A stretch of 64,000 bases of DNA. Origin: a virus. The notes below the pieces were generated by a model. It was not told the origin of the DNA, ran no database searches, and was given only the letters and a program-made list of their open reading frames with translations. The translations under genes and the position numbers were made by a program. Below are positions 1 through 64,000 of this stretch, piece after piece. Location of the stretch: positions 32,001 to 96,000 of IMG/VR virus record IMGVR_UViG_3300045988_173726. One strand, given 5' to 3'. Positions within the stretch are counted from its first letter, which is position 1. The number at the start of each line of letters is the position of its first letter.

Positions 1-180
1 TATGACGATAGTTTACAGGTTAGGCGGTTGTTTAAGGAATCTGGATTTTATATTGAGCCTTATAGTATGACTTATACGATTGCGGTTAAGAGCGTAGAGA
101 CAGCGCTTGCGGGGGAGGAATTGTTTATTTCAAACTACAAAGCGAAGTCTACGGTTCTTTTGGATGACGATATTCTTTGA
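1..180 (+). CDS. 3' end of an upstream gene running off the window (function unknown)
   Basis: Frame 1 is open from base 1 to TGA at 178-180. AGGAG (181-185) of the next gene follows immediately. Confidence 0.4.
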   Translation, partial: YDDSLQVRRLFKESGFYIEPYSMTYTIAVKSVETALAGEELFISNYKAKSTVLLDDDIL

Positions 181-196
181 AGGAGAAGAGAAGAAA

Positions 197-1810
197 ATGC
201 TTGCTATTAGAGAAGTAATTTTAGACGAGAAGTTAAATGAGGTTGCCTATGTAGTAAGTGGCACGATGCAGGAGTTTGGGGATGGAGAGTCTTGTAAAGA
301 GACGCGGCGCGTCCTTAATGTCGATGATTTGGTTAAGAATCACAAAGATGTGACCCCGTTTGTTTCTTATGCGTCTGGAAAGCTTGAGTTTCCGATTGTT
401 AGGGGTTCTCATTATAGGAGAGTGGTCGAGCATGTTTATGTGACGAGTCACGATGGTATTAAAGAGATAAAGGCAGAGATTAAGATTATCGGGCGGTTAA
501 AGAAGAGGACAGGCACATTTAGTAATCCGCGACTGTCTAATCCCATAGGCTATAGGATTGAAGTTGAGGGAAAGGTAACTGATGTTGCAGGCGCAGACCT
601 TTTTCGACTTAGCCGTTGGATGCCGATTGCGGGTGGTTTGCAAGTGATATGCGTGCAGAAAATCGGGGGATTTTATTATTCCGTGAATGGCGCGGTAGAT
701 AATATTATCGTAGGGGACGGCGATGTGGCTTATGATAGTAACATAGTCGTAGAAGATACGGGCAGTATCGGGGAGTTCATTAAGTTTATCGCGTCACAGA
801 ACGGAACGATTGCGGTAAAGCGTCCGTTTGATACGGGGTCGTTATCAGATAGTCTTGTTGTAGAGGGCATTTCGGAGTATGAAATCGCAGAGCCGAAGCT
901 TGTTTGCGCTCTGGACAGAATGACTTTATCGTTAAAGACAAAGCGTTCTATTAATGTACGGTTTTCGGATGGTTGTAAAGTTTACCCGTTAAATATTAGC
1001 GGTGAGTTTACACTGGTTAAGGATGGAGAGCTTGTAGTTAGGAATATGCTTGTTATTTTCCCGAAGAAAGACGCAATCCGTGCGATTACAGAGAAGTACG
1101 GAAAGTATCTGCTGATTCAGCCTGTCAAGGGAAGTAAGCTGGTAGGCGGTGAGGTTTATAGTATTGGTATTTTCGGCATTGCGGTAACAAACGGCTTGGC
1201 TAGTTACAGTAAGATTAGACCTGTTACGGTTGCGAAGTATTGTGCGGAGAAGCATAAGGTATCCACGCAGATGACTGCTGTTAAGCTGGAGATTTGCGAG
1301 GCAAGCCCTGTTAGAAGTGCTGTGATTCCGTATGACGGTGGAAATGATGCAGAGTTGTCGCGCCTTAGAGGTGTGGGTGTCGATACGATGTCTGGAAATC
1401 TTAAAGTGACGGGCGAGGCAGAGAAGAGTGGTGTCGGAGTTCGGTTTGAGTATGAGGCAGAGAATGTATCTGTTCCCGAAGCGGTAAAGAGTGGCAGTCT
1501 TAAAGAGCTTGAGGCTCGGTATGAAGAGCTTTCAAAGCAGTATGCAGAGCTTGAGCTTACGCTTTGGCTGATTGCGCACAGTCGTTTTGCGTCTGGTAGT
1601 GCGGGTAAGTATGCCAGCTTTTATGCGCCGTCATGGGGCTTAAAGTATGTCGGGGAAGAGCGTAGTATGCACGCCTATGAGACGAACGAGGAAGGCTTTA
1701 GACTATTAATTAACGGGGAGGTTGTGACGGAGGATAGAGCAGTTTTAGCGGCTCGTAAGGGTAAAGGCAGAAAGCGTGGTAGACCGAGAAAGGACGCGGT
1801 ATTAGCTTAA
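197..1810 (+). CDS. Hypothetical protein with C-terminal AT-hook-like motif; member of a window-wide paralog family
   Basis: ORF 107..1810 trimmed to ATG 197, which follows AGGAG at 181-185. The C-terminus KGKGRKRGRPRKD contains an RGRP AT-hook core. The internal module NPIGYRIEVEGKVTDV resembles modules in four other genes. Confidence 0.7.
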   Translation: MLAIREVILDEKLNEVAYVVSGTMQEFGDGESCKETRRVLNVDDLVKNHKDVTPFVSYASGKLEFPIVRGSHYRRVVEHVYVTSHDGIKEIKAEIKIIGRLKKRTGTFSNPRLSNPIGYRIEVEGKVTDVAGADLFRLSRWMPIAGGLQVICVQKIGGFYYSVNGAVDNIIVGDGDVAYDSNIVVEDTGSIGEFIKFIASQNGTIAVKRPFDTGSLSDSLVVEGISEYEIAEPKLVCALDRMTLSLKTKRSINVRFSDGCKVYPLNISGEFTLVKDGELVVRNMLVIFPKKDAIRAITEKYGKYLLIQPVKGSKLVGGEVYSIGIFGIAVTNGLASYSKIRPVTVAKYCAEKHKVSTQMTAVKLEICEASPVRSAVIPYDGGNDAELSRLRGVGVDTMSGNLKVTGEAEKSGVGVRFEYEAENVSVPEAVKSGSLKELEARYEELSKQYAELELTLWLIAHSRFASGSAGKYASFYAPSWGLKYVGEERSMHAYETNEEGFRLLINGEVVTEDRAVLAARKGKGRKRGRPRKDAVLA

Positions 1811-2122
1811 GGAATAGCTGTGAGTGATTTCGTGAAAAGTCTAGCAGAGAAGAAGTAAGACGATGGGGCAAGTGTATTTGCCCCTCAAATCGCCCGTTTA
1901 AGACGCATTAGGCTGTAGGATGGTATCTTGTAGCCTAGTCGCCTTTCAGTTCGTTTCTGGGCGGTCTGGTGGCTCACAGGGCATCTCTAGGGACGCGAGG
2001 TTCAGGTCGGTTTTAGCGGGGTCAGCGGTCTAAAGTTTCCCGAGGCAGACGCTTTTTTGTACCAAATCCTGTTTATCGGGTATAAATTTTGGCACAGGTT
2101 TAGAAGTACGGAGGTATTGGAG

Positions 2123-3778
2123 ATGTCAGATAAAGTTAGGCTGTCGGCAACTGGGGTTGTTGTCAATGGGACAGGAAATCTTCTCGGGTTTATGGTGACG
2201 GATGGGAAGGCTACGCAGGCTGTACCGCTTGATTCGCTTAGAAGAAATGGAGTCGTTTTAGCGGGTCAGATAGACTTTAGAGGCGGTAAGTTTAGGCTTA
2301 TGACAGGGTTTAGCCTAAAGGATTTGCCTATGCTTCGGCTTGGAAAAGACGGCACGACACAGTTTGTGGATAATACGATGCGTGTTGTGGCTCGTATTAC
2401 GGAGAACGGAGAGTTAAAGGGGTATCGTGTATCGTATCTGGATGTAACGCTTAATTTAGCTATGTCGGATTTGCGGAGGCTTGCGAGTTGGTTTAGACTT
2501 GATGGGTATGCGGTTCGTAAGGGCGATGAGGGGTATCATCTGGTAGGTTTAAGTGGAAACTCGGTGCTTAAGCTTAGAGAGATAGCGCTTAATGCAAAGA
2601 AAGACGCGCGGGAGAACGCTCCTGTAAAGGGTAGCGCGGTAAGTATCGTAGAAATTATCCGAAAGGTAAATGATTTTGGCGGTAAGGTCGTGTTGTTTAA
2701 CAGTGACGAGAAACCGACTATTGGAGAGATACGGGCTACTACGGCGAGCGGGTTTACTTCGTTAAAGCTTGGCGAGGTAGGTTCTTCTTCCTTGCAGTAT
2801 TCGGAGCATAAGTTAAATGCTTCTATCCTGTTTCGGGAGTATGGCATTGTAACGGTAGAGATTAAGGAAGAGGGCAGGGTGTTGCAAGTACCTGCATATA
2901 AGCTTAGAAGCAGGGTCATCTTAAAGGACGGCAAGATAAACATACCCAAGTTTTCCGTGGCGTTTCCGAAAGAGAGCGGAGCAAAGTTTGCGGAGTATTA
3001 TAAGGGAGTGCTTACGCTAACGCCAGTCAAGTCAACGCCTATGGAGAGTGCGTTAGGTAGCGAGTTTAGCTGTATGTATCAGATAGATACAGGGGAGCTT
3101 ACGCTTGTCACGCAGGAGAAGATTAAGCGGGAAATTCTAAGTGTGTCGGATGTAGCAAACATGGCGAAGGCTTTGATTTGCACAAAGGCGGCGATTTCGT
3201 ATCTGAACGCAAGGGTTTATGAGGTAGCAGGCGAGCAGGAAGAGGGGCTTTACGCGCCGTATCGGAAGTATTCCGAGGTAGAGAGGAACTATATCGGAGC
3301 GGCTGGGGTGAATTTAAGCACAGGCGCATATACGGCAACGGAGGCTTTAACTACGGTAATTCCCGCGAAGGAGAGCATTTTTGTGGAGTATTCGGTAGCG
3401 GGGTTTAAGAGTGCGCCGAGCGCGTCACAGATAGCGAGCGGTAAAGCGGAGAAGTTTATTACGCCAGAGTTTAGGGAAGTGATAAACGAGTATGAGCGCC
3501 TAAAGGGGAATCCTTTTGAAGAGCCTAGACCGGAGGTATTAGAGTATCTAAAGAAGAAGCTAGCTTTCTTTAAGAAGAGAAAAGAGGGATATATCAAGTA
3601 TCTTTGGGAGCATAACACAGCAATGTTTGCAAACGGAGACTATAAACTGCTACGCGGTGACGGTTTTTCTGGCTTAAAGGCGGTAAAGACTGGGGAGACG
3701 AAAGCGGGAAAGTATACCGAGTATAGCGATAGCGAGACAGGTTTAAGCGTAAAGGTATTTAATACAGTCCTAGGCTAA
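2123..3778 (+). CDS. Hypothetical protein, paralog-family member (two GY/GF-x-V modules)
   Basis: ORF 2057..3778 trimmed to ATG 2123, preceded by GGAGG. Modules present: GNLLGFMVTDGKATQAV and GELKGYRVSYLDVTLNL. Confidence 0.7.
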   Translation: MSDKVRLSATGVVVNGTGNLLGFMVTDGKATQAVPLDSLRRNGVVLAGQIDFRGGKFRLMTGFSLKDLPMLRLGKDGTTQFVDNTMRVVARITENGELKGYRVSYLDVTLNLAMSDLRRLASWFRLDGYAVRKGDEGYHLVGLSGNSVLKLREIALNAKKDARENAPVKGSAVSIVEIIRKVNDFGGKVVLFNSDEKPTIGEIRATTASGFTSLKLGEVGSSSLQYSEHKLNASILFREYGIVTVEIKEEGRVLQVPAYKLRSRVILKDGKINIPKFSVAFPKESGAKFAEYYKGVLTLTPVKSTPMESALGSEFSCMYQIDTGELTLVTQEKIKREILSVSDVANMAKALICTKAAISYLNARVYEVAGEQEEGLYAPYRKYSEVERNYIGAAGVNLSTGAYTATEALTTVIPAKESIFVEYSVAGFKSAPSASQIASGKAEKFITPEFREVINEYERLKGNPFEEPRPEVLEYLKKKLAFFKKRKEGYIKYLWEHNTAMFANGDYKLLRGDGFSGLKAVKTGETKAGKYTEYSDSETGLSVKVFNTVLG

Positions 3779-3842
3779 GAGGAGCAACGAACAAAGGCAT
3801 AACAAACATATGTGCAATAAACATAGGCGTGACAAACGGGTG

Positions 3843-3877
3843 GCTGTCTGGCTTTAATTGAGCCAGACAGCTATTTA
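3843..3877 (+). terminator. Hairpin, weak intrinsic terminator candidate
   Basis: Perfect 10-bp stem GCTGTCTGGC / GCCAGACAGC (3843-3852 / 3862-3871) followed by TATTT. Confidence 0.4.
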
Positions 3878-3894
3878 AGACGGAGTAGACGAAG

Positions 3895-5094
3895 ATGGTC
3901 TATAGATTTAGCGAGATGCTTGGCGATGAGGTTTATAAGAATCGGGTGATATTCCTGTTAGGGGAGCATTCGTTCTTTAATAACATAGTCATTGACAGAG
4001 TTAGGGACATTGCGATTCCGAGGGAAGAGGTAAATGCAGAGCAAGTTCTGGATTTAATGTCGGAGTTCGGTGTAACTTCGGATAAAGAGGTTTCTCGCGG
4101 AAACAGTGTAGGGTTTGATGAGTTTCTGGACAGTACGAGTAGCTATCCGATGCGAGGTTTCTGGTATTGTAGCGTAGAGTATTCAGAGCTAACGGATAAA
4201 CAGAGGGAGCGGCTTGGTGTTTATATGAAGTCACCGCAGGAGACTGGGTATCTGGTTATAACGGTCAAGGACTTTCGGAAGCATAGGGAAATTCTTCGTA
4301 ATAATCTGGTAGCTAGGGGTTCGAGCGTTTGTGCGGTGCGACTTAGCTTTCCAGATAGAGCGTCATTAACAGAGATAGTCAAGGGGAAGCTAAGTGACGG
4401 CGGGGTTAAAGTAGACGAGAGAGGCATACAGCTATTTATTTTGCGCTTAAGTAACGCTTATAACGAGTATAGTGACTGCCTATCATCTATTATCACAATG
4501 TATTCTGGGAAGAGCATCGGGTATGGAGAGGTGCTTGATGCGTTACAGGGGACAGAGAATTACGCGGTAGATGATTTTGTTTATGCTTTGTTAAATCCGA
4601 TGGGAAGCGGAAAGGTTATAAAGCGCAGGAAGATATATCGGATTTACGGGAGCTTGATACAGAGTATGAGCGCGGAGAGGCTTCTTAATACGCTGTTAAA
4701 TAAGATTGACATTTTTATTTCGTTTCGTAGGCTTATCAACAACGGAGATTTGCCCGTGTCTGTAGCGTATAGCGCAACAGAAGTGCAGGATAAGCTTCCA
4801 GAGGATAGCCGTCTAAAGACATATAGTGCCTATGTGTTTAAGCGTATGGCACGGATAGCGTCTATGGCATCTCTTGGGGACTGGCTCAATATGCGGCTAA
4901 TGCTTAGTGAGGCAAAGAGGTCGGGGAAGATAGGGCTTGAGGATAGGTGTGAGAAGGCGCTGTTTTCCATGATGCATCGTAGCGTGCTTGGGGACGAGCG
5001 GTTTTTTAATGATTCGGGGTTTATAAGCACTGTGGGGGATGGTGAGCTTTATAGCCTAAATACGGTATTCTTTCGAGTAACTAGCAGTTTCTAA
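3895..5094 (+). CDS. DNA polymerase III delta (HolA)-like clamp-loader subunit; 3' end interrupted by TnpB-like element copy 1
   Basis: 399-aa ORF. The layout VIFLLGEHSFF...YLVITVKDF...VCAVRLSFPDRASLTEIV...GVKVDERGIQLFILRL...VDDFVYALL parallels HolA by eye. The last 5 codons and the stop (5077-5094) are supplied by the element's left end. Confidence 0.45.
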   Translation: MVYRFSEMLGDEVYKNRVIFLLGEHSFFNNIVIDRVRDIAIPREEVNAEQVLDLMSEFGVTSDKEVSRGNSVGFDEFLDSTSSYPMRGFWYCSVEYSELTDKQRERLGVYMKSPQETGYLVITVKDFRKHREILRNNLVARGSSVCAVRLSFPDRASLTEIVKGKLSDGGVKVDERGIQLFILRLSNAYNEYSDCLSSIITMYSGKSIGYGEVLDALQGTENYAVDDFVYALLNPMGSGKVIKRRKIYRIYGSLIQSMSAERLLNTLLNKIDIFISFRRLINNGDLPVSVAYSATEVQDKLPEDSRLKTYSAYVFKRMARIASMASLGDWLNMRLMLSEAKRSGKIGLEDRCEKALFSMMHRSVLGDERFFNDSGFISTVGDGELYSLNTVFFRVTSSF

Positions 5095-5173
5095 CAATGT
5101 AGAAGAAGCAGGAATTATTTTTCGATTTTCTATGTGTTAGTTAAGGTTTTCATTAGGAGCGTGGTGAGTTGTA

Positions 5174-6505
5174 ATGCAGAAACTAAAGTTGACTATAGTA
5201 GCACAGCTACACGAGTGGAGTAACCGATGTTTAATTGAATATATGGAAGCTTCTCGTAGAGATTACGGTAAAGCATTGCGAGAAGCTTTCTACGCAATAA
5301 AACGAGGAGGAATAGATAAGTCAAAGTACAACACATACCTCCAGTATAAATACGGAATTTCTAATCGAACTGCAAATTCTATCATTCTTGACGCTCAAGG
5401 ACGATTTAACGCCCTAAAGGAGTTAAAGGAGTATGAAAGGAAGCAGTTAGAAAGAAAAATTAAGTATCTTGAAAACACAGTCATTCCTAAGTTAGTTGAG
5501 AAAAGGAAGCAGAACTCAATTAAGCTTCAAGACGGAGTATCTGTTTCGTTGGTTCAACAACGGAATCTACGGTTAAGAGTAGTTTCAAAGAAGGCTAAAC
5601 TAAACAGGTTGAAGCAGAAGCTTGCGGTGTTAAAGTATCAATTAGAAACAGGAAGGTTAAAGCTTTGTTTTGGAACGACAAGGTTGCTCAAGCAAGACCA
5701 TGATAAGTTTATTGAACATCGAGATAGTCAAATGACTTTCATAGGAGATAAAGAGAAAACAGCATGTAATCAAGTTTTACAGTTGACCTACAATCGAAGA
5801 AGCAATCAGTTTTTGATTCGACTGCGAAAAGATTTCGGAGGATACAAGTCTGCTAAAGGTGACAATAGATATGCTTACGGTAGAGCTTATTTCAATCATC
5901 ATAAGGCACAGCTTGTTTCAATTTTAAGGTTTAAGACCAGTCCTCTATCTTATAGGATAATCAAGAGGAATGGCAGATATTACCTATATTGTGTATTTGA
6001 GTTTCAAGTAAGGGATGGCGATGTAGTTACTCGTTCTTCTTATGGAACTATTGGATTAGATTTTAACAAAGGTTTTGTGACCTTATCAGAGACGAATCAG
6101 TACGGACATTTAGTAAAGACACAGTGTATGCCGTATCGTTTTAAGTCTGGAAACAAGACAAAGACTGACCTACAAGGAGTAGCAAATCATGTAGTTAAGC
6201 TAGCATTGCAGACAGGTAAAGATGTTTGCATAGAAAATTTAGATTTTAGAGTAACGAAATCTAAAACAGAAGCAAAAATGGGAAAGAAGTACAACGATAT
6301 GCTTCATTCTCTAGCATATCGTGAGTTTAGTGACACGATGGAGCGTGTAACTTATAGACACAGAGTAGGATTAAACAAAGTCAACCCTGCATGGACATCA
6401 TGGCTGGCAGAGAAGATTTATTGCAAGCCTATGAAGTTGAATATACATACAGGAGCTTCATATGTAATAGCAAGGTGCGGGCAAGGATATAAGGACGCTG
6501 TGTAA
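5174..6505 (+). CDS. TnpB/Cas12-superfamily RuvC-fold protein lacking zinc ribbon and third catalytic Asp
   Basis: 443 aa. Motifs: GTIGLDFNKG (RuvC-I D), DVCIENLDF (RuvC-II E), KKYNDMLHSLAYREF...GLNKVNPAWTS (TnpB-type block). The C-terminus NIHTGASYVIARCGQGYKDAV has no CxxC pairs, and no D/E where HAD.NAA.NI is expected. Confidence 0.6.
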   Translation: MQKLKLTIVAQLHEWSNRCLIEYMEASRRDYGKALREAFYAIKRGGIDKSKYNTYLQYKYGISNRTANSIILDAQGRFNALKELKEYERKQLERKIKYLENTVIPKLVEKRKQNSIKLQDGVSVSLVQQRNLRLRVVSKKAKLNRLKQKLAVLKYQLETGRLKLCFGTTRLLKQDHDKFIEHRDSQMTFIGDKEKTACNQVLQLTYNRRSNQFLIRLRKDFGGYKSAKGDNRYAYGRAYFNHHKAQLVSILRFKTSPLSYRIIKRNGRYYLYCVFEFQVRDGDVVTRSSYGTIGLDFNKGFVTLSETNQYGHLVKTQCMPYRFKSGNKTKTDLQGVANHVVKLALQTGKDVCIENLDFRVTKSKTEAKMGKKYNDMLHSLAYREFSDTMERVTYRHRVGLNKVNPAWTSWLAEKIYCKPMKLNIHTGASYVIARCGQGYKDAV

Positions 6506-6529
6506 AGAGTGTTTCAAAGATAGCCTTAT

Positions 6530-6742
6530 CCTATATAGATGTATCAACGCAAGACAGTTGAGCATCTCCCTGTAGGATGAAGTTTAATAGAAGCTCTGAC
6601 AACAATTCTTATTGTGTGGCTACGGTCGAAATGAGATGAGTTAGGGTGGAATAGGTTAACCGTAAGACCTTGAGTTGTAAAACTCTAAAATTGAGCTAGA
6701 GATGTGAATTTCCTAATTTATTTTCTCATTTTCTAGTTACGG
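6530..6742 (+). ncRNA. Conserved structured RNA at element right end (omega-RNA/reRNA-like candidate), copy 1
   Basis: About 215 nt conserved with 29754-29970 and 63270-63481. Hairpins: AGATG/TCAAC...GTTGA/CATCT (6537-6567), ACAACAAT-TCTT-ATTGTGT (6599-6617) and GAGTT-GTAA-AACTC (6672-6685). Differences between copies fall in the loops. Confidence 0.6.
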
Positions 6743-6826
6743 TTTGAGCTAGCAGAGCTTCCGAAAGATGTAGTTGTTTATCGGGATGGAGTTCGTGTGG
6801 ACGATAAAGTGCTTACGTTTCAGTAA
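6743..6826 (+). other. Orphaned in-frame 3' segment (27 codons + stop) of the HolA-like gene
   Basis: Joining 5076 to 6743 keeps the frame: ...NTVFFR|FELAELPKDVVVYRDGVRVDDKVLTFQ*. The stop lies just before the SD of the next gene. Confidence 0.5.
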
Positions 6827-6837
6827 GGGGAGGAAAG

Positions 6838-7647
6838 ATGACGCGGGTAGTTGCGAATTTAGTTTTGACTGGGATTTTCACGGTAGATACGAAGAAGAAG
6901 AAGGTGGTTGTTGGGGGGTATGAGGTCTTTCTTACAGACATTCCGTTTATAAGGTATCGTTTTAAGCGGTTTGACGAGGGGTGTGACGAGTATATTCTTT
7001 CGATGTGCGAGAAGTTTAAGACAGCGACTCCATTAGCCGAGGTAACGCTATATGAGAAGTGCCAAGAAGATATAGCGAGGCTAAGTAGCAAGATACCAAA
7101 CCTTGCGGTAATGCTTTATATTCCGATAGACGATTCGGATGTAGAGAAATCCGACATAAGCGAAGAGAGTAAGGCGTTATTACAGGAAGTCGTAAATAGC
7201 GGTGTAGCATATGACAGGATTATGATAAAGGACAACAGCAATACGCTGTTTACAGTCTCGTTTAACAGTATGCGAGCGAGTATTCAGCGTATTACTGGGT
7301 GCGAAGTTGGGAAAGTAGGAGTTTGCAAGAGTCCTTTGTCGGCATATAACAATAATGCTTGCATTCCCGCAATCGTAGCGCGGGAGATTTTAGTAAATCA
7401 CGACAGTAAGAGTAATACGACTCCGACTGCAAGGATGGAGTGCAGGAACGGTGGAAAGTGTTGTTGTATTCGGAATATCGTGATAGATAGGGACATTTTG
7501 CTTAGTCGTCCTTATGTAGAGAAAGCTTCGGGTGAGAGTTTATTTACTGGGATGCCGAAGCCAAGCCCTGTAAAGCGAGAGCGGAGAGAGAGAAAAGTAA
7601 AACAGCACTTGATAGGGAACATGGTAGACGGGAAACTCAAGTGGTGA
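6838..7647 (+). CDS. Hypothetical protein (Cys-rich segment MECRNGGKCCCIRN)
   Basis: 269-aa ORF with GGGGAGGAAAG SD immediately upstream. Confidence 0.7.
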   Translation: MTRVVANLVLTGIFTVDTKKKKVVVGGYEVFLTDIPFIRYRFKRFDEGCDEYILSMCEKFKTATPLAEVTLYEKCQEDIARLSSKIPNLAVMLYIPIDDSDVEKSDISEESKALLQEVVNSGVAYDRIMIKDNSNTLFTVSFNSMRASIQRITGCEVGKVGVCKSPLSAYNNNACIPAIVAREILVNHDSKSNTTPTARMECRNGGKCCCIRNIVIDRDILLSRPYVEKASGESLFTGMPKPSPVKRERRERKVKQHLIGNMVDGKLKW

Positions 7648-7759
7648 AGTATAGCGGGAGAGCTTCAATACTTTTAAGAAAAATCAAATCTTAAGAAAAG
7701 GTTGACTAAAAGGTATTTATTCTAAGTCTATTCTTATGCAATTATCCTAGGATAGTAGG

Positions 7760-7788
7760 TTGACAAAGGGAGCAGAAACAGCTAATAT
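7760..7788 (+). promoter_or_regulatory. Sigma-70/SigA-type promoter
   Basis: TTGACA (7760-7765), 17-nt spacer, TAATAT (7783-7788), upstream of the 7872 gene. Confidence 0.55.
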
Positions 7789-7871
7789 ATCTAAAGAAAA
7801 TATTACGAAGTCCTAAAGGTTTCAGTTGGGATGGCTGTTTGTCTGCTTCTACAGCAGTGGAGGAAATCGGG

Positions 7872-8573
7872 ATGGCGACTTTTCGCAGATGGTGTATGTC
7901 GGCAAAGCTGTTTGAGCCAGAGAGTACGCACGAGGCGAGTGCGTATATCGCGAAGAATTACAATAAGCTGGTAAGCTACGCGAGGGGTCAAGGTATAGAC
8001 CCTGCGAAGGCAGAGGATTTGATTGTGGATGTAACGATTTCGGTGTGCCGTGCGGAGTGGCTGGGCGAGTGGGTAACTGCGGTAGAGTGCGGGTATATGC
8101 AGATAGAGCAGTATATCTACGGGAAAATCAAGAAGTACGCGATGTTTCCAGCCTATAGGCGGGCAAGCACGGGGGCGTGGGTTCGTAAGAAAGCAGACGG
8201 CAAAGAGGTTTATATGCAAGTCGAGATACCTTCCTGTGGGGCAGAGGATGCCGAGGAAGGTAGTATGCCAGACTATCAGCTAGCATATATGAATCTATCG
8301 ACATACGATAATCTGGAGACAGTCGAGGCAGAGGAGTCGTTTGAAGAGGAGCTAGCATATGTTTTAAGCTTTGACGAGATGAGTAACGGCTTAATCAGCA
8401 GGATTTTACGGAATCTGGACTACTACAAAGCGAACGCGAGTTTTCTGGTGAGTAGCGGGGTTTCGGAGATGTTTAACAGTTTCGGGGAAGCGTTTGCGGA
8501 AGCGTTTGAGGATATAGTTAAAACGACCGCTAGGGATGACAGCAAATTGATAAGAGCGCTTAGAAAGGCGTAG
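7872..8573 (+). CDS. Hypothetical protein, possible sigma-70 region-2-like factor
   Basis: ORF 7839..8573 trimmed to ATG 7872 after GGAGGAAA. The segment IAKNYNKLVSYARGQGIDPAKAEDLIVDV resembles sigma region 2. This is a weak call. Confidence 0.3.
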   Translation: MATFRRWCMSAKLFEPESTHEASAYIAKNYNKLVSYARGQGIDPAKAEDLIVDVTISVCRAEWLGEWVTAVECGYMQIEQYIYGKIKKYAMFPAYRRASTGAWVRKKADGKEVYMQVEIPSCGAEDAEEGSMPDYQLAYMNLSTYDNLETVEAEESFEEELAYVLSFDEMSNGLISRILRNLDYYKANASFLVSSGVSEMFNSFGEAFAEAFEDIVKTTARDDSKLIRALRKA

Positions 8574-8634
8574 GGGGAGCTTATTATAAGGGGATAATAC
8601 GGGGCAGGGCTTTACTTTCGGAGGTATCGTATAT

Positions 8635-9513
8635 ATGGGAAGGTTGCTTGACAGTAAGCTTGACGAGTTAGATGCAGAAATATCAGCGATAGAGCAAAAG
8701 AAGCGTGGGTATTTGTACGATTGTAGACTCTATGACGAAGATAACATCCTTTGCGGAAGTAGCCACTTTGACTTTTGGAAAGCCGCCGTACAAGAGTTTA
8801 TAGGAGAGGAAAAGCGAGCGCAAGAGAAAGCGCTTGAGCAATCAGACCGTATAGTAGGTGCTTGTGGGGAGTATGGTCGGTATCTCTGTAGTCATCTTAG
8901 GATTCATCCAGAGAGTCCAGAGTATGAAGAAGTTTATAGCGAGGCAGTAGATTATTTTGCGAAAGCGCGTGATATAAGCGAGTATCCCGTATGTAATCTT
9001 GAGAATCCGTTAAAGTCCTTTGTTTATAAAGGCTTAAAGAATGTGATTCGGCGGCACGCAACGAAGAAGAAGCGGGAAGCGGAGCGGTTTGTTTCATCCG
9101 AGTTAATAAATGATTCTGGGGAGACAACAGACATTTTTGACTTGATTCCCGACAGTCGGTCAGAGCAGGCATTAAGCCTAGTAGAAGATAACGAGCTGGT
9201 TTCTGCGGTAGAGATGCTTGCGTCTGATAGATATAGTGAGAGCGGGGTAGATTTGCTTTGTTTTTGCTATGTAGCGGTAAAGACGGGGTATCAGATAAAT
9301 GACGCACAGTTTACGGTCGAGTGTAGTTTGCTTGGGATAGATAGTCCGAAGGAGCTTGAAGAAGAGCTTAGGAGTAAGCCCGAGGCGCTAGAGGTGCTTC
9401 GTAACATTTCGATTTGCGGAGAAAGTTATCAAGACGCGAGCGAGTGTATTGCAGATGTTTTGCGAAGGTACCTGTATTGCGGCGAGGAGATAGACAAGAT
9501 GCTCTGCAAGTGA
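8635..9513 (+). CDS. Hypothetical protein (very weak sigma-like resemblance)
   Basis: 292-aa ORF with GGAGG SD. The segment PLKSFVYKGLKNVIRRHATKKKRE is reminiscent of the end of sigma region 2. Confidence 0.25.
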   Translation: MGRLLDSKLDELDAEISAIEQKKRGYLYDCRLYDEDNILCGSSHFDFWKAAVQEFIGEEKRAQEKALEQSDRIVGACGEYGRYLCSHLRIHPESPEYEEVYSEAVDYFAKARDISEYPVCNLENPLKSFVYKGLKNVIRRHATKKKREAERFVSSELINDSGETTDIFDLIPDSRSEQALSLVEDNELVSAVEMLASDRYSESGVDLLCFCYVAVKTGYQINDAQFTVECSLLGIDSPKELEEELRSKPEALEVLRNISICGESYQDASECIADVLRRYLYCGEEIDKMLCK

Positions 9514-9530
9514 TTAAGTTTATGAGGTAG

Positions 9531-9558
9531 AGCGCACCTGCGGGTGCGCTTTTATTTT
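9531..9558 (+). terminator. Intrinsic terminator
   Basis: AGCGCACC-TGCG-GGTGCGCT stem-loop followed by TTTATTTT. Confidence 0.7.
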
Positions 9559-9592
9559 AGGGAATAATAGGCACATAGTTAGAAAACGAGCT

Positions 9593-9620
9593 GGTACACA
9601 AGACTTCCGTGTTGTATAAT
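9593..9620 (+). promoter_or_regulatory. Candidate promoter
   Basis: GGTACA, 16-nt spacer, TATAAT (9615-9620), upstream of the 9653 gene. Confidence 0.35.
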
Positions 9621-9652
9621 TTTCTTATAGAAATTTTCTGCGGAGGGTCGGC

Positions 9653-10543
9653 ATGATAGAGATAAAGCATACGCGGGGCGAGGTCACGGATAGGCTTGTG
9701 ACTAGGCTAAAGCAACGGAAGTTTGAGACGCGGGTAGACAGTGACGCGATAGATAGCGAGGTAGTTCGGATAACGGAGAAGCCGTCAAGGGTAGCGGGGG
9801 AGGCGGCAGAGAGACTGCACGAGCAGAACGCGAAGGCGCTTTGTGATTATCTTTATGAGATAGAGGCAGTGTTTAATAAGTTAAAGAATAAGCAGGGTTT
9901 AATCCGTATCGAGTATAACGCGGTGGATTCTCTGGTAGTATCTCGTCCGATAAGTCTACGAAAAGTAGATATGTTTAGCTTTGAGACAACGGATGTGCTT
10001 GATATGTCGGGGTATAAGATGATACGGGTCGATTATACGCATCTCGTAAAGTGTATGCTGTTTAGCCTAGCGCATAAGGATTTAGGCTATTCGCATGACT
10101 TTATGGAGGAGTTTCTTTGCGGGAAGTCGAGCATGGCGTATAGCACGGACATATCGCTACTGGATAGGGTTTTAGAAGAGGTGTCGTTTAATAAAATCCG
10201 AAAGACAGCGATAGGGGACAGTTTGTATCATAGAGTGCATGGCGGGGTCATTGTCGGGTATTACGGGGATAAGATAGCGGCAAAGACTTATGACGAAGTG
10301 GCGGTGCATGATGGTAATAAGACGATGCAGAGGATATTGAACGAGGTTCTGGAAAGGTTTATAGACAGACGCAAGGACTTATCGCTTGCGGGGCTTTATA
10401 ACAGGGGATTTACATTGATTTGCAAAGAGGAAGCGACAAAGAAAGAAGTGTTAGAGGTTTTGTCGGAGGGTGTATGTGTAGAGCTGTTTGGCAGGAAGTT
10501 TGAGGCGCATCCGTTAATCACTTGTATAGACGCGAAAGGTTAA
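9653..10543 (+). CDS. Hypothetical protein
   Basis: 296-aa ORF with GGAGGG SD. No motif recognised. Confidence 0.7.
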   Translation: MIEIKHTRGEVTDRLVTRLKQRKFETRVDSDAIDSEVVRITEKPSRVAGEAAERLHEQNAKALCDYLYEIEAVFNKLKNKQGLIRIEYNAVDSLVVSRPISLRKVDMFSFETTDVLDMSGYKMIRVDYTHLVKCMLFSLAHKDLGYSHDFMEEFLCGKSSMAYSTDISLLDRVLEEVSFNKIRKTAIGDSLYHRVHGGVIVGYYGDKIAAKTYDEVAVHDGNKTMQRILNEVLERFIDRRKDLSLAGLYNRGFTLICKEEATKKEVLEVLSEGVCVELFGRKFEAHPLITCIDAKG

Positions 10544-10556
10544 GAGGGGAGGAAGT

Positions 10557-11159
10557 ATGGAGGGCAACAAAGTAGTTTATTGTCACTTTTCTTTTAGGCG
10601 ACCGAGGGGCGAGGGATACGGAATCTTCTCGTGTGCCTTGTATAACGATTATGACGGGACAGAGCCAGTAATCAAGCGGGTATGTATGGAGGAGTTATGG
10701 AAAGACCATCAGCATATCACGGCGATTCAAGCCTACAGGTTTGCGTTAGACAGTATATATAAGTGGCAGGCGCATTTACTTAGGTTTGGGGTAGTTGCGG
10801 TATTACTGGTTACGGACAATCAGAATTTAGCGGGATGGATATTAAATCCGAAGAAGGGCAGTTTTCGGGAGTATATGCGGAAAGCGTATCGTCCGTATCA
10901 GATAGGAACTAAGCGGCTCACAATCACGGTAGGGCTGTGTATTCCGAGGGATTACGAGAAGTCGCACAAGTTCTGCAAGTTAGAGTTTGTGGAGAACTAT
11001 GACGAGTTTATGCAGAAGGGAAAGCAGACTAAGTTAGAGCTTGGCGGTATGCGGTTAATGTCGGATGTGATAGCGGAGGATATACCCGAGGGTGTTTCGG
11101 AGTTCAAGCCAATAAGTTCAGAAGAGGCTTTGCGGAGTAATGACGAAGAGGAGCAGTAA
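10557..11159 (+). CDS. Hypothetical protein (faint RNase H-like strand/helix pattern with non-canonical residues)
   Basis: 200-aa ORF with GGGGAGGAAG SD. The pattern VVYCHFSF...HITAIQAYRFAL...LLVTDNQNLAGWI loosely parallels RNase HI, but the catalytic acids are not evident. Confidence 0.2.
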   Translation: MEGNKVVYCHFSFRRPRGEGYGIFSCALYNDYDGTEPVIKRVCMEELWKDHQHITAIQAYRFALDSIYKWQAHLLRFGVVAVLLVTDNQNLAGWILNPKKGSFREYMRKAYRPYQIGTKRLTITVGLCIPRDYEKSHKFCKLEFVENYDEFMQKGKQTKLELGGMRLMSDVIAEDIPEGVSEFKPISSEEALRSNDEEEQ

Positions 11160-11211
11160 GCGACACGGCTGGTAAAAGAAACAAGGCTTAATCTAAGCCT
11201 AGAGGGAAGAT

Positions 11212-14200
11212 ATGCTTTGGACAACGGGGACATACACGGATAATCAGACTTATAGCGTGATAGCTTGCATAGATAAGCAGTATTCCGAGGTTATAATCGG
11301 GTTTAGCGGGAAGGTAATATCCGCGTATAAGCTGGAAGGTCTTAGGGACGAGTATTTAGCGGGAAGTCCGATGGCGAAAGAGGTTTATAAGACTTTGAAG
11401 CGCGGGATAGGCGGTTGTAAGTCAAGTAACGGAGTCCCTGTGCCGTTTCAGCTAGGGGCGTGTGTAGAGCATAGTTTTCAGAGGGCTGGGGTAGATTTTT
11501 CGATACGGCGGTTTAACAGTGGTTTATGCGGGGCGTATATAGCGTCCCGCAACTTTACGCTTGACTTAAGTTTAGCGAGTTCTGCGCCGAGTGGTCTTAA
11601 TTTGCCGTATGTGAAGTTAGCGAAAGAGGCGAGTGACGCAAGCTTTGACGCAAGTAGCACATATGTCCGTCCGCTTGAGGAGATAGGTTTATTTAAGGAC
11701 ATAAGTTGGCTAAAGGATAAGCGGTATAAGGTTGTAACGGACGAGCGGGAAGCGGAGGAGTTGTTTAGCCGCATTGAGGAGAAGATACGGACAAACCCGA
11801 ACACGCCGATAGCGTTTGATACGGAGACAACGGGCTTAAAGATAAATATGTTCGGGAAGATAGGCTCGGAGCAGGCAGAGGAGCTTAAGCGGTATAACGA
11901 GAGTGTAGGGAAGTCGAAGCAGAAAGGGGTAGATAAGCTAGTCGGGTTTATTTACTGCCTAGAGCCGAATGTGAGTTATTATTTCCCCGCAGGGAATAGG
12001 AAGTTTCATAACTTGTATTCTGACATAAACGCCCCTTTAACGAAACAGACAGCGGATAGGATAAAGGTAGATTATACGGTAGGAAGGTTTCGTAGTCGGG
12101 ATGACGACATGGCGAGGTATATCCGAAGGACTAGGGTAGAGGATTTCGGGTGTGATGTCATTTTGATGGAGCGAAACAGGGATATACTGGAGAAAGGGTA
12201 TTTAGTCGGACATAACGGCACATTCGATGCGAAGGTAGCCTATTTATACAGCATAGACATAAACTTCCGCGAAGATAGCATGATATTGCATCAGCTTGTT
12301 TACAAGTTCCGTTCTACGACAAGCAACCGAGGTGAGAGTTCTGCATTAAAGTACTTGGTAAAGCGGGAGTTTGGAGTAGACCAGCTTGAGCTTACAGACT
12401 TTTTCGACCCGAATGCGTATAGTACGACAAAGACAAAGAAGAAGGAGTTAGGGATTGACTTCTCGTATATGGATTTAGCGGGGTCAACAGCGTATGCGCC
12501 AGCAGACGGAGATTTTACGCTACAGTTGTTTATCAGATATAAGAGTGCGCTTCTTAGTAAGTTCAAATCACTTGAGTATATTTACTATGTGGAGGTGCTT
12601 GTAAGTCTCGCGATAGCGTATATGGAGTTTTACGGCTATCGTATAAACGAAGAGAAGATAGATGCGACTCGTGACAAGTATTTAGTGCAGAAAGCGGAGC
12701 TTGAGCATAAGATACGACAGATGGTAGGATATTCGACCGAGAAAGAGGAAGCGGTGTTTGCGTCTTTAGCGGGGGCGGCAGACAGAGAGGCGAAGATGGG
12801 GGTATTGCCAGAGGCTATAGCGGTTATGGCAGATAGTGAGAACGCCTTAAATTTGACTTCGCCTATAAAGGTAGCAGAGCTGTTTTATGATGTGCTTAAA
12901 ATGCCGATGGGGGAAAAGAAGTCAGTCAGTAAGACAGCGCTTGCGGGGCTAAGTAAGCAAGCGGGTAAGAACGGGGAGATAGTTCGGGTTTATCAAGAGT
13001 GGAAAGGCGTGGATACGCTCCTCACTAAGTTTTTCGGTAGGTTACAGGAGTTTATGTACCCGAACGGGTTTATTTTCTCGCATTTCGGTCAGATAAGTAC
13101 GGCGACAGGTCGAATGAGTTGCAGTAGCCCGAACGCACAGCAGTTTCCGAAGTCGATTACGGCGATAATCGAGCCGAGGAAAGATTGTGTAATGTTTGAC
13201 GCAGACTTTTCGCAGATAGAGTATCGGACGCTGGTTGCTCTTGCGGGTGAGGAATCGTTAAAGGAGAAGTTTAGAGACCCCGACATGGATTATCACACGA
13301 CTATGGCGAGTTTAATGTATGGGGTAGATTACGCTTCTGTTACACCGAAGCAGAGAGGCGAGGCGAAAGGCTTTAACTTTGGTATACCCTACGGCATGGG
13401 AATCACTTCTCTAACGATAAGGTTATTTGGAACAGCTACGAAGGAGAATATTGAGGCGGCGAAAGAGAAGTACGAGTTATATTTCAGAGACCAGCCGAAT
13501 GTCAGAAAGTTTTTTGCGAATGTCAAGGAGTCGGCGGAGGTTTACGGGTATACGGAGACGAAGTGGCACAGGAGGCGGTATTATTCGTTTAGGGATAAGG
13601 ACGGGAATTTAAGCAGTAAGGCAAAGGCTTCTGCGCTAAGGCAGGCAGGAAACGCGGTAATACAGGGAACGGCGGCAGATATATTCAAGATTTCGGTCGC
13701 TCGGAATTTCAGCTATATCCGTAGGAACGGGCTAATGGGGAAGCTGTTTATCGTGAATATGATACACGATGAGCAGTTAATGGAATGTAATGTAAAAGAG
13801 TTAAATCCGAAGCGTGTATTAGCGGATGTAGTGCAGAATATGGAGTTGAAGCTAGACGGATTCCCGCCGTTGTATGTAGGAGCGGGAGTAGGGTTATCTT
13901 GGAAAGACGCGAAGGGAAAGATGGCAGAGATACATCCCGACCTAGCGAACGAGTATATCGAAGAATCAAAGGGTACATCGATATTTAGAGGCGAGGATAG
14001 TGTATCGGAGAGTCCAGAAGATGTATTAAGCTACTTTAACGAGCGTGTAGTAGACTTTAGAGTACGGAAGATAACGAAGTATGTCTTAGACAAGGGGAAT
14101 TGGGGAAAGCCGATACATCCTGTCATCGGAAATTTGTTATCTTTGCAGTTTGACTACGGAGTAAACGAAGAGGTAGCGGCGAAGTATACAGAGGCAAACG

Positions 14201-14718
14201 GGTATACGAAAGACGAGATAGCGGAAGCGAAGAAGAACATCCCGACCGAGCAGTTAAAGCGGTTTATGGTAGATAAGGGGATAGCGGTAAATCCAGATAA
14301 CTTTAGGTCGGCAGAGGTAGAGCATGAGGTAGAGTCGGATAAAGTTTACGAGGACGAGAGCGAAGAAGAGGGCTTAGAGGAAGCCGAGGCAGAGGAGTAT
14401 AACGAGTTTAAGCTAATAGATGAGAGCAAGGCAGTGTTTGGGGTGGGTATTACGGAGTTGGTGAGTCGGTTCAAGGTCTTTGTTTCCGAGAGCCGAGGGA
14501 TATGCGGGATAGACAGTGAGTTTCTGCGAGGTCTTAAAGACAGAGAGGGTTTAATCGCCTATTTGAATGAGCATCTTTGCGAAAAGGGTGTGGACGGGAG
14601 CATGGAGCTTATGATGTTGGTAGGTGGGGGAGCTTTAACGCATTCTGGACAGTATATAAGAGGGGTAACGCGGGATGAGATGCTAAGAGTGGCGAGAGGG
14701 ACTGTGCGTACCGCTTAA
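11212..14718 (+). CDS. polA: Family A DNA polymerase (Pol I-like) with 3'-5' exonuclease domain and long C-terminal extension
   Basis: Exo I IAFDTETTGL, Exo II LVGHNGTFDAKV, Exo III YAPADGDFTLQL. Pol motif A FDADFSQIEYRTLVALAG, motif B RGEAKGFNFGIPYGMG, motif C NMIHDEQLME. Confidence 0.9.
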   Translation: MLWTTGTYTDNQTYSVIACIDKQYSEVIIGFSGKVISAYKLEGLRDEYLAGSPMAKEVYKTLKRGIGGCKSSNGVPVPFQLGACVEHSFQRAGVDFSIRRFNSGLCGAYIASRNFTLDLSLASSAPSGLNLPYVKLAKEASDASFDASSTYVRPLEEIGLFKDISWLKDKRYKVVTDEREAEELFSRIEEKIRTNPNTPIAFDTETTGLKINMFGKIGSEQAEELKRYNESVGKSKQKGVDKLVGFIYCLEPNVSYYFPAGNRKFHNLYSDINAPLTKQTADRIKVDYTVGRFRSRDDDMARYIRRTRVEDFGCDVILMERNRDILEKGYLVGHNGTFDAKVAYLYSIDINFREDSMILHQLVYKFRSTTSNRGESSALKYLVKREFGVDQLELTDFFDPNAYSTTKTKKKELGIDFSYMDLAGSTAYAPADGDFTLQLFIRYKSALLSKFKSLEYIYYVEVLVSLAIAYMEFYGYRINEEKIDATRDKYLVQKAELEHKIRQMVGYSTEKEEAVFASLAGAADREAKMGVLPEAIAVMADSENALNLTSPIKVAELFYDVLKMPMGEKKSVSKTALAGLSKQAGKNGEIVRVYQEWKGVDTLLTKFFGRLQEFMYPNGFIFSHFGQISTATGRMSCSSPNAQQFPKSITAIIEPRKDCVMFDADFSQIEYRTLVALAGEESLKEKFRDPDMDYHTTMASLMYGVDYASVTPKQRGEAKGFNFGIPYGMGITSLTIRLFGTATKENIEAAKEKYELYFRDQPNVRKFFANVKESAEVYGYTETKWHRRRYYSFRDKDGNLSSKAKASALRQAGNAVIQGTAADIFKISVARNFSYIRRNGLMGKLFIVNMIHDEQLMECNVKELNPKRVLADVVQNMELKLDGFPPLYVGAGVGLSWKDAKGKMAEIHPDLANEYIEESKGTSIFRGEDSVSESPEDVLSYFNERVVDFRVRKITKYVLDKGNWGKPIHPVIGNLLSLQFDYGVNEEVAAKYTEANGYTKDEIAEAKKNIPTEQLKRFMVDKGIAVNPDNFRSAEVEHEVESDKVYEDESEEEGLEEAEAEEYNEFKLIDESKAVFGVGITELVSRFKVFVSESRGICGIDSEFLRGLKDREGLIAYLNEHLCEKGVDGSMELMMLVGGGALTHSGQYIRGVTRDEMLRVARGTVRTA

Positions 14719-14751
14719 GGTATAAAATAAACTTCTAGGAGGTAGTGGGAA

Positions 14752-16413
14752 ATGTCATCTGTGCGAGAGTTTTCATTTGACGAGAGTAGGCTTGGGGAGA
14801 GTAAGGGGTATGTATTAGCGGGGATTACAACAGACGCTAATAATAAGCTAAGTAGTGTGCTGTTGTATGACAGGGCTTCTACGGGAAGTCGATTGTTACA
14901 GCTTTCAGTGAATAACGGAGTGAAAGGGTATGAATTACCGTTACGCCATATAAAGTGGTTTGTGGATAATACAGACGGGCTTAAGATGAGCGAGAGCGAC
15001 GAGGTAGAGGTAGATGGCGATATATCTCGCTATCCGATTCTTGGGCGTTTACGGGAAGGCTGGAGCGAAGAGGGTGTTGTAATTTCTGGTGGAAACGCGA
15101 ACCTAGTAATTACAGAGAAGAGAGGTCATGAGTATAAGGGAGTTATTCTCGTTAATAAGGCTCCTACAAGTTATATTGCGGGAGTATCATTTAAGGATAA
15201 TGATTTAAGCAGTATAGGTGAGACATTTAAGCCTAAGAGTCCGTTTAGCAGTGCGCCGCCGTCCATTCCGAATAGCGTGCTTTGCGATATGTATGACCGA
15301 ATACAAGACATAGAGCATATTTTGGGATATAAGAGTTATGACGAGAATTTCTACTTAGATTTGTCTTACCAAGCAAAGCTGTTTGGTGTGAACTTTGAAG
15401 GTATCTATCCTATCGATTCATCTGTCAACAAGTTCGCAGAGTTTTCGTTTGCTGGGTTTTCTAAAAAGAGGGCTGTTAAGTTCAACTGGGATAAAATTAG
15501 TATCCTTGAGTGGGTGTCGCAGATAAATAGGGACTACGGTGCAGATTTGGGATTTGATAGCGAGCTTGGAGTATTATACCGTAACAACTTATCAAGTAGT
15601 AGGAAACCAAAAGTTCCGAGTATCACGACTTTAGAAATTCCAGAGGGAGTTCGAGCAATCGGTGGAGAGGCATTTAGTGGGTTTACCGAAATAGCTGGAG
15701 TTTATTTTCCAGATAGCTTGGTAGAGATAGGCGAGGATGCTTTTAGAGGCTGTGGTTTAACGGAGGCAAACTTTGGGTGTTCACTGATAACGATACGGAG
15801 CGGTGCATTTGCGGACAATAATCTTAGCAGAGTTATTCTTCCTCCGAGCCTAGTGAATGTAGGTAAGGGCGCGTTTAGTGGTAACAGTGAGATTAAACAG
15901 GCTATTATCTATAGGACAGGTCTTAGCGTTGCAACAGTCGGGGATGTGCAGAGGTTAATCCAGCTTAGAGGTGATAAAGAGGCAGTAAAGAGTTTAGCTG
16001 TTGCGGATGAGCTAGAGGGAGTGTATGTACAAAGTCCTTCGCACTTAATTGCGCTAGAGTCAGCATATAGAGACACAGTTCTTAAGAAAGTTCCAGAGCA
16101 GTATAGGGACGAGGCTATAAGGTATTTATCTGAGATAGCAAGTATGGAGTTGTGCGAGGAGTTAGGAATAAAGAAGTATAATCTAACGACTGCACAGGTC
16201 TTAGCAAGTGAAAGTGAAAAGGAACAGCGGGCTTGGAGTAAGTATACTGGAGCAAGTAAGCTGGGGGCTAAGAAATCAGAATCCTCGGGGGATAAGAAGA
16301 TGGAAGAGGTCTTGCAGGACTTAGAGGAGAAGTTTGGAACAAAGGGTTCAGCGGAGACTATAGCCTATCTAAAGAGTTTACTGGCAACGCTTACAGGAGA
16401 GAATCGCTACTAA
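14752..16413 (+). CDS. BspA-type leucine-rich-repeat (LRR_5-like) protein with paralog-family N-terminus
   Basis: Repeats IPEGVRAIGGEAFSG / FPDSLVEIGEDAFRGC / SLITIRSGAFADN / LPPSLVNVGKGAFSGN. N-terminal module GYVLAGITTDANNKLSSVLLYD. Confidence 0.6.
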   Translation: MSSVREFSFDESRLGESKGYVLAGITTDANNKLSSVLLYDRASTGSRLLQLSVNNGVKGYELPLRHIKWFVDNTDGLKMSESDEVEVDGDISRYPILGRLREGWSEEGVVISGGNANLVITEKRGHEYKGVILVNKAPTSYIAGVSFKDNDLSSIGETFKPKSPFSSAPPSIPNSVLCDMYDRIQDIEHILGYKSYDENFYLDLSYQAKLFGVNFEGIYPIDSSVNKFAEFSFAGFSKKRAVKFNWDKISILEWVSQINRDYGADLGFDSELGVLYRNNLSSSRKPKVPSITTLEIPEGVRAIGGEAFSGFTEIAGVYFPDSLVEIGEDAFRGCGLTEANFGCSLITIRSGAFADNNLSRVILPPSLVNVGKGAFSGNSEIKQAIIYRTGLSVATVGDVQRLIQLRGDKEAVKSLAVADELEGVYVQSPSHLIALESAYRDTVLKKVPEQYRDEAIRYLSEIASMELCEELGIKKYNLTTAQVLASESEKEQRAWSKYTGASKLGAKKSESSGDKKMEEVLQDLEEKFGTKGSAETIAYLKSLLATLTGENRY

Positions 16414-16472
16414 AGCGAGAGATGGCAAAGATATGGAGCTTTCTTAAAGGGAGCAAAAGAGAGGAGAATTAA

Positions 16473-16910
16473 ATGTCAGACATTTTAAGCCTCACATCGG
16501 AAATAGACATCGCGGAAGAGGTATCGAAGGAGCGGGTCGGGACAGCGGTCGTGCAGACAGCGGACGGTATCGTTTATCCGTGCCTAGTGATACGGGCAGA
16601 TAAGCCGAGTATGCGGGTAACGGAGGTAGCGATAGAGGGCTTGCTTGATTTAATTCATTCGTGTTGGTATACGGACGAGGATAAGGAGAACGGTCTTAAG
16701 GACGATAGCCTGAATGTTTATATAGCGACTCCGAGTGGAGCAGGGAAGCTCGGGCGCGGGTCGTTTGCGAAGTTGTATCGGTATTTGAACAGTTTTACGC
16801 ATAACTTAATCAGTGAGGCGGCGAGTGTTTATTATTTTGAGGCAGAGGGTAAGAAGGAGCGGATAGATAAGTTAAACGCGAAGTGTCCGAGAGTATGGTT
16901 GGATTTGTGA
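16473..16910 (+). CDS. Hypothetical protein
   Basis: 145-aa ORF with GAGAGGAG SD. Confidence 0.65.
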   Translation: MSDILSLTSEIDIAEEVSKERVGTAVVQTADGIVYPCLVIRADKPSMRVTEVAIEGLLDLIHSCWYTDEDKENGLKDDSLNVYIATPSGAGKLGRGSFAKLYRYLNSFTHNLISEAASVYYFEAEGKKERIDKLNAKCPRVWLDL

Positions 16911-16925
16911 GACAGGATTACAGGG

Positions 16926-16957
16926 ACGGGGTACGGCGAATGCCGCGCCCCGTTTTT
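16926..16957 (+). terminator. Intrinsic terminator
   Basis: ACGGGGTACGGC-GAAT-GCCGCGCCCCGT hairpin followed by TTTTT. Confidence 0.7.
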
Positions 16958-16981
16958 AGTTTGCTTTTAGGTTGATTTAGC

Positions 16982-17010
16982 TTGACTAGTTGGTAACAGT
17001 AGGCTAAGAT
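16982..17010 (+). promoter_or_regulatory. Promoter, TTGACT-17-TAAGAT class
   Basis: TTGACT 16982-16987, 17-nt spacer, TAAGAT 17005-17010. Confidence 0.55.
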
Positions 17011-17042
17011 GTAGTTAAAAGTATCTTTATAAGGAGGCAGGG

Positions 17043-17930
17043 ATGGGGAGAAAGTTAGACGAGAGGACAAGAGAGGTAACAGGACTGATTGCGGGGATTT
17101 CGTCCTGTGAGAAAGCGTTAGAGGATGCGGTAGCGCGGAGAGCGCCGTCTAATGAGGTGATACGGTGGTATAACGGTGCTATGACAGCTCCTAGAGCTAG
17201 GAAAGAGTATCTTCCTCGGGCTAGGAAGCAGTTGTCTTTGAGTGCAGTCGAGTTTATGGGTGCGCTTGTAGGAGATATTTCCGAGAAAGTAGACTTAAGC
17301 AAAGTTTTTACAGAATATGAGGCAGCAAAGATTATGGGAAACGCCTTGGGAGCTGTTTGCGGGACGATGACAGCGTTTATTAAGCAAAATCGCAAATATT
17401 ACTTAGGTATTTTAGGGGCTTTTGCTTTGATGCTGTTATACGGAGTATCAAGCAAGAGCTTTCTACTGCCACTGTCTGTCACCTATCTGGTAAGTCTTTT
17501 GATTATCGCACATTTTGTCTTAAATACGCTTTTTCGGTATACGAAAGAGAAAAGTCGTGTAGATAAGACTTTGTACTTGCAGGATAGAGTCGGGAGTGCG
17601 GTGTTTAATAGCTTAAGTGAGGAGCAGATAGGCATAGTAAGGTATCTGTATTCCGAGCGGGTTTTAGCAGAGCAGAATCTAACCGAAAGTATAATTGCAG
17701 TAACTAGACTTGAGGAATACGGGTATAGAAACGGAGACAGTATAGGCGGTTTTTCCGAGGAGTTAGACAGGGAGATTGAGGAAGCATTAGAAGAGCTTGC
17801 TGGCAAGTTTATCTGGAACACGGTTTTAAGCGTGTCTACAGGACGGTCAGCGGATTATCTTGATTGTATAAGAATCAAGAGGTGGTTTATAAAGGAGAGT
17901 GGTGAGAGTGGAGAAAGTGCTAACGCTTGA
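17043..17930 (+). CDS. Membrane protein, unknown function (coiled N-terminus, 2-3 TM helices)
   Basis: 295-aa ORF with AAGGAGG SD. Hydrophobic stretch YYLGILGAFALMLLYGV...LLPLSVTYLVSLLIIAHFVL. Confidence 0.65.
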   Translation: MGRKLDERTREVTGLIAGISSCEKALEDAVARRAPSNEVIRWYNGAMTAPRARKEYLPRARKQLSLSAVEFMGALVGDISEKVDLSKVFTEYEAAKIMGNALGAVCGTMTAFIKQNRKYYLGILGAFALMLLYGVSSKSFLLPLSVTYLVSLLIIAHFVLNTLFRYTKEKSRVDKTLYLQDRVGSAVFNSLSEEQIGIVRYLYSERVLAEQNLTESIIAVTRLEEYGYRNGDSIGGFSEELDREIEEALEELAGKFIWNTVLSVSTGRSADYLDCIRIKRWFIKESGESGESANA

Positions 17931-18909
17931 TAAAGACAATACAGCTGGGGTTTTCAGCGAATTATATGAGAAAAGAGAGGAAAAGGGAGAGAGCGCTAAA
18001 GAGGTTATAACAGAGCCTACGCTAGAAAGCCGAGCCGTAGCTTGTAAAGAGGCTCTAGCAGAGTATTTAACTCTTTCTAGAGGTCTTAACTCGGTATTTG
18101 TGCTGGATAGAGAGAAGTTCATAAAGTCAAGGCTTCGTCCCGCAGGGAAGGCGCTTTACGAGAGGGAGAAGGAGTTTCAGAGAGCGCTTCTTAACGATGC
18201 AGAAATAGGTATGAGTTTATTTAGCGAGACAGCGAGTGTTCCAAGTTACGAAGAAGTGGCGAGAGAGATGTGTGCGAAGTCGGTATCTCCGCTCCCGCAG
18301 ATAGTGCTAACGCTTGCGGTTTTAGTTGTAGCCTTTGTTGAGAGTTTTGTTAGCTTTAATACAGTAGACGCATCTGTGTTGAGTAGTTGTGTAGCTGGTG
18401 TTATTGCTTTTTCAACTTTCTTATTCTTAATCGGGTTGTTTGGTTCTAGGAGTGCATTAGATAGTATAGAGTCTACGCGAGTGTGTGAGGACGATGTTAG
18501 CAAGAGATATAACACAAAGTACAACTTAGCCAGAGGCACTGGAATCACGGAGAGCCTAAATAACTGTATTTCAGCAGAGGTGCGAGATACGATAAAGCGT
18601 TTAGTTGACGCAAATGAGTTTAAGTCATTAAGTTCGTTAGACGATTCCATATCTTACGAGGCGTTGGCAAGTTATGTGAAAGATAGAGCGCTGTGCGTGC
18701 GTTTATCTATGGAGGGCGGCAGTGGTTTAATTAAGAGGATTGAGAGTTATGCTCCCTATAAGCTTATATCAGCTCGGGAGCGGCTTACGGTATTGCAGAA
18801 TTACAGCAAAGGAAATTGTGATTACAGTCGTATAGGAAGTGGCGAAAGCTTATTTTCGCATATAGACCTCGTATCTGATGTAGTAGCGGTAAGAGAGGGG
18901 AGTAGATGA
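17899..18909 (+). CDS. Membrane protein, unknown function
   Basis: GTG start (17899 or 17908) after AAAGGAGAG. TM stretch IVLTLAVLVVAFVESFV...VAGVIAFSTFLFLIGLFG. Overlaps the previous gene's end. Confidence 0.6.
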   Translation: MVRVEKVLTLDKDNTAGVFSELYEKREEKGESAKEVITEPTLESRAVACKEALAEYLTLSRGLNSVFVLDREKFIKSRLRPAGKALYEREKEFQRALLNDAEIGMSLFSETASVPSYEEVAREMCAKSVSPLPQIVLTLAVLVVAFVESFVSFNTVDASVLSSCVAGVIAFSTFLFLIGLFGSRSALDSIESTRVCEDDVSKRYNTKYNLARGTGITESLNNCISAEVRDTIKRLVDANEFKSLSSLDDSISYEALASYVKDRALCVRLSMEGGSGLIKRIESYAPYKLISARERLTVLQNYSKGNCDYSRIGSGESLFSHIDLVSDVVAVREGSR

Positions 18910-19850
18910 GTGTAATGGAGCTTACGAAGAACGCTCCGAAAGATGAAGAGAGTTCGGAGCGGGTAGGTCTTTTCAGCAGTTTATTTTCTGGAGATAACAG
19001 GGAAGAGTCACAGTATGGGTTAGCATTCTTAGAGAGTGAGCGGGAGCGGATAGATAGGCTAGCGAAGGTAGCAGAGGGCGAGTTAGACAGGCAGGGAAGC
19101 AGTATTGTGGAGCGGCATAAAGCGGCGAGTGCGCTCCTTAGTGATGTAATGGGGAGTAATGCGTTTAACTGGGGTTTAGTTAGTGCAGTAAAGGAGCTGT
19201 TAGCAGGAAATAACGAGAAAATAGCGCGGGATAAGAGCAAGATAGCGACTAGCATTAAAAATGATTATGTTAATATTGCCTTACTTGTAGTGGCAATGTT
19301 TTTAGTTGGTCTTGAACTTCTGGGTACGCCAGTTGGATTTGTTGTAGCAATAGTTTTGATTTATATTGCTTTGCTAAATAACTCAAAGAAGATTACTATA
19401 TCAAGAGTTCTGGGGTATCTAGTGATTTCAGTCACGCACGGTAGCGTTATTGTACCGATTTTAGCAAGTATTTTAGAAAGCAGTTGGAATATCACCGAAA
19501 TAGGTGTTCTTATATTGGTGCTTCTTTCTGCTATGTTTTGGCTCGGGTTGGTTTTGCCTTTAAGTGGAGTCATAGAAGATTCAGTACCGGTGGTAACCAA
19601 GCGAGAGCCGAGGCAGTGTTTAATAAACAAGGGAGTATCTGAATACGCTTTGTCTGTGATAAAGAGGTGTTTTGACGCTGGAGTGATTTCGGATAGTAGT
19701 TTTAGTGCAGAAGCCGAAGATACAGCGAGCGGTGACGATGTTTATAAAAGAGTTCCCGAGAGAGTTCGAGTAAGCGCGTTAATTGCAGTTTTGCATGGTG
19801 ATACAGGGAGTCTTTCGTTAAGAGCGCTTGAGCGAGGGGTCGGGGTATGA
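18906..19850 (+). CDS. Membrane protein, unknown function (multi-TM)
   Basis: ATG overlaps the previous stop. TM stretches IALLVVAMFLVGLELLG, FVVAIVLIYIALL, LVISVTHGSVIVPILASIL, IGVLILVLLSAMFWLGLVL. Confidence 0.65.
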   Translation: MSVMELTKNAPKDEESSERVGLFSSLFSGDNREESQYGLAFLESERERIDRLAKVAEGELDRQGSSIVERHKAASALLSDVMGSNAFNWGLVSAVKELLAGNNEKIARDKSKIATSIKNDYVNIALLVVAMFLVGLELLGTPVGFVVAIVLIYIALLNNSKKITISRVLGYLVISVTHGSVIVPILASILESSWNITEIGVLILVLLSAMFWLGLVLPLSGVIEDSVPVVTKREPRQCLINKGVSEYALSVIKRCFDAGVISDSSFSAEAEDTASGDDVYKRVPERVRVSALIAVLHGDTGSLSLRALERGVGV

Positions 19851-19865
19851 AGCCGACCCCTTTTT
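19836..19865 (+). terminator. Intrinsic terminator overlapping the stop codon
   Basis: GGGGTCGG...CCGACCCC stem followed by TTTTT. Confidence 0.7.
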
Positions 19866-19913
19866 GTATCGTCTAGCGGGGGACAGGGCGCGTTCTGTCC
19901 TGTATAATTTATG

Positions 19914-19942
19914 TTGACTGACTTTTAATTAGGTGGTAAGAT
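19914..19942 (+). promoter_or_regulatory. Promoter, TTGACT-17-TAAGAT class
   Basis: TTGACT 19914-19919, 17-nt spacer, TAAGAT 19937-19942. The -10 context GTGGTAAGATAG is identical to that at 45759-45770. Confidence 0.6.
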
Positions 19943-19992
19943 AGAGACAAGTTAGGTAGAGCATGGGGCTTTTCCGAAAAGGGGGTACGGTC

Positions 19993-20385
19993 ATGGCAGG
20001 AAAGCGGAGTGTAAGTTTATCGGAATCTGTTAAGAGAAGCGTAGCGGAGCAGAGATACCTTACAGTAAAAGGGGCGTTGTTCGAGATAGTTCGAGTGATA
20101 GAAGAAGGAAGTGCTACTGCTTTACGGGTTGCAGAGCTTATCGTGTCAGTGTTCCTATCGCTTGCGGTTTGTAATGTGGTGGGTGAGTTGAATCCCGATA
20201 AAAGCATATGGGTATATAACTGTATGTTTGGCTGTGCGTGGGTTTTAGCGGCGACGGCGGTGATGCCTTATGCGGTAATGGTGGTAGGGAATCTGTTTCG
20301 GGTTATAGGCGCTGTTTTGCGTGGTGTAGCTGTTTATGTTAGGCGTTTATTTGTCGCAGAGCGTAGAGAGTTTGACCGATATTAA
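19993..20385 (+). CDS. Small membrane protein, unknown function
   Basis: ORF 19963..20385. ATG 19993 has a GGGGG SD and lies a sensible distance from the promoter. TM stretches LIVSVFLSLAVCNVV and CAWVLAATAVMPYAVMVV. Confidence 0.55.
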   Translation: MAGKRSVSLSESVKRSVAEQRYLTVKGALFEIVRVIEEGSATALRVAELIVSVFLSLAVCNVVGELNPDKSIWVYNCMFGCAWVLAATAVMPYAVMVVGNLFRVIGAVLRGVAVYVRRLFVAERREFDRY

Positions 20386-20409
20386 GGATATACCAGACAG
20401 ATTTCGAGG

Positions 20410-20446
20410 CGGGGCGGGAGCAAAAGACCCGTCCCGATTTTTGTTT
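20410..20446 (+). terminator. Intrinsic terminator
   Basis: CGGGGCGGG / CCCGTCCCG stem (one G-T pair) followed by ATTTTTGTTT. Confidence 0.6.
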
Positions 20447-20500
20447 GTACTTTGAGCATGGTTTGTACTTCTGAAAAAGAAATTTGGCTCGTGTGAGAGA

Positions 20501-20642
20501 GTAGGTGAGGCTTTTCTATTTTATAGACTCTCTAAAATCACGGAAATACCATAGTGGATTTTATGGGTAGACCTATGGGTAAAAATGGCTATACCAGCCA
20601 CTAAAAATTTTGAGCTTGAAAAGCACAGGTTTTTTCGAGGGC
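20501..20642 (+). repeat. Conserved intergenic element, copy A (partner at 37161-37277)
   Basis: GTAGGTGAGGCTTTTCTATTTTATAGACTC...AAATACCATAG...TGGCTATACC...TTTTTTCGAGG aligns with copy B with scattered substitutions and one indel. Confidence 0.6.
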
Positions 20643-20802
20643 GTCTTCTCGAACAGCCGTTTGGGTAGGGGGCTTGGGGCAGGGTTTTGCAAAAGGATTG
20701 CAAGTTCATAAAATTAGAGGGAGTTGAACAAAGCCTTCCAGACTGGGAAGAGCCTGTTTACCCGTCCGTGTTTATGGGAATAAAGTTTTTAGGAGGTGTG
20801 AA

Positions 20803-21720
20803 ATGATTTGGGCATTGGCGCGTTGCATTGAGAGAGGGAAGTTAGTCGGGTATTTGGTGTTTGATGACACAACTTCCGAGGCTCGTACAGCTTCTCTAGC
20901 GAGTGTAGAGGCAAATCTAGGTCTTATAGAAAACTTTGCCTATGGTATTCCGAATACAGACAAGTATCCTATCGTAACAGGCGGTAAGTTTATCGAGAGT
21001 GCGGTGGTAGCGAAGCGGAATCGGTATAATCTTGGCAGAGAGCGGGTAGCGATGTTTTGCACTGGGGTAGTAGACGAGACATATCGTATTGTGTTTATGC
21101 CTTACGGTGGTAGTTTAGATGATTTGAGTTACAAGGTGATAAGCCAGATAAATCTAAATAGGTGCATAAAGGAGTACGGGGAGCAGGCAATCTTTAACGC
21201 AGAGCGTGGCGAGGACGGAAGCTTGGTGTTTAAGAGCGCGATATGTGAATCGGTTAAAGCGCCGAGTAAGGTAAACGGTGCGAGGGCAGTATTTTTAGCG
21301 CGAGCGAGAGCCTTGGTCGGGGTAAGTCTTGGGGATGACGGTACGCTTAATCGTATACCTGCACATGAGACTCGTTCGTTTGAAGTTCCGCTCGGGACAT
21401 ATCATATCGGAGAGCGTTGTTTTGTAGGGGCGAGGGGAGCTATCATTGCTTTTCCGTCTACGGTTAGGAGTGTCGGGGAGTATGCATTTAGCGGGTGTGG
21501 CTTGGTAGAAGTAAGGCTAAATGACGGGCTTCGAGAGATAAAGCGGTGTGCTTTTGAGGATAACAGCTTTGAGGAAGTAACGCTTCCAGAGAGTGTAGAC
21601 ATAGTGCGCGGGCAAGCGTTTAGGGGTTGTTCAAAGTTAAAGCGGGTAAAGCTGTTTAGGCGGACGAAGGTCGAGAATATGGCATTTCCGAGGGCTGTAA
21701 AGTTTGTTTATCTGGGATAA
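20803..21720 (+). CDS. BspA-type leucine-rich-repeat protein with paralog-family N-terminus
   Basis: N-terminal module GKLVGYLVFDDTTSEA. LRR units HIGERCFVGA / VRSVGEYAFSGC / LREIKRCAFEDN / VDIVRGQAFRGC. Confidence 0.6.
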   Translation: MIWALARCIERGKLVGYLVFDDTTSEARTASLASVEANLGLIENFAYGIPNTDKYPIVTGGKFIESAVVAKRNRYNLGRERVAMFCTGVVDETYRIVFMPYGGSLDDLSYKVISQINLNRCIKEYGEQAIFNAERGEDGSLVFKSAICESVKAPSKVNGARAVFLARARALVGVSLGDDGTLNRIPAHETRSFEVPLGTYHIGERCFVGARGAIIAFPSTVRSVGEYAFSGCGLVEVRLNDGLREIKRCAFEDNSFEEVTLPESVDIVRGQAFRGCSKLKRVKLFRRTKVENMAFPRAVKFVYLG

Positions 21721-21747
21721 GTAAAGGTTAAAGTCGTTCATTTTAGG

Positions 21748-21781
21748 GGCGAGGTAGCTATAATAGGCTACCTCGCCTTTT
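21748..21781 (+). terminator. Intrinsic terminator
   Basis: GGCGAGGTAGC / GCTACCTCGCC 11-bp stem followed by TTTT. Confidence 0.7.
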
Positions 21782-21795
21782 GAATTTGTCTCATG

Positions 21796-21804
21796 TGGTA
21801 TACT
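21796..21804 (+). promoter_or_regulatory. Extended -10 promoter candidate
   Basis: TG-G-TATACT upstream of the 21882 gene. No good -35 element. Confidence 0.3.
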
Positions 21805-21881
21805 TATCTATAAACCCCTACTTGTTTTGCAAGTAGTTTTTAACGGAAATCGTTTGCCGAGAGGCAGAGAGGGGAATAGAG

Positions 21882-24866
21882 ATGGCAGATATAGTGATTA
21901 AGCGGACAGTGCCGCCAGAGGTGTATGCAATCGCTTTGGTAGTGGAGGGTAAGAAGGTAGTAGGGGTTCGGATGGTAGACGTGAGCCTAAAGCTCGGCTC
22001 GAAGGGGAGCTTGTTTGAATTTCCGCTTGGGGTTGTAGAGAAAGCTGTTCGGACGGACGCGAATCTGATACGGAATCTTGCATTTAACGGCAGTTTAAGG
22101 CTTATAAACGGAGACATACGGAAGTTTCCAGCGGTAGACAAGGCAGGAAAGCTACTTACGCCAGAGCGAGTTCATGTGTTAAATACGATTACGCAGGACG
22201 GACGGATAGTGGGGTATCGTATAGTAAATTATAAGGGCAAGACAGTTAGAGAGCGAGCGGATAAGGTAATTGCGGCGGTCGAGAAGTTTGGTTTATTAAA
22301 CGGAATCATACAGGAGAACAGCTACACGAAGGTCATCTCGGGGATAGAGCGTCCGATAGCGAATGTAGAGCTTTCAAAAGCGGCAGTGGCAGAGACAAAG
22401 AGCGGCAGTCGGAGGATAAGGGCGGCATCTTCGTTAGCTGAAAACGGGGTAGCTAGGAGAGAGGCTATTGATTTAGAGAATATTCTTGAGAAGAATGACG
22501 CATTTAAGTCATTAAACCACAGCCAAAAGACGGCTTTGCAGAAGTATTATATGTGGTATACGGTTGAGAAGTTTAACGGTTTGGCACAAGGAACAGTACT
22601 TGAAGCAAATCCTGTGAAGCTTGCAAAGCTTGCAGAGCTACGGGGTTATGACAAGTGGGTTTACGGTGGCTACATGGACTGTAGAGAAGTCGGAAAGGTT
22701 CATTGTGAGCTTGGTCATCCGTTGCGTCATGTGCATTATGCAAACGCGGTGGATAAGAGCGGGAAGGTCTTACGGACAATATGCTTTGGAGAGGATTGCT
22801 CGGCAGATTTTTTCAGTATTCCGAGGGAGAACATGGCAAAGCTTGCGAAAGTAAGACAGCAAGTATCTTCCGAGATAGACGAATTACTTGAAATCATGAA
22901 TAACCGAGACACAGCGAGCGAGGAAGATTTGCACCCCGTGCCTTTGTTTGAGAAGCTTGTATTTAGTCAGAAGGAAGCGGAGATAGTAAAGTTCTTCGGG
23001 CAGAAGTTAGGGACTAGTTTAATGGACTATAAAGCGACAGGGCTTCCGTTTCCGCAGAGTATGGTAGAGTTAGCTTGTCAGAAGATACAGGAAGAGGGTA
23101 GAGAGGGACTAAACTATCTCGGTAATGTAGCAAAGGAGTATCGAGACACGATAGAGCGGGTTTATGAGTCGCCGTACTATTACGGGATAATGACTGCCTT
23201 TAAGGATTATCTGAAATTCACGATGCAGAATACGATTGAAGGTAAATACCGCTACAATCCCTCTAAGAAGAACGACTACAACAAAGGCAAGGGCAGTTTT
23301 AGTAAGAAAGCCGTTTATGAGAGGCGGGTATTGCTGTATCGCTTTAGGGAGAGTTTAGGGGCTACGGCATTTACCTTTAAGGAGCTTGGTGAGTTACTGG
23401 GTATCTTTAAGACAAATCTCACACGGTCTGATGAAATCTGGGACGATTTTACGAAGGTTTGCGATAACATTTTACGCGAGAAGCCGTCTGACGAGGTTAA
23501 GAAGAAGTTAGTGCCTATTGTGCTTGCTTCAAGGCTTACAAGTAAGGTGTATAGAGCAAGGCTTTGTTCTTTGAAGCTTGACGGAGCTAGTCGGTATAGT
23601 TTCGGGATAACTGATTTTAAGAGTGTCTTTGATATAACTTCGATAGAGAATGTTGAGAGGTATGCAAAGTATTTAGCCGAGTCAACAGTGGCGTATCGAG
23701 AGGGTTTAGCAGAGTATAAGCGTTTATCTGGGGAGAAGCCCGTAGAGAAGCCTAGAGAGAGCCTAGGCGTTGCAGAGGCGAAGCGGCAGGGTCTTGAGAT
23801 AGTGAGCGGTTTAACGCGGATTTTGCCAGACTTAGATAAGCATATCGGGGCGGTGGTTTTTGATAGTCCAGAGGGTATTAAGCTTCAAGGAATAGACTAT
23901 GCAGGGGCAGAGAAAGAGGGCATGACGATTACGACAGAGAAGTTAGCTCTAGCCTATGCAATGACACCGAAGGGGAATAAGCTATACTTAAATTTAATCG
24001 CGAAGCTTAAGTTTATCACGGAGAACGAGAGCGAGTCAGCCTATGCAGTGAGTGAGGCGATGGTGCGTGTGAATCCAAAGAGCGGTGAGGCAGAGCCGCT
24101 TGAATTGAAGAGTTTAGGGGCAATTATCCTAGAGATAAATGAGGCTTGCGGGGTGTCGGAGCGTGCAAGAGAGCTTTTTAGCGCAGAGTATGCTACAGGG
24201 GAATACCTTGGAGCATTAAAGTGGCTCTTAGATAATCTTATCAACAGGAATCGACTCGGAAACGCAAGCACAGAGAGTGTAAAGGCTTTCTATAGCGCAT
24301 ATACAAAGGATTCTCTTACGGATAAGCACTACGAGGCGCTGTTTAGCGGTGATTCTTCTTCTTCTGGGGAAGCGGGAGCAGGAAGTAAGAAGTCTGACGA
24401 GGAGGTTCTTAAGGAGTATTCAAAGTCTCTTATCAAGGCGCTTCATGTGAAGAAAGGTAAGACGCAGGGATACAGTGTTTATCTGGTAAAGGGAAATCCG
24501 ATGATTGTAGCTTATAATCTGGATAATGATAATCGTTTAAGCGTCTTTACGGCGTTTTATAACCGTAAAAGATGGACTAGTAACATTTGGGACAGGGCAA
24601 AGCGTTGCGGGGACGCAGATTTAATATTCGGAGCGATGCTAAGTAGCGCTGTAAATGGAAAGGGCTTTGAGGATGCGCTAAAGCTGTTAAACGGAAAGAG
24701 GGCAGAAACGCTTAAACCTGTAGTGCTTGGTATGGTAACTGGCATCGAGGCTTTGAACGGTGGAATAGAGCCTATTAAGAGCAAGTATATGAGCGCAGAG
24801 GGAGATGAGATATTCAGTAAGGACGGAAATATCGACAACAAGGTTTACAAGGCGCTGTTAGAGTGA
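21882..24866 (+). CDS. Large hypothetical protein (994 aa), paralog-family N-terminus, His/Cys cluster
   Basis: Modules KKVVGVRMVDVSLKLG and GRIVGYRIVNYKGKTV. Possible metal site: HCELGHPLRHVHYA...CFGEDC. Confidence 0.7.
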   Translation: MADIVIKRTVPPEVYAIALVVEGKKVVGVRMVDVSLKLGSKGSLFEFPLGVVEKAVRTDANLIRNLAFNGSLRLINGDIRKFPAVDKAGKLLTPERVHVLNTITQDGRIVGYRIVNYKGKTVRERADKVIAAVEKFGLLNGIIQENSYTKVISGIERPIANVELSKAAVAETKSGSRRIRAASSLAENGVARREAIDLENILEKNDAFKSLNHSQKTALQKYYMWYTVEKFNGLAQGTVLEANPVKLAKLAELRGYDKWVYGGYMDCREVGKVHCELGHPLRHVHYANAVDKSGKVLRTICFGEDCSADFFSIPRENMAKLAKVRQQVSSEIDELLEIMNNRDTASEEDLHPVPLFEKLVFSQKEAEIVKFFGQKLGTSLMDYKATGLPFPQSMVELACQKIQEEGREGLNYLGNVAKEYRDTIERVYESPYYYGIMTAFKDYLKFTMQNTIEGKYRYNPSKKNDYNKGKGSFSKKAVYERRVLLYRFRESLGATAFTFKELGELLGIFKTNLTRSDEIWDDFTKVCDNILREKPSDEVKKKLVPIVLASRLTSKVYRARLCSLKLDGASRYSFGITDFKSVFDITSIENVERYAKYLAESTVAYREGLAEYKRLSGEKPVEKPRESLGVAEAKRQGLEIVSGLTRILPDLDKHIGAVVFDSPEGIKLQGIDYAGAEKEGMTITTEKLALAYAMTPKGNKLYLNLIAKLKFITENESESAYAVSEAMVRVNPKSGEAEPLELKSLGAIILEINEACGVSERARELFSAEYATGEYLGALKWLLDNLINRNRLGNASTESVKAFYSAYTKDSLTDKHYEALFSGDSSSSGEAGAGSKKSDEEVLKEYSKSLIKALHVKKGKTQGYSVYLVKGNPMIVAYNLDNDNRLSVFTAFYNRKRWTSNIWDRAKRCGDADLIFGAMLSSAVNGKGFEDALKLLNGKRAETLKPVVLGMVTGIEALNGGIEPIKSKYMSAEGDEIFSKDGNIDNKVYKALLE

Positions 24867-24939
24867 TTTTAAGTAGCGTGGTGGTCTACGGGGAGAGAAT
24901 GAATCTCTCCCCGTCTTTAGAGATAGAGAGGGGTAGCTT

Positions 24940-26904
24940 ATGGATAGCAAGCTAATTGCAAAGTATTTATCAAAAGGTGGGTTTAAGGAAACTAGCATTG
25001 TACTGGCTTCTGGCAGGGCGGAAAAGAACAGTGCTGTATCTGGGGTTAGGCGTAGTAAAGGTAGCCCTGTGCAGACTAGTAACGCTGTGGAGTCTGTTCG
25101 GACAGATGTAGCCGAAAATGGTAACGCTACAACAGCTACAGCTATGCCGTCTGACATTAAGAGCGCGAGTAAGGGGAGCGCAAAGGAATCTGGGGCAACT
25201 GTGGGAGAAATAATCAAGTTTTCTCCTACGGATGACTTTTCTTCGCTGTACAACAAGGTAAAGCTAGGTGGTAACGAGACTTCCCTTTCGGAGATTGGGA
25301 AGCGTATCTTTCAGAATGCGATTCAGTGCTTAGTTTCGGTCTTTCGGATTAGGAGTGTGCAGGGTGGAACAGTACATTGCGGGCTTCTAGGAGAGGATAT
25401 TGCGCTGGTTTATCATGTGCATCCAGACGGGGCATTTGTTGCGGAGAGAGTTTCATTTATAGAGGGTTCTCGTGCGGGGCATATGCTTTTATTTAAGGGT
25501 TTAGAGGGCGACAAGTTAATTACGAGCGGTATTTCCGAGTATCTTATGAACGGAAGTGTTGAGGAAACAGCGAAGAAGGTAAGTGAGGAAACTGCAAAGA
25601 ATGTGTTTGGAAAGGCGAAGGCGGTATTTGAGGATTATGCTGGGATTTCCACGGTTTTAAGCAGGATAGACGCAAATCTTATGCAGGAGTATCTAAGTGG
25701 GAAGTTGTCAGACGAGAAGCAGTTGATAACAAAGAGCGATGTGGTGCATAAGCGGTTTGACGGAATAAAGACGCATAGTCTAAATAGTAAATCAAGAGAT
25801 TTGGCGCTTGACTACGAGGATGCGGCGGTATTGCTTGTGCGTTTAGCTGGGGCTAGTTTAGACGGCTTAAAGTTTGAGGACGATTTGTTTGTAAGCCGAG
25901 CGACTTACGAGATTGATAACGGAATTGAGATGAGTAAGCGGTTTGGGCAGAGGGTTACGGTAGAGTTAGAGATAGATAAGAGAAGTTATCTATCGGATTT
26001 TAGGCTAAAGTTTGAGCCTAGCGGTAAAACGGTCAGCCTGTTTACTGCGCCGAGTGAAATCGGGAGTGTGAGTGGGGCAGGTGGCTGGGTTTTGAATGTC
26101 AAGGAGGGGTTAAGCGAGGCAGTAAGAAAAGTGCTTGGAGTTGCGGTATTTGAGCATCTTACGGGAGTTAGAGATTCGGAGCGAGTGATACAAGAGATAG
26201 CGGAAGTTCGTGGAGACGCGCTAAATAGTCATATGGCGGTATCGAAGGTACATGAGATGTGTTCAGTTTTGTTTGCAATATTGGGGACACAAGTTCCGAA
26301 GGCAGTTGAAAAGACTAGCATTACCGCGCTGAAAGCATGGGAAGCTTGGGCAGATGACGAGAAGAACAGAGAGTTTGTAAAAGAGTATTGCCAGAGAGCG
26401 ATTAAGTTTAGGGAGCGGCTATTAAGGTTTGCGGACAGGAACTTGGATAGTTCCGTTGCACTGTTTACGATGGATGAAGAGCATATGGACGATGACGGAG
26501 TTGCCTTTGCTATCGTTTATGATTTTCGGAAGTATTCCGCGACAAACGGGCTTTATTTAATCGTAGATAAGGACGGAGACGGGGATGTAGTAGAGGATTT
26601 GTATGATTATAGAGCTGGTGGAAGCGGAAGCGACCATGAGTTGCTAAATATAATCGCGCATTTTGACGAGACAGCGCCAGACGCATTGGTTCGGTATCTA
26701 ATGCGAGAGGGTAGGGATACGGCATCGTTGGCTTTTGACGCATTAGGGAAAGATATATACGGGACAACAAAGTTTATCGGGCAGATAGAGAGTAAGTTAG
26801 AGACGACAGACGGTATGCAAGACGCGGTAAGGGATTATTTGTACTGTAAGAAAGAAGGTATCGCAGTTCCAAAGAGGGTTCTTCGCGAGTTAGTGAGAGC
26901 ATAA
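24940..26904 (+). CDS. Hypothetical protein (654 aa) with DKDGDGD acidic loop
   Basis: Long ORF with a GAGAGGGG SD-like sequence. Disordered Ser/Ala-rich N-terminus. LYLIVDKDGDGDVVED is encoded at about 26551-26598; the DKDGDGD loop itself at 26566-26586. Confidence 0.7.
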   Translation: MDSKLIAKYLSKGGFKETSIVLASGRAEKNSAVSGVRRSKGSPVQTSNAVESVRTDVAENGNATTATAMPSDIKSASKGSAKESGATVGEIIKFSPTDDFSSLYNKVKLGGNETSLSEIGKRIFQNAIQCLVSVFRIRSVQGGTVHCGLLGEDIALVYHVHPDGAFVAERVSFIEGSRAGHMLLFKGLEGDKLITSGISEYLMNGSVEETAKKVSEETAKNVFGKAKAVFEDYAGISTVLSRIDANLMQEYLSGKLSDEKQLITKSDVVHKRFDGIKTHSLNSKSRDLALDYEDAAVLLVRLAGASLDGLKFEDDLFVSRATYEIDNGIEMSKRFGQRVTVELEIDKRSYLSDFRLKFEPSGKTVSLFTAPSEIGSVSGAGGWVLNVKEGLSEAVRKVLGVAVFEHLTGVRDSERVIQEIAEVRGDALNSHMAVSKVHEMCSVLFAILGTQVPKAVEKTSITALKAWEAWADDEKNREFVKEYCQRAIKFRERLLRFADRNLDSSVALFTMDEEHMDDDGVAFAIVYDFRKYSATNGLYLIVDKDGDGDVVEDLYDYRAGGSGSDHELLNIIAHFDETAPDALVRYLMREGRDTASLAFDALGKDIYGTTKFIGQIESKLETTDGMQDAVRDYLYCKKEGIAVPKRVLRELVRA

Positions 26905-26928
26905 TAGGGGCTAAAGGATAAAAGTTAG

Positions 26929-26966
26929 CGGGTAGTAAGGAATTCCTACCCGTACTTTTAATTTTT
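26929..26966 (+). terminator. Candidate intrinsic terminator
   Basis: CGGGTAG...CTACCCG stem followed by TACTTTTAATTTTT. Confidence 0.4.
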
Positions 26967-27060
26967 GAAGTACTATGAAAACACTGGCAGTACACAGGGG
27001 CTATGTGCAGTATGATTTTTAAGTAAAATTTTGGGCAGTTACGGAAAAGGAGAGGAATGG

Positions 27061-28296
27061 ATGCTCCGAAACGGTAGAGGACAACAGGGGTTGGGCTATA
27101 TTCTGATATTGCTTTCGGCTTTGCTTTTGGGTAGTTACGGTGTTAGGCTTCGGGTAGCTGATAAAGTTTCGCATATCGAGTCGCAGGAAGCGGAGAGAGC
27201 GAGAGTTTATGATAGCGTAAAGGCGAGAGGCAAGGCATTGGAGACAAGCGCGGGCGAGACAGCAGAGGCGAGTGAAGCCGAGGACAGTGCATTTAGCGGG
27301 GTAGCGTTTACGAGCCTAATCGCGTATAATTCGAGCGTAACGCCAGAGGCGGATGTAAAGGGGAAGCGTAACGCGGGGGTTACCTATCGCGAGGGGGAGA
27401 ACGGAGAGGTCGTAGCCGAGGGAGAGACAGGCGCGACTGAGGAGAGCGTAGGTAGCGAGCGAGAGGATAACACATATATCGGGGTATATGTATCAGGCTA
27501 CTTAGATAATGACTTGTTGTCGGGGTTAGCCTATGAGGTCTACTATGACGGTGCTTCTATCGGGACAACGAACACGAATCTCCGTTTAACAGCCCTAAAG
27601 GGAGATAGTAAGTACGACCATAACAGGGTAGATTTAATCGAGATTAAGGGGACATATGACCCGACAAGGCTAAGTTATAAGGCGTATACGGATAAGAACG
27701 AGACAGAGGTCTTAGGGATTGCTTATAACGAGGTAAACGACACAAAGGACTACGCAATACGGAGTGTAGGCGGGGAGCGAGTCTTGGTAGTAAAAGAGCC
27801 GTCCATCAAGTATGCGGATAGGATAGAGGCGGTAAACGGGGGCGCGGCAGTCGAGAGTAGCGCAGAGCCAGAGAGCAGTGAGGCGGCAGAAAGTGTATCA
27901 GAGAGTAGCACAGATACAAGCGCGGAAAGCGGTACGATAGCCGAGCCTGTGGACGAGCTGTACATATTAAACTATCAGTACAGCTTCTTTGGGAGTGATA
28001 CAGCACTAAGCGCGTTGCAGGGTGGCGCGTTTACGGTGCGGGACAAGACAAGTAACGCCGAGTTTAACGGTATTTCCGACTTACAGACAAAGTTTAGTCG
28101 GTATAGTGACGGGTCGATAGATGTGCTGGGGGTAGCACTGAATGTGAAGGTGCTTAGAAGCGCGTTAAACAGCTTTACAGCAGATAACGGGCGAGAGGCG
28201 GTATCGACAAACAGCATTATGAGTATCAAAGCAGGGTTTAACGGTTTATTTTCGCTTCATTATGCGGGAGCGGCGGGCGAGTTCGACCTAGACTAA
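27061..28296 (+). CDS. Membrane-anchored/secreted protein, unknown function
   Basis: ORF 27031..28296 trimmed to ATG 27061 after AGGAG. N-terminal TM GLGYILILLSALLLGSYG followed by acidic Ser/Glu-rich regions. Confidence 0.65.
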   Translation: MLRNGRGQQGLGYILILLSALLLGSYGVRLRVADKVSHIESQEAERARVYDSVKARGKALETSAGETAEASEAEDSAFSGVAFTSLIAYNSSVTPEADVKGKRNAGVTYREGENGEVVAEGETGATEESVGSEREDNTYIGVYVSGYLDNDLLSGLAYEVYYDGASIGTTNTNLRLTALKGDSKYDHNRVDLIEIKGTYDPTRLSYKAYTDKNETEVLGIAYNEVNDTKDYAIRSVGGERVLVVKEPSIKYADRIEAVNGGAAVESSAEPESSEAAESVSESSTDTSAESGTIAEPVDELYILNYQYSFFGSDTALSALQGGAFTVRDKTSNAEFNGISDLQTKFSRYSDGSIDVLGVALNVKVLRSALNSFTADNGREAVSTNSIMSIKAGFNGLFSLHYAGAAGEFDLD

Positions 28297-28412
28297 TTGG
28301 TAAGTCAGTGGTTTCAAACAATATAGAAGAAAGTTGAAATAATTCTCGATTTACATGTTTTTCATTAAGGATGGTTTTGTTAGGATATGTCGTATTGTGG
28401 AGAGGAATTGAA

Positions 28413-29744
28413 ATGTGTAGTAGAAAGTTTACAGTAGTGACTCAACTACATGAGAGGAATAACAGGGGTGTAATTGAATACATTGAATCTTCCCGTAGAG
28501 ATTACGGGAAAGCAATGCGAGAGACTTTCTATGCAATCAAGCGTGGTGGTTTCAATAAGTCACGGTATAAGACCTATCTTCAAAATAAATACAAAATTGT
28601 TAGTCGGACTGCTAATTCTATTGTTTTTGACGCACAAGGGCGCTTTAATGCTCTAAAGGAGTTGAAAGAGTATGAGAGGAAGCAGCTGGAACAGAAGATT
28701 AAACACCTTGAAGATATAGTCATTCCTAAGTTAGTGGAGAAAAGGAATCAGAATTCAATTAAACTTCAAGACGGATTATCTGTCTCGTTGATTCAACAAA
28801 GGAATCTAAGATTAAAGGTGGTATCAAAGAAAGCAAAGTTAAACAGGTTGAAGCAGAAACTAGCCACACTAGAGTACCAATTAAAATCTGGAAAATTAAA
28901 CATTTGTTTTGGTACGAAAAGACTGCTCAAGCGAAGTTACAAGAAGTTTAGCGAGCAAAGAGATAGTCAAATGAGTTTTGTAGGAGCTAGGGCGGAGACA
29001 GCATGTAACCAAGTTTTACAGTTGACTTACAATCGAAGGAGTAATCAGTTTTTGATTCGGTTGCGTAAAGATTTTGGAGGGTACAAGTCTGCTAAAGGTG
29101 ATGCTAGATACGCTTACGGAAAAGTTTATTTCAATTATCATAAAGCACAAATTGTCTCAATTTTGAGGTCTAAGGCTAGTCCTTTAAGCTACAGAATAAT
29201 CAAAAAGAATTCCAGATATTATCTCTGTTGTGCTTTCGAGTTTCAAGTAGATAACGGTGAAGTTGTTACTCGCTCTAGCTACGGAACTGTTGGATTAGAT
29301 TTTAACAAAGGTTTTGTGACCTTATCAGAGACTAATCAGTACGGACATTTAGTGCAAACACAGTTTATGCCTTATCGTTTCAAGTCTGGAAACAAGACTA
29401 AGACAGATTTACAGGTGGTATCAAATTATGTGATTAAATTAGCATTGAGAAAAGGTAAAGACGTTTGTATTGAGAATCTTGACTTTAGAGCAAAGAAGTC
29501 TAAGATAGAGGCAAAGGTAGGGAAGAAATACAATGAGATGCTTCATTCATTAGCTTATCAAGAGTTTATTGAGGTGATTGAGAGCGTAGCCTATAGAAAC
29601 AGAGTTGGCTTAAACAAAGTCAATCCTGCGTGGACATCATGGTTAGCAGAGAGGATTTACTGTAATCCCATGAAGCTAAATATACATACAGGGGCTTCAT
29701 ATGTAATAGCAAGGCGTGGACAGGGGTATAAAGACGCGGCGTAA
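28413..29744 (+). CDS. TnpB/Cas12-superfamily RuvC-fold protein, paralog 2
   Basis: ORF 28371..29744 trimmed to ATG 28413, giving 443 aa colinear with copy 1. It has the same GLDFNKG, CIENLDF, NPAWTS and NIHTGASYVIARRGQGYKDAA motifs. Confidence 0.6.
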   Translation: MCSRKFTVVTQLHERNNRGVIEYIESSRRDYGKAMRETFYAIKRGGFNKSRYKTYLQNKYKIVSRTANSIVFDAQGRFNALKELKEYERKQLEQKIKHLEDIVIPKLVEKRNQNSIKLQDGLSVSLIQQRNLRLKVVSKKAKLNRLKQKLATLEYQLKSGKLNICFGTKRLLKRSYKKFSEQRDSQMSFVGARAETACNQVLQLTYNRRSNQFLIRLRKDFGGYKSAKGDARYAYGKVYFNYHKAQIVSILRSKASPLSYRIIKKNSRYYLCCAFEFQVDNGEVVTRSSYGTVGLDFNKGFVTLSETNQYGHLVQTQFMPYRFKSGNKTKTDLQVVSNYVIKLALRKGKDVCIENLDFRAKKSKIEAKVGKKYNEMLHSLAYQEFIEVIESVAYRNRVGLNKVNPAWTSWLAERIYCNPMKLNIHTGASYVIARRGQGYKDAA

Positions 29745-29753
29745 AGTTTTTAA

Positions 29754-29970
29754 CAGTCCTATACAGATGTATTCAACGCAAGACAGTTGAGCATCTCCCT
29801 TTAGGGCTAAGTTTATTATCAGAAGTTTTGACAACAATTCTCATTGTGTGGCTACGGTCGAAATGAGATGAGTCAGAGTGGAGTAGGTTAACCGTAAGAC
29901 CTTGAGTTGAAAAACTCTAAAATTGAGCTAGAGATGTGGATTTCTTAATTTTCGTGTTTTCTAGTTACGG
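29754..29970 (+). ncRNA. Conserved structured RNA at element right end, copy 2
   Basis: Aligns with 6530-6742. The hairpin GAGTT-GAAA-AACTC (29904-29917) carries a different GNRA loop from copy 1. Confidence 0.6.
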
Positions 29971-30052
29971 TCGAGGGAAGTAGTGTCGGCGGCGAGCGTA
30001 CCGGTGGGTTTAACAGCACTGTAGATAGATAAGAGAGGGAAGCGAGGTAGAG

Positions 30053-30433
30053 ATGAGCAATCTTGACAGGATATTAAAGAGTAAACTAAGCAGTTCGCCA
30101 AGTAAGATGCATGTGCTGTTTCGGAAGGTAGTTCGGACAGCAGATTATGAGACAGAGACGGTGGAGTTGTCGAGTGATATAGAGCTTGACAGCGAGGTAA
30201 GTGAGATAGAGAGAGCGGTTATATTCAATCTGCTTACGGCTTCTACGGAGTATACGCTGTTGTCGCACTTGTATGTTAAGGGGACGCTTAGTAAAGAGGA
30301 CTTTGTGTCTGGGAGAGACGGGTTAGAGAAGTCGTCCGAGGCGATACTTCGTAAGTACGAGTCGGTAACAGGTGAGAGCAGGGATAAAATTCTAGGAAGG
30401 CTGTCAGATGGAGGCGAAGAAGCTAGCGAGTGA
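30053..30433 (+). CDS. Hypothetical protein
   Basis: 126-aa ORF with GAGGTAGAG SD-like sequence. Confidence 0.6.
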   Translation: MSNLDRILKSKLSSSPSKMHVLFRKVVRTADYETETVELSSDIELDSEVSEIERAVIFNLLTASTEYTLLSHLYVKGTLSKEDFVSGRDGLEKSSEAILRKYESVTGESRDKILGRLSDGGEEASE

Positions 30434-30680
30434 TTGCATTAAGATATACGGAGACTGGATGTTTGACTATGTAGCGGGTATTGGTTACGAGGTATCGGGG
30501 AATAATAGCGAGTTACAGTTTATTCCGAGGTTCTGGGTATCAAAGCACGAGAGCGGAGATAGACTTCCAGATGGCTGTATCGAGATACCGAGTGACGAGT
30601 ACGGGTATAGTTGTAAAGGTAGCGTGCCGTTTGGTGTGATACGGAAGAGTATCGAGGTAATGCAAGCGAAAGGTAGATAG
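30408..30680 (+). CDS. Hypothetical protein
   Basis: 90-aa ORF overlapping the previous gene by 26 nt. Confidence 0.5.
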   Translation: MEAKKLASDCIKIYGDWMFDYVAGIGYEVSGNNSELQFIPRFWVSKHESGDRLPDGCIEIPSDEYGYSCKGSVPFGVIRKSIEVMQAKGR

Positions 30681-30683
30681 TTT

Positions 30684-31499
30684 ATGAGCGGTGAGGCGTT
30701 AAGTGGTAGGGTAAAAGTCGAGAGTGTGCTAAGAGAGAGGCGTATTTTTCGACAGAGACTTACAGCTTATGTGCAGGAACTCATAAAGAACAGCGATACC
30801 TCTAAAATCGAAGAGTTTGCGAAACTTCGGAAGATGTACACAGGGGCTATCTACAGTGCAAATATTTTTTATATCAAGGATTATGTAGATTTGCTTTTGC
30901 CCGACTATCTGGATGATTTAGAGTCATTCGGGGTCATCTCGGCAAACGGGAAGCCAATCTATCATGAGCGTTGGATAATCCCGATATATGACAGTGAGGG
31001 GCTTGTGCAGGGGCTTGTAGGGTATAGTCCCGTATCGAACGAGCGCTATGTTTACGCGGTAACGGAGTATTATCTGCGCGGGGACACGCTTTGGGGCTTA
31101 GAGCGGTTAAATCGGGCATATGAACTCGGGTATGCAATCCTAACGGAGGGTATAACGGATGCCTTGCACATACGGTCATTGGGTTACGAGCCAGTATTTG
31201 CGATGTGTGGGACTCGGAAGAGTGCCATAAGTATGTTTGAGTTAAATAGGTGTAGATACGGGATAGTACGGATTCCCGACAGGGACATAGCGGGGATGAA
31301 AGCCGTTAGGTCTTGGGAGACGAATCGGTATGTAACGCTGACAACGCCTATTAACTATAAAGATGCAGATGAGACTTTGCGGGAAAGTGAGGACAACGGG
31401 GAATGCTTTAGAGGGTATTTAGACTTGTGTATCGGTTGGTTGATGGAAAAAGAGCATAAAGGAGAGAAGAGCGAGAAAGAGAAGATTTGTATGATTTGA
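30684..31499 (+). CDS. DnaG-type primase catalytic core with Toprim domain (no zinc finger)
   Basis: ERWIIPIYDSEGLVQGLVGYSP...RYVYA...LWGLERL matches the primase RNA-polymerase core. LTEGITDALHIRSLGY...CGT...RIPDRDIAGMKA matches Toprim (E, DxD). Confidence 0.7.
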   Translation: MSGEALSGRVKVESVLRERRIFRQRLTAYVQELIKNSDTSKIEEFAKLRKMYTGAIYSANIFYIKDYVDLLLPDYLDDLESFGVISANGKPIYHERWIIPIYDSEGLVQGLVGYSPVSNERYVYAVTEYYLRGDTLWGLERLNRAYELGYAILTEGITDALHIRSLGYEPVFAMCGTRKSAISMFELNRCRYGIVRIPDRDIAGMKAVRSWETNRYVTLTTPINYKDADETLRESEDNGECFRGYLDLCIGWLMEKEHKGEKSEKEKICMI

Positions 31500-31574
31500 G
31501 AGAGTAGAGAAGATTAAGTAGAGAGACTAAGAGTTTAACAGAGAGATTGATTTAGATTAAAGGAGAATAAGACC

Positions 31575-32720
31575 ATGAAGAACCCATTTCTTAAAGTAGC
31601 ATCCATGAGTAGCAACCTTCGTTCGTTCATTGACGACAATACCTACAACTCGCTCAAGTATTCTGGCGAGTCGGGTCTTGTAAATACGATTTATTTCCCG
31701 TATCACGAGGTACCTGACGCGGAGACAGGCGAGCTTAAGAAGGAGCTGATTGCTCTTTCTGCCAAGACGCATTCTTGGGAGAGCTATGACGCGACAGGTA
31801 AGAAGTCCTTCGGCTCAACGGTTTGTACGGAGGGCGCACCGATTATCACGGATGCAGAAGGTCATATCATGTCGGATGGTATTTGTCCGATTTGTGCTAG
31901 AGAGCGTGATAGCAGGGCTATCTTTGACTATCGCCGTGCGCTTCTGGACGGACAGTATGGCGGTGTTCCTGCGGAGGGTACAAAAGAGCGAAAGGATTAT
32001 GACGATGATGTTCGTAAACTCCGTGATGAGAGCAAGATAAAGACAGTCCCGCAGATGTATATACTGGTTGCGGTTGTTAAGATGAGTACGAATAGCGATG
32101 GTAGCGTTTCTCCTGCTACACTGGTAGACGGGATGCCCGCATATCAGCTAAAGATTTGGAAGGCTACTGTCAAGAAGGTAAAGGAACTGCGTGAGAAGCT
32201 TGCGAAGTCGCGTAAGACAGAGTTTGGAGCAGAGGTTTATTTCACGCATCCGACAGTTGCCGACCCGAAGAGCGCTTACGGTCGTATGCAGTTAGTTTCT
32301 GGTATGACGATGGATGTTGTGGGAAGTGACATGAGTCTATCGAACGAATACCCGAAGCTTTTCGATAAGATGCAGGCTGACGCGCTTGGAGTTATGGATA
32401 CGATATTCGATACGGTTGAGAAGTCGTTTCCAGAGTTCAAGCCCGCGTATAAGGAGAATCTGGTGCTTGAGATGGACAAGCTGTTCGGTGCTTGGGACGA
32501 GTATCAGAAGGAGCTTCTTGAGAATCCGCAGGCTAAGTATCTTGAGTACGCGGCTACGGGCAAGGCGGTAACGAATCCTGCGGTAGCGGTAGGTACTGCA
32601 CAGTCCGCGCCTATCGGTGGCATGGCTATGATAGGCGATGTGCCGCAGATGGAGGCTATGCCGAAGCTTGTGGTAGCGGAGAGTGAGCTTGTAAGCGGAG
32701 ATGGCATTGCAGAAATCTAA
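31575..32720 (+). CDS. gp32-like single-stranded DNA-binding protein with Zn site
   Basis: Colinear by eye with T4 gp32: NTIYFPY..., H-x-W...C...CPIC (His/Cys3-like), MYILVAVVK, PAYQLKIWKATVKKV. Confidence 0.5.
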   Translation: MKNPFLKVASMSSNLRSFIDDNTYNSLKYSGESGLVNTIYFPYHEVPDAETGELKKELIALSAKTHSWESYDATGKKSFGSTVCTEGAPIITDAEGHIMSDGICPICARERDSRAIFDYRRALLDGQYGGVPAEGTKERKDYDDDVRKLRDESKIKTVPQMYILVAVVKMSTNSDGSVSPATLVDGMPAYQLKIWKATVKKVKELREKLAKSRKTEFGAEVYFTHPTVADPKSAYGRMQLVSGMTMDVVGSDMSLSNEYPKLFDKMQADALGVMDTIFDTVEKSFPEFKPAYKENLVLEMDKLFGAWDEYQKELLENPQAKYLEYAATGKAVTNPAVAVGTAQSAPIGGMAMIGDVPQMEAMPKLVVAESELVSGDGIAEI

Positions 32721-32798
32721 GTTTATCGGCTAAGGATTAAGAGACGGGGCTAGGGCGGTAAGACCGTCCTAGCCTTTTTCTTGAAGGAGGCATGGCAT

Positions 32799-34118
32799 AT
32801 GGATAACAAAAAAGAGAGTAGACAAGTTTATTCTCCGATAAAGCGTTGGGGTATTAAGAATTTTAGAAATTTAGGGGAAGTCGGGTTTGAGTTTGACACG
32901 CCGATAGTGACACTGGTCGGGGATAACGAGGCTGGAAAGACTTCTGTTGTAAAGACTTTTGCGGTACTTGGTGCGAACGGGTATGCTACGGAGCAGAAGG
33001 ACTATATACGGGATAACACGAAGGGGTTTTCGATAGAGTGTGAGTTATCGGACGGGACGACCGTAAAGCGTGTAAAGACAGCGAGTGAGAACGCCTTTGA
33101 GATTCTTAGCGCAGACGGGGAAGTTTACGCGGCAGATAAGATAGATAGGGGCTACGGAACGCCTGTAGAGCTTGAGCGGGTTATGGGGATGATGGTAGAA
33201 CCCGAGACAAAGGAACTACTGCAAATACGGACATATGAGGATAGCTTGCTGTTTGTTTTAACAAAGAGCAGTGAAAACTATAAGGTCATGTATAATGCGT
33301 TAAAGGTCGGAAACTTAACTCGGGCTATTACTATCGGGAATCAGCAAGCGAACGGGTATCGAAACGCTATAGATGAGTATAGCGTAAAGGCAGAGACGCT
33401 TGAGAGCGAGTTAGAGAGCATAAAGGACATAGATATAGCGAGTGCGGTACGGTTAAAGGGGGAGATAGAGAGGTTAAGCCGTATTGTAGCGGGGCTAACG
33501 GGTCTGATTAAGCGGCTTGACGCGGCAGATGAGAGCGAGGAGCGGCTACGAGTTTACGCGGGAGTAGCGGGAATACGAGAAGAGAGTGAGAGCGTAGGGC
33601 ACTCGTTTAAGAGTCTGGTAGAGCGTTTAGGGGCGCGGGAGCGGTTAGGTGCGCGGCTAAGTGCGGTATCTAAGATAGACAGTATCTCTATGGAGCGAGA
33701 CGTGGACGGGGTAGTAAAGCTATTAAGCCGGTTACGAGATAGAGAGCGTCTAAAGAGCGTGGCAGATGTATTTACGGGGCTAGATACGGTGCGAGAGGAA
33801 CGAGAGAGCGTTCTTACAGGGCTTTTAGTATTAAGTAAGTGTGTGTTAGACGGGGAGCGCCTAGCGGGGGCTGTAACAGCGTTTACGGGGCTTCCGAAGA
33901 GCGAGGTAGACATATCTATGCTAAGTCGGCTAAGGGGTCTAATCGGGCGTATAGAGAGCCTTACGGCAGAAGAGGAAGAGTTGCGGGCGGTAAAGGAGAA
34001 GGCGAGCGAGAGCTACGCGGCATTAAAGGCTACGGGAGCAGAGGTTATTGTTTGCCCGAACTGCGGAGCGGATATAGTTATTACAGGGAGTGGACATGAA
34101 CATTTGGAGGAGATATGA
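32799..34118 (+). CDS. Rad50/SbcC-like ATPase, N-terminal half (Walker A + coiled coil ending in a CxxC hook)
   Basis: ORF 32781..34118 trimmed to ATG 32799 after AGGAGG. IKNFRNLGEVGFEFDTPIVTLVGDNEAGKTS; long heptad-like region; VIVCPNCGADIV near the C-terminus. Confidence 0.6.
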   Translation: MDNKKESRQVYSPIKRWGIKNFRNLGEVGFEFDTPIVTLVGDNEAGKTSVVKTFAVLGANGYATEQKDYIRDNTKGFSIECELSDGTTVKRVKTASENAFEILSADGEVYAADKIDRGYGTPVELERVMGMMVEPETKELLQIRTYEDSLLFVLTKSSENYKVMYNALKVGNLTRAITIGNQQANGYRNAIDEYSVKAETLESELESIKDIDIASAVRLKGEIERLSRIVAGLTGLIKRLDAADESEERLRVYAGVAGIREESESVGHSFKSLVERLGARERLGARLSAVSKIDSISMERDVDGVVKLLSRLRDRERLKSVADVFTGLDTVREERESVLTGLLVLSKCVLDGERLAGAVTAFTGLPKSEVDISMLSRLRGLIGRIESLTAEEEELRAVKEKASESYAALKATGAEVIVCPNCGADIVITGSGHEHLEEI

Positions 34119-34237
34119 GTAGAGGCGAGAGAGGTAAGAGAGCGGTAAAGTCGCTTGGATTGCGGCTAATTGGGGTCATGGCAGGCTTTATTTTAGCTAT
34201 GTGGTTGCTTGACATCATGGAAGAGTTTGAGGAGTGA
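34115..34237 (+). CDS. Candidate 40-aa membrane micro-protein
   Basis: ATGA start/stop overlap with the previous gene. Sequence MSRGERGKRAVKSLGLRLIGVMAGFILAMWLLDIMEEFEE: basic N-terminus, one TM helix, acidic tail. Confidence 0.4.
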   Translation: MSRGERGKRAVKSLGLRLIGVMAGFILAMWLLDIMEEFEE

Positions 34238-34297
34238 GCGTGTCTGTTAGGGGATTGCAGAATAAGCTAGATAAGATAAAAGAAGGGAGCTGATAGA

Positions 34298-34561
34298 GTG
34301 GTTAGATTCGTGTCTTATGACGGGGAATACCCTTGTCTTTGCTTTGGTATCTTAAAGATTGAAGTTGATGGAAAACTCTGGGAGCTTGAAGATGCACTAG
34401 TCTCAAACGGAGACTGTGTAATTACAGATGATGGCGATGACTATTGCATAACTGCTCCGTGGAGTGTTGATTTACCGGTACAATTAAAGCCTTATGAAAA
34501 AGAAATTACAGATGTAGTCAATGAAAATGTTGCATGGGGATGTTGCGGTGGTTGTTTATGA
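34298..34561 (+). CDS. Small Cys-rich hypothetical protein
   Basis: GTG start after AGAAGGGAG. Contains YPCLCFG...CCGGCL. Confidence 0.5.
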   Translation: MVRFVSYDGEYPCLCFGILKIEVDGKLWELEDALVSNGDCVITDDGDDYCITAPWSVDLPVQLKPYEKEITDVVNENVAWGCCGGCL

Positions 34562-34673
34562 GTTTGAATTGACAAGAGAATAGTCGAGTTAAGCGCTAGA
34601 AAGAGAGTATGAAGCTTTAGAGTTTACGCGCGACTGGGCAGGAATAGCTTTACGACATAGGCGAAAGAGGTGT

Positions 34674-34701
34674 AGCGGGCGGCGAGAACCGCCCGCTTTT
34701 T
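34674..34701 (+). terminator. Intrinsic terminator
   Basis: AGCGGGCGG-CGAGAA-CCGCCCGCT stem-loop followed by TTTTT. Confidence 0.7.
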
Positions 34702-34815
34702 GTTTGCCCTCGGGCGGTATTTCTATAAAATTTCTATTTACTATTTCTATGCGGTATGATATGCTATGAGGGACGAGGTTATGCAACAAAGTGTTTGATA
34801 AGGAGACGGAGGGAA

Positions 34816-34980
34816 ATGTCAACAGAGGCGTTTACGGCGGTTTGGCTGTTTAATCTTTATATGGCATATAAGGTATACCGTAGTAAGGCATGGCGCATAA
34901 TTATGACCTTGCTTTATTTGATTGCACTTGCGGGTCGCATAACATATGAGCTAAGTGGAGAGGGAATTTTATGGAGATAG
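34816..34980 (+). CDS. Small two-TM membrane protein
   Basis: ORF 34756..34980 trimmed to ATG 34816 after AAGGAGACGGAGGG. Sequence begins MSTEAFTAVWLFNLYMAY...IIMTLLYLIALAG. Confidence 0.5.
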   Translation: MSTEAFTAVWLFNLYMAYKVYRSKAWRIIMTLLYLIALAGRITYELSGEGILWR

Positions 34981-35924
34981 CGAGAATCGGGATAGACGGG
35001 GATTTGCACTTAAGTTCCAAGAATCGAGGTGCACATAACGACTATCCGCAGGAGTCACTGATGTATCTAAACTACGCGACCGACATATTTGAGAAGAACG
35101 GGTGTACGCACATCGTGAATCTCGGAGATATAGAGTACGGTCGGTTTGGGACTTTAGAGTATCGTGGCTTGGTAGAGCAGGCGTTTAAGCGTAGGAGAGA
35201 GCTTACGAAGGGGAACTTTTATATCGTCAAGGGAAATCACGACAGCGCGACCTATGGAATGACAGAGTACGAGTTCTACTTAGAGAAAGGTGCGTTTAAG
35301 GGGAGCTGTGATTTAGAGATAGGCAAGATGAAGCTGTTTATGTGTGACTTCGGGGGAGAGGATAGGGAGTTCCAGATAGATAGCGACAGGACGAATATTG
35401 TTTTAGGTCATAACTACTTTATGTTCAAGGACACGCTCATGCCGAACTTCGGAGACCCGATAGTTCTTGACGAGAGGGAGAACTTTTTTGGGGTAGACTA
35501 CATCTTTAGTGGGCATATACATCAAGAGTATGTGTTTAGCGGGATAATTGCGCGGGGTGGAATCGGTCATAAGTGTATTGTGCATCAGTTGCCCTGTTTA
35601 GCGCGTCCAGAGTATTTAGGTGATAGAACGCCAGAGAAGGGCGCGGTAATTGTGCTTCGTGTGTATGACGATAAAGAGCCAGAGGCAGTTAGATTAGAGT
35701 TTCCGTTATTACCGATAGAGCAGTCGTTTAATCTTGCGTTAAAGAATAAGCAGGATGCGGACAGTATGCGAAAGCATGTAGATGTAAGTTCGGTTGTAAA
35801 GGGTTTAGCGGAGTTTGAGCGAGAGATAGGGGACACGGAGAGTTATATCAAAGGTCTAGTTGGGGTAAAGGCAGAGTATAAGGAGAAAGCATTAGCCTTA
35901 TTAAAGGCAGGAGAGGAGGAGTGA
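34971..35924 (+). CDS. Mre11/SbcD-family metallophosphoesterase nuclease
   Basis: Calcineurin-like motifs IGIDGDLH, NLGDIEYG, VKGNHD, LGHNY, SGHIHQ. Confidence 0.7.
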   Translation: MEIARIGIDGDLHLSSKNRGAHNDYPQESLMYLNYATDIFEKNGCTHIVNLGDIEYGRFGTLEYRGLVEQAFKRRRELTKGNFYIVKGNHDSATYGMTEYEFYLEKGAFKGSCDLEIGKMKLFMCDFGGEDREFQIDSDRTNIVLGHNYFMFKDTLMPNFGDPIVLDERENFFGVDYIFSGHIHQEYVFSGIIARGGIGHKCIVHQLPCLARPEYLGDRTPEKGAVIVLRVYDDKEPEAVRLEFPLLPIEQSFNLALKNKQDADSMRKHVDVSSVVKGLAEFEREIGDTESYIKGLVGVKAEYKEKALALLKAGEEE

Positions 35925-35928
35925 GGGT

Positions 35929-36441
35929 ATGGATAAGGTCTGTTTACTGGATAGTGGTGATAGATGTAGGGTTCTTACTAAGCCATTTATTCTGTCATTA
36001 GATGCAAGAGTATCAAAAGAGATGGTTGACGGTCTGCAAAGAGTTGATATTGCGCTGTCAAAGTACAGGGACACAGGAGCGCTGAAAGATGCCAGCGTTC
36101 CGAGATATACTGTTACTAATCTACATAAAGAGTATGACGGGAATTTGTGTCTTGACAGAATTGAGATTGAGGTATACGAGATGGATTCCGTATCTGATGC
36201 AATTATGCGTGTTTCAGAGAATGTCTGTTTTAGAGAGCGTGATACTCGAAAGGTAGATTTAGCCCTTGGAACTCCGTATACGCATAGTTTATGGGTACAT
36301 AGCAAGAAGCCACTATATGCGTTAGTTAAAGCGAAGTTATTTGTGGTTCACGGTGACGGTAATAATTTGTCAATTCCGTTAGAGCTATGTAAGGTTTGTG
36401 CAGGTGACTACGGAGAAGTTGACATTAGAAAGGGGGAGTAA
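35929..36441 (+). CDS. Hypothetical protein, tandem paralog A (PYTHSL family)
   Basis: GGAGGAG SD. Shares RVDIALSKY... and GTPYTHSLWVHSKKPLYALVKAKLFVV with the next gene. Confidence 0.65.
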   Translation: MDKVCLLDSGDRCRVLTKPFILSLDARVSKEMVDGLQRVDIALSKYRDTGALKDASVPRYTVTNLHKEYDGNLCLDRIEIEVYEMDSVSDAIMRVSENVCFRERDTRKVDLALGTPYTHSLWVHSKKPLYALVKAKLFVVHGDGNNLSIPLELCKVCAGDYGEVDIRKGE

Positions 36442-36447
36442 AGTAAT

Positions 36448-36978
36448 ATGAACAGTCGGGTTTATTTCAGTGGCAGAGAGGGAGAAGAGAATCCTACTGT
36501 AGTTGGTTTATCGGTTGGCGTTCGTCCAGAAGTCGAAAAGAAGTTAAGCAAGGTAGACATTGCGTTAGTTATGCAGTCCGATGTAAGTGCGCCAGAGGAT
36601 GTAAAGGTTGCTAAATTAGCGAACTGTGGTAACATGTTTATTCCGCGAGAGATTTCTGTAGGGGTGTTTTCAGAGGATAAGCAGAGCGGGGTGTATACGC
36701 TTGTGCAGTCGGAGAGGGTAAAGTTCACTACTTCTGACAGGGTGCTGGCGTGTTTGAAAGACGGTATTCCGTATACGCATAGTTTATATGTGCCATATCG
36801 AGAGAAACTGCATGTAAGCGTGGTAGCACAGTTGATTATTGCTAGTGAATTTGACTATGACGACTTTAAGTATCACAGATTTAGGAAGGGACTGCCTGTA
36901 GAGCTTAGTTGCCTAGCGGATAGCGGAGAAGAGAGCAACTTTAACTACGAGGAGTGGAAGGATACTGACTGGGACTAA
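36448..36978 (+). CDS. Hypothetical protein, tandem paralog B (PYTHSL family)
   Basis: GGGGGAG SD. Contains KVDIALVMQ... and GIPYTHSLYVPYREKLHVSVVAQLIIA. Confidence 0.65.
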   Translation: MNSRVYFSGREGEENPTVVGLSVGVRPEVEKKLSKVDIALVMQSDVSAPEDVKVAKLANCGNMFIPREISVGVFSEDKQSGVYTLVQSERVKFTTSDRVLACLKDGIPYTHSLYVPYREKLHVSVVAQLIIASEFDYDDFKYHRFRKGLPVELSCLADSGEESNFNYEEWKDTDWD

Positions 36979-37160
36979 GGTAACGGGGCTTGTGGCGGAT
37001 GGTTTTTGGAGTTTTTGGATTTGACTAAGCATATCTAGGAAATCGCTAGGTTTATGTGATAGATTTTTGCAGAGACCTGTCTTACTGCAAATTAGGGTTT
37101 TGTGCGTGGACTTTGGCAAATTTCTGTACTTTCTTAACGATTTTTAGCCCATGTGAAACT

Positions 37161-37277
37161 GTAGGCGAGGCTTTCCTATTTTATAAACTCTTCAAAATAA
37201 GCCAAATACCATAGCCGATTTTCGGGCAAGACTTATAGCAAAATTGGCTATACCATACACGCAACTTTTTCGAGGTG
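37161..37277 (+). repeat. Conserved intergenic element, copy B (partner at 20501-20642)
   Basis: GTAGGCGAGGCTTTCCTATTTTATAAACTC...AAATACCATAG...TGGCTATACC...TTTTTCGAGG. Confidence 0.6.
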
Positions 37278-37481
37278 GTTTTGGGTAAGTCATTATAACT
37301 TCGGGTATTACAACAGGGCAGGCTTTTAGGGGGCGAGGTGGGATTGGGCTTCGCCCTTCCCTCGGGTTTACGAGAGGGCGGCTTCGCCCTTCTTACGGTC
37401 GTTTAGGGTAGCCAAAGCCCTAATTTTGTGGTAAAATAGCAGTACAACTTTGAATCAGTGAGTTTTTCTGGAGGGAAAAAG

Positions 37482-37757
37482 ATGCAGGAAATCGACATCG
37501 AGCGAGTAAGAGAGTTTAACAGGGCGTACAAGCAGTTTAAGCAGAGGGAAGTCGAGCTTACGGCAGAGAGAGACATGAATAACAAGGAGATAGACAGGCT
37601 TTGTAAGGAGTTGTCGGAGGAGCTTGGCATCGAGATTACTCGTGAGAACGCGCGAGAGGTCTGTGAGAGGTATGTTACGGAGTTAAACGAGCGTTTAGGA
37701 GTCGGAGAAGCAATCTTTCAGCGTATTAACGCAGAGATTAGCGGTATGCAGGGCTAA
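37482..37757 (+). CDS. Small coiled-coil protein
   Basis: ORF 37458..37757 trimmed to ATG 37482 after GGAGGGAAAAAG. Confidence 0.55.
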   Translation: MQEIDIERVREFNRAYKQFKQREVELTAERDMNNKEIDRLCKELSEELGIEITRENAREVCERYVTELNERLGVGEAIFQRINAEISGMQG

Positions 37758-37772
37758 GAGGGGGTAATTTCG

Positions 37773-39086
37773 GTGAAGATTAACTATGCAGAGTTTAAGA
37801 AGGTGTTTGAGCAGACAGGCAAGTTTATGTCGAACTCGGAGATAGGGGTAATGTTTTCCCCGAAGGAGAACGGGTATGCGCTTGTGTATTCCGACAATAG
37901 ACAGGCGATTTACGGGGTGTTTCCCGCAGAGTTTACAGCGGAGGAGCGTGCTCTTGGTAACTTTGTAGTAGACTATCTCGGTCTAAAGACGGCGATGGAG
38001 CAGTTTTCGTCAACGGGTTCTCTTCTTGTAAAGGAGATAGAGGCTGACTTGTCTGGTTTAGCGGAGTCGAATACGATTATGCTAAAGGTAGATAAGGTTC
38101 GGCAGGAGGAAGAGGACGGGAAATTCTATGAGACAGTCGTAAGTAGCCTTAGAAAGACGGTAAAGGCGTTCTTAGCCGATAAGGTAGACAATAGGTATAA
38201 GATTGTGGCTCGGTTTGACGCAGATTCGTGCCTGTTTAACCGTGAAGAGTACGATACTTGGCAGACAAAGGAGTTGTCACAGTTACTTGGCAGTCTTGGT
38301 GCGGGAGATGACAGTAGAAATTGCTATATTTCCACAAAGAAGGGCGTAGGCTTTGTTGTAACGCAGAATTCCATGATATGTTTGTCGCTTCCAGACGGTA
38401 TAAACTTCGGTTTTGCGATGACAGGTAAGGTAGCAAAGAGCCTAGGCGGTATCTTAGGCAAGATTTTGAGTGAGACAGTGCGTTTGTCGGTCACAGGGGA
38501 GTTAGGTGCTAAGTCCTGTGCGATTACGACCGAGGATGAGAGCTTTGGTGTATGGTTTATGCTGGCGAGTCCGAGGATGCAGGACGCGGATACGCTTACA
38601 AGCTATCGGTTTAACGGGAACGAGGTTCGGGAGTATAATCGTTTTTGCTTTAAGATAGCGACAGACGGTTTAAGGGATATGGTTCGGGCGTGCCAGAGCG
38701 GAACGGTGCAGTCTCCGACTACGGTTATGATTCTTGACTTTAACAGCACGGACGGAATGTATACGACACGGCAGTTAGACAATAAGGGCAATATCGTAGC
38801 GGAACCGGAGTCCGAGAAGGCGGTTTTAAGGTTTGGCGAGAGTAAATCTGGTTCAAATACGATGTATGCGTTTTATCGTGTAACAGGAGAAGTTCCGAAG
38901 GACGAGTTAAAGCTTGGAGTTTCGCTAAAGGCGCTTACAGAGGTGCTTAGTGTTTGCACGCACGATACGGTAATTCTGGGTATCGAGGAAGTAGACGCGA
39001 CCCGTAGGTATTTAAGGGTGCAGGACGCGGATGCAGGCGACAATGTGTATGCGAACATGTATCTTCTGGCAACGCTAAAGGGGTAA
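37773..39086 (+). CDS. Possible sliding-clamp (DnaN/beta-like) protein
   Basis: GTG start after AGAGGGGG. The N-terminus MKINYAEFKKVFEQTGKFMSN...GVMFSPKENGYALVYSDNRQAIYG follows the beta-clamp N-terminal pattern. Size (437 aa) and neighbourhood fit. This is a weak call. Confidence 0.35.
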   Translation: MKINYAEFKKVFEQTGKFMSNSEIGVMFSPKENGYALVYSDNRQAIYGVFPAEFTAEERALGNFVVDYLGLKTAMEQFSSTGSLLVKEIEADLSGLAESNTIMLKVDKVRQEEEDGKFYETVVSSLRKTVKAFLADKVDNRYKIVARFDADSCLFNREEYDTWQTKELSQLLGSLGAGDDSRNCYISTKKGVGFVVTQNSMICLSLPDGINFGFAMTGKVAKSLGGILGKILSETVRLSVTGELGAKSCAITTEDESFGVWFMLASPRMQDADTLTSYRFNGNEVREYNRFCFKIATDGLRDMVRACQSGTVQSPTTVMILDFNSTDGMYTTRQLDNKGNIVAEPESEKAVLRFGESKSGSNTMYAFYRVTGEVPKDELKLGVSLKALTEVLSVCTHDTVILGIEEVDATRRYLRVQDADAGDNVYANMYLLATLKG

Positions 39087-39094
39087 GCTAGAGG

Positions 39095-39769
39095 ATGACG
39101 GCGAGCGAGTATATAGAGAAGGTCGAGCAGTTAGAAGCTCTAAACAAAGCGAATGAGCGAAACAGAGAGCAGTTAAAGAAGTCAATCGTTAAGTATAACG
39201 AGCTTCGGGATAAGGCGGCGACCGACCTAGATGTTACGATAAATGCAATCAATATCCTAACGGTTTTGTCGAATAACGCGGTCAATCAGTCGTATAAGTT
39301 TATCGAGGAGAGCGTAAACAGCGCTCTGGCTAAGATATTCGAGAACAGCGAGCGGAAGATTATTCTAAAGGAGAGTGTATTTCGCGGGCAGTATAAGCAG
39401 TTAGAGATAGAGTTGCATGTAGAGGGCGGCAAGGTACGGAGTCTAAAGGCAGACAGCGGGCATGGGTTAATGCAGATAGTGAGTCTGCTTTGCGTATTGT
39501 CGTTAATCGTGATAACGGGGAGTCGGCGTTTACTGGTGCTTGACGAGGTGTTGAGCGGACTAAGTGCAAGTAGTAGGCGTATCATATGCGATGTGCTTGA
39601 AGCGTTTACGGATATAGGGTTTCAGTTTGTGATAAACGAGCATGGCTTAATCCCGAAAGGGAGCAGGGTTGTAAAGCTTGCGGTTTCAAACGGGGTAAGC
39701 GGTGTTTCGGAGACCTATATCGAAGAGAGCGGCGTTTATCTTGACAGTAAGGACAGTGTTGCAGAGTAA
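39095..39769 (+). CDS. Rad50/SbcC-like ATPase, C-terminal half (coiled coil + signature/Walker B/H-loop)
   Basis: Coiled-coil N-terminus, then KADSGHGLMQ (signature-like), RRLLVLDEVLSGLS (Walker B/D-loop), FVINEHG (H-loop). Confidence 0.6.
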   Translation: MTASEYIEKVEQLEALNKANERNREQLKKSIVKYNELRDKAATDLDVTINAINILTVLSNNAVNQSYKFIEESVNSALAKIFENSERKIILKESVFRGQYKQLEIELHVEGGKVRSLKADSGHGLMQIVSLLCVLSLIVITGSRRLLVLDEVLSGLSASSRRIICDVLEAFTDIGFQFVINEHGLIPKGSRVVKLAVSNGVSGVSETYIEESGVYLDSKDSVAE

Positions 39770-39803
39770 TACTTACTGAAATCTACAAGTTAATACGCAT
39801 GAA

Positions 39804-39839
39804 ATAGGGTAACGGAGTATAAGCCGTTGCCCTATTTTT
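39804..39839 (+). terminator. Intrinsic terminator
   Basis: ATAGGGTAACGG / CCGTTGCCCTAT stem followed by TTTTT. Confidence 0.7.
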
Positions 39840-39905
39840 GTACCAAGCGGCGTTAGGCGAGCTAGTATAAAATAAGGCTAATAGGGTAGCCTAGGAGGTG
39901 GCTTT

Positions 39906-41021
39906 ATGGGAAGTATAAATCTATATAATCGCATCAGAGCGTTTATTCATGTTCCTAACTCGCTTGGCGAGCATGATTATCCGTTATATAAGCGTGCAGT
40001 AAAGAAGATGGACGGCAGTGATAACTATGTCGATACGGATGAGCATGACTGGGAGAGTGCGGCGGCACGGGATAAGGAGTGGTCGAGTCAGATAGGTGCG
40101 ACCTACAGTTCTCCGAGGAATGTAAGGCGTTTGTTTATCGGAGTGAACACTGTTGTGGTGCATTTCTGGTCGCCTATCGTAAAGAACGGGGTGCAGGGGA
40201 GTAGCCTTGTGTTAAAGCAGAGGTATCGGGATAGGATAGAGGCGAGTGAGCTAGGTGCGATAGTGCTTCACGGGGAGAGCGATAAGCATAAGGTGACAGG
40301 GGGTCGATGCGGGCTAGAGTCCTTAAAGCAGTGGTCTTTGCGGAACTTAGAGGAGTTGTATTTCGACTGGACAGCAGTGTATCGGGCAGGAAGTGCAAAG
40401 AATGATTTCTTTAACATAGCGATAGCGAATGTTTATCGGTCGAAGAAGATAGGAAACTATGCTCCGTTTAAGGAAGCGGTAGCAAAGTTGATTTCGAGGA
40501 ACGGTAATCTGGATAAGGACTATCCTAGGCTAAAGCGGGTAATGCTAATTGCGAATCTTGATAAGTATATCGAGGACGGGGCGGCGTATACGGGTAGCGG
40601 CGTAGATAGTGTAGAGAAGCTTGCGGATGACTGGGGGTATGACAGCGCGTTTGAGGGGTATATCGGGGCAGACGGCGTGAATCGTCATGGTTTATGCGAG
40701 ACTTTTGGTTTGTCGCCTAACATATACGAGTTCGACCAGCTATATTTGCTTGACAAAGTTAGAGATATTATGCGAAGTATCTCAAAGGCGAAGCAGGAAG
40801 CGAGGTCTACAGCGGGTTTATCTGAAAGCGCGGGGGAAAGCGCTATCGGAGAGTTTGAGCAGGCGGTTTTAATGCTAAAGAATTATACGGATGACAAGAC
40901 GATAGCGAAGATATTAAGCCATCTGGGGGATAACGACGCAGGGGAGCTTAGAAATGAGCTATTGACCGTCACAAAGGAAAATCAAGGCTGGTTTGAGAAT
41001 CTTTTGAGGAGTGCGAAATGA
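39906..41021 (+). CDS. Hypothetical protein
   Basis: 371-aa ORF with TAGGAGGTGG SD. Confidence 0.7.
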   Translation: MGSINLYNRIRAFIHVPNSLGEHDYPLYKRAVKKMDGSDNYVDTDEHDWESAAARDKEWSSQIGATYSSPRNVRRLFIGVNTVVVHFWSPIVKNGVQGSSLVLKQRYRDRIEASELGAIVLHGESDKHKVTGGRCGLESLKQWSLRNLEELYFDWTAVYRAGSAKNDFFNIAIANVYRSKKIGNYAPFKEAVAKLISRNGNLDKDYPRLKRVMLIANLDKYIEDGAAYTGSGVDSVEKLADDWGYDSAFEGYIGADGVNRHGLCETFGLSPNIYEFDQLYLLDKVRDIMRSISKAKQEARSTAGLSESAGESAIGEFEQAVLMLKNYTDDKTIAKILSHLGDNDAGELRNELLTVTKENQGWFENLLRSAK

Positions 41022-44000
41022 CGAACAAGAAGATATTAGCCTTATACGGGTATTTATTGCAGGATAGAGGGAAGTTAGAGGATTTGTGGAAAGCCCTAGA
41101 TAGGGTTGACGAGTGCGATGACGATGATATTCTAAGGGTTTTACAGAATAAAGACCTGTGCCGCATAGTGAGCGTGCTTGCGGGGGATAAGTTTAGCGGT
41201 TCAGTGAGTGGCGACATAAGTTTAGCTGACTTAGAGCAGGTCATTTCATATGTAAAGGACGAGTTAGACGAGGATTCGGACGATATAGATATAGACGAAG
41301 ATGAGGACGAGGGGGAAGAGGAAGATTACGAGGAGGACGAGGATTCGGACGAAGAGGACGGGGAAGCGGAGAGCAATTCCGTAACAGAGCAGTCCCACGA
41401 AGTCCCGCACGACACGGCGAGTTTATCAGAGAGTGATAAGGACGAGTTAGCACAGTCTGTGGTAGAGGCTTGTAAGAGCAGTATAGATAATGCGGTTACG
41501 GAGATTTATAAGGTCTATACTTCTATGTTCAAGTCTGGATATGGAGTTATTCAGCCAGAGGGAATACTGGCTGGGCAAAAGAGCGGTAGTATGATTAAGT
41601 TTCAACCGCTTGATTATGAGCATTTAATGCTTGTGCCTCGGAACTACTATTCCGACACATGGGAGTTATTAAAGCAGGAGCTTGGGTTAAAGGAGAGTAC
41701 GAAGCGGACTATTACTTACGGCGAGATACGGGACGGGTATAACTATTTCCCGTTTAAGATAATAGAGCTTGTATTCGGAAGATACTTGTCTAAAGAGTCA
41801 GATATAGCGGGCAAGCGCTATTGTAAATCGTCTGCGAGTGTGTCTTGGGAGTCGTATTGGGAGCAGGATGTAAAGCATAATATCGAGAGATATATCCGAA
41901 ACATCGTAACGGAGTATATAAAATCGTTAGCGGCGAATGAGAAGCTGGATATAAATAACTTGTCCAGTGTTTATGGGGCGGTTCGGCAGTTAGCGAACAA
42001 GACGATTCTGGCATATACGCCTGCGATTGTGATTTGCGAGGATTCTGGCGGTAGGTTTAAGATAAGGTTTTCGGATTACGCGCATAGGATAGACGCGACT
42101 CGGCTAAAGCGCATAGAGAAAAAGATTTTAGGGTGGGTAGGAACAAAAGAGGTCGAGTTAGACAGAGCATCTTTCTCATTGATGCGAGATAACGACAGCA
42201 TAAAAGAGATAGAGGTCGTAAGGGACAAGAGTTTATGCGGGACAGTCCCGTTATTTAGCTATATTGCGCTTAGAAAGTTAAGAGAGCAGGGTAAGCGTCC
42301 GTCCTATCAGAATTTGATATTAGGTCGCGCAGAGGACGACAGTATTTATATCGGCAACAGCAAGGATACGCCTTTTGGTGGCTTTAATACGGCTATAGGG
42401 TCGTTTGTCCTGCACTTGTCGGCGGGTTCTCGTTCTGGTAAAGGTGTTATGACGCTGAATATGATTGCGTCAGCGCTTGCTTCAAATGTAGCCGTGCCGT
42501 ATTTAGACAGTAAGCCAGATATGTCGTCTTTGCTTTTGTATATTGCGAAGAAGCTCGGGGTAAAGACCTTTGCGTTAAACGGTGGCTCGGAGTATGACAG
42601 TAAAGCGGATATAGGCGGGGTAGTTCGGGAGGTAATGTCGAGGGAGGTTTATCGGAAGCCCGCAGGACTTGAAGATTTAGCTGTGCCAGAGACAGCGTGG
42701 AGTGCGCTTAAGTATATAAAGGCTTTGGATTTCTGGATTTGGCTTTCTCCGAAGATTCAGTCTGGTGAGATAAAGACGAAGAGCGGGGATTTGTTAATCA
42801 TAGCGGACGAAGTTTGGCGTATGATAACGGGTTGGGCGCCTTTGTATGCAGAGTTGTTTGCGAAGAAGAGTGAGAGAGTTCGGAAGGGCGAGGATGACAC
42901 AGCGGTAGAGAGTGCGAAGTGGCTGTATAACTGGTATATGCGGGCGATGGGAAGCTGGCTTGCGGCGAAGGACGCTACGCTAAAGAACATAAAGCCGAAG
43001 TTAATGCTTATATATCAAGAGCATATAACGCCGTCATGGTCGTCTATGAGTAGCACAGAGTATAACGGAATCAACAAAGCGAATGCGTTTATCTTTAGGA
43101 CGCTTGAGAATATGGGTAAGCGCGGGTTTATAGGATATGACGAAGCGTCTATAGCCTACGGAGGTGTTTTACCTACCACTAAAATCCCGAATAAGTCAGA
43201 CTTTATCCAGCCTGTTTTAACAACTACAAAGGGAAAGAAGTTTTGTAATGTGAATGACAGGTATTTTGCGTGGGTAGATGATGTAGATTCGCAGGGCGTG
43301 AACGGGGATAGCACGACAGCGCAGTTTATAAAGCCGTTTTTGATTTTGAATGACGCAGACGAGAACGGGACATTTGTCCAGCAGTTAAAGGGGCAGTTAA
43401 AGAACTCGGTCGGAACGGACGAGAAGGTAGAGGAAATCATGAAGCAGTTCCGTGATAAGAACGGAAAGCTTGAGGAGTCTATCGGATTCGAGGGATATCT
43501 CCGTGAGATGACAGCTGACATGGAGGGATATAGCCTCGGGGAAGCGTTTAATGAGAGTTATCGTATTTTTGAAGAGGTGATAACGAAGTTTGGCTACATG
43601 GAGGCATCGGGAGCGAGCGACCCGATGGAGTATTTCAGTGACTTCCGTGCAGAGTTTATGCCGAACTGGAGTAGGATGGACAGAGCGCTTGCGGGTGAGA
43701 AGTTAGGAAAGGACGGAAGCGGAAGCGAGGACGGTATAGACAGTGAGTATTCTGGTGTAGAGTTTACGGGGGACGAGGGAGAAAGTGCAGGAGTAGAGAG
43801 CTTAGGCGAGAACGAGAATACAGGCTTAGAGGGCTTAGGCGAAAGTGGAGCAAGTGCGAGCGAGGCGGTTTCCGAGGAACCCGTAAGAAATGCGGAAAAA
43901 CCTGCTGGAAGTGTATTTGATAGTCTAATGCAGGGCAGGGAGAGTAATCTTTCGGATGAGTTTATCGGGTTTATGCCAGAGGGAAGCGAGGAAAACGGAG

Positions 44001-45061
44001 CATTTTCGGCGGGTAGTGAAGATTTCTCGGAGAAGAGTGATGAGTTTGACAGTGAACCGCTTACAGAGAGCGGAGCGTTTAATCACGGAGATAGTTATAG
44101 TGGTTATTCTGGGCGCTCGGCAGAAAAAGAGCCGATAAATGTTCGTGAGTATGAGTCCTCGGTGGGGTATAGTAATGCAATAACTGACGGGTCGAAGCTT
44201 GAGAACGCAAAAGGCGTTACGATGGTGCAGGGTATAGAGCGTATAAAGGCAGATGTTTCTAGGCTTTCGCCAGAGAACAGCGTGGATTGCACAAATCTTT
44301 CGCTAGGCGGCTTGCTTAGTCACGCGCCGCTGTTTACGAGTACGAAGTTTGGGGCAGACATGTATCGCAGGGAAGTCCTAAACGGGGTATTAGACAGGAT
44401 AGACAGGAGCATAGGGCGAGGTAATGTAACGAAGATAATTCTTACGGCGAACGGAATGATAGTAAACAACAAGCTAGTGAACTTAAACGGAGTCATGGGC
44501 GGGAATACGGGTCGTTATCTCTCTGATTTCATATCGTTTAAGGAGTTAGCGAAGCGATATAGCAGTTTAGCGCGGATTGGAATGGATACGGAGTATTTGA
44601 ACGCATTTAGCCTAGAGTATTATATCGACCCTTCCGACACAGAGCGGCTACTTGGGAGTATTTTCGACACATTTAGAGTTTTGGGGGTGGTAAACATCAA
44701 CAATCACGACATAAGGCGGCAGGAATATCTTACGATGGCGCAGAGACAGCGGATGTCGGCAGAGATGGAAGCGGTAAAGCGAAATGTAGCTATGTATCGT
44801 GCGACCGAAGAGATAGGGGCAGAGTTAAGCGCGAACGCGAGGATAAAGCCAGAGGATGAGGGCAGTCGGATGCGTAGGTTTACGCGGGCATTGCCGTTTA
44901 TGAGTAAGGCAGAGAGAGGACAGCGAAGCGGTAGAGGCAGTGGAATCGGTGGACTCATCGGAGCGGCGGTCTTTGGAGCGGCGTTTGGAATCGGGAAGCT
45001 CGGACGGGCAATCATTTCTGGGATACAGGAAGGTTCGGCAAAGAAGCATTACGGAAAGTAA
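41018..45061 (+). CDS. Giant P-loop NTPase (TraG/VirD4- or FtsK/HerA-like translocase signature) with poly-acidic N-terminal tract
   Basis: 1347 aa. Walker A-like HLSAGSRSGKGVMTLN; Walker B-like LLIIADEVW; acidic run DEDSDDIDIDEDEDEGEEEDYEEDEDSDEEDGE; Gly-rich hydrophobic C-terminus. Confidence 0.4.
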   Translation: MTNKKILALYGYLLQDRGKLEDLWKALDRVDECDDDDILRVLQNKDLCRIVSVLAGDKFSGSVSGDISLADLEQVISYVKDELDEDSDDIDIDEDEDEGEEEDYEEDEDSDEEDGEAESNSVTEQSHEVPHDTASLSESDKDELAQSVVEACKSSIDNAVTEIYKVYTSMFKSGYGVIQPEGILAGQKSGSMIKFQPLDYEHLMLVPRNYYSDTWELLKQELGLKESTKRTITYGEIRDGYNYFPFKIIELVFGRYLSKESDIAGKRYCKSSASVSWESYWEQDVKHNIERYIRNIVTEYIKSLAANEKLDINNLSSVYGAVRQLANKTILAYTPAIVICEDSGGRFKIRFSDYAHRIDATRLKRIEKKILGWVGTKEVELDRASFSLMRDNDSIKEIEVVRDKSLCGTVPLFSYIALRKLREQGKRPSYQNLILGRAEDDSIYIGNSKDTPFGGFNTAIGSFVLHLSAGSRSGKGVMTLNMIASALASNVAVPYLDSKPDMSSLLLYIAKKLGVKTFALNGGSEYDSKADIGGVVREVMSREVYRKPAGLEDLAVPETAWSALKYIKALDFWIWLSPKIQSGEIKTKSGDLLIIADEVWRMITGWAPLYAELFAKKSERVRKGEDDTAVESAKWLYNWYMRAMGSWLAAKDATLKNIKPKLMLIYQEHITPSWSSMSSTEYNGINKANAFIFRTLENMGKRGFIGYDEASIAYGGVLPTTKIPNKSDFIQPVLTTTKGKKFCNVNDRYFAWVDDVDSQGVNGDSTTAQFIKPFLILNDADENGTFVQQLKGQLKNSVGTDEKVEEIMKQFRDKNGKLEESIGFEGYLREMTADMEGYSLGEAFNESYRIFEEVITKFGYMEASGASDPMEYFSDFRAEFMPNWSRMDRALAGEKLGKDGSGSEDGIDSEYSGVEFTGDEGESAGVESLGENENTGLEGLGESGASASEAVSEEPVRNAEKPAGSVFDSLMQGRESNLSDEFIGFMPEGSEENGAFSAGSEDFSEKSDEFDSEPLTESGAFNHGDSYSGYSGRSAEKEPINVREYESSVGYSNAITDGSKLENAKGVTMVQGIERIKADVSRLSPENSVDCTNLSLGGLLSHAPLFTSTKFGADMYRREVLNGVLDRIDRSIGRGNVTKIILTANGMIVNNKLVNLNGVMGGNTGRYLSDFISFKELAKRYSSLARIGMDTEYLNAFSLEYYIDPSDTERLLGSIFDTFRVLGVVNINNHDIRRQEYLTMAQRQRMSAEMEAVKRNVAMYRATEEIGAELSANARIKPEDEGSRMRRFTRALPFMSKAERGQRSGRGSGIGGLIGAAVFGAAFGIGKLGRAIISGIQEGSAKKHYGK

Positions 45062-45082
45062 GGGTTTAAGCGGGGTTTAGGC

Positions 45083-45110
45083 GGGGTTAGGTAGCGCCTA
45101 GCCCCGTTTC
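45083..45110 (+). terminator. Candidate intrinsic terminator
   Basis: GGGGTTAGG-TAGCG-CCTAGCCCC stem-loop followed by GTTTCTAGTTT. Confidence 0.5.
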
Positions 45111-45187
45111 TAGTTTGGGGAGAATAGGGAGTTAGGTGATTTGGAAGTAAATGCGTGGAATAGTACAGAGTTGCTAGTAGATTATAA

Positions 45188-45235
45188 AGTAAAAGCTAGG
45201 CTATGTCTTTAGACGCACCAGAATGGCTTTTAAGG
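45188..45235 (+). repeat. 48-nt conserved non-coding repeat, copy a
   Basis: AGTAAAAGCTAGGCTATGTCTTTAGACGCACCAGAATGGCTTTTAAGG; the 3' half matches copy b perfectly. Confidence 0.6.
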
Positions 45236-45509
45236 CGTGTCTAGGTTTAGACGGACGCTTTTACAGGTTTTAGGTTTCTGCTTAGGATTAGGGGGTTTCT
45301 ATCGGCGCAGGACGGCTAAGAAAGGGGAATAGGGGGATTAGATGGGAGAGATAGAAACGGGCAGGGGGAGGGGCTTAAGTCGGCGGGACAGTACAGGGCG
45401 GGTAAGCTCTGGGTTTAGGGGTTTATTGGGCAAGGGGAAGCCCCGTAACGGGAGGAGGCAGTCGCCTAGGCAGGAGAGGGGTTTTGTAAGTTTAACAGTG
45501 AAATTGACA

Positions 45510-45557
45510 AGTAAAAGATAGACTATGCCCTGTGACGCACCAGAATGGCTTTTAAGG
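45510..45557 (+). repeat. 48-nt conserved non-coding repeat, copy b
   Basis: AGTAAAAGATAGACTATGCCCTGTGACGCACCAGAATGGCTTTTAAGG, preceded by TTGACA (45504-45509). Confidence 0.6.
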
Positions 45558-45739
45558 GGCATAATCGTTTAGGTGTAAAAGTGTATAGAGGTAAGAGACT
45601 TCCCTTTGAAATCCCTAATGAGTCGGCGGTTCAAAACGAGTGAAAACGGACGATAGAGGTGAGCGGGGGCTTGAGGCGGGGCAAAGTGGTATGGGGCTGT
45701 AGAGCGTTTACGGGGTAAACGGGAGATGCGGGTTTAGTG

Positions 45740-45768
45740 AGGACAAGTGGGGGATTGGGTGGTAAGAT
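45740..45768 (+). promoter_or_regulatory. Promoter candidate for mscS (xGGACA-17-TAAGAT)
   Basis: The -10 context GTGGTAAGATAG is identical to the 19914 promoter. The -35 AGGACA is imperfect. Confidence 0.45.
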
Positions 45769-45786
45769 AGTGGCTGGAGGGTTTTT

Positions 45787-46569
45787 ATGAAGATTTTAGC
45801 AGGGTTAGTGGCACTAGTTGTCACGGCAGGGTGCATGATAGCGGTTGGGAAGGTGTCGGATAAAATATACCAAAGGAAGCACGCGCTAAAGATAAAGTTT
45901 ATCGCGGGAGCGTTGCGTCTTTTAATCGTAGCGGTGTTTATCTGCGCAGAGATGTATATATTTGGTGGCTCGGACGGGTTAGGCAGCAAGATACTCGGTG
46001 GTTCGACTTTGATTGTGGCAGTTTTAACCTTTACAGCGCAACAAGCATTGGGAAATATCATAAGCGGGTTTTCTATAAGTTTATCGAAGCCTATCGAGGT
46101 CGGACAGAAGGTTAAGATAGTGCAGGGGTCAAATATCATAGCAGAGGGGATAGTAAAGGATATGTCGGTTCGGCATATCATAATAACGACATTTGACGGG
46201 CAGAGCTGTATTGTGCCAAACAGCATAGTAGAGAACAGTGTGATATTGAATACGAATTACGAGAAGGATGTAGGTAATTTTGTAGAGTTTGAGGTGGGTT
46301 ACGGGACAGATATAGAGTTTGCGAAGGCTTTAATCGTGGCAGAGTGTTCAAAAGAGCCTTTAATCATTCGTCCTGTGAAGGTATCCGTAAATCGGTATAC
46401 AGCAAACGGGGTAGTGTTAAAGCTTACGATATGGACAGAGCATTTGGACGACAACTTTGCGATATGCGGGCGGCTTAGGGAGAGTATGTTAAAGCTGTTT
46501 ATAAGTTTCGGGATAGAGTTGCCGTATAATCATGTTACGGTAGGTAGACTAGGCGACACGGAGCGTTAG
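45787..46569 (+). CDS. mscS: MscS-family small-conductance mechanosensitive channel
   Basis: Three N-terminal TM helices, then FTAQQALGNIISGFSISLSKPIEVGQKVKI...GIVKDMSVRHIIITTFDGQSCIVPNS (pore helix plus beta-domain signature). Confidence 0.7.
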   Translation: MKILAGLVALVVTAGCMIAVGKVSDKIYQRKHALKIKFIAGALRLLIVAVFICAEMYIFGGSDGLGSKILGGSTLIVAVLTFTAQQALGNIISGFSISLSKPIEVGQKVKIVQGSNIIAEGIVKDMSVRHIIITTFDGQSCIVPNSIVENSVILNTNYEKDVGNFVEFEVGYGTDIEFAKALIVAECSKEPLIIRPVKVSVNRYTANGVVLKLTIWTEHLDDNFAICGRLRESMLKLFISFGIELPYNHVTVGRLGDTER

Positions 46570-48163
46570 AAGGTAAGTTTCTATAGGTACAAGGCTGAAA
46601 GAAAGCAAGTTTTATGGTTAAGCGCGGGGAGATTAGTTTATCGGGGGTTTGCTAGGGTTTTTGTGTCATGTGTTTGGGGCGTAGTTTAGCGGTAGCTTTG
46701 CGGTGGCGTTTGTGTGTGAAAGAAAGTTTAGGTTGGTACAAGTCCAGCGAAACGAAAGTTTAGATATATGGAGAGCGCTAGAAAGGAAGTTTAGGATTTA
46801 GAGCGTGACACGGGGTTTGCCCTTAGACGGGTTGGCTTTCCCTTATTTGGGACACAAGTTTAAGGGATGTAGGCGGGCTTTACGAGTAACAGAGTGCTGT
46901 CTTGGGAATCGACTGGAGGTGGCTTGAGGCTGTGACACATGCTGGGAACAGGTGATTTTAGAAGCAAGAAAGTAAACTTCCTAGGAACTTCTGCGTGGAA
47001 AGGTTGGTTTATCTGAATAAGAAAGCTTCTAAAGCAAGTTTAGGGCTTACGGGAAATCCGTAAGCCCTTTTTAATGTTGGGGTTTTGGGCAGAGAGTTAG
47101 GCGGGTGACGGGGTTGGGAAGGTAAGTTTCTTGTCGATTTCGGGGCTAAAAAGAAAGTTTACGGGGTTCGCGGGATGGCGGGTTTCCATTGAGCTACGCT
47201 TCTAAAAAGCAAGTTTCCCCGAAGAGTTTGATTGTGAAAAGAAAGTTCCGCTGGGTGGATGGGGTTTCGTTGAAAGTAAGTTTCCTCGTAAATTCTGGCA
47301 GGAGAAAGGAAGTTTCTGGTGATGGCGGGGCGCTGGGTGTTTATAAGGTTAGGCTAAAAGTTGACAGATAAACTAGGGTAATGCCTTGTAATAGTTATAA
47401 AGGCAATTCTGGTAGGTGTGCTGGTTTGCTGGATTGGTTTGCGATTACGGTTGTTTGTTTTGTAATCCGTGCATAAATTCAAGTTTCTTGAGGACTTGCT
47501 TGGATAGAAAGTAAGTTTAAGTAATACCTAGCTGTAATTGAAGAAAAATCAGTAAATGAGCTTTGAGTTAGAAAGCAAGTTTCTCGGTATACTTTTAGTT
47601 CAAAAAGGAAGTTTATAAACGGACGAGTATCCGACAAGTTTTCGATTTGATTTTAACGGGAAAATCTAGGGGGTTGAGGCTTTGTTTATCAGTTAAACAG
47701 TTGGACTCTTGTCATTTTGAAGTTAGAAAGTAAGTTTCAGAGATACCTATAGAAGCGAAAAGTAAGCTTCTAGTATTTAAGAATTGGCTGGTTGTTGAGG
47801 GAAAACTGCTTTGATACTTGAGAATTTCTTTGCGCTATTGAAAATCGTTAGAAAGTAAGTTTCAAGTGATACTTTGGCAGTCGAAAGGAAGTTTCCGTTT
47901 TTAGCTATGCAAAGCGGATTTTCCGTGTCGTTGAAACTTTCTTTCCTGGCTGGTTTTGTGATTTCGTTAGAAAGTAAGTTTCCCCTTAAACATCAGTGTT
48001 AGAAAGTAAGTTTCAGATATACCAAACGACTTGAAAGAAATCGCAAAATATGGTATAGTTGAGGTGCAGTTAGAAGAAAGTAAGTTTCCGAGATACCTGT
48101 ATACGAAGAAAGGAAGTTTCAGCGAATCAAAGAAAAGCTATCTAGTATCTTGAAAGTAAGTTT
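46569..48163 (+). repeat. ORF-free array of at least 25 copies of the 13-mer GAAAGNAAGTTTC (iteron/operator- or promoter-like units)
   Basis: Perfect GAAAGTAAGTTTC at 47272, 47725, 47850, 47969, 48001, 48075 and 48151. GAAAGGAAGTTTC at 47304, 47882 and 48107. GAAAGCAAGTTTC at 47570. GAAGGTAAGTTTC at 46569 and 47118. Many 1-2-mismatch copies, and one inverted copy at 47932. Confidence 0.85.
47043..47072 (+). terminator. Strong intrinsic terminator inside the repeat array
   Basis: Perfect 10-bp stem GGGCTTACGG-GAAAT-CCGTAAGCCC followed by TTTTT. Confidence 0.75.
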
Positions 48164-48327
48164 CGCCTTTCCGAGCGTTTTTCCTTGGAAAGCTAAAGTG
48201 CGCTACACCTTGATGTTCTGCGAGCTTTCTTTTAATCAGAGTGGATTCCTTGTATTGGAGCGAGTACACAGGTATTTCGTCCTATAAATTTTATTACTAA
48301 TTTTATGCTTATTTGGAGGTATGAGTT

Positions 48328-49362
48328 ATGAGGCTAGTTAAGATTCTGTCTTTTGCGTGCGCTGTTTCGCTTTTAGCGGCAAGTGCTACAGCTTGTGGTA
48401 AAGGGAAGGTTTCCGTAAACGCGGAAAACAGCAAAGAAGCTGTGAAGCCTGCGAATGTCGAGATAAAGGAGGCTCTTAATAAGATGTATGAGAGCGGTGG
48501 AATGACTTTGACGCGGGTAGATAAGAACACGACAATTACGACAATCTATGACAATTCTGGACAGGCATATGTGCAGTCTGGATATACGGCTGGGGTTTAT
48601 CTCTTAGGAGATAAGCTTTTGACCGTGAAAGAGGGCGTTGACGGGGGGAGTCCTAAGTTTGTTTTGACAGATGACATTTCGCCTGCGCGTATGGTAGAGG
48701 TAGCGTGTGATTTTGCAGATAAGGGCGGTGCAAGTTTAACAGAGACTACGGAAACGGGAAAAGAGCCTAAGGATACTTCGGAAAGGTCGTTTGAAATAGC
48801 GGTTTCTGGCAGTAATATCTACGAGCTTTATAAGTCCGTGAGTAAGAGCTACGCAGAGAATATTTTGCCTCTATACAATTACAAAAATTCGGACGAGTTT
48901 GTGGCCGGTGATAAATTCGTTGTCGGAATTTCTACTACAGAGAATAATTTGAGCCTCGACATGTATATAGTGTCGCATAACGCTCCGAATGAGCGGGTGC
49001 ATATCGTAGGGTTTGATGGCTATGTGCCGCTGGGCGGCTGGTCGCTTGACGGGTCGATTAATAGTGAGATGGATTTAGGCGACTACGATGGCATTAAGGA
49101 AAAATTACAGGCAATGCAGAATGACCTGTCGGAAAAGATACAGAAATATGTTGCGGAGCATGAGGAAGAGTTGCTTGTGAGCGAGGCTACAGCAGAAACA
49201 AATGTAGGTAAGGAGACTGTAGACGGTAGCGAGAGCGTAGAGGAGAGTAGCATAGAAAGCGGGTCGGAAGAGAGCGCCGAGAGCAGTTTATCTGAAAGCT
49301 TGAAAAGCACGGAAGAAAGCACAGAAGTATCCGATACAAGTGAGCAGGAGTCGGGAAATTGA
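48328..49362 (+). CDS. Lipoprotein, unknown function, acidic Ser/Glu-rich C-terminus
   Basis: GGAGG SD. Signal peptide MRLVKILSFACAVSLLAASATAC with a lipobox-like ATAC. Confidence 0.65.
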   Translation: MRLVKILSFACAVSLLAASATACGKGKVSVNAENSKEAVKPANVEIKEALNKMYESGGMTLTRVDKNTTITTIYDNSGQAYVQSGYTAGVYLLGDKLLTVKEGVDGGSPKFVLTDDISPARMVEVACDFADKGGASLTETTETGKEPKDTSERSFEIAVSGSNIYELYKSVSKSYAENILPLYNYKNSDEFVAGDKFVVGISTTENNLSLDMYIVSHNAPNERVHIVGFDGYVPLGGWSLDGSINSEMDLGDYDGIKEKLQAMQNDLSEKIQKYVAEHEEELLVSEATAETNVGKETVDGSESVEESSIESGSEESAESSLSESLKSTEESTEVSDTSEQESGN

Positions 49363-49401
49363 GCTATAGAGACGCGCGGTATCGCATAATAGGTGCTAGA
49401 T

Positions 49402-50052
49402 ATGGATTTAGTGACGGCTCTTCAAATGTACGGGTATCACTCGGTAGAAGAGGTTAAGATTGAGATAACTACAAGGGTTTATAGGCGGCTTGTAAAAGAG
49501 AACCATCCAGATAATACGGAGAGTCCCAGATATTTGGTTGGGGATATTACGGATGCGCGGGGGTTGCTAAACAGCGTAGCAGACGGTAGCTATTCGTCTA
49601 ACAGTAGCTTCGCAAACGCTCAAAGAAATAGCGGATTTAACAAGAGAAGTTATAATAGTCAGCCTTTTACGCGGGAGAATGATTTTAGAAGCGGAAGTAA
49701 TGTTAGATATGGCATGCCCTATCCCGTGAAGTTAGAGGGTTTGCAAGAACTGTTTCAGCCTGGTCGTGTCTACTATGGGGACGATAACTATTTTGTTCTT
49801 GATAGAGGCGTTCGGCGCGTTGTTTATGTGATGTTTAAGGCACAGGTAACGCAGGGTGGGGAGAAAGTAGAATACACTTTCCCGAAGAAGGTTTCGGAGA
49901 GTAATAAGTATCAGCTGTCGTTATCGCTTGAAAAGGCAATGGGTTCGGCAGTCATTGAGGTTTATGGAAGAAGATTTGAGGTTTCCAGTAGTGTCCGTAG
50001 CCTTAAAGTGGGATTTAATGGAGTAACTATTGTGCTTGATATAATGTTTTGA
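49402..50052 (+). CDS. J-domain (DnaJ-like) protein
   Basis: ORF 49393..50052 trimmed to ATG 49402. The N-terminal helix-HPD pattern EEVKIEITTRVYRRLVKENHPDN contains the HPD tripeptide. Confidence 0.55.
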   Translation: MDLVTALQMYGYHSVEEVKIEITTRVYRRLVKENHPDNTESPRYLVGDITDARGLLNSVADGSYSSNSSFANAQRNSGFNKRSYNSQPFTRENDFRSGSNVRYGMPYPVKLEGLQELFQPGRVYYGDDNYFVLDRGVRRVVYVMFKAQVTQGGEKVEYTFPKKVSESNKYQLSLSLEKAMGSAVIEVYGRRFEVSSSVRSLKVGFNGVTIVLDIMF

Positions 50053-50063
50053 CGGAGGAAGAT

Positions 50064-50570
50064 ATGATTAAGAAAAGTGGAGAAAACGGTTCACCTGCTA
50101 GAAAGACGCTTCATGTTCTGGTTGGTAATTACGGTGAGTTTCATAGAATCTTGCAAGAGGGCGTTGTTTATACGCTTTCCCCGCGCGGAGGCTACGAGAT
50201 AGATATGTCTGTAAACGGAGTGTTGTATAGCACTTTTGACGCAAGGAGTATAAGCCTTGCAGAGATAGTGTCTACGATGCCCGTTCGGGATAGGCATGTA
50301 GCGGTAGAGTTTGTGGGGGTCTTGTCAAAGCTTTGCACGATAGATGTTTTGTCGGAAATTATGGCAAAAAAGTATAGACTGGTTGTAACAGGCGGGGACG
50401 CGCTGTCTGGAATTTACGATTTGCTTTGTAAGACCTATGGTGAATCTGGTTTTAGTGTGTCTATGGACGACTTAAAGACAGTGTGCAGGAGTAGGGCAGA
50501 TTTTGTAGGGGCGTATCGTGCATTTGCGGGAGTAAACGGTGTTATGGGAAATCGCGGGATGCGGGGCTGA
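50064..50570 (+). CDS. Hypothetical protein
   Basis: ORF 50049..50570 trimmed to ATG 50064 after GGAGGAAG. Confidence 0.6.
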   Translation: MIKKSGENGSPARKTLHVLVGNYGEFHRILQEGVVYTLSPRGGYEIDMSVNGVLYSTFDARSISLAEIVSTMPVRDRHVAVEFVGVLSKLCTIDVLSEIMAKKYRLVVTGGDALSGIYDLLCKTYGESGFSVSMDDLKTVCRSRADFVGAYRAFAGVNGVMGNRGMRG

Positions 50571-50783
50571 TTGACAGGGTGTTTATTGGACAAATCTAAT
50601 GGTTAGTTTGTAATTGCCATTAGATTTAAGGCTTCTGTGTTAGGTTTTGGGCGCTTCGGTGTGCGAGACAAGTGACAGAGATGTCGCGACAGGTTTATCT
50701 GGGTATGCTTGGTTTGATAGTTGAACCTTGCATTTTGACTAGTAAGCTAATTTGTAGCTAGACCTGTGAAAATTCAAAGCGTT

Positions 50784-50821
50784 GCGGGGAGCGGATAGAA
50801 GAAATCCGTTTCCCGCTTTTT
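50784..50821 (+). terminator. Intrinsic terminator
   Basis: GCGGGGAGCGGA / TCCGTTTCCCGC stem (G-T pairs) followed by TTTTT. Confidence 0.6.
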
Positions 50822-51191
50822 ATTTCTAATCTTTTGTGTGTAATCTTTGTGGTCTTGGAAGAATATCCTAGACCCTATTAGAATTAAGCAGTACACATGG
50901 CTTTCTTGCTTATAAATTTAGGCTTGCTTTGCCGCGCCTTTTGGCTGTTTATCTGCTGATTTATTTTGCGTCTTTTCGTGTAGAAAATGGCGTGCAATTT
51001 TGCGCGATTTCTAGGATTTTATAGGGCTTTATTTTTCAAAATTCCGTGCGAGGGCGTGCAGAGCGGGTTTTCCTAGGGGCGCGGGAAAATTTTTGGCAGG
51101 GGCAAAGGCAAAATCCTGTCCAAAAGAAACAAGTACACTTAAGGAGTCGCAATTTGATAAAGTTCTCCGTTTATTCGGAAAAGGAGTTATT

Positions 51192-52328
51192 ATGAGGCGC
51201 AGTACAATCAAAAAGATAGCAGTTATTTCTTTATCAGTAATGGCAATACTTATGCTTTCGCTTGCAATAATTTTTAATCATTATTATAGCAAGCTACGGC
51301 GAGCGAGTAATAGTAATGCCTTGGCTACCCGTCAAAATGCGTTGGAGTCTGCGAGTGTTGGTTTGGATTTTGATGGCTTATCGGAAGAGCTGGACAAAAG
51401 TATCTTAGATGCGTTGACTAGTGAGATTTTGTGTGAGCAATCTAGGGTAATAGCGGATGAACAGGTAAAGGCGCTAGGGTCGGAGCTTGAGAAGCAGTCT
51501 ATTTCAAATATCTTGCTTGTAGGTGTAGACAATCGAGAGGGTAAGTTTGACGGAAATAGCGATACTATCATAATCGTGTCTATAGATAGGGCTAGGAAGC
51601 GTATAACGCTAACGAGTGTGCTTAGAGACACACTGGTTTATCTGGACGGCTACGGGAGCAGGAGGATTAACGCGGCATATGCGCTTGGTGGAGCAGAGGG
51701 CTTGGAGTCAGTCCTAAAAGAGATATACGGAATAGATTTCTCTGGTTTTCTGGTAGTAAACTTTAATGCAGTTAGAAACGCGGTTGATAAGGTAGGTGGT
51801 ATTGACTTAGCACTAAGTAAAGACGAGATACGGCTAATGAACGCCTATGTAAACGAGCAGAATAGGCTCATAGGGGACGACCCAGAGAAGGATGTGATTC
51901 GTAGCTATAAAGGTGGGGTGATGCACTTAAACGGCAATCAAGCCTTGGGGTATGCTCGGAATCGGTATGTAGGCACAGATTTTCATAGGACGATGCGGCA
52001 AAGAGTTGTAATTGAGAAGTGTTTGTCAAAGTTAAAGCGGTTAAATGTGCTTGAGCTTGGCAGTTTAGCGGACAGTGTTCTTCCAGAGGTTTATACAGAT
52101 TTAACGGAAAAAGATGTAGCTTCGCTATTACTAGTTGGCATTGACCTTGGTAGCTACAAAATATCGAGTCTTACGCTTCCTGTAGACGGAAGTTTTGATT
52201 TTGTAAAAGTCGGCGGGCAGGATGTGATAAAGGTAAATTTTAGGAAGAACGCTGATACATGGTATCAAACAATCTTAGCGAGCGACAGCGATGCGCTCAA
52301 AATTGATAGAAAAGTAGTTGACGATTAA
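51192..52328 (+). CDS. LytR-CpsA-Psr (LCP) family cell-wall glycopolymer ligase
   Basis: ORF 51093..52328 trimmed to ATG 51192 after AAGGAG. TM anchor, then NILLVGVDNREG...SDTIIIVSIDRARKRITLTSVLRDT...RINAAYALGG...LNGNQALGYARNRY...DFHRTMRQ. Confidence 0.75.
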   Translation: MRRSTIKKIAVISLSVMAILMLSLAIIFNHYYSKLRRASNSNALATRQNALESASVGLDFDGLSEELDKSILDALTSEILCEQSRVIADEQVKALGSELEKQSISNILLVGVDNREGKFDGNSDTIIIVSIDRARKRITLTSVLRDTLVYLDGYGSRRINAAYALGGAEGLESVLKEIYGIDFSGFLVVNFNAVRNAVDKVGGIDLALSKDEIRLMNAYVNEQNRLIGDDPEKDVIRSYKGGVMHLNGNQALGYARNRYVGTDFHRTMRQRVVIEKCLSKLKRLNVLELGSLADSVLPEVYTDLTEKDVASLLLVGIDLGSYKISSLTLPVDGSFDFVKVGGQDVIKVNFRKNADTWYQTILASDSDALKIDRKVVDD

Positions 52329-52386
52329 CGCGCAATCTGCTAAACTGTCTTTAGCAGTTAGGTAGTTTGCAGGAGGCACGAGAGGT

Positions 52387-52458
52387 ATGGTTCTGGTAGG
52401 AGTGCTTTTGCTGGTAGGTGTAGTTTATCTGGTAGTCACGGCAAGTGAAAACGAATAA
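52387..52458 (+). CDS. Candidate 23-aa hydrophobic micro-peptide
   Basis: ATG after GCAGGAGG...GAGAGG. Sequence MVLVGVLLLVGVVYLVVTASENE. Confidence 0.3.
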   Translation: MVLVGVLLLVGVVYLVVTASENE

Positions 52459-52470
52459 GGGGGTAAGGAA

Positions 52471-52956
52471 ATGGCAGACAGAAAGTGGGACAGATTTTCC
52501 CGTGACGGTGGCTTGCAGTTGGAAGGTGACGCTTATAAGGGCGATTTCGAGGAGCGTTATTATGTGGGTGCATACGGTTATGGGCTTCATGTGTCGGGAG
52601 ATGAGCCGTATTTCTACGGTGGCATCAAGTATGCGGGCTTCCAGAATGTGTGTGAAGAGGTAAACGAGCCATCCATTAATGTTCTTGACCCGCTTCGTAG
52701 AGATGTTTCCGAAGTTGACGCGCTTAAGGACGCCGAAGAGCTGAATGTCATGGATTGGTTTGAGAACGGATTGTTGCCGATTGAGGTTTCCGCAGGTCTT
52801 AATGACGGAGAGCTTGTAATGAGCGCAACGGGCAAGGTTTATGCGGAACAGGGCAGTGATGCAGTTTATTTCGCTGAATATCGGTCTGTGTGGAAGAGTT
52901 GGCATCCGTTTGAGACAAAGAAGGAAGAACTCTTATATCTTCCGTTTGTTGACTAA
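52471..52956 (+). CDS. Hypothetical protein
   Basis: 161-aa ORF with AAGGGGGTAAGG SD. Preferred over the overlapping minus-strand ORF 52351..52905. Confidence 0.65.
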   Translation: MADRKWDRFSRDGGLQLEGDAYKGDFEERYYVGAYGYGLHVSGDEPYFYGGIKYAGFQNVCEEVNEPSINVLDPLRRDVSEVDALKDAEELNVMDWFENGLLPIEVSAGLNDGELVMSATGKVYAEQGSDAVYFAEYRSVWKSWHPFETKKEELLYLPFVD

Positions 52957-52974
52957 GAATTTGGAGGGTAAGTC

Positions 52975-53031
52975 GTGATTTATATTATTGTGCTGGCAGG
53001 CTTCGCCCTGCTAGTGCGTTTAAGTAGATAA
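52975..53031 (+). CDS. Candidate 18-aa hydrophobic micro-peptide
   Basis: GTG after GGAGGGTAAGTC. Sequence (M)IYIIVLAGFALLVRLSR. Confidence 0.25.
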   Translation: MIYIIVLAGFALLVRLSR

Positions 53032-53047
53032 CGGGGAGTAGTTGGAA

Positions 53048-53245
53048 ATGGGAGAGAATAATCGCCTTAAACTTGCGAGTAAGCCAAAGCCCGAACAGTT
53101 TTTCACGATTTCTGGTCGGGATAAGTTGCTGGAATCTACGGGTTATGTAGTTTTTCGGGACGGATTAACTTTTGCAGAGTATCTGGACGAAGATGACGGT
53201 TCTATCTATTTAATGAGGTGTGAGTTACGCTATGCGGCTAAATGA
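53048..53245 (+). CDS. Small hypothetical protein
   Basis: ORF 53042..53245 trimmed to ATG 53048 after GGGGAG. Confidence 0.5.
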   Translation: MGENNRLKLASKPKPEQFFTISGRDKLLESTGYVVFRDGLTFAEYLDEDDGSIYLMRCELRYAAK

Positions 53246-53663
53246 GTATTGGAGACGGCTTAATCGTAGCGGGCTTCTTTGCTATCGTTGGACAGGTTTT
53301 GCGGAGTTTGCGGCTTGGTCGGAAGCGAACGGCTATCGTCCTTGGAGATTGCTCCATCGTAAAGACAAGAATGCGCTTTATAGCCCAGAAAACTGTTTCT
53401 GGGCTAGTTCCGTCCCAAGGAGTGAACCTGTTGTAAAGTGCGCAAGCTATGAAAAGACGGTTCGTATGCTCGGGCTTTATGACGTGCTGTTAGCAGAGAT
53501 TACAGAGGATGCAAAGCGAGCAGAGGCATGTTTAGAGGCTCTGTCCGAATCGGATTGGGTGAGTAGCAAAGATACTGCGCTTAAGCTTAAGAAAGAGGTG
53601 CAGTTGCTTATGCGGCGGGTTTCAGAAATCCGTTTAACTGCCCTTTATGACAAAGAGAAATAA
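53232..53663 (+). CDS. Phage DNA-binding-type protein with Y-x-P-x-N-C-x-W motif
   Basis: ORF 53220..53663 trimmed to ATG 53232. FAEFAAWSEANGYRPWRLLHRKDKNALYSPENCFWAS resembles the ...GY...L.R.D....Y.P.NC.W segment seen in many phage HNH-associated/DNA-binding proteins. Confidence 0.35.
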   Translation: MRLNEYWRRLNRSGLLCYRWTGFAEFAAWSEANGYRPWRLLHRKDKNALYSPENCFWASSVPRSEPVVKCASYEKTVRMLGLYDVLLAEITEDAKRAEACLEALSESDWVSSKDTALKLKKEVQLLMRRVSEIRLTALYDKEK

Positions 53664-53701
53664 CGGGAAAGATTTTTGGCTAGAGGCAGGGGTGAGTTAG
53701 A

Positions 53702-54376
53702 ATGCGTGGCAGACCTACAAAGTATCTTACAAATGTTCTTGAGAATCTAAAGACGGCTATCTATAACTACTACAACTTAAGCACGGGAGAGGTTAGAGAA
53801 GTAGGCTTAAACGAGGTACCACTTAGCAGAGAGCGGGGGGCTTTGCTTGGGGATTTAATTGATTTGTGCTTAAACACGAATTACTTGAGTCTTGAGGCAA
53901 GGGTTTATCTGCGTCACGGGCTTGTGCGCCTTCCGATGTTAAGCGAGGTCTTGCTAAATGAAGAGGGAGTTCGGTCGAGTTATAACGACTGTCGGAGCAA
54001 GGCTAGATATGCTTGTACGAAGTTGCGAGAGGATTTCGGTGAGAAAGCGGTTGTTCTAATTTTAGACCAGAGAGAACCTGACTTGAGCGAGCTGGCTGAC
54101 AAGGTTTGCAAGGTTCGTGAGAAGTATTGCAAAATTTCGGGTCTTAGTGACTACCTGTTAGATTTCGATAAAATAACGGCTACGCCTGTCGTAAAAGGCA
54201 ACGGAGAGATTACGCGGGTAGTCGGTCTTATGGGGGCTTACAGAAAAGAGACAGTAGACAAGTTTATCGGGATGAACAAGGAGACACTTGGTTTTATCAA
54301 GTATTTGATGAGCAGTGCTTATTATCGCGAGAAGTATCGTGATATAGTGCGTTTAATCGAGGGGAGCGAGCCGTGA
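53702..54376 (+). CDS. Hypothetical protein; N-terminal GRPTKY motif (small-terminase/HTH-like)
   Basis: The N-terminus MRGRPTKYLTN is reminiscent of N-terminal DNA-binding motifs of small terminase subunits. Weak call. Confidence 0.3.
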   Translation: MRGRPTKYLTNVLENLKTAIYNYYNLSTGEVREVGLNEVPLSRERGALLGDLIDLCLNTNYLSLEARVYLRHGLVRLPMLSEVLLNEEGVRSSYNDCRSKARYACTKLREDFGEKAVVLILDQREPDLSELADKVCKVREKYCKISGLSDYLLDFDKITATPVVKGNGEITRVVGLMGAYRKETVDKFIGMNKETLGFIKYLMSSAYYREKYRDIVRLIEGSEP

Positions 54377-55629
54377 TAGAGATAAAGATTAGACAAGACT
54401 TAAAGATTACGCAGTTGTCCTCAAGGAGTGCAAAGAGTTTGCAGGCTATCATAAAGGCGGTAGAGGCGCATAAGGGGGAGACAGTTAATCTAAACTTCTA
54501 TCAAGTCGTTGTGACGAATGTCTGGAAGTGTGTGGAGTTTGGGAATCTGCTTTGCAAGTACGATGTGCGGATGGAGTTTTACAGTGCGCCGGAAGCGGCG
54601 AAGAGCGCAAAGGTGTTGCTTAAGCTTGGGGGTTTACCGGAGGATAGAGTTGTAAATCATGTGGTTGTCTCAAAGGCTGTAGAGGTTAAGCCCGCGCTTC
54701 GTGACGCATTAAAGGGCATGGCAGAGAAGATGCGTGTTATTGACGGGGAGCTTTGCCTTAAGTTAAGTGAGTGCGGGTTTCGGCAGATAGGGAATATGCG
54801 AACGCTTGAGTCGGTGGTAGAGGTTATAGCCTATCGAAAGACGCAGGAGGATTGCGCAGGCGTAGACAAGTTTATGCTTGATGTTACAGGCATTTCGATG
54901 GTGCAGGACGTGTATACTCGTATGGATGAGTTTGAAAGACAGGTCATTGCGCTCGGGTTTACGCCTCGGTACGCCGCAGAGGGTGAATACGGGGAGGCGC
55001 TGTTAAACGCGATTCATAATACGCTTGCATTTTCAAGGAGTCGTGATTTAAGCCCGAAAGAGCGTGTGGAGTTGTTAAACAGGAAGTTACCTGTAAATTC
55101 GGCGGTGCTGTTTATGACTTTCTGTAATGGGCAGTCTAGGTCAAATTCGCAGAGCATTTGTATAGATAACGAGCCTACTACGAGTAGACCCGCTATTTAT
55201 CTCGGCAGTTCGGAAGAGAAGAACGGGTATTCGCTAAAGTTTATGGTATTTCCGATAGAGGATAACTTTGTAGTGAGTGAGGATTACGCCTTAGATAACG
55301 AGGGGGAGTATCTGGGTAATATAAAGTCGTATGTAATGCCGATAGCCTTAGAGGATATAGGGTTTGGAGCAGACGATGTAGAGTTTTTCGGGAAGAAGTA
55401 TTTTGTAGCTTTGCCGATAGCGGATTCGGCAGGAGAGCCGGAGTTATATAACTTGTATGTGACAGACGGGGATAGGCTTACGACTCGGCAAGTATCGGTT
55501 GCGGAGTATATGAAAGCGGTGTTTGACGACAGAGGAGTGGTTTATGACGTGCCACTACTGAATCGCTGTATCGAGGAGAGCAACAGAAATATCGAGATAT
55601 GGAAGAATCGGAAAGATAGGAGCAAGTAA
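54373..55629 (+). CDS. Hypothetical protein
   Basis: 418-aa ORF; its GTG start overlaps the previous stop (GTGA). Confidence 0.65.
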   Translation: MIEIKIRQDLKITQLSSRSAKSLQAIIKAVEAHKGETVNLNFYQVVVTNVWKCVEFGNLLCKYDVRMEFYSAPEAAKSAKVLLKLGGLPEDRVVNHVVVSKAVEVKPALRDALKGMAEKMRVIDGELCLKLSECGFRQIGNMRTLESVVEVIAYRKTQEDCAGVDKFMLDVTGISMVQDVYTRMDEFERQVIALGFTPRYAAEGEYGEALLNAIHNTLAFSRSRDLSPKERVELLNRKLPVNSAVLFMTFCNGQSRSNSQSICIDNEPTTSRPAIYLGSSEEKNGYSLKFMVFPIEDNFVVSEDYALDNEGEYLGNIKSYVMPIALEDIGFGADDVEFFGKKYFVALPIADSAGEPELYNLYVTDGDRLTTRQVSVAEYMKAVFDDRGVVYDVPLLNRCIEESNRNIEIWKNRKDRSK

Positions 55630-55754
55630 ACTCAAGTTTCTCTGTTAGAGAGCAGTATAAACTCAAGTTTCGGCTATATGCGGTTGCGGCTCTGCTTCGG
55701 CGGTAACAGGGGTCTTGTCCCGCAGAAAATCTGTGGAAAGAGAAAGAAAGTTTC
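55627..55754 (+). repeat. Mini-array of the AAGTTTC motif upstream of the helicase gene
   Basis: TAAACTCAAGTTTC at 55627 and 55658 (31 bp apart). GAAAGAAAGTTTC at 55742, followed by GGGGTATACC and then the ATG. Confidence 0.6.
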
Positions 55755-55764
55755 GGGGTATACC

Positions 55765-57918
55765 ATGATAGATAAAAGTAAGTTGATTGCAGACATTGAG
55801 CGTGTAAAAGGAATTAAGCATAGTGTCGAGCAACTGGCTGTTTTGAATAGCACGGGCGGTCTGGTGATTATTGCGGGTGCTGGTTCGGGTAAGACAAGCA
55901 CGATTACGGAGTTAGCCTATATCCGAGCAAAGACAGGGGAATTAGAGCCGTCTAAAACTCTTTGTGCGACTTACAGTAAGAGCGGTGCGCATGAGATGCA
56001 GAGGAAGTTTAAGCGTCTTTGTTCGGAGCTTGGGGACGATTTTGAATTGAGCTTTAAGACTCTGCATAGTTGCTATTATCAAATCCTTCGGTATCTGGGC
56101 TATCCGATAAACATTTGTAGTGAGGGCAGGGCGATGGGGTATCTTCGGCAAGCCCTAAAGGACTGCGGCATCAAGAGTAAGGACAAGGAGCTTGTAGAAT
56201 ATCTCAAAAACTTGTTTTCCTATCAGATAAACAAGGCGATGAGCTATAATGACTTGAGTCAGCACTATCAGTTTGACGAGAAGCGGATTAGTTTAGAGGA
56301 CTATAAGCGCGTAAACACGCAGTATAAGCAGTTAAAGGCGAACGACAGTGTTATGGAGTACGATGACATGCAGTTTATGGTTTACTGCATATTCTGCGGG
56401 GTTTCGGGTGCAGAGTTGACACAGAAAGTGTTGTCGTTCTGTAGGAGTCAGTGGAAGTATTTTATTCTTGACGAATTTCAAGATACAAGCACAATCCAGT
56501 ATAAGATTTTGCGGTGTATGTGCCCCACAGAGAACAGTGCAAATCTAATCGTAATCGGGGACGATGAGCAGGCAATTTACACTTGGAGAGGAACTGACCC
56601 TAAGATTATCCTAGAGGATGTGCAAGTAGACTATCGCTTGAGTTTATATGTTTTGTCCACAAACTATCGTTGCAAGTCAAATATCGTAAAGTTTGCGTTT
56701 AATTCCGTGAAGAATCTAAGCTATCGGCAGAAGAAGGAGCTTAATGCGAACACAGACGGCGGGAGTATTAAGATTCTTTCTAGTGATAACACACTTTACG
56801 GCATAAGCGAAGCGGTCTTAAAGTATGTCAAAGAGCGCATTGCGAGTGGAGAGAAAGCAGACAAAATAGCGGTACTAGTTAGAAATAACTACGAGGCTTG
56901 CGTTCTAAACGCAATGCTTTATGAGAACGGCATCTTTACGGATACGACAAGTGAGAGTATGAGGTTTACGCGGCAGGGGTTGTATGCCGATGTAAAGAGT
57001 GCGTTTGAGCTTCTTAGTAACACTTATAACGGGGACAGGGTTTCTGAGGTGCTTTGGAAGTATGTCGTATTTCTTGGTGCAAACGGAGCGAAGGTCATCG
57101 GGAGCATTATGAACGACTTCGGGGTAAGCCTTACGGAAGCTCTGGGGATTGCGCTAAGTTTAACTGCCTACAGTAGCAAAGTAGGCAAAGTGGGGGAGGA
57201 AATCCCGAGAGGATATAGAGATACGCTTGCGGCTAAGATTTACGCGATGGGTAGAGACACGGTATGGGGTCTGTATCAACTATATTCCCTTCTTTCGGCA
57301 AAGATTAGTAACGAGGACAAGTTTAGTGGTCTTATGGCTATTCTTTACGAGGGAGTTCGGTATATTTACGGAACTCCGGAGCGAGAAAGGCTTTTAAGCG
57401 GGTATTTATCGTATGTTAGGAGTTTATTTGGGCGGTTTAATACGATAGATAGGCTTAAGGAGTATTTTTCAGCGCTATATCAGTACGAGACAGCAGTAGA
57501 TAAGGGGTCAGACTGCATAAATGTCTATACCTATCATGGTGCAAAAGGTCTTGAGTGGGATACGGTAATTTTAATGTGCTGTGACAGCCTAGCCTTGCCG
57601 GAGAGTAGAAGCATTCGGGATATGGTAAACAGGGGTTACGAGTCCAAGGATATAGTGGAGTATATAGACTGCGAGCGGCGGTTATACTATGTTGGATGCA
57701 CGAGAGCTAAAGAGAGGCTTGTGATAGCTTGTGATAACAGTGAGCCGTCCCAGTTTCTTATGGAGTCTTTGGGATTAAACGATGCATACAGGGACAGTAA
57801 CCTTGAGCTTATTGAGGATTCAGACTTTAATTTAGCGGCGAAGGAGAGATTGCCAAGGTATTTGTCAGTCGTTGAAAGTTGGAGGAAGTCGGATGAAGAG
57901 GATAGCGAATCTGTTTGA
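55765..57918 (+). CDS. UvrD/Rep/PcrA-family SF1 helicase
   Basis: Motifs IIAGAGSGKTSTI (I), FILDEFQDTS (II), TNYRC (IV), TYHGAKGLEWDTVIL (V), RRLYYVGCTRAKERL (VI). ATG 55765 is preferred over the ORF-track start 55678, which would read through the repeat mini-array. Confidence 0.85.
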   Translation: MIDKSKLIADIERVKGIKHSVEQLAVLNSTGGLVIIAGAGSGKTSTITELAYIRAKTGELEPSKTLCATYSKSGAHEMQRKFKRLCSELGDDFELSFKTLHSCYYQILRYLGYPINICSEGRAMGYLRQALKDCGIKSKDKELVEYLKNLFSYQINKAMSYNDLSQHYQFDEKRISLEDYKRVNTQYKQLKANDSVMEYDDMQFMVYCIFCGVSGAELTQKVLSFCRSQWKYFILDEFQDTSTIQYKILRCMCPTENSANLIVIGDDEQAIYTWRGTDPKIILEDVQVDYRLSLYVLSTNYRCKSNIVKFAFNSVKNLSYRQKKELNANTDGGSIKILSSDNTLYGISEAVLKYVKERIASGEKADKIAVLVRNNYEACVLNAMLYENGIFTDTTSESMRFTRQGLYADVKSAFELLSNTYNGDRVSEVLWKYVVFLGANGAKVIGSIMNDFGVSLTEALGIALSLTAYSSKVGKVGEEIPRGYRDTLAAKIYAMGRDTVWGLYQLYSLLSAKISNEDKFSGLMAILYEGVRYIYGTPERERLLSGYLSYVRSLFGRFNTIDRLKEYFSALYQYETAVDKGSDCINVYTYHGAKGLEWDTVILMCCDSLALPESRSIRDMVNRGYESKDIVEYIDCERRLYYVGCTRAKERLVIACDNSEPSQFLMESLGLNDAYRDSNLELIEDSDFNLAAKERLPRYLSVVESWRKSDEEDSESV

Positions 57919-58363
57919 CAGGTGGAGTTCCGGGCTACATGCCTTGGCATTGGGAATTTTTATCATTCTGGTGCTTGTGCTTTTTGGGTCTATGACTGGG
58001 GCTTACAACAAGGTGAGTAAGCGCACGGTTAAGAGGATTATGTATGATATGTACACACCGAAAAGCATGGAGTATTTCAATTCCAGAGCGCGGTATTATG
58101 TAAAGAAGCGGGTAATAACTTCCGATGAGGCGAGCCAGTTGTTTATTAGCACGCGGGAGAAGGAACTTACGGAGGACGATAAAGAGCGGAAGCTTGATAT
58201 AGAGAGCGTGACCGAGAGTAAGGCATCGGATAACACGACAGGAGATACTCTGTATCGGGTGAAAGCGTCTCTTCGGTATAAAGGAAAGACTACACGGTTT
58301 GAGATTATCTTTTCGGTAGATAAGAGTGGTGCAATATATAAGCATGTAGCACAGGTGCTATAA
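57893..58363 (+). CDS. Membrane-anchored hypothetical protein
   Basis: ORF 57872..58363 trimmed to ATG 57893 after GGAGGAAG. TM helix LHALALGIFIILVLVLFGSM. Confidence 0.6.
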   Translation: MKRIANLFDRWSSGLHALALGIFIILVLVLFGSMTGAYNKVSKRTVKRIMYDMYTPKSMEYFNSRARYYVKKRVITSDEASQLFISTREKELTEDDKERKLDIESVTESKASDNTTGDTLYRVKASLRYKGKTTRFEIIFSVDKSGAIYKHVAQVL

Positions 58364-58449
58364 GTAGAATAGGCGGTAGGGAGACCTGCCGCCTTTAGGC
58401 GATTAAGAGGGATTTGGTTTAGGTTTAATGGTTTTTGGAGGAAGCTTCT

Positions 58450-61400
58450 ATGCGGAAGGGCGATAAAAAAGACGAGAAGAAGCCGAAGGGGAAATTATCA
58501 AAGGTAATTCGCAAGTTTTTAATGGCACCCCTAGCGACTTCGGTGGTGGTAGCGACACTGACTTACGGTTTAGCGGTTTTGCCCGTAGCGGTTGTGGTGA
58601 TAAGCTATAACGCGATTTCGGATGACGGAAAGAAGACAGAGGTAGACGATGGCTTAACTGTAAACAAGGTGAGTTGCGGTTGTACGATAATCGGGAGTGG
58701 GCAGGGAGCGGGTGTCACGCAAGAGGTCGATACGACAGCCTCGGCTTTCCCGACATATAACCTAACGGATGCGCAGTTAATAAGGCTTGCGAGGCTTTGT
58801 CATGCGGAGCAGGGTGTAGGCGGCGAAGGGGGAGTGAAGGCAGAGGCAAGTTTAATCGCGAGTAAATACGAGGATTCCGTAAGAAAACAGGGGAAGTCAA
58901 AGGCGGGTGAGCCTTGGGAAACAAAGTCTCTTGACTACTACGCGGATTGGAGCGGCTGGTGGCACGGCACAAAGGGGTGGACAGCGGCTAAGGCGGGTCG
59001 TCCCGACAAGGATTATATGGAAAAAGGTTCTTATACCGCGCAGGAAGTCGAGTGGATGCGGGATGTGTTTGTGAAGGGAGAGCGGACAATTCCTAACTAT
59101 GTCATGGAGCATGATAACATAAACGAAATAACGCGAGCGGTAACGGACGGAGCGGAAACGCCGAAGCGGGCAGACGCATTTGTGCAGGGTAAAACGAAGC
59201 TGTTTAATGTCTATGATTCGCATTATATCTTTTTTGCACAGCCGAGTCCTCGTTCCGACCCGTTTGGCTATATAGAGGCAGATAGAGCGCGTATTGAGCG
59301 TTTGGGTGCGGTTATTAATGTCGGAGATAAGAAGAAAGTTACAACAACGGTAGTAGCGGACGGCAGTAACGGTAGTAACGGAAGTGCGGGCGGTGGCACG
59401 GCAACAGGTTCAACGGGAGCGGTAGTAACAAACGGGGCTGGGATGGCGACAAGCGGTCGTTTAGCGGAGGTGCATCAAAACATCTATCGTATAGCGATGT
59501 CACATATAGGCACAAGGTATGTGTGGGGCGGTAGTTCTTGGACTAGTGGAGCGGACTGTTCTCATGAGACATATATGATACTAAAAGAGGCGGGTGGTTA
59601 TAACAGGGGCTATGTTACTTCGCAAGTATTCCTAACTCTTGGACCAGAAGTAAGTCTAACGGAGTTGCAAGCTGGGGACTGCCTAGTAAGCCCTGGACAT
59701 GTAGCAATTTATATCGGTAATGACATGGTTTTTAGCTCTGGGCAGACGGGTTCGGTAAGTTATGTAAAGCCAGCGTCCGAGTATATCGGGTGGTTTCAGC
59801 GTAAAGGAAAGCGTTTGCAGGCAGTCCGTGTAAACGAAATGATAGCGATAGCGCAGGCAGACGCGGCGGCAGGGAACGGAAGTAGCACGCCGCAAGCGCA
59901 AGCTAGCGGTTTAACGGACGGTTCGTTTAAGGTAGCGGTAGCGAACGAAGTAAGTTTGCGGGGGCAAGCGCCGATAGACGGGACACTGGTCGGTATCACG
60001 GACGGCGGCACGGTAAGCACGAATGCTGGCAGTGTAACGGGGTTAAGCTCTGGAAGTACGGGAGCGCCTATCGGAGCGTCAAGTACAAATAGCGGTAGCC
60101 TAGGTAAGCGAATAGATAACGCAGAGCAGAACAAGTATGGTTTGCCGTTGTACGACAATTACACGTTTAATCCTGATGTTTATGAGCATTTCGACATAGA
60201 TTATTCAAGGTTCTGGAACGGAAGCACGCCAGCGGGGGATGTTGTATACGGTGGTGGAGACTGGAAAGATAACGCATCGAAGAATATTCTTGCATGGGAG
60301 TATAGCGACTCATATTTGAGAAGGCATCCTAATCTGCGAAAGTTTCAGAAGTTTATACCAGACTCGGAAAGTGGAGCATTTGGTTTCCGAGACGGAAGGC
60401 TTGTTATGGCAGTTCCCTATAGGCTGTTGTGTGTAAATTCGGACGAGTCTACAAACTGGTTTGAGACAATACTGCCAACAAAGCAGGCAAACGGCAGAAC
60501 AGGAACTAGTGGAGACAGTCCTGTTATCGAGCCACCGAGTAAGATTAAGCGTATCGAAGGCACAGACGGCATGTATTTTGATGTTGTGTTTGATGACGGG
60601 ACGGTTTTAGGCTGTATGGCTTGTGACGCTATGGGATTGCATACTGGTGTAAATCATTTTGATGACGGCTCATCAACGACATCTTTTGACAAATGGAGTA
60701 AGGGAGCATTTCATACGAGTGTAGTAGGGAGCGTTCCGAATAATACAGAGGCAGAGAGGACGGCGGCTAACCCTAAGATGCGCCTAAATTTCTTTGAGAT
60801 ATTAGGGGCAAAGGATAATAACGCAATGATTTCGCAGTTGAAAGACTTTCTTAGGTCTGGACAGAAGCGAATCAAGTCAGTAAGGGTGTATCCTACGCTT
60901 TTATTAAAGAATGGAGAGCAGTTCGCATCCGCAGGCACGAACAGCTCATTTGGTTTAACAGGTGGCACAGCGGGACGTGCGGTTGCGGGAGAGGATACGA
61001 CAGCACAGACAGGGAACAGTAGCGGCAATACGGGCTTATATGCAAATTGCACTTGTAGCGAGTGCCATTGCCACGATAACGAGAGTAGTGGAGTGAGCGG
61101 CGGACCAGCGTCCTCAATCGTGGCGAATACGGGTAAACTAACGGAGACAGCGGGTATGCCGCAGGGTGTTTACTGGAATAAGGCAACAAATAAGCAGTAT
61201 ACGCCGCAGGAAGTGCTTGATATGTTTAGGACAAACTTCCCGAATATATCAAGTCAGTATATACCTTGCTTTGGGTTACGTGATTTTACAGATTTAGCAG
61301 TTCCAGCAGATAAGCTTCCAGAGAAGTTTAAGGACACGCGGGGAGTACTCGGGTATGCGCAGGGAAATCAGTCTTGGAAAGGGTTAAAGTGGATAGTAGC

Positions 61401-62085
61401 GGGGCTTCCGTATCGGGATAGCTTTGCAAATGACGCAACTTTTGCGCAGAGTTCGTGCGGAGTTCATGCGCAGAGTATTATCATAAGCAGTCTGTTGCAT
61501 CGGTATATCACGCCACCAGAGGTTGTAATGGCGGCAATCATGAGTGATAAGCTTGGCGGTGATGAGCATGGAGCATATAGCACGGGTCGAGTTTACGCAG
61601 CGATGGGATTTAGCCGTATTTATAACAGCTTTAAGTTTAACGGGGAGAATCTGTTTAATGTCGAGTTTTCGGAGACTTTATCGCGGGATAAGCTTGACAG
61701 TGTGTTAAACGCGGGTGGTATGGTTTCGGTGTGTGTGCATAGGTATTGGACGAGAGCGGGTCATTTCGTGGTAATCGCGACAAGAGACAGCGATAACAAG
61801 TATTACATCGTAGATAGCAACGCGAGTCACTTAGTAAAAGACACTGTTCCTTACGATAAGGGATATACGTTTGACGAGATAGCCCAGCTTGGCGGGGTAA
61901 TCAATCAAGTAAACTATGTTACGCCGACAGAGGCATATAACCAGTATTTGCAGAGCGGAAGTAACAGCACGGCGGTAAGTACGAGTAGCGGCGCGGGTAC
62001 GAGCGAGAGCGCTACGGGAGCTACAAGTAATAGCTCGGAAAGCGCGAACAGCGAAAGTACGACTGTGGAAGAGGAGGATGAGTGA
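58450..62085 (+). CDS. Multi-domain cell-wall hydrolase (SleB-like segment + NlpC/P60 + C-terminal Cys/His peptidase-like domain), membrane anchored
   Basis: ORF 58435..62085 trimmed to ATG 58450. N-terminal TM helix. LARLCHAEQGVGGEGGVKAEASLIASKY. NlpC/P60 segment GTRYVWGGSSWTSGADCSHETYMIL...GDCLVSPGHVAIYIG. C-terminal SSCGVHAQSII...AGHFVVIATRD...YYIVDSN. Gly/Ser/Thr linkers. Confidence 0.65.
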   Translation: MRKGDKKDEKKPKGKLSKVIRKFLMAPLATSVVVATLTYGLAVLPVAVVVISYNAISDDGKKTEVDDGLTVNKVSCGCTIIGSGQGAGVTQEVDTTASAFPTYNLTDAQLIRLARLCHAEQGVGGEGGVKAEASLIASKYEDSVRKQGKSKAGEPWETKSLDYYADWSGWWHGTKGWTAAKAGRPDKDYMEKGSYTAQEVEWMRDVFVKGERTIPNYVMEHDNINEITRAVTDGAETPKRADAFVQGKTKLFNVYDSHYIFFAQPSPRSDPFGYIEADRARIERLGAVINVGDKKKVTTTVVADGSNGSNGSAGGGTATGSTGAVVTNGAGMATSGRLAEVHQNIYRIAMSHIGTRYVWGGSSWTSGADCSHETYMILKEAGGYNRGYVTSQVFLTLGPEVSLTELQAGDCLVSPGHVAIYIGNDMVFSSGQTGSVSYVKPASEYIGWFQRKGKRLQAVRVNEMIAIAQADAAAGNGSSTPQAQASGLTDGSFKVAVANEVSLRGQAPIDGTLVGITDGGTVSTNAGSVTGLSSGSTGAPIGASSTNSGSLGKRIDNAEQNKYGLPLYDNYTFNPDVYEHFDIDYSRFWNGSTPAGDVVYGGGDWKDNASKNILAWEYSDSYLRRHPNLRKFQKFIPDSESGAFGFRDGRLVMAVPYRLLCVNSDESTNWFETILPTKQANGRTGTSGDSPVIEPPSKIKRIEGTDGMYFDVVFDDGTVLGCMACDAMGLHTGVNHFDDGSSTTSFDKWSKGAFHTSVVGSVPNNTEAERTAANPKMRLNFFEILGAKDNNAMISQLKDFLRSGQKRIKSVRVYPTLLLKNGEQFASAGTNSSFGLTGGTAGRAVAGEDTTAQTGNSSGNTGLYANCTCSECHCHDNESSGVSGGPASSIVANTGKLTETAGMPQGVYWNKATNKQYTPQEVLDMFRTNFPNISSQYIPCFGLRDFTDLAVPADKLPEKFKDTRGVLGYAQGNQSWKGLKWIVAGLPYRDSFANDATFAQSSCGVHAQSIIISSLLHRYITPPEVVMAAIMSDKLGGDEHGAYSTGRVYAAMGFSRIYNSFKFNGENLFNVEFSETLSRDKLDSVLNAGGMVSVCVHRYWTRAGHFVVIATRDSDNKYYIVDSNASHLVKDTVPYDKGYTFDEIAQLGGVINQVNYVTPTEAYNQYLQSGSNSTAVSTSSGAGTSESATGATSNSSESANSESTTVEEEDE

Positions 62086-63146
62086 TGCGGCTTAAGGGAA
62101 TCGGGGCAGTTCTTTTCCTAGGAGTAGCCCTAAGTTTGTCGGCTTGTGGGAGCAGTGGATTGAGTGCGGATAGTGTAAAGGGGGATTTAACGAGTCTAGT
62201 CAATTACGAGGTAAACGGCGGGTTAAAGGGAGCTTCGGAGGGGGATTTCGATAAGAAGCTTATTGAGAGATTAAAGACAGAGTATGCGGATAGGGACGCA
62301 GGGGATGAGGTTTGCGTGAGCGATATACCCGCCTTTTCGGAGTTATATACGAAAATGAAGCAGGATATGGCGCAGTATTATAACGATTGCCGCTACGGAA
62401 ACGACTATGAGCAGGACACGCCGAGTGATGAAGCTTTGGCGGCTGGGTTAGCCTATGCCGCTGAGCAGTCGGAGAAGGTAAAGGCGGTAGTGGAGCGGAT
62501 AAAGGGTCTTAATGAGTTTAAGGGGACACATAGCGAGGAAGAGGTTGCGGCAGAGATAGAGGCGATAAAGGGGATGTATATCGAGTTGCCCGAGAACTAC
62601 AGGGGTAGCGTATACAACTACAGTGACATAGTAGGTAAAGGCGAGGAAGCGCCAAAGGTGGAGAAAAAGACAGATATAATCATTGCAGACACGCCGAGTA
62701 ACAGTTGGACAGAGCTTGATGCAAATAGTTACGGGTATGCACGGTGTATATCTAGCGAGTGGTACGATAGCATCATAGATAAGGGCGAGAATGCGGTGCT
62801 TGTAGACGACAGTAAGTTTATTTCGCACATTGTAGCGGCATCGGATGGAAAGCTAACGCTAAAGGACGGGAAGTTATATCTAAACAAGTCAGAGGTAGAC
62901 AAGAGTTTCAATGTTTGCGATAAGATTTCTATTCGTGTAGTAAAGTCAACTCCTATACCGGAAGAGTTTTCTCTAAAAGATTTCATTTTATGGGACGATG
63001 GGACATTTAAGGCATCGTTTGAGAGCGAGACATACAAGTATACGCTTCTTGGCTATGTAAGAAAGGGGAAGGTATATGTTTCTTCTGGAGCAGAGGGATT
63101 GGTTAGAGCTGTAACATACGATATAAGGGCTACAGTAGCAGAGTAA
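62085..63146 (+). CDS. Lipoprotein, unknown function
   Basis: Signal peptide MRLKGIGAVLFLGVALSLSAC with lipobox LSAC. The start overlaps the previous stop. Confidence 0.7.
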   Translation: MRLKGIGAVLFLGVALSLSACGSSGLSADSVKGDLTSLVNYEVNGGLKGASEGDFDKKLIERLKTEYADRDAGDEVCVSDIPAFSELYTKMKQDMAQYYNDCRYGNDYEQDTPSDEALAAGLAYAAEQSEKVKAVVERIKGLNEFKGTHSEEEVAAEIEAIKGMYIELPENYRGSVYNYSDIVGKGEEAPKVEKKTDIIIADTPSNSWTELDANSYGYARCISSEWYDSIIDKGENAVLVDDSKFISHIVAASDGKLTLKDGKLYLNKSEVDKSFNVCDKISIRVVKSTPIPEEFSLKDFILWDDGTFKASFESETYKYTLLGYVRKGKVYVSSGAEGLVRAVTYDIRATVAE

Positions 63147-63197
63147 GCCAAGTACACAGCACAGTTTAACAGGTATAAAGATTTAAGGAGAGGTAGG

Positions 63198-63481
63198 GTA
63201 AACTAGCAGTTTCCAACAATGTAGAAGAAACAGGAATTATTCTCGACTTTATACATTTTATTTAGTAAGCAGTCCTATACAGATGTATTCAACGCAAGAC
63301 AGTTGAGCATCTCCCTTTAGGGCTAAGTTTATCAGAAGCCTTGACAACAATTTTCATTGTGTGGCTACGGTTGAAATGAGATGAGTTAGGGTGGAATAGG
63401 TTAACCGTAAGACCTTGAGTTGCAAAACTCTAAAATTGAGCTAGAGTATGGATTTTTCAAGTTTCGTATTTCTAGTTACGG
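63198..63481 (+). mobile_element. ORF-less miniature derivative of the TnpB-like element (left end fused directly to the RNA/right-end module)
   Basis: 63198-63269 aligns with the left ends of copies 1-3 (GTAAACTAGCAGTTTCCAACAATGTAGAAGAAACAGGAATTATTCTCGA...). 63270-63481 aligns with the 3' RNA module. There is no tnpB-like ORF between them. Confidence 0.7.
63270..63481 (+). ncRNA. Conserved structured RNA module, orphan copy
   Basis: Aligns with 6530-6742 and 29754-29970. The hairpin GAGTT-GCAA-AACTC (63417-63430) carries a third GNRA loop variant. Ends in TTCTAGTTACGG. Confidence 0.6.
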
Positions 63482-63507
63482 TATCAGTCGAAGGACAAGT
63501 AGGAAGA

Positions 63508-64000
63508 GTAATCGACAGTTTCTAACAATGCGGAAGAAGCAGGAATTATTTCTCGATTTTCTATGTTGTTTTAGTTAGCTAAGGTTATTTCATTAGGGGC
63601 GCAGGGTGGTGAGGTGTAATGCAGAAACTAAAGTTGACTACAGTAGCACAGCTACATGAGGGGAGTAACCGATGTTTAATTGAATATATGGAATCTTCTC
63701 GTAGCGATTACGGAAAAGCATTGCGAGAGACTTTCTATGCAATCAAGCGAGGAGGAGTAAATAAGTCAAAGTACAACACATATCTCCAGTATAAATACGG
63801 AATTTCTAGTCGGACTGCAAATTCTATCATTTATGACGCACAAGGACGCTTTAATGCTCTTAAGGAGTTAAAAGGGCATGAAAGGAAGCAGTTGGAGAGA
63901 AAAATTAAGTATATTGAGAGTGTAGTTATTCCAAAGCTAGTTGAGAAAAGGAATCAGAACTCAGCTAAAATTCAAGACGGAGCATATGTGTTGCTGGGTC
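63508..64000 (+). mobile_element. TnpB-like element copy 3 (partial, runs off the window)
   Basis: The left end GTAATCGACAGTTTCTAACAATGCGGAAGAAGCAGGAATTATTTCTCGATTTTC lies 26 nt after the miniature element's right end. Confidence 0.7.
63619..64000 (+). CDS. TnpB/Cas12-superfamily protein, paralog 3 (N-terminal 127 codons only)
   Basis: My translation MQKLKLTTVAQLHEGSNRCLIEYMESSRSDYGKALRETFYAIKRGG... is colinear with copies 1 and 2. It is open to the window end. Confidence 0.6.
   Translation, partial: MQKLKLTTVAQLHEGSNRCLIEYMESSRSDYGKALRETFYAIKRGGVNKSKYNTYLQYKYGISSRTANSIIYDAQGRFNALKELKGHERKQLERKIKYIESVVIPKLVEKRNQNSAKIQDGAYVLLG

Follow-up and report, generated by a model that had tools for sequence, protein, structure and literature searches.

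Multi-copy phage elements of probable IS607 type encode a zinc-finger-less TnpB with a predicted D-E-H RuvC site and a downstream RF03065 RNA

Canonical TnpB loses cleavage when any one residue of its D-E-D RuvC triad is mutated (PMC10705468). TldR proteins are defined by mutation of two or more catalytic residues and by association with non-transposon genes (PMC10705468), and in Cas12m2, whose triad contains histidine, only a single Mg2+ is bound and no cleavage occurs (PMC10442227). Another group, the TnpB major clade RIIIr-4, was catalogued by Altae-Tran et al. (PNAS 2023, PMC10691335). It is characterized by an exchange of Asp to His at RuvC-III and by the lack of the C4 zinc finger, is represented in viruses and is predicted to be active. 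For one IS607 element, TnpA was shown to target TGGG with a GG core and the nuclease of TnpB to be needed for homing (PMC10690162); such 'cut-and-copy' homing was demonstrated experimentally for IS607 elements other than those described here.

The 64 kb stretch of phage DNA analyzed here (the window) harbors four copies of a unit that measures about 1.66 kb in its full form: two are complete, one is partial and one lacks the gene (Table 1). These units are very probably non-autonomous insertion sequences of the IS607 family, located in a human-gut phage of about 260 kb. The original prediction, derived from the sequence, had described three copies of a mobile unit with conserved ends and unrelated flanks, each with a paralogous ORF, two of these ORFs being complete, 443 aa long and highly similar. 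All three ORFs are present, copies 1 and 2 share 79% identity in protein and also in DNA, and the boundaries of the units could be refined. The multi-copy character was recognized correctly, but the gene-less copy, 27 nt upstream of copy 3, had been missed. A second gene-less solo element is present in the relative L062. For copy 2, with ORF starts at 28371 and 28413, the alignment with copy 1 favored the ATG at the second position, which gives 443 aa. The ORF of copy 3 extends over 127 codons without a stop before the window end.

Homology of the copy 1 region with five related phage contigs stops at 5078 and picks up again at 6742/6743. The left flank terminates with GAG, and the element starts with TAAC and finishes with GTTACGG. 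The left end donates the final four codons and the stop to the upstream ORF 3895-5094, which ends with FFRVTSSF in the window and with FFRV in the relatives. The initial base (T) of the predicted guide of copy 1 may still be element sequence.

Table 1. Positions of the element copies, their parts and unoccupied sites in the window.
Feature	Position	Strand	Remarks
Element copy 1	5078..6742	+	very probably a non-autonomous unit of IS607 type, composed of left end, tnpB-like gene and guide-RNA right end
Copy 1 left end / 5' untranslated region	5078..5173	+	repeat family D4, alignment A1
TnpB-like gene of copy 1	5174..6505	+	443 aa; D296/E354/H425; without zinc ribbon
Putative omega (guide) RNA scaffold, copy 1	6528..6742	+	Rfam RF03065, 197 bits
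Predicted guide, copy 1	6743..6765	+	conservation among copies ends after GTTACGG(T)
Element copy 2	28301..29970	+	gene 28413-29744; putative omega RNA 29756-29970; guide from 29971
Gene-less mini-element	63199..63481	+	left end and complete putative omega RNA 63272-63481 (189 bits); guide from 63482
Element copy 3	63509..64000	+	interrupted by window end; gene from 63619
Unoccupied site	8577..8593	.	occupied by a copy in L004/L010/L012
Unoccupied site	53297..53401	.	occupied by a copy in L006/L011

We classify the copies as non-autonomous because a serine-recombinase TnpA is absent from the window. In the related loci L018, L025 and L057, such a TnpA is encoded directly upstream of the tnpB-like gene. 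An ORF with HTH and resolvase domain overlaps the start of the tnpB-like gene in L018; L025 and L057 possess an intact TnpA and the same design of left and right ends as the window copies, and L014 and L015 contain TnpA pseudogenes. Intact or decayed, a serine recombinase adjoins the gene in these five related loci, and no Y1/HUH TnpA partner was found in them, the five being the loci covered by the Y1 screen. The absence of a Y1 tnpA from the window had been noted correctly before, but a Y1/HUH partner had been expected in error, since the transposase of the family is a serine recombinase. The right end finishes with the GG of GTTACGG, and the left flank ends with GG in 10 of 12 cases and with AG in the other two. 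A GG core at the junctions is typical of IS607, as is the lack of terminal inverted repeats, none of which was reported in the repeat analysis of the element. The sequence CTAGCAG, which copy 1 has in its left end and again in its guide, was considered as a target-site duplication and rejected: related empty sites lack the left CTAGCAG, and the other copies have no such repeat.

Each copy has an RNA matching Rfam family RF03065 (gathering threshold 94.2 bits) with 189-197 bits, the individual scores in the window being 197, 192 and 189. The matches are full-length (model positions 1-214) and follow each gene; one is present in the solo element. Wherever a homolog had 51% identity or more, RF03065 was detected 3' of the gene with 120-197 bits, and the pairing of protein and RNA is conserved among the loci. 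Compensatory changes were seen in 31 of the 54 consensus pairs, and the scaffold is closed by a terminal stem ACCGTA/TTACGG and ends at the element boundary. Judged by structure and position, the RF03065 RNA is the predicted guide (omega) RNA of the element, about 215 nt long and beginning shortly behind the stop codon in the full units. The original prediction had already implied a right-end guide RNA. An IStron with a group I intron was also considered and discarded: Rfam finds RF03065 alone in the window.

The AF2 model of the 443-aa protein was confident throughout (pLDDT 96, pTM 0.89). The best Foldseek matches were Cas12f, Cas12k, Cas12m, TnpB and Fanzor (AsCas12f with E 2.5e-8 and TM 0.52; also Cas12k, Cas12m2, ISFba1 TnpB, Fanzor2 and viral TnpB-like proteins). 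Model and matches show the bilobed WED-REC-RuvC fold of the TnpB/Cas12 superfamily, the C-terminal layout of which had been proposed from the sequence. The profile search suggested together with this proposal gave a partial match to NCBIfam guided_TnpB NF040570 (E 4.7e-9), with NCBIfam matches under the curated cut-offs, and no Pfam transposase-domain match. Pfam, PHROGs and PADLOC returned nothing relevant, a single-sequence PDB search with the protein found nothing, and tblastn of the protein against deposited phage genomes gave no match.

The quoted RuvC-I, RuvC-II and TS-block motifs proved to be real: D296 (GLDFN) and E354 (IENLDF) are 58 residues apart, and NPAWTS is located at 404-409. 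By hhalign, D296 lies opposite D191 and E354 opposite E278 of ISDra2-type TnpB. The third residue was assigned by an ungapped HMMER alignment of nvHqaAayvIARr with NADRNASFNIARS of a solved TnpB and by the register of the motif, in which H425-x-x-A428-x-x-x-I432 corresponds to D361-x-x-A364-x-x-x-I368; hhalign of the C-terminal 30-50 residues by themselves was not significant. In this alignment H425 falls on the RuvC-III aspartate of canonical TnpB, and H425 and D441 are predicted pocket positions. Instead of a canonical D-E-D triad the protein thus has D296, E354 and H425. The earlier assignment of 'His/Gly' to the third position was right in that a carboxylate is missing and His is in register; the Gly two residues later is not. 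The C4 zinc ribbon (TNB) between RuvC-II and RuvC-III is absent, as had been predicted. No CxxC pair follows NPAWTS, and only 15 residues separate the TS motif from H425. A CxxC pair at the ribbon position just after the TS motif was found in 0 of 107 representatives, and longer family members that extend past the C-terminus also lack Cys pairs.

The conserved exchange of Asp to His at RuvC-III (H425) and the missing C4 zinc finger are defining features of RIIIr-4, and by these features the protein is a probable member of this clade. Our finding re-identifies a clade catalogued in 2023 and a known Rfam family. The novelty claimed by the original prediction was overstated, as both features and the representation in viruses belong to the published definition (PMC10691335). 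We found no biochemical tests or activity data for any member of the D-E-H clade in the literature searched.

The protein family comprises 1329 clusters at 50% identity (matches at E <= 0.001). Among representatives reaching down to 22% identity, D296 is kept in 108 of 109, E354 in all 109 and H425 in 108 of 109; the residue corresponding to D441 is acidic in 91 of 96. D296, E354 and H425 are intact in 35/35 local copies, and stop codons occur in 0/35. The dN/dS ratio was 0.11-0.14 in full-length comparisons and 0.11 between the copies, with dS of about 1.08. The TnpB-like gene is under strong purifying selection. These data refute the idea of a decaying relic, in which truncated tnpB pseudogenes would be hitch-hiking in the phage and to which we assign a negligible probability. 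The protein does stop about where canonical TnpB enters the zinc ribbon, and standard models miss it. The identical C-terminal motif, however, recurs in relatives at only 22-60% identity, for most of the best-matching representatives the alignment reaches their very C-terminus, and the confident AF2 model and the covariation of the RNA also speak against decay. A continuation of the copy 1 protein past its stop was rejected, as no plus-strand ORF of at least 40 aa starts between 6505 and 6774 and the longer family members lack Cys pairs.

For copy 1, copy 2, the solo element and copy 3 alike, at least one relative has the site unoccupied, and in L008 the sites of the last two are both empty. 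At the copy 2 site, the relatives L021-L024 carry a dUTPase-like gene of about 490 nt, and L020 has an identical left junction and a different right junction. Two sites that are unoccupied in the window are filled in relatives (Table 1). At the first of them, the initial 16 nt of the relatives' guide match the window and are preceded by GGGG. The 32 distinct guides in gut metagenomes represent at least 32 distinct insertion sites. In all five comparisons of filled and empty sites, 11-490 nt of phage DNA is missing beside the element; a simple IS607 insertion without loss of target DNA was thus not observed. The missing DNA may be due to secondary deletions, with L020 as an intermediate state. 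A strict GG crossover as the cause of these deletions was rejected: the GG of the empty allele is correctly placed at only 2 of 6 right junctions.

As an overall explanation we favor, with moderate confidence, IS607-type units that spread with the help of a D-E-H, zinc-finger-less TnpB and its omega RNA. That the D-E-H site cuts DNA appears only slightly more probable than the opposite. A serine TnpA supplied in trans would bring about transposition of the units into new G-rich (...GG(T)) sites, where the 3' end of the omega RNA would run into the flanking DNA, which would become the guide. The TnpB-RNA complex would recognize the ...GG(T) motif and then the guide match in unoccupied alleles, and the D-E-H RuvC site would cut these alleles, possibly assisted by the conserved C-terminal acidic D441. 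Recombination with an occupied genome, for example that of a co-infecting phage, would copy the element in, and the gene-less copy would make use of protein supplied in trans. Several observations count against this explanation. The third RuvC position has no carboxylate, and the His-containing triad of Cas12m2 does not cut. The TNB/zinc-finger domain, kept by canonical TnpB and most Cas12 proteins, is missing, and the window contains no TnpA. The loss of 11-490 nt also speaks against it, because scarless IS607 insertion predicts none.

It is rather unlikely, in our view, that the protein is a nuclease-dead RNA-guided binder like TldR, Cas12k or Cas12m2, whose complex merely binds the guide-matched site. 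Transcription at the bound site would then be repressed or the site marked, and the D-E-H pocket would hold the displaced strand via one metal ion as in Cas12m2. Loss of both the third carboxylate and the entire zinc-finger/TNB domain would fit such a role, as would the conservation of the His-containing triad of Cas12m2 for DNA binding and not for cleavage (PMC10442227). Among PDB sequences a Cas12m matches best, and a long coiled-coil REC insertion at residues 64-159 of the AF2 model recalls REC2 of Cas12m2. Unlike TldRs, however, the elements have kept their transposon ends, have a transposase partner in relatives and occupy many polymorphic sites with 32 different flanks. Only one catalytic residue differs, with a nearly fixed His over 109 diverse representatives, and within the window the guide of each copy matches its own flank only and no promoter elsewhere. 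A working non-canonical site is favored over a TldR-like dead binder because D-E-H is invariant and at least 32 insertion sites exist. The original prediction had left both readings side by side; since the conservation of D-E-H contrasts with the variable decay in TldRs, its non-canonical active site fits better, and no specific support was obtained for its dead TldR/Cas12k-like binder.

Invariant pocket residues in a non-canonical site would also be expected if catalysis were restricted. The D-E-H site would then act solely on its own transcript (3' processing of the omega RNA), or it would nick one DNA strand or cut ssDNA. The element would be kept up by nick- or fork-stimulated recombination and not by a clean double-strand break. 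TnpB uses its RuvC domain to process its own RNA (PMC10278001; also PMC10705468), and altered substrate specificity is suggested for rearranged sites by Altae-Tran et al. (PMC10691335). On the other hand, the omega RNA lies wholly downstream of the ORF and therefore the needs for 5' processing differ from ISDra2, and homing of one tested IS607 element required the nuclease (PMC10690162). We regard restricted catalysis, and likewise this mode of upkeep, as improbable. Quite improbable is also a route in which the D-E-H TnpB drives spread without double-strand cutting, by binding or nicking the guide-matched site and recruiting the serine transposase or provoking recombination or adjacent deletions. 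If it were true, the losses of 11-490 nt and the stepwise deletions at the right end, by which the guide is rewritten, would be its footprints, and phages would possess a natural way of transposon homing that is guided by RNA but does not involve cutting.

If a D-E-H site without zinc finger cuts DNA, the range of working RuvC sites is widened, and an RNA-guided enzyme of about 440 aa with a fully intergenic, well-defined guide RNA is at hand. If it does not cut, a mobile and multiplying 'dead' TnpB calls for a new explanation. The family is large and is mostly missed by routine annotation, its members being without a Pfam transposase domain and carrying the label 'hypothetical'. The phage set, which offers autonomous, non-autonomous and RNA-only forms as well as natural filled and empty sites, would be a convenient test bed.

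The conserved substitution is taken as a sign of retained activity in the RIIIr-4 survey, which highlights an archaeal RHH/MazE-associated subgroup (PMC10691335), whereas the units described here are mobile and occur in phages and Bacillota. Relative to that text, the link to RF03065, the serine-recombinase partner and the GG ends of the mobile units were worked out here. Whereas Rfam describes RF03065 (IS605-orfB-I RNA) as an sRNA associated with IS605 orfB, in our case it belongs to an IS607-type element as the putative omega RNA, its scaffold finishing at the right end. The protein resembles ISDra2 TnpB in its WED-REC-RuvC layout, in the matching register of the RuvC-I Asp and the RuvC-II Glu and in the P-x-x-T/S-S strand, and in both cases the right end carries a guide RNA. 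Identity is only about 10%, however, REC is about 100 residues larger with its coiled coil, the zinc ribbon is lacking and H425 replaces D361; moreover, there is no overlap between omega RNA and ORF, and the partner is a serine and not a Y1 transposase. The IS607 IStron of Clostridium botulinum (PMC10690162) shares with autonomous relatives of our elements the order tnpA(Ser)-tnpB-omega RNA. It also has the GG core at both junctions, the guide from the right flank and no inverted repeats, and the G-rich (..GGG) left flank here resembles its TGGG target/TAM. Our elements differ from it by the missing group I intron, by the lack of tnpA in the window copies, by a TnpB without zinc finger and with His at RuvC-III, and by the loss of adjoining DNA at insertions. 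TldR, Cas12k and Cas12m2 also have an altered RuvC triad, some TldRs have likewise lost the C-terminal zinc-finger/RuvC part, and Cas12m2 combines a His-containing site with a coiled-coil REC2, comparable to the site and the REC insertion here. Those proteins are immobile and linked to host genes, to CRISPR arrays or to the machinery of Tn7, whereas the element described here is mobile; and while active sites of TldRs decay variably, the triad variant here is fixed, one residue off D-E-D.

All three ORFs of the original prediction were present, its limits for the first unit (5077-6742) were essentially right, and repeat finding with a four-way alignment added a gene-less solo copy (see table). 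Each gene is bounded by a conserved left end of ~60 nt and a conserved right end of ~180-230 nt, with unrelated flanks. For copy 2, alignment with copy 1 favors the start at 28413, which gives 443 aa as well. A 399-aa ORF upstream (3895-5094) ends within the left end of copy 1 (window 5075-5094). Its C-terminus is ...FFRV-stop in relatives and ...FFRVTSSF-stop in the window, showing that insertion of copy 1 lengthened a phage gene by four codons.

Element copies, guide RNA matches and insertion sites in the window
Feature	Position	Strand	Details	Phage DNA replaced
Element copy 1	5078-6742	+	refined limits; gene 5174-6505, 443 aa	186 nt, including 5' part of small ORF
Element copy 2	28301-29970	+	gene start 28371 or 28413, end 29744	~490 nt, dUTPase-like gene (window 28297-29971 vs L021:4774-5259, a related phage)
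Solo element	63199-63481	+	left end joined straight to right end, no gene; 27 nt upstream of copy 3	~11 nt
Element copy 3	63509 onward	+	gene from 63619, cut by window end	
RF03065 (IS605-orfB-I), copy 1	6528-6746		full length (Rfam)	
RF03065, copy 2	29756-29974		full length (Rfam)	
RF03065, solo element	63272-63485		full length (Rfam)	
Site empty in window, occupied in relatives	8577-8593			14-17 nt, between two GGGG runs
Site empty in window, occupied in relatives	53297-53401			105 nt

Profile searches supported the predicted TnpB affinity only in part: NCBIfam guided_TnpB and TIGR01766 matched residues 327-409 only, below their cut-offs, and the Pfam search gave no transposase domain. The predicted TnpB/RuvC fold was borne out by structure modelling. 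An AF2 model computed from 109 diverse family members was very confident (pLDDT 96, pTM 0.89), and Foldseek placed it among Cas12f (E 2.5e-8, TM 0.52), Cas12k, Cas12m2, ISFba1 TnpB and Fanzor2, and also paired it with viral TnpB-like proteins. The protein starts with a strand, continues with a helical REC that contains a long coiled coil (64-159) and then with WED strands, and has an RNase-H-like RuvC domain beginning at about residue 287. Profile-profile comparison with an ISDra2-type TnpB alignment paired D296 with D191, E354 with E278 and NPAWTS with SPYFPSS. The family comprises 1329 relatives at E <= 0.001 (HMMER, 1.84 billion cluster representatives); the database name of one member is 'hypothetical protein [Caudoviricetes sp.]'.

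Past the TS motif, canonical TnpB continues with CxxC...CxxC and then (R/A)D-x-N-A-A-x-N-I. In the family studied here, a 15-residue helix leads into H-x-[AGS]-A-[AS]-x-x-I-A-R-R-G instead. Aligned by HMMER without gaps to the solved TnpB 9nzp_A, H425 falls on the catalytic Asp (NADRNASFNIARS vs nvHqaAayvIARr), and the spacing H425/A428/I432 is invariant and the same as that of D361/A364/I368. The glycine earlier proposed for the third RuvC position was two residues off, H425 being in register, while the predicted lack of a carboxylate there was correct. Among representatives with identities down to 22%, D296 was kept in 108/109, E354 in 109/109 and H425 in 108/109, and the position directly after H425 was freely variable. 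The zinc ribbon is missing as predicted, with no Cys pair at its position in the 107 representatives checked. Of the 96 sequences that extend to the C-terminal D441, 91 have D or E at this position, which makes it a candidate compensating carboxylate.

The RF03065 matches in the window scored 189-197 bits (gathering score 94.2), and this RNA lies 3' of the gene in all related loci where the protein shares 51% identity or more with copy 1. In an alignment of 11 RNA copies, 31 of 54 consensus pairs showed compensatory double changes. The scaffold is closed by a terminal stem, ACCGTA/TTACGG, exactly at the element end, and conservation between the copies stops after GTTACGG(T). The right end is built like a TnpB omega RNA that takes its guide from the neighbouring flank. 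In contrast to ISDra2, the RNA is located entirely downstream of the stop codon.

The original prediction noted that no Y1 transposase gene is in the window. This is true, but Y1 is not the relevant partner, since a serine recombinase adjoins the gene in relatives. In a Moraxella locus (L018), a 239-aa ORF with HTH_17 and resolvase domains extends into the start of the TnpB-like gene, and Enterococcus and Bacillota loci (L014, L015) carry a pseudogenised version of this recombinase ORF. A viral contig (L025) and a gut contig (L057) have an intact recombinase gene, then the TnpB-like gene, then RF03065; L057 shares the left- and right-end design of the window copies. This gene order is the IS607 arrangement. 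The right end terminates in ...GTTACGG, the left flank ends in GG, most often GGG, in 10 of 12 cases, T is the usual base after either GG (on the right in 28/32), and repeat finding gave no terminal inverted repeats in the element copies, all of which agrees with IS607. No serine recombinase was found in the 64-kb window, and the window copies are thus non-autonomous.

The predicted mobility was confirmed by filled/empty site polymorphism in both directions. Copy 1 was absent from five related ~260 kb IMG/VR contigs with flanks 92-97% identical, copy 2 from four related contigs, and the solo and copy 3 both from one. Among 41 right-end copies in the sequences collected there were 32 different guides, equal to 32 insertion sites; gene-less solos made up 2 of the 12 copies with a findable left end. 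Scanning metagenomes for a 20-mer taken from the RNA gave 53 loci, many of them on contigs whose names mark human-gut metagenome assemblies. Selection acts on the gene: dN/dS was 0.11 between copies 1 and 2 (dS 1.08) and 0.12-0.14 between window and related-phage copies, and all 35 near-full-length copies of the fetched loci kept the D, E and H motifs without stop codons. In L013:1-2690, a 69%-identical element copy is surrounded by closely packed tRNA genes (nine matches); the contig was binned as Carnobacterium and is probably another phage fragment.

In every filled-versus-empty comparison (related-phage loci L001-L008 and L020-L024) the element had replaced phage DNA, 11-490 nt. At the copy 2 site, related phages have a dUTPase-like gene of ~160 aa (MAKFYVARK...AAGADFF...), and the window phage has lost this gene copy entirely. 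One related phage (L020) is intermediate, with an identical left junction and 243 nt of this gene kept beside the right end, indicating a further deletion in the window lineage, flush with the right end, that altered the guide. The right boundary is always exact, the start of the left end ragged. The replacement may have come about through a recombinase acting in cis on other G-rich sites, through self-targeting and subsequent end joining, or because headful packaging selects for deletions that compensate for the insertion. In another relative (L007:2386-2420) the left-end start is duplicated, GTTTCTAACAGT then GTTTCTAACAATG, which suggests that slippage, or more than one round of recombination, took place at the left junction.

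Matches to DNA polymerase, helicase and tail protein confirmed the phage context, and related contigs of 214-268 kb place the window in a very large gut phage. All 22 ORFs of at least 330 aa are on the + strand, the window has no tRNA genes, and several of the largest proteins, e.g., 21882-24866 and 41018-45061, had no PHROG match. The 13-nt motif GAAAG-N-AAGTTTC occurs 20 times in the window (<=1 mismatch; 0.57 expected by chance). Nineteen copies fall within ~1.6 kb (46569-48164), nearly always on the + strand and often paired 32 nt apart, with a further site at 55742-55754. The only ORF of at least 60 aa in 46570-48300 is itself 60 aa. The pattern resembles an array of iterons or protein-binding sites and may be a phage replication origin or promoter array. 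Just upstream are 64-nt direct repeats (45187-45250 and 45509-45572; 80% identical, 322 nt apart).

The analysis showed the fold, the pairing of protein with RNA, the IS607-type ends and partner, and both selection and mobility. In a previously studied IS607 element, the target of TnpA(Ser) is TGGG with a GG core, this motif also serves as the TnpB TAM, and homing needs the TnpB nuclease (PMC10690162). By our model, TnpA(Ser) supplied in trans would carry the unit from one G-rich site to another. The complex of protein and RNA would recognise the G-rich motif and guide match in unoccupied alleles, the D-E-H site would cut them, and recombination with an occupied genome would reinstall the element. 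That D, E and H hardly vary in so diverse a family argues that the pocket is in use, without indicating its purpose. On balance we lean towards DNA cleavage by the TnpB-like protein. Binding without cleavage is a smaller prospect; in Cas12m2, a triad with His can support DNA binding through one Mg2+ while the DNA is not cleaved (PMC10442227). Activity restricted to RNA processing, nicking or ssDNA is a slimmer one again.

TldRs were mined on the condition that at least two catalytic residues be mutated, and they are associated with genes other than those of transposons (PMC10705468). Literature searches found no biochemical study of the RIIIr-4 clade. The observation behind the original prediction was confirmed, and its interpretation, a non-canonical site or a nuclease-dead binder, was partly supported. 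The family offers a ready-made system, of moderate interest, for asking whether a D-E-H RuvC site lacking the zinc finger cuts DNA. In Altae-Tran et al. 2023 (PMC10691335), TnpB is split into five major clades, of which RIIIr-4 has the RuvC-III aspartate changed to histidine, lacks the C4 zinc finger and is specifically represented in viruses; the conserved change is argued there to mean that these enzymes are still active. We tested all three features and found them in the window family; the likeness to RIIIr-4 is one of these published features. The element protein belongs to an already catalogued but uncharacterised kind, and its RNA family is already in Rfam. By these features, the window protein would be an ordinary member of a known TnpB clade within an IS607-type element.

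Follow-up and report, generated by a model that had tools for sequence, protein, structure and literature searches.

Helically phased direct repeats form a conserved non-coding array at a gene-module boundary of an uncultured jumbo phage

A gene-free region in the DNA of an uncultured phage is filled with asymmetric boxes of ~13 bp that are grouped in pairs three helical turns apart, and we propose, with a probability of about 0.4, that this array serves a phage-encoded regulator as a cooperative operator or roadblock where two gene modules meet. The window, i.e., the whole 64-kb stretch of DNA that was analysed, comes from a jumbo phage of ~215-295 kb, apparently oral, with a GC content of ~0.45. 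Among the cis-elements of an uncultured phage family (200-300 kb) known from human oral and other metagenomes, the array stands out most, and for most of the proteins that this family encodes no function can be recognised. Identification of the protein that binds the boxes would provide a first handle on gene-module switching or maintenance in these phages, as well as a simple sequence signature with which family members could be spotted in metagenomes.

Location and non-coding nature of the array

The array separates the replication-gene module from the long string of co-directional genes that follows. Its immediate surroundings are as follows.

45787-46569, plus strand: mechanosensitive-channel-like (mscS-like) gene, 260 aa, 5' flank of the array
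46569-48164, plus strand: whole box array, ~1.6-1.7 kb, gene-free
48328-50570, plus strand: three-gene cassette 3' of the array, encoding a putative lipoprotein of 344 aa, a J-domain-like protein of 219 aa with an HPD motif and a protein of 173 aa

The upstream gene had been called mscS in the preliminary description of this DNA, and it does encode a mechanosensitive-channel domain (Pfam, E 1.4e-10). The array itself contains no ORF of more than 60 aa, and substitutions among 15 relatives display no codon periodicity in it, whereas the mscS-like gene displays such periodicity at its 3' end; the earlier claim of an ORF-free region therefore holds against the coding alternative. No Rfam family match, tRNA or simple tandem repeat was found in the array.

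Box motif and three-turn phasing

With up to one mismatch, the motif GAAAGNAAGTTTC matched 20 times in the 64-kb window, compared to an expectation of 0.57; in 100 shuffles the count never exceeded 3. All but one of these matches (12 perfect, 7 with one mismatch) fall in 46569-48164, and the sole match beyond the array is at 55742. Eighteen of the 19 array matches are on the plus strand and one is on the minus strand. When degenerate phased copies are included, the boxes number ~26 on the plus strand plus one inverted copy, in agreement with the at least 25 copies and the single inverted copy (at 47932; here 47933-47945) reported previously, and 25 of 26 boxes are on the gene strand.

The core of the array boxes is AAAG(T/G)AAGTTT(C/A), of which AAAG(T/G)AAGTTT is common to the window and distant relatives, and the central five bases are the best conserved part. 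The inverted GAAA...TTTC core that had been described did not withstand comparison: given that distant relatives carry ...TTTA, the palindromic ends are not conserved and the site is asymmetric.

Twelve pairs, with the triplet included in this count, have start-to-start distances of 31-32 bp, which equal 3.0 helical turns. The previously noted spacing of 32 bp is thus correct, several of the earlier coordinates being 1 too low. A pair scan with a position-weight matrix found 13 pairs in the array, while only one of 20 Markov-shuffled windows gave any. The pairs are scattered at irregular distances over ~1.6 kb, and their first and second members are differentiated. First boxes are followed by a TATA-like element (GATACC, GTAT or TATAGT). 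The extended unit proposed earlier, refined here to (c)GTTAGAAAGTAAGTTTC-N3-4-(G/T/A)ATAC(C/T)-N8-9-GAAAGGAAGTTTC, holds for the right half of the array (47500-48120). The parts of the array are listed below.

46569-47320, plus strand: left half, G-rich, degenerate boxes
46569-46613, plus strand: pair 1, boxes 46569 and 46601, 32 bp apart; the GTTAGA flank of the first box holds the stop codon of the mscS-like gene
46718-46793, plus strand: degenerate triplet 46718, 46750 and 46781, spacing 32 and 31 bp
46968-47042, plus strand: degenerate single boxes 46968, 47017 and 47030, the last abutting the terminator stem
47042-47072, plus strand: intrinsic terminator with a 12-bp stem, 3-nt loop and T-run, 93-98% conserved in relatives
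47118-47161, plus strand: pair 47118 and 47149, 31 bp apart
47205-47249, plus strand: pair 47205 and 47237, 32 bp apart
47272-47316, plus strand: perfect pair 47272 and 47304, with T (47272) or G (47304) at the N position
47475-48164, plus strand: right half, lower GC, near-perfect boxes
47475-47528, plus strand: pair 47475 (degenerate) and 47507, followed by AATACC at 47523-47528
47571-47615, plus strand: pair 47571 and 47603, with TATACT at 47588-47593 in between
47726-47770, plus strand: pair 47726 and 47758, with GATACC at 47742-47747 in between
47818-47845, plus strand: weak sigma-A-like promoter match TTGAGA-16-GAAAAT (9/12), directly 5' of box 47851
47851-47895, plus strand: perfect pair 47851 and 47883, with GATACT at 47868-47873 in between
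47933-47945, minus strand: single inverted perfect copy, GAAAGAAAGTTTC on the minus strand, kept in all close relatives
47970-48023, plus strand: two perfect boxes of the first type, 47970 and 48002, then TATACC at 48018-48023
48031-48059, plus strand: best host-type promoter match of the region, TTGAAA-17-TATAGT with extended TGn (10/12), 94-99% conserved
48076-48120, plus strand: perfect pair 48076 and 48108, with GATACC at 48092-48097 in between, at ~+10 to +54 of the predicted transcript
48152-48164, plus strand: last perfect single box, 164 nt 5' of the lipoprotein ATG

Conservation among relatives

The array is kept in 15 close relatives, in which identity to the window is 94% for boxes versus 81% for non-box positions. 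All 12 pairs hold a distance of 31-32 bp in these relatives, and indels are 2.6 times rarer within pairs than between them. In distant lineages with GC contents of 21-32% and ~22-58% protein identity to the proteins of the window, the core recurs in pairs or, in AT-rich relatives, triplets of the same 31-32-bp spacing, which lie in ORF-free regions of up to 6 kb; between lineages, copy number changes by gain or loss of whole units. Given that the motif is unchanged over lineages of 21%-45% GC and that the three-turn spacing is visibly under selection, these observations point to a conserved protein-DNA recognition system. No bacterial genome among 185,579 species carries such an array, so the binder is probably phage-encoded. 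The preliminary description had taken the array for a protein-binding platform. This general reading is upheld by the preference of conservation for boxes over spacers and by the spacing held in close and distant lineages, while the specific roles it listed are not.

Homologues of the lipoprotein and J-domain genes adjoin the array in every lineage examined, although on the opposite side in the AT-rich lineages. In those lineages a conserved all-helical protein of 195-199 aa is encoded directly 5' of the array. Two helix-turn-helix-like stretches, judged by eye, make it a candidate binder there. Its predicted structure has no significant match among solved structures, no homologue of the 195/199-aa protein is detectable in the 64-kb window, and no binding protein was identified within the window.

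Transcription signals within the array

The intrinsic terminator that had been described inside the array was confirmed at 47042-47072. Ordinary intergenic regions of the window contain host sigma-A-type promoters of the form TTGAC(A/T)-17-TA(A/T)(G/A)AT, and the match at 48031-48059 would start transcription at ~48066, a few bases 5' of the next box unit; a degenerate box at 48034 shares bases with the -35 element of this match. A sigma-A-type promoter set between boxes, with a gene behind them, is also found at the distant locus L272 (TTGAAT-17-TATAAT) and weakly at L315; it should be noted that these promoters are consensus matches only, and that such matches in AT-rich relatives are not above chance. 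Across lineages, arrays come after terminators and before operons. Behind the terminator, no gene-strand promoter match was found in 47073-47800, and no recognisable promoter was found for most array units. The ~10 boxes at 47118-47800, 3' of this strong terminator, are conserved equally.

Box loci at gene starts

Only two loci within the 64 kb bear boxes, the main array and a second locus at a helicase gene.

55628-55671, plus strand: variant box pair (AAACTCAAGTTTC) 55628 and 55659, 31 bp apart, starting at the stop codon that ends the upstream gene
55742-55786, plus strand: perfect box 55742, GGGG, TATACC and then ATG 55765, at the start of the UvrD-like helicase gene

The unit at 55742-55786, whose partner box (55774-55786) lies in codons 4-8 of the helicase gene, is invariant in relatives, and two relatives have one additional 31-bp unit at the 55628-55671 pair. 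The supposed -10 element TATACC runs directly into the ATG, and boxes lie on both sides of the ribosome-binding site and start codon. Other lineages have secondary loci as well, four of them at an actin-like gene and two (L272 and L321) at the homologue of ORF 53702, and all secondary loci are co-oriented with transcription. At the helicase gene, L272 and L321, a box abuts the Shine-Dalgarno sequence, and the boxes end 0-19 nt 5' of ribosome-binding sites or start codons.

These positions bear on whether the boxes or pairs could be tandem phage-specific promoters, recognised by a phage sigma factor or RNA polymerase, that drive the downstream operon or non-coding transcripts very highly. A start at the 3' end of a box 0-19 nt before a ribosome-binding site or start codon would give a short usable leader, the boxes are strictly gene-co-oriented and 5' of operons, and the TATA-like element follows the first boxes. 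ORF 7839-8573 has a weak match to sigma-70 region 2 (Sigma70_r2, E 0.008, 16 bits versus the Pfam cut-off of 24), with no sequence match found among solved structures. The preliminary description had drawn an analogy to the late promoters of phage SPO1, which have the sequence CGTTAGA(N17-19)GATATT (PMC3601020), and several first boxes are indeed preceded by the CGTTAGA of the SPO1 -35 element and followed by GATAC(C/T). The analogy is not supported in other respects: the spacing here is 15 bp rather than 17-19, GATAC(C/T) takes the place of GATATT, distant relatives lack GTTAGA, and boxes are confined to two loci, not being 5' of most genes or present before the tail-protein gene at 58435, while many operons have host sigma-A-type promoters. 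Moreover, identical sites three turns apart with differentiated members correspond to no known promoter layout, the TATACC of the helicase gene leaves no room between it and the ATG and its partner box lies within coding sequence, box 47030 abuts the terminator hairpin, and the window has no RNA-polymerase catalytic motif. We consider promoters of this kind quite improbable.

The three cases of a box-abutted Shine-Dalgarno sequence would suit a promoter that starts at the box end, or an RNA-level translational mechanism, as well as the operator favoured below. In the RNA-level mechanism, boxes in transcripts (3' UTR of the channel gene, 5' leaders) would bind an RNA-binding protein that controls translation or stability, and the RNA of the array would serve as a sponge like CsrB for CsrA. 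The strict strand bias is in line with this, as are the boxes at predicted 5' ends of transcripts (48066 onward in the window; L272) and near or around Shine-Dalgarno sequences and start codons. In addition, the most frequent variant has G instead of A at box position 4, which would keep a G-U pair in a GAAA/UUUC mini-hairpin with the loop G-N-A-A-G. The stem, however, would have 3-4 A-U pairs only, its closing positions 1 and 13 both vary but do not covary, and the pairing is lost in other variants. Nor does a spacing of exactly three DNA turns have an obvious RNA rationale, and the middle third of the array, although cut off by a strong terminator and without a detectable promoter, is equally conserved; the lack of an Rfam match also argues against it. 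An RNA element is judged quite unlikely.

Proposed operator or roadblock function of the array

We favour regulation at the level of DNA. The 3.0-turn spacing and the conserved, promoter-less boxes behind the terminator suggest that the array acts as DNA rather than as RNA, and the co-orientation of boxes, the position of arrays between terminators and operons and the recurring order of boxes, promoter, boxes and gene link it to transcription. A sequence-specific protein, most probably phage-encoded, may bind the asymmetric boxes, with a full site of perhaps ~13-16 bp, and the protein units would sit head-to-tail on one helix face. Because the sites are 31-32 bp, or three turns, apart, binding would be cooperative, in pairs here and in triplets in AT-rich relatives. 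Boxes lie on either side of the predicted promoter at 48031-48059 and over the first 100 nt of its predicted transcript. As a high-capacity operator or roadblock, which is the likeliest function, an occupied array would silence or insulate the downstream operon and block read-through, and the surplus sites may form a sink that makes a switch sharper or delays it. Boxes around the ribosome-binding site and start codon of the helicase gene, and others at a few operon starts in relatives, fit a small regulon of one protein. Since most array units are without a recognisable promoter, however, 13 pairs look excessive for an operator.

Resemblance to plasmid maintenance loci

Plasmid-type maintenance offers another explanation: the boxes would be iterons of an origin or copy-control locus, or a partition centromere, of an episomal jumbo phage, and their binder would autoregulate a few promoters, as is known for plasmid proteins such as RepA, ParR, ParG and omega. 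We regard this as possible although somewhat unlikely; if true, it would mean plasmid-like maintenance in jumbo phages.

As in the iterons of Rep_3/RepA systems (phage P1 oriR/incA; Flavobacterium plasmid pFPS-S6-1), the boxes are direct repeats in a single orientation with whole-turn phasing, and their copy number changes by whole units. The Rep_3 plasmid pFPS-S6-1 has three repeats with the core AAAAGGACTTTT, presumably iterons, every 33 bp upstream of its rep gene, which makes three-turn phasing also compatible with iterons, and next to the rep gene of a related metagenomic plasmid lie four AAAAGTAAGTTTT repeats at intervals of 22/32/22 bp. This likeness may be a matter of chance, and the plasmids concerned belong to Bacteroidota. 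Unlike iterons, the pairs here are irregularly dispersed, the array has no rep gene, and boxes also occur at gene starts in co-orientation with transcription.

An origin had been among the roles suggested for the array, but other features of one did not emerge. GC skew is +0.1 to +0.6 throughout the array with no change of sign and is positive on its two sides as well, which bears on bidirectional and not on unidirectional replication. There is no DnaA box (up to one mismatch) between 40508 and 56653, nor does an AT-rich unwinding stretch stand out, GC in 200-bp windows falling no lower than 0.33 versus ~0.45 for the genome. Neither the window nor the neighbourhoods of the arrays yielded an initiator, ParA, ParB or ParR-like gene, no Rep or initiator domain was found by Pfam or PHROGs in the flanking or other scanned ORFs of the window, and a Rep_3 protein query against the six-frame translation of the window found nothing.

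The arrays R1 parC (bound by ParR), TP228 parH (bound by ParG) and the omega heptads of pSM19035 are direct repeats that are bound cooperatively and are also found at the promoters of maintenance genes. In four of six other lineages, boxes lie directly 5' of the actin-like gene (Pfam MreB-like_C, 1.9e-7; ParM N-terminal domain, 0.014), which is the parC position in ParMRC systems. The repeats of those centromeres are, however, contiguous with a period of 7-20 bp rather than 31-32-bp pairs, and the array of the window is not beside an actin-like gene. What follows the actin-like gene is a gene for a coiled-coil protein of 720-943 aa rather than for a small adaptor, no RHH or HTH adaptor being found there by Pfam. 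Furthermore, a pure origin or centromere does not need independent loci that are all at gene starts and co-oriented with transcription.

Three TnpB/omega-RNA elements and the accessory channel, LytR and lipoprotein genes of the window hint at long residence in the cell. The gene of the J-domain protein always adjoins the array, and J-domain proteins, together with DnaK, remodel initiation complexes in phage lambda. It is conceivable, although unlikely, that the boxes are the site of a master protein in an undescribed family of oral jumbo phages living as episomes, in which an iteron or centromere locus, actin-like segregation, a J-domain recruiter and a titration sink that times the helicase and actin-like regulon would act together. 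Such a combined platform for replication, partition and timing would, if real, be undescribed for phages of this size.

Comparison with other arrays of binding sites

In phage T5, the injection stop signal lies in a non-coding repeat region of 1.66 kb that is conserved across relatives with diverging genes (bioRxiv 10.1101/866236). The array likewise is a non-coding, repeat-filled region of ~1.7 kb in a large phage and is conserved where many phage proteins are not, and it might be a DNA-entry signal that pauses genome injection, or a terminase packaging start site. Assemblies of several relatives break inside the array, and contigs of three of them end at the terminator (47042-47072); such breaks are nevertheless expected in repeats. 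Weak structural matches of the neighbouring 195-aa protein include small terminases, none of them significant, and no terminase genes are nearby. The packaging role suggested in the preliminary description thus gained no support. Besides, one asymmetric motif dominates here, DnaA boxes are missing, and the extra box pairs at other gene starts would be left unexplained, so a role in entry or packaging is most improbable.

The operator or roadblock that we favour can be compared with two other kinds of site. The ComK boxes of Bacillus are AAAA-N5-TTTT pairs that lie 2, 3 or 4 helical turns apart, with ~31 bp for type II spacing. The boxes described here share with them the A-run, five bases and T-run, the pairing on one helix face and the ~31-bp spacing. 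They differ in that the central five bases are the best conserved, that they are asymmetric direct repeats arrayed by the dozens, and that such pairs were not found in bacterial genomes.

The stoperators of mycobacteriophages L5 and Bxb1 are asymmetric 13-bp sites of gp71-type repressors, for which a polar block of RNA polymerase has been proposed, and they occur as single sites over the whole genome of these small temperate phages. If the array is indeed a multi-site roadblock, it would broaden the stoperator principle to clustered sites that act cooperatively. The boxes of the array resemble stoperators in their length of ~13 bp, asymmetry, near-uniform orientation to transcription, intergenic position with overlap of stop and start codons and proposed polar action, but they are massed as three-turn pairs and triplets in a 1.7-kb array and one other locus in 64 kb.

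The Box Array Between the Channel and Lipoprotein Genes

The region between the mechanosensitive-channel-like gene and the putative lipoprotein gene contains a real, strongly non-random and conserved array of cis-elements, i.e., 13-base boxes. The features of this region are:

45787-46569, + strand: mechanosensitive-channel-like gene (Pfam MS_channel_2nd, E = 1.4e-10)
46569-48164, + strand: box array
47042-47072: real intrinsic terminator inside the array
48031-48059: best host-type promoter match in the array (TTGAAA-17-TATAGT with TGn), 94-99% conserved
48328 (ATG), + strand: putative lipoprotein gene, downstream of the array
49393-50052, + strand: J-domain-like gene after the lipoprotein gene (219 aa, signature ...LVKENHPDN...)

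The 1,758 bp from the stop codon of the mscS-like gene to the ATG of the lipoprotein gene contain no ORF longer than 60 aa. Comparison of 15 related sequences revealed no third-position substitution excess anywhere in the array, and in the same comparison the channel gene did show such an excess in its final 66 nt. Hidden coding was rejected, as neither codon periodicity of substitutions nor a conserved ORF was found, and the preliminary description of this region as ORF-free holds. Searches of Rfam returned nothing relevant at gathering scores, nor anything relevant on the array at E up to 1, and neither the window nor 11 related loci yielded a tRNA with ARAGORN. A simple tandem repeat was also rejected, given that TRF found none in the array, and a literature search with the motif string returned unrelated eukaryotic papers alone.

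At one mismatch or fewer, GAAAGNAAGTTTC was matched 20 times in the 64-kb window, and 19 of these matches were in 46569-48164; by chance, 0.57 matches would be expected in the whole window, and the maximum across 100 shuffles was 3. The previously described box array and the terminator inside it were both confirmed, and the boxes of the window occur at two loci. Twelve copies are perfect, including an inverted one at 47933, and the + strand boxes of the array number ~26 once in-phase degenerate copies are included. Twelve pairs and one triplet can be distinguished among them, with starts 31 or 32 bp apart; the pairing noted earlier therefore stands, but several of its exact positions were 1 too low. 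A position weight matrix scan for box pairs 31/32 bp apart detected 13 such pairs in the array; 19 of 20 Markov shuffles yielded no pair. In the right half of the array, the pair members are unlike each other: the first box reads (c)GTTAGAAAGTAAGTTTC, followed by 3-4 bases and (G/T/A)ATAC(C/T), and the second reads GAAAGGAAGTTTC. The pairs of the window are not in long-range helical phase with one another, and the regular gaps of 75-76 bp in the AT-rich relatives result from duplication of a ~140-bp unit.

Conservation in Close and Distant Relatives

The window is part of an uncultured jumbo phage, because it has no nucleotide match to GenBank phages or plasmids and its close relatives are contigs of 214-272 kb from IMG/VR and metagenome assemblies. 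Several of these contigs are apparently from the human mouth, and one is certainly from saliva. Complete contigs of 215-295 kb include IMGVR_UViG_3300006458_000093, BNJU01000154.1 and OEGN01000001.1, and BNJU01 is based on long reads. Every close relative has the array, with identity of 77-95%; box positions are 94% identical to the window, vs. 81% for non-box positions. All 12 pairs kept 31 or 32 bp in 15 of 15 sequences, and indels were 2.6 times rarer within pairs than between them.

The motif is also present in distant lineages of the same phage family with GC contents of 21-32%, whose proteins share 22-58% identity with their window counterparts and whose synteny with it is rough. Their boxes, (T)ATAAAAGTAAGTTT(A/C), come in pairs or triplets, spaced 32 bp in the lineages of 21-28% GC and 31 bp in that of 32% GC, and they lie in ORF-free regions of 1.2 to >6 kb that start directly past a terminator. 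The array is a signature across a whole family of unexplored jumbo phages. The conserved core is the asymmetric AAAG(T/G)AAGTTT; the inverted GAAA...TTTC core and the GTTAGA flank proposed in the preliminary description are not retained across lineages, in which ...TTTA ends are common.

In the AT-rich relatives, the ORF-free stretch extends 3-4 kb beyond the box array (contigs L240, 9600-12468; L272, reverse strand, 1-1990; L321, 12500-16770). Other short repeat families, such as TTACCTTTAGATTTA, TTGCCTTAAATTATGTAA and GGTTGTAGCCTTCAAATTA, fill these stretches, at which assemblies often break.

A scan of bacteria and archaea (one genome per species, 185,579 species) yielded single, chance-level matches alone. 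A host regulon or prophage was rejected, as the array design occurs in no chromosome or prophage of this set. Six of the 78 single matches to the AT-rich box pair are in GC-rich Streptomyces genomes (L159, L163, L172, L178, L206, and L220), which suggests a conserved Streptomyces sequence that fits the pattern by accident.

Boxes at Other Gene Starts

Besides the array, boxes occur in the window solely in and around a 136-bp gap that precedes the UvrD-like helicase gene. There, two copies of AAACTCAAGTTTC 31 bp apart form a variant pair, which starts at the stop codon of the upstream gene. In the second pair, a perfect box is followed by GGGG, TATACC and an ATG at 55765, and its partner box is within codons 4-8. 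The sequence from box to start is invariant in relatives, whose indels break the upstream frame; the ATG at 55765 is therefore the real start of the helicase gene. At this locus, one further 31-bp unit is present in two relatives.

A single pair was found ahead of an actin-like (ParM/MreB-like) gene in the 32% GC lineage, with a terminator on one side and the ribosome-binding site of that gene on the other, and boxes occupy this position in four of the six lineages examined. The homologue of window ORF 53702 has a box immediately next to its Shine-Dalgarno sequence in two AT-rich lineages. The boxes at all these extra loci point along transcription. The actin-like protein is conserved in the phage family (L315, 10001-11152, with homologues in L316-L320) and matches Pfam MreB-like_C, its ParM N-terminal match being weak. 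Its gene is preceded by that of a secretion-type ATPase (T2SSE) and followed by that of a coiled-coil protein of 720-943 aa.

Promoters and Replication Origin

Ordinary intergenic regions of the phage have a terminator and then TTGAC(A/T)-17-TA(A/T)(G/A)AT, and the boxes were accordingly rejected as its general promoter. Nor was a sigma-A promoter found inside each unit, and promoter-like matches were not enriched over shuffles. That the units are tandem phage promoters is unlikely. The analogy with the late promoters of phage SPO1, suggested earlier, fails on spacing, which is 17-19 between the SPO1 elements (PMC3601020) and 15 here, as well as on the second element, conservation and distribution. 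A phage RNA polymerase was also sought, and no + strand ORF of at least 60 aa in the window has the catalytic DxDGD motif; the large neighboring proteins had no match among solved structures.

The promoter match at 48031-48059 has a box pair upstream and a degenerate box over its -35 element, and its predicted transcript has three boxes in the first 100 nt. The same order of boxes, sigma-A promoter, boxes and gene is found in the distant L272 (TTGAAT-17-TATAAT) and weakly in L315.

All genes of the window are on the + strand, and its GC skew is about +0.3 throughout. A bidirectional origin at the array is disfavored, as neither a skew switch, a DnaA box, a strong AT-rich stretch nor an initiator gene was found for it. 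The strand asymmetry of the window is itself extreme: every real-looking ORF of at least 140 aa in 1-64000 is on the + strand, and in each 2-kb window, non-coding sequence included, the skew is from +0.24 to +0.42 and never changes sign.

DNA-Level Versus RNA-Level Function

The box spacing brackets 31.5 bp, i.e., three turns of B-DNA, and is kept within 1 bp over large evolutionary distances. About 10 boxes (47118-47800) are located past the strong terminator, where the gene strand has no promoter match, and they are as conserved as the rest. An RNA-level element would agree with the strict strand bias and with the boxes in 5' leaders and beside ribosome-binding sites. Against it are the three-turn spacing, the boxes past the terminator and the potential RNA hairpin of the box, which has 3-4 A-U pairs alone and shows no covariation. 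These DNA-level features were weighed more heavily, and an RNA-level role appears improbable.

Candidate Binding Proteins and the Adjoining Cassette

Pfam and PHROGs scans of all ORFs neighboring the array found no DNA-binding family. In the AT-rich lineages, a conserved, all-helical protein of 195-199 aa is encoded directly upstream of the array, and two of its stretches resemble helix-turn-helix motifs by eye. The model of the 195-aa protein is good (pLDDT 81) and has no significant structural neighbor; no homologue was found in this window, and the model of a 173-aa protein of the window is unusable (pLDDT 41).

In every lineage, the array is adjoined by a cassette of three genes for a lipoprotein, a J-domain protein and a protein of ~170-200 aa, which is downstream of the array in the window and upstream of it in the AT-rich lineages. 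The lipoprotein and the J-domain protein are homologous across lineages, and the third protein has no detectable homology between the window phage and the AT-rich lineages. The J-domain homologues in relatives have weak Pfam DnaJ matches (E = 0.0012-0.017). A gene for a phage-encoded J-domain protein always adjoins the array.

Proposed Role of the Array

Phasing and conservation fit the protein-binding platform of the preliminary description. The boxes may be phased sites for a putative phage-encoded, sequence-specific DNA-binding protein, which would bind cooperatively along one face of the helix. The array lies at a boundary between gene modules and holds a terminator as well as a host-type promoter that has boxes on either side, and a few other gene starts have its motif too. 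Given these features, we tentatively consider a roadblock or insulator array the most likely reading, with a probability of roughly 0.4: it would act as a polar roadblock that silences or insulates the downstream operon, and the surplus boxes would serve as a sink for the protein.

The main rival, possible though doubtful, is an iteron or centromere locus of the plasmid type, the protein of which would also control promoters. Such a locus is favored by the association with the actin-like gene, by whole units having been gained and lost, by the presence of insertion elements and accessory genes, by the adjoining J-domain protein and by similar 33-bp-phased boxes in Rep_3 plasmids (pFPS-S6-1 and a related metagenomic plasmid); the lack of a maintenance gene beside the array and the consistent co-orientation with transcription weaken it. 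A signal for injection or packaging, comparable to the non-coding region of T5, is very improbable. The motif and its layout are new, and their kind, i.e., phased protein-binding repeats, is familiar.

Similar Repeats Elsewhere

In L301 (4420-4540), a small mobilizable metagenomic plasmid, four direct repeats of AAAAGTAAGTTTT spaced 22/32/22 bp lie beside a Rep_3 initiator gene, and its Flavobacterium psychrophilum relative pFPS-S6-1 (L322, 2085-2190) has three repeats of 33 bp that share the core AAAAGGACTTTT. The presumed iterons of both plasmids are shaped like the phage boxes, which may be coincidental. In an unrelated metagenomic contig of 7 kb (L313, 2880-3140, reverse strand), boxes come as triplets at 33-bp intervals, and the middle one is followed by TAGGATACC, in the architecture of the phage family; the gene directly before them (207 aa) matches resolvase and HTH_23 weakly. 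Tandem repeats with periods of 22-39 bp form long arrays in freshwater and other environmental contigs, and their unit contains AAAGTAAGTTT in L279, L305, L244, and L310 and GAAAGCAAGTTTT in L025.

Other Features of the Phage Genome

Among the products encoded in the window are a family A DNA polymerase, a Toprim-like protein, SbcCD-like proteins and the UvrD-like helicase, as well as a tail protein, BspA-type repeat proteins and a LytR-family protein. No protein of the window exceeds 30% identity to a cultured phage, and the same ceiling holds for PolA and the helicase against any deposited phage. From Shine-Dalgarno sites, sigma-A-type promoters and the best protein matches, we infer that the host is probably Firmicute-like.

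A second ORF-free region (45062-45786, 725 bp) is very G-rich, with GC skew up to 0.56, and holds two copies of a ~45-nt element (...GACGCACCAGAATGGCTTTTAAGG...) near 45205 and 45530. Two gaps of ~0.8 kb between called ORFs (34119-34970 and 36979-37772) contain terminators and no box, and possibly hold small unannotated genes. Directly after each of three TnpB-like genes (5174-6746, 443 aa; 28371-29974, 457 aa; 62082-63485, 354 aa) comes an IS605-orfB-I (omega RNA) match that is full-length and scores 189-197 bits, i.e., three copies of one insertion-element family within 64 kb of phage genome. A ~100-nt element, GAGGCTTT(T/C)CTATTTTATA(G/A)ACTC...AAATACCATAG...GGCTATACCA, is found in two different intergenic regions (20490-20600 and 37140-37260); possible identities are a small RNA gene and a miniature mobile element.
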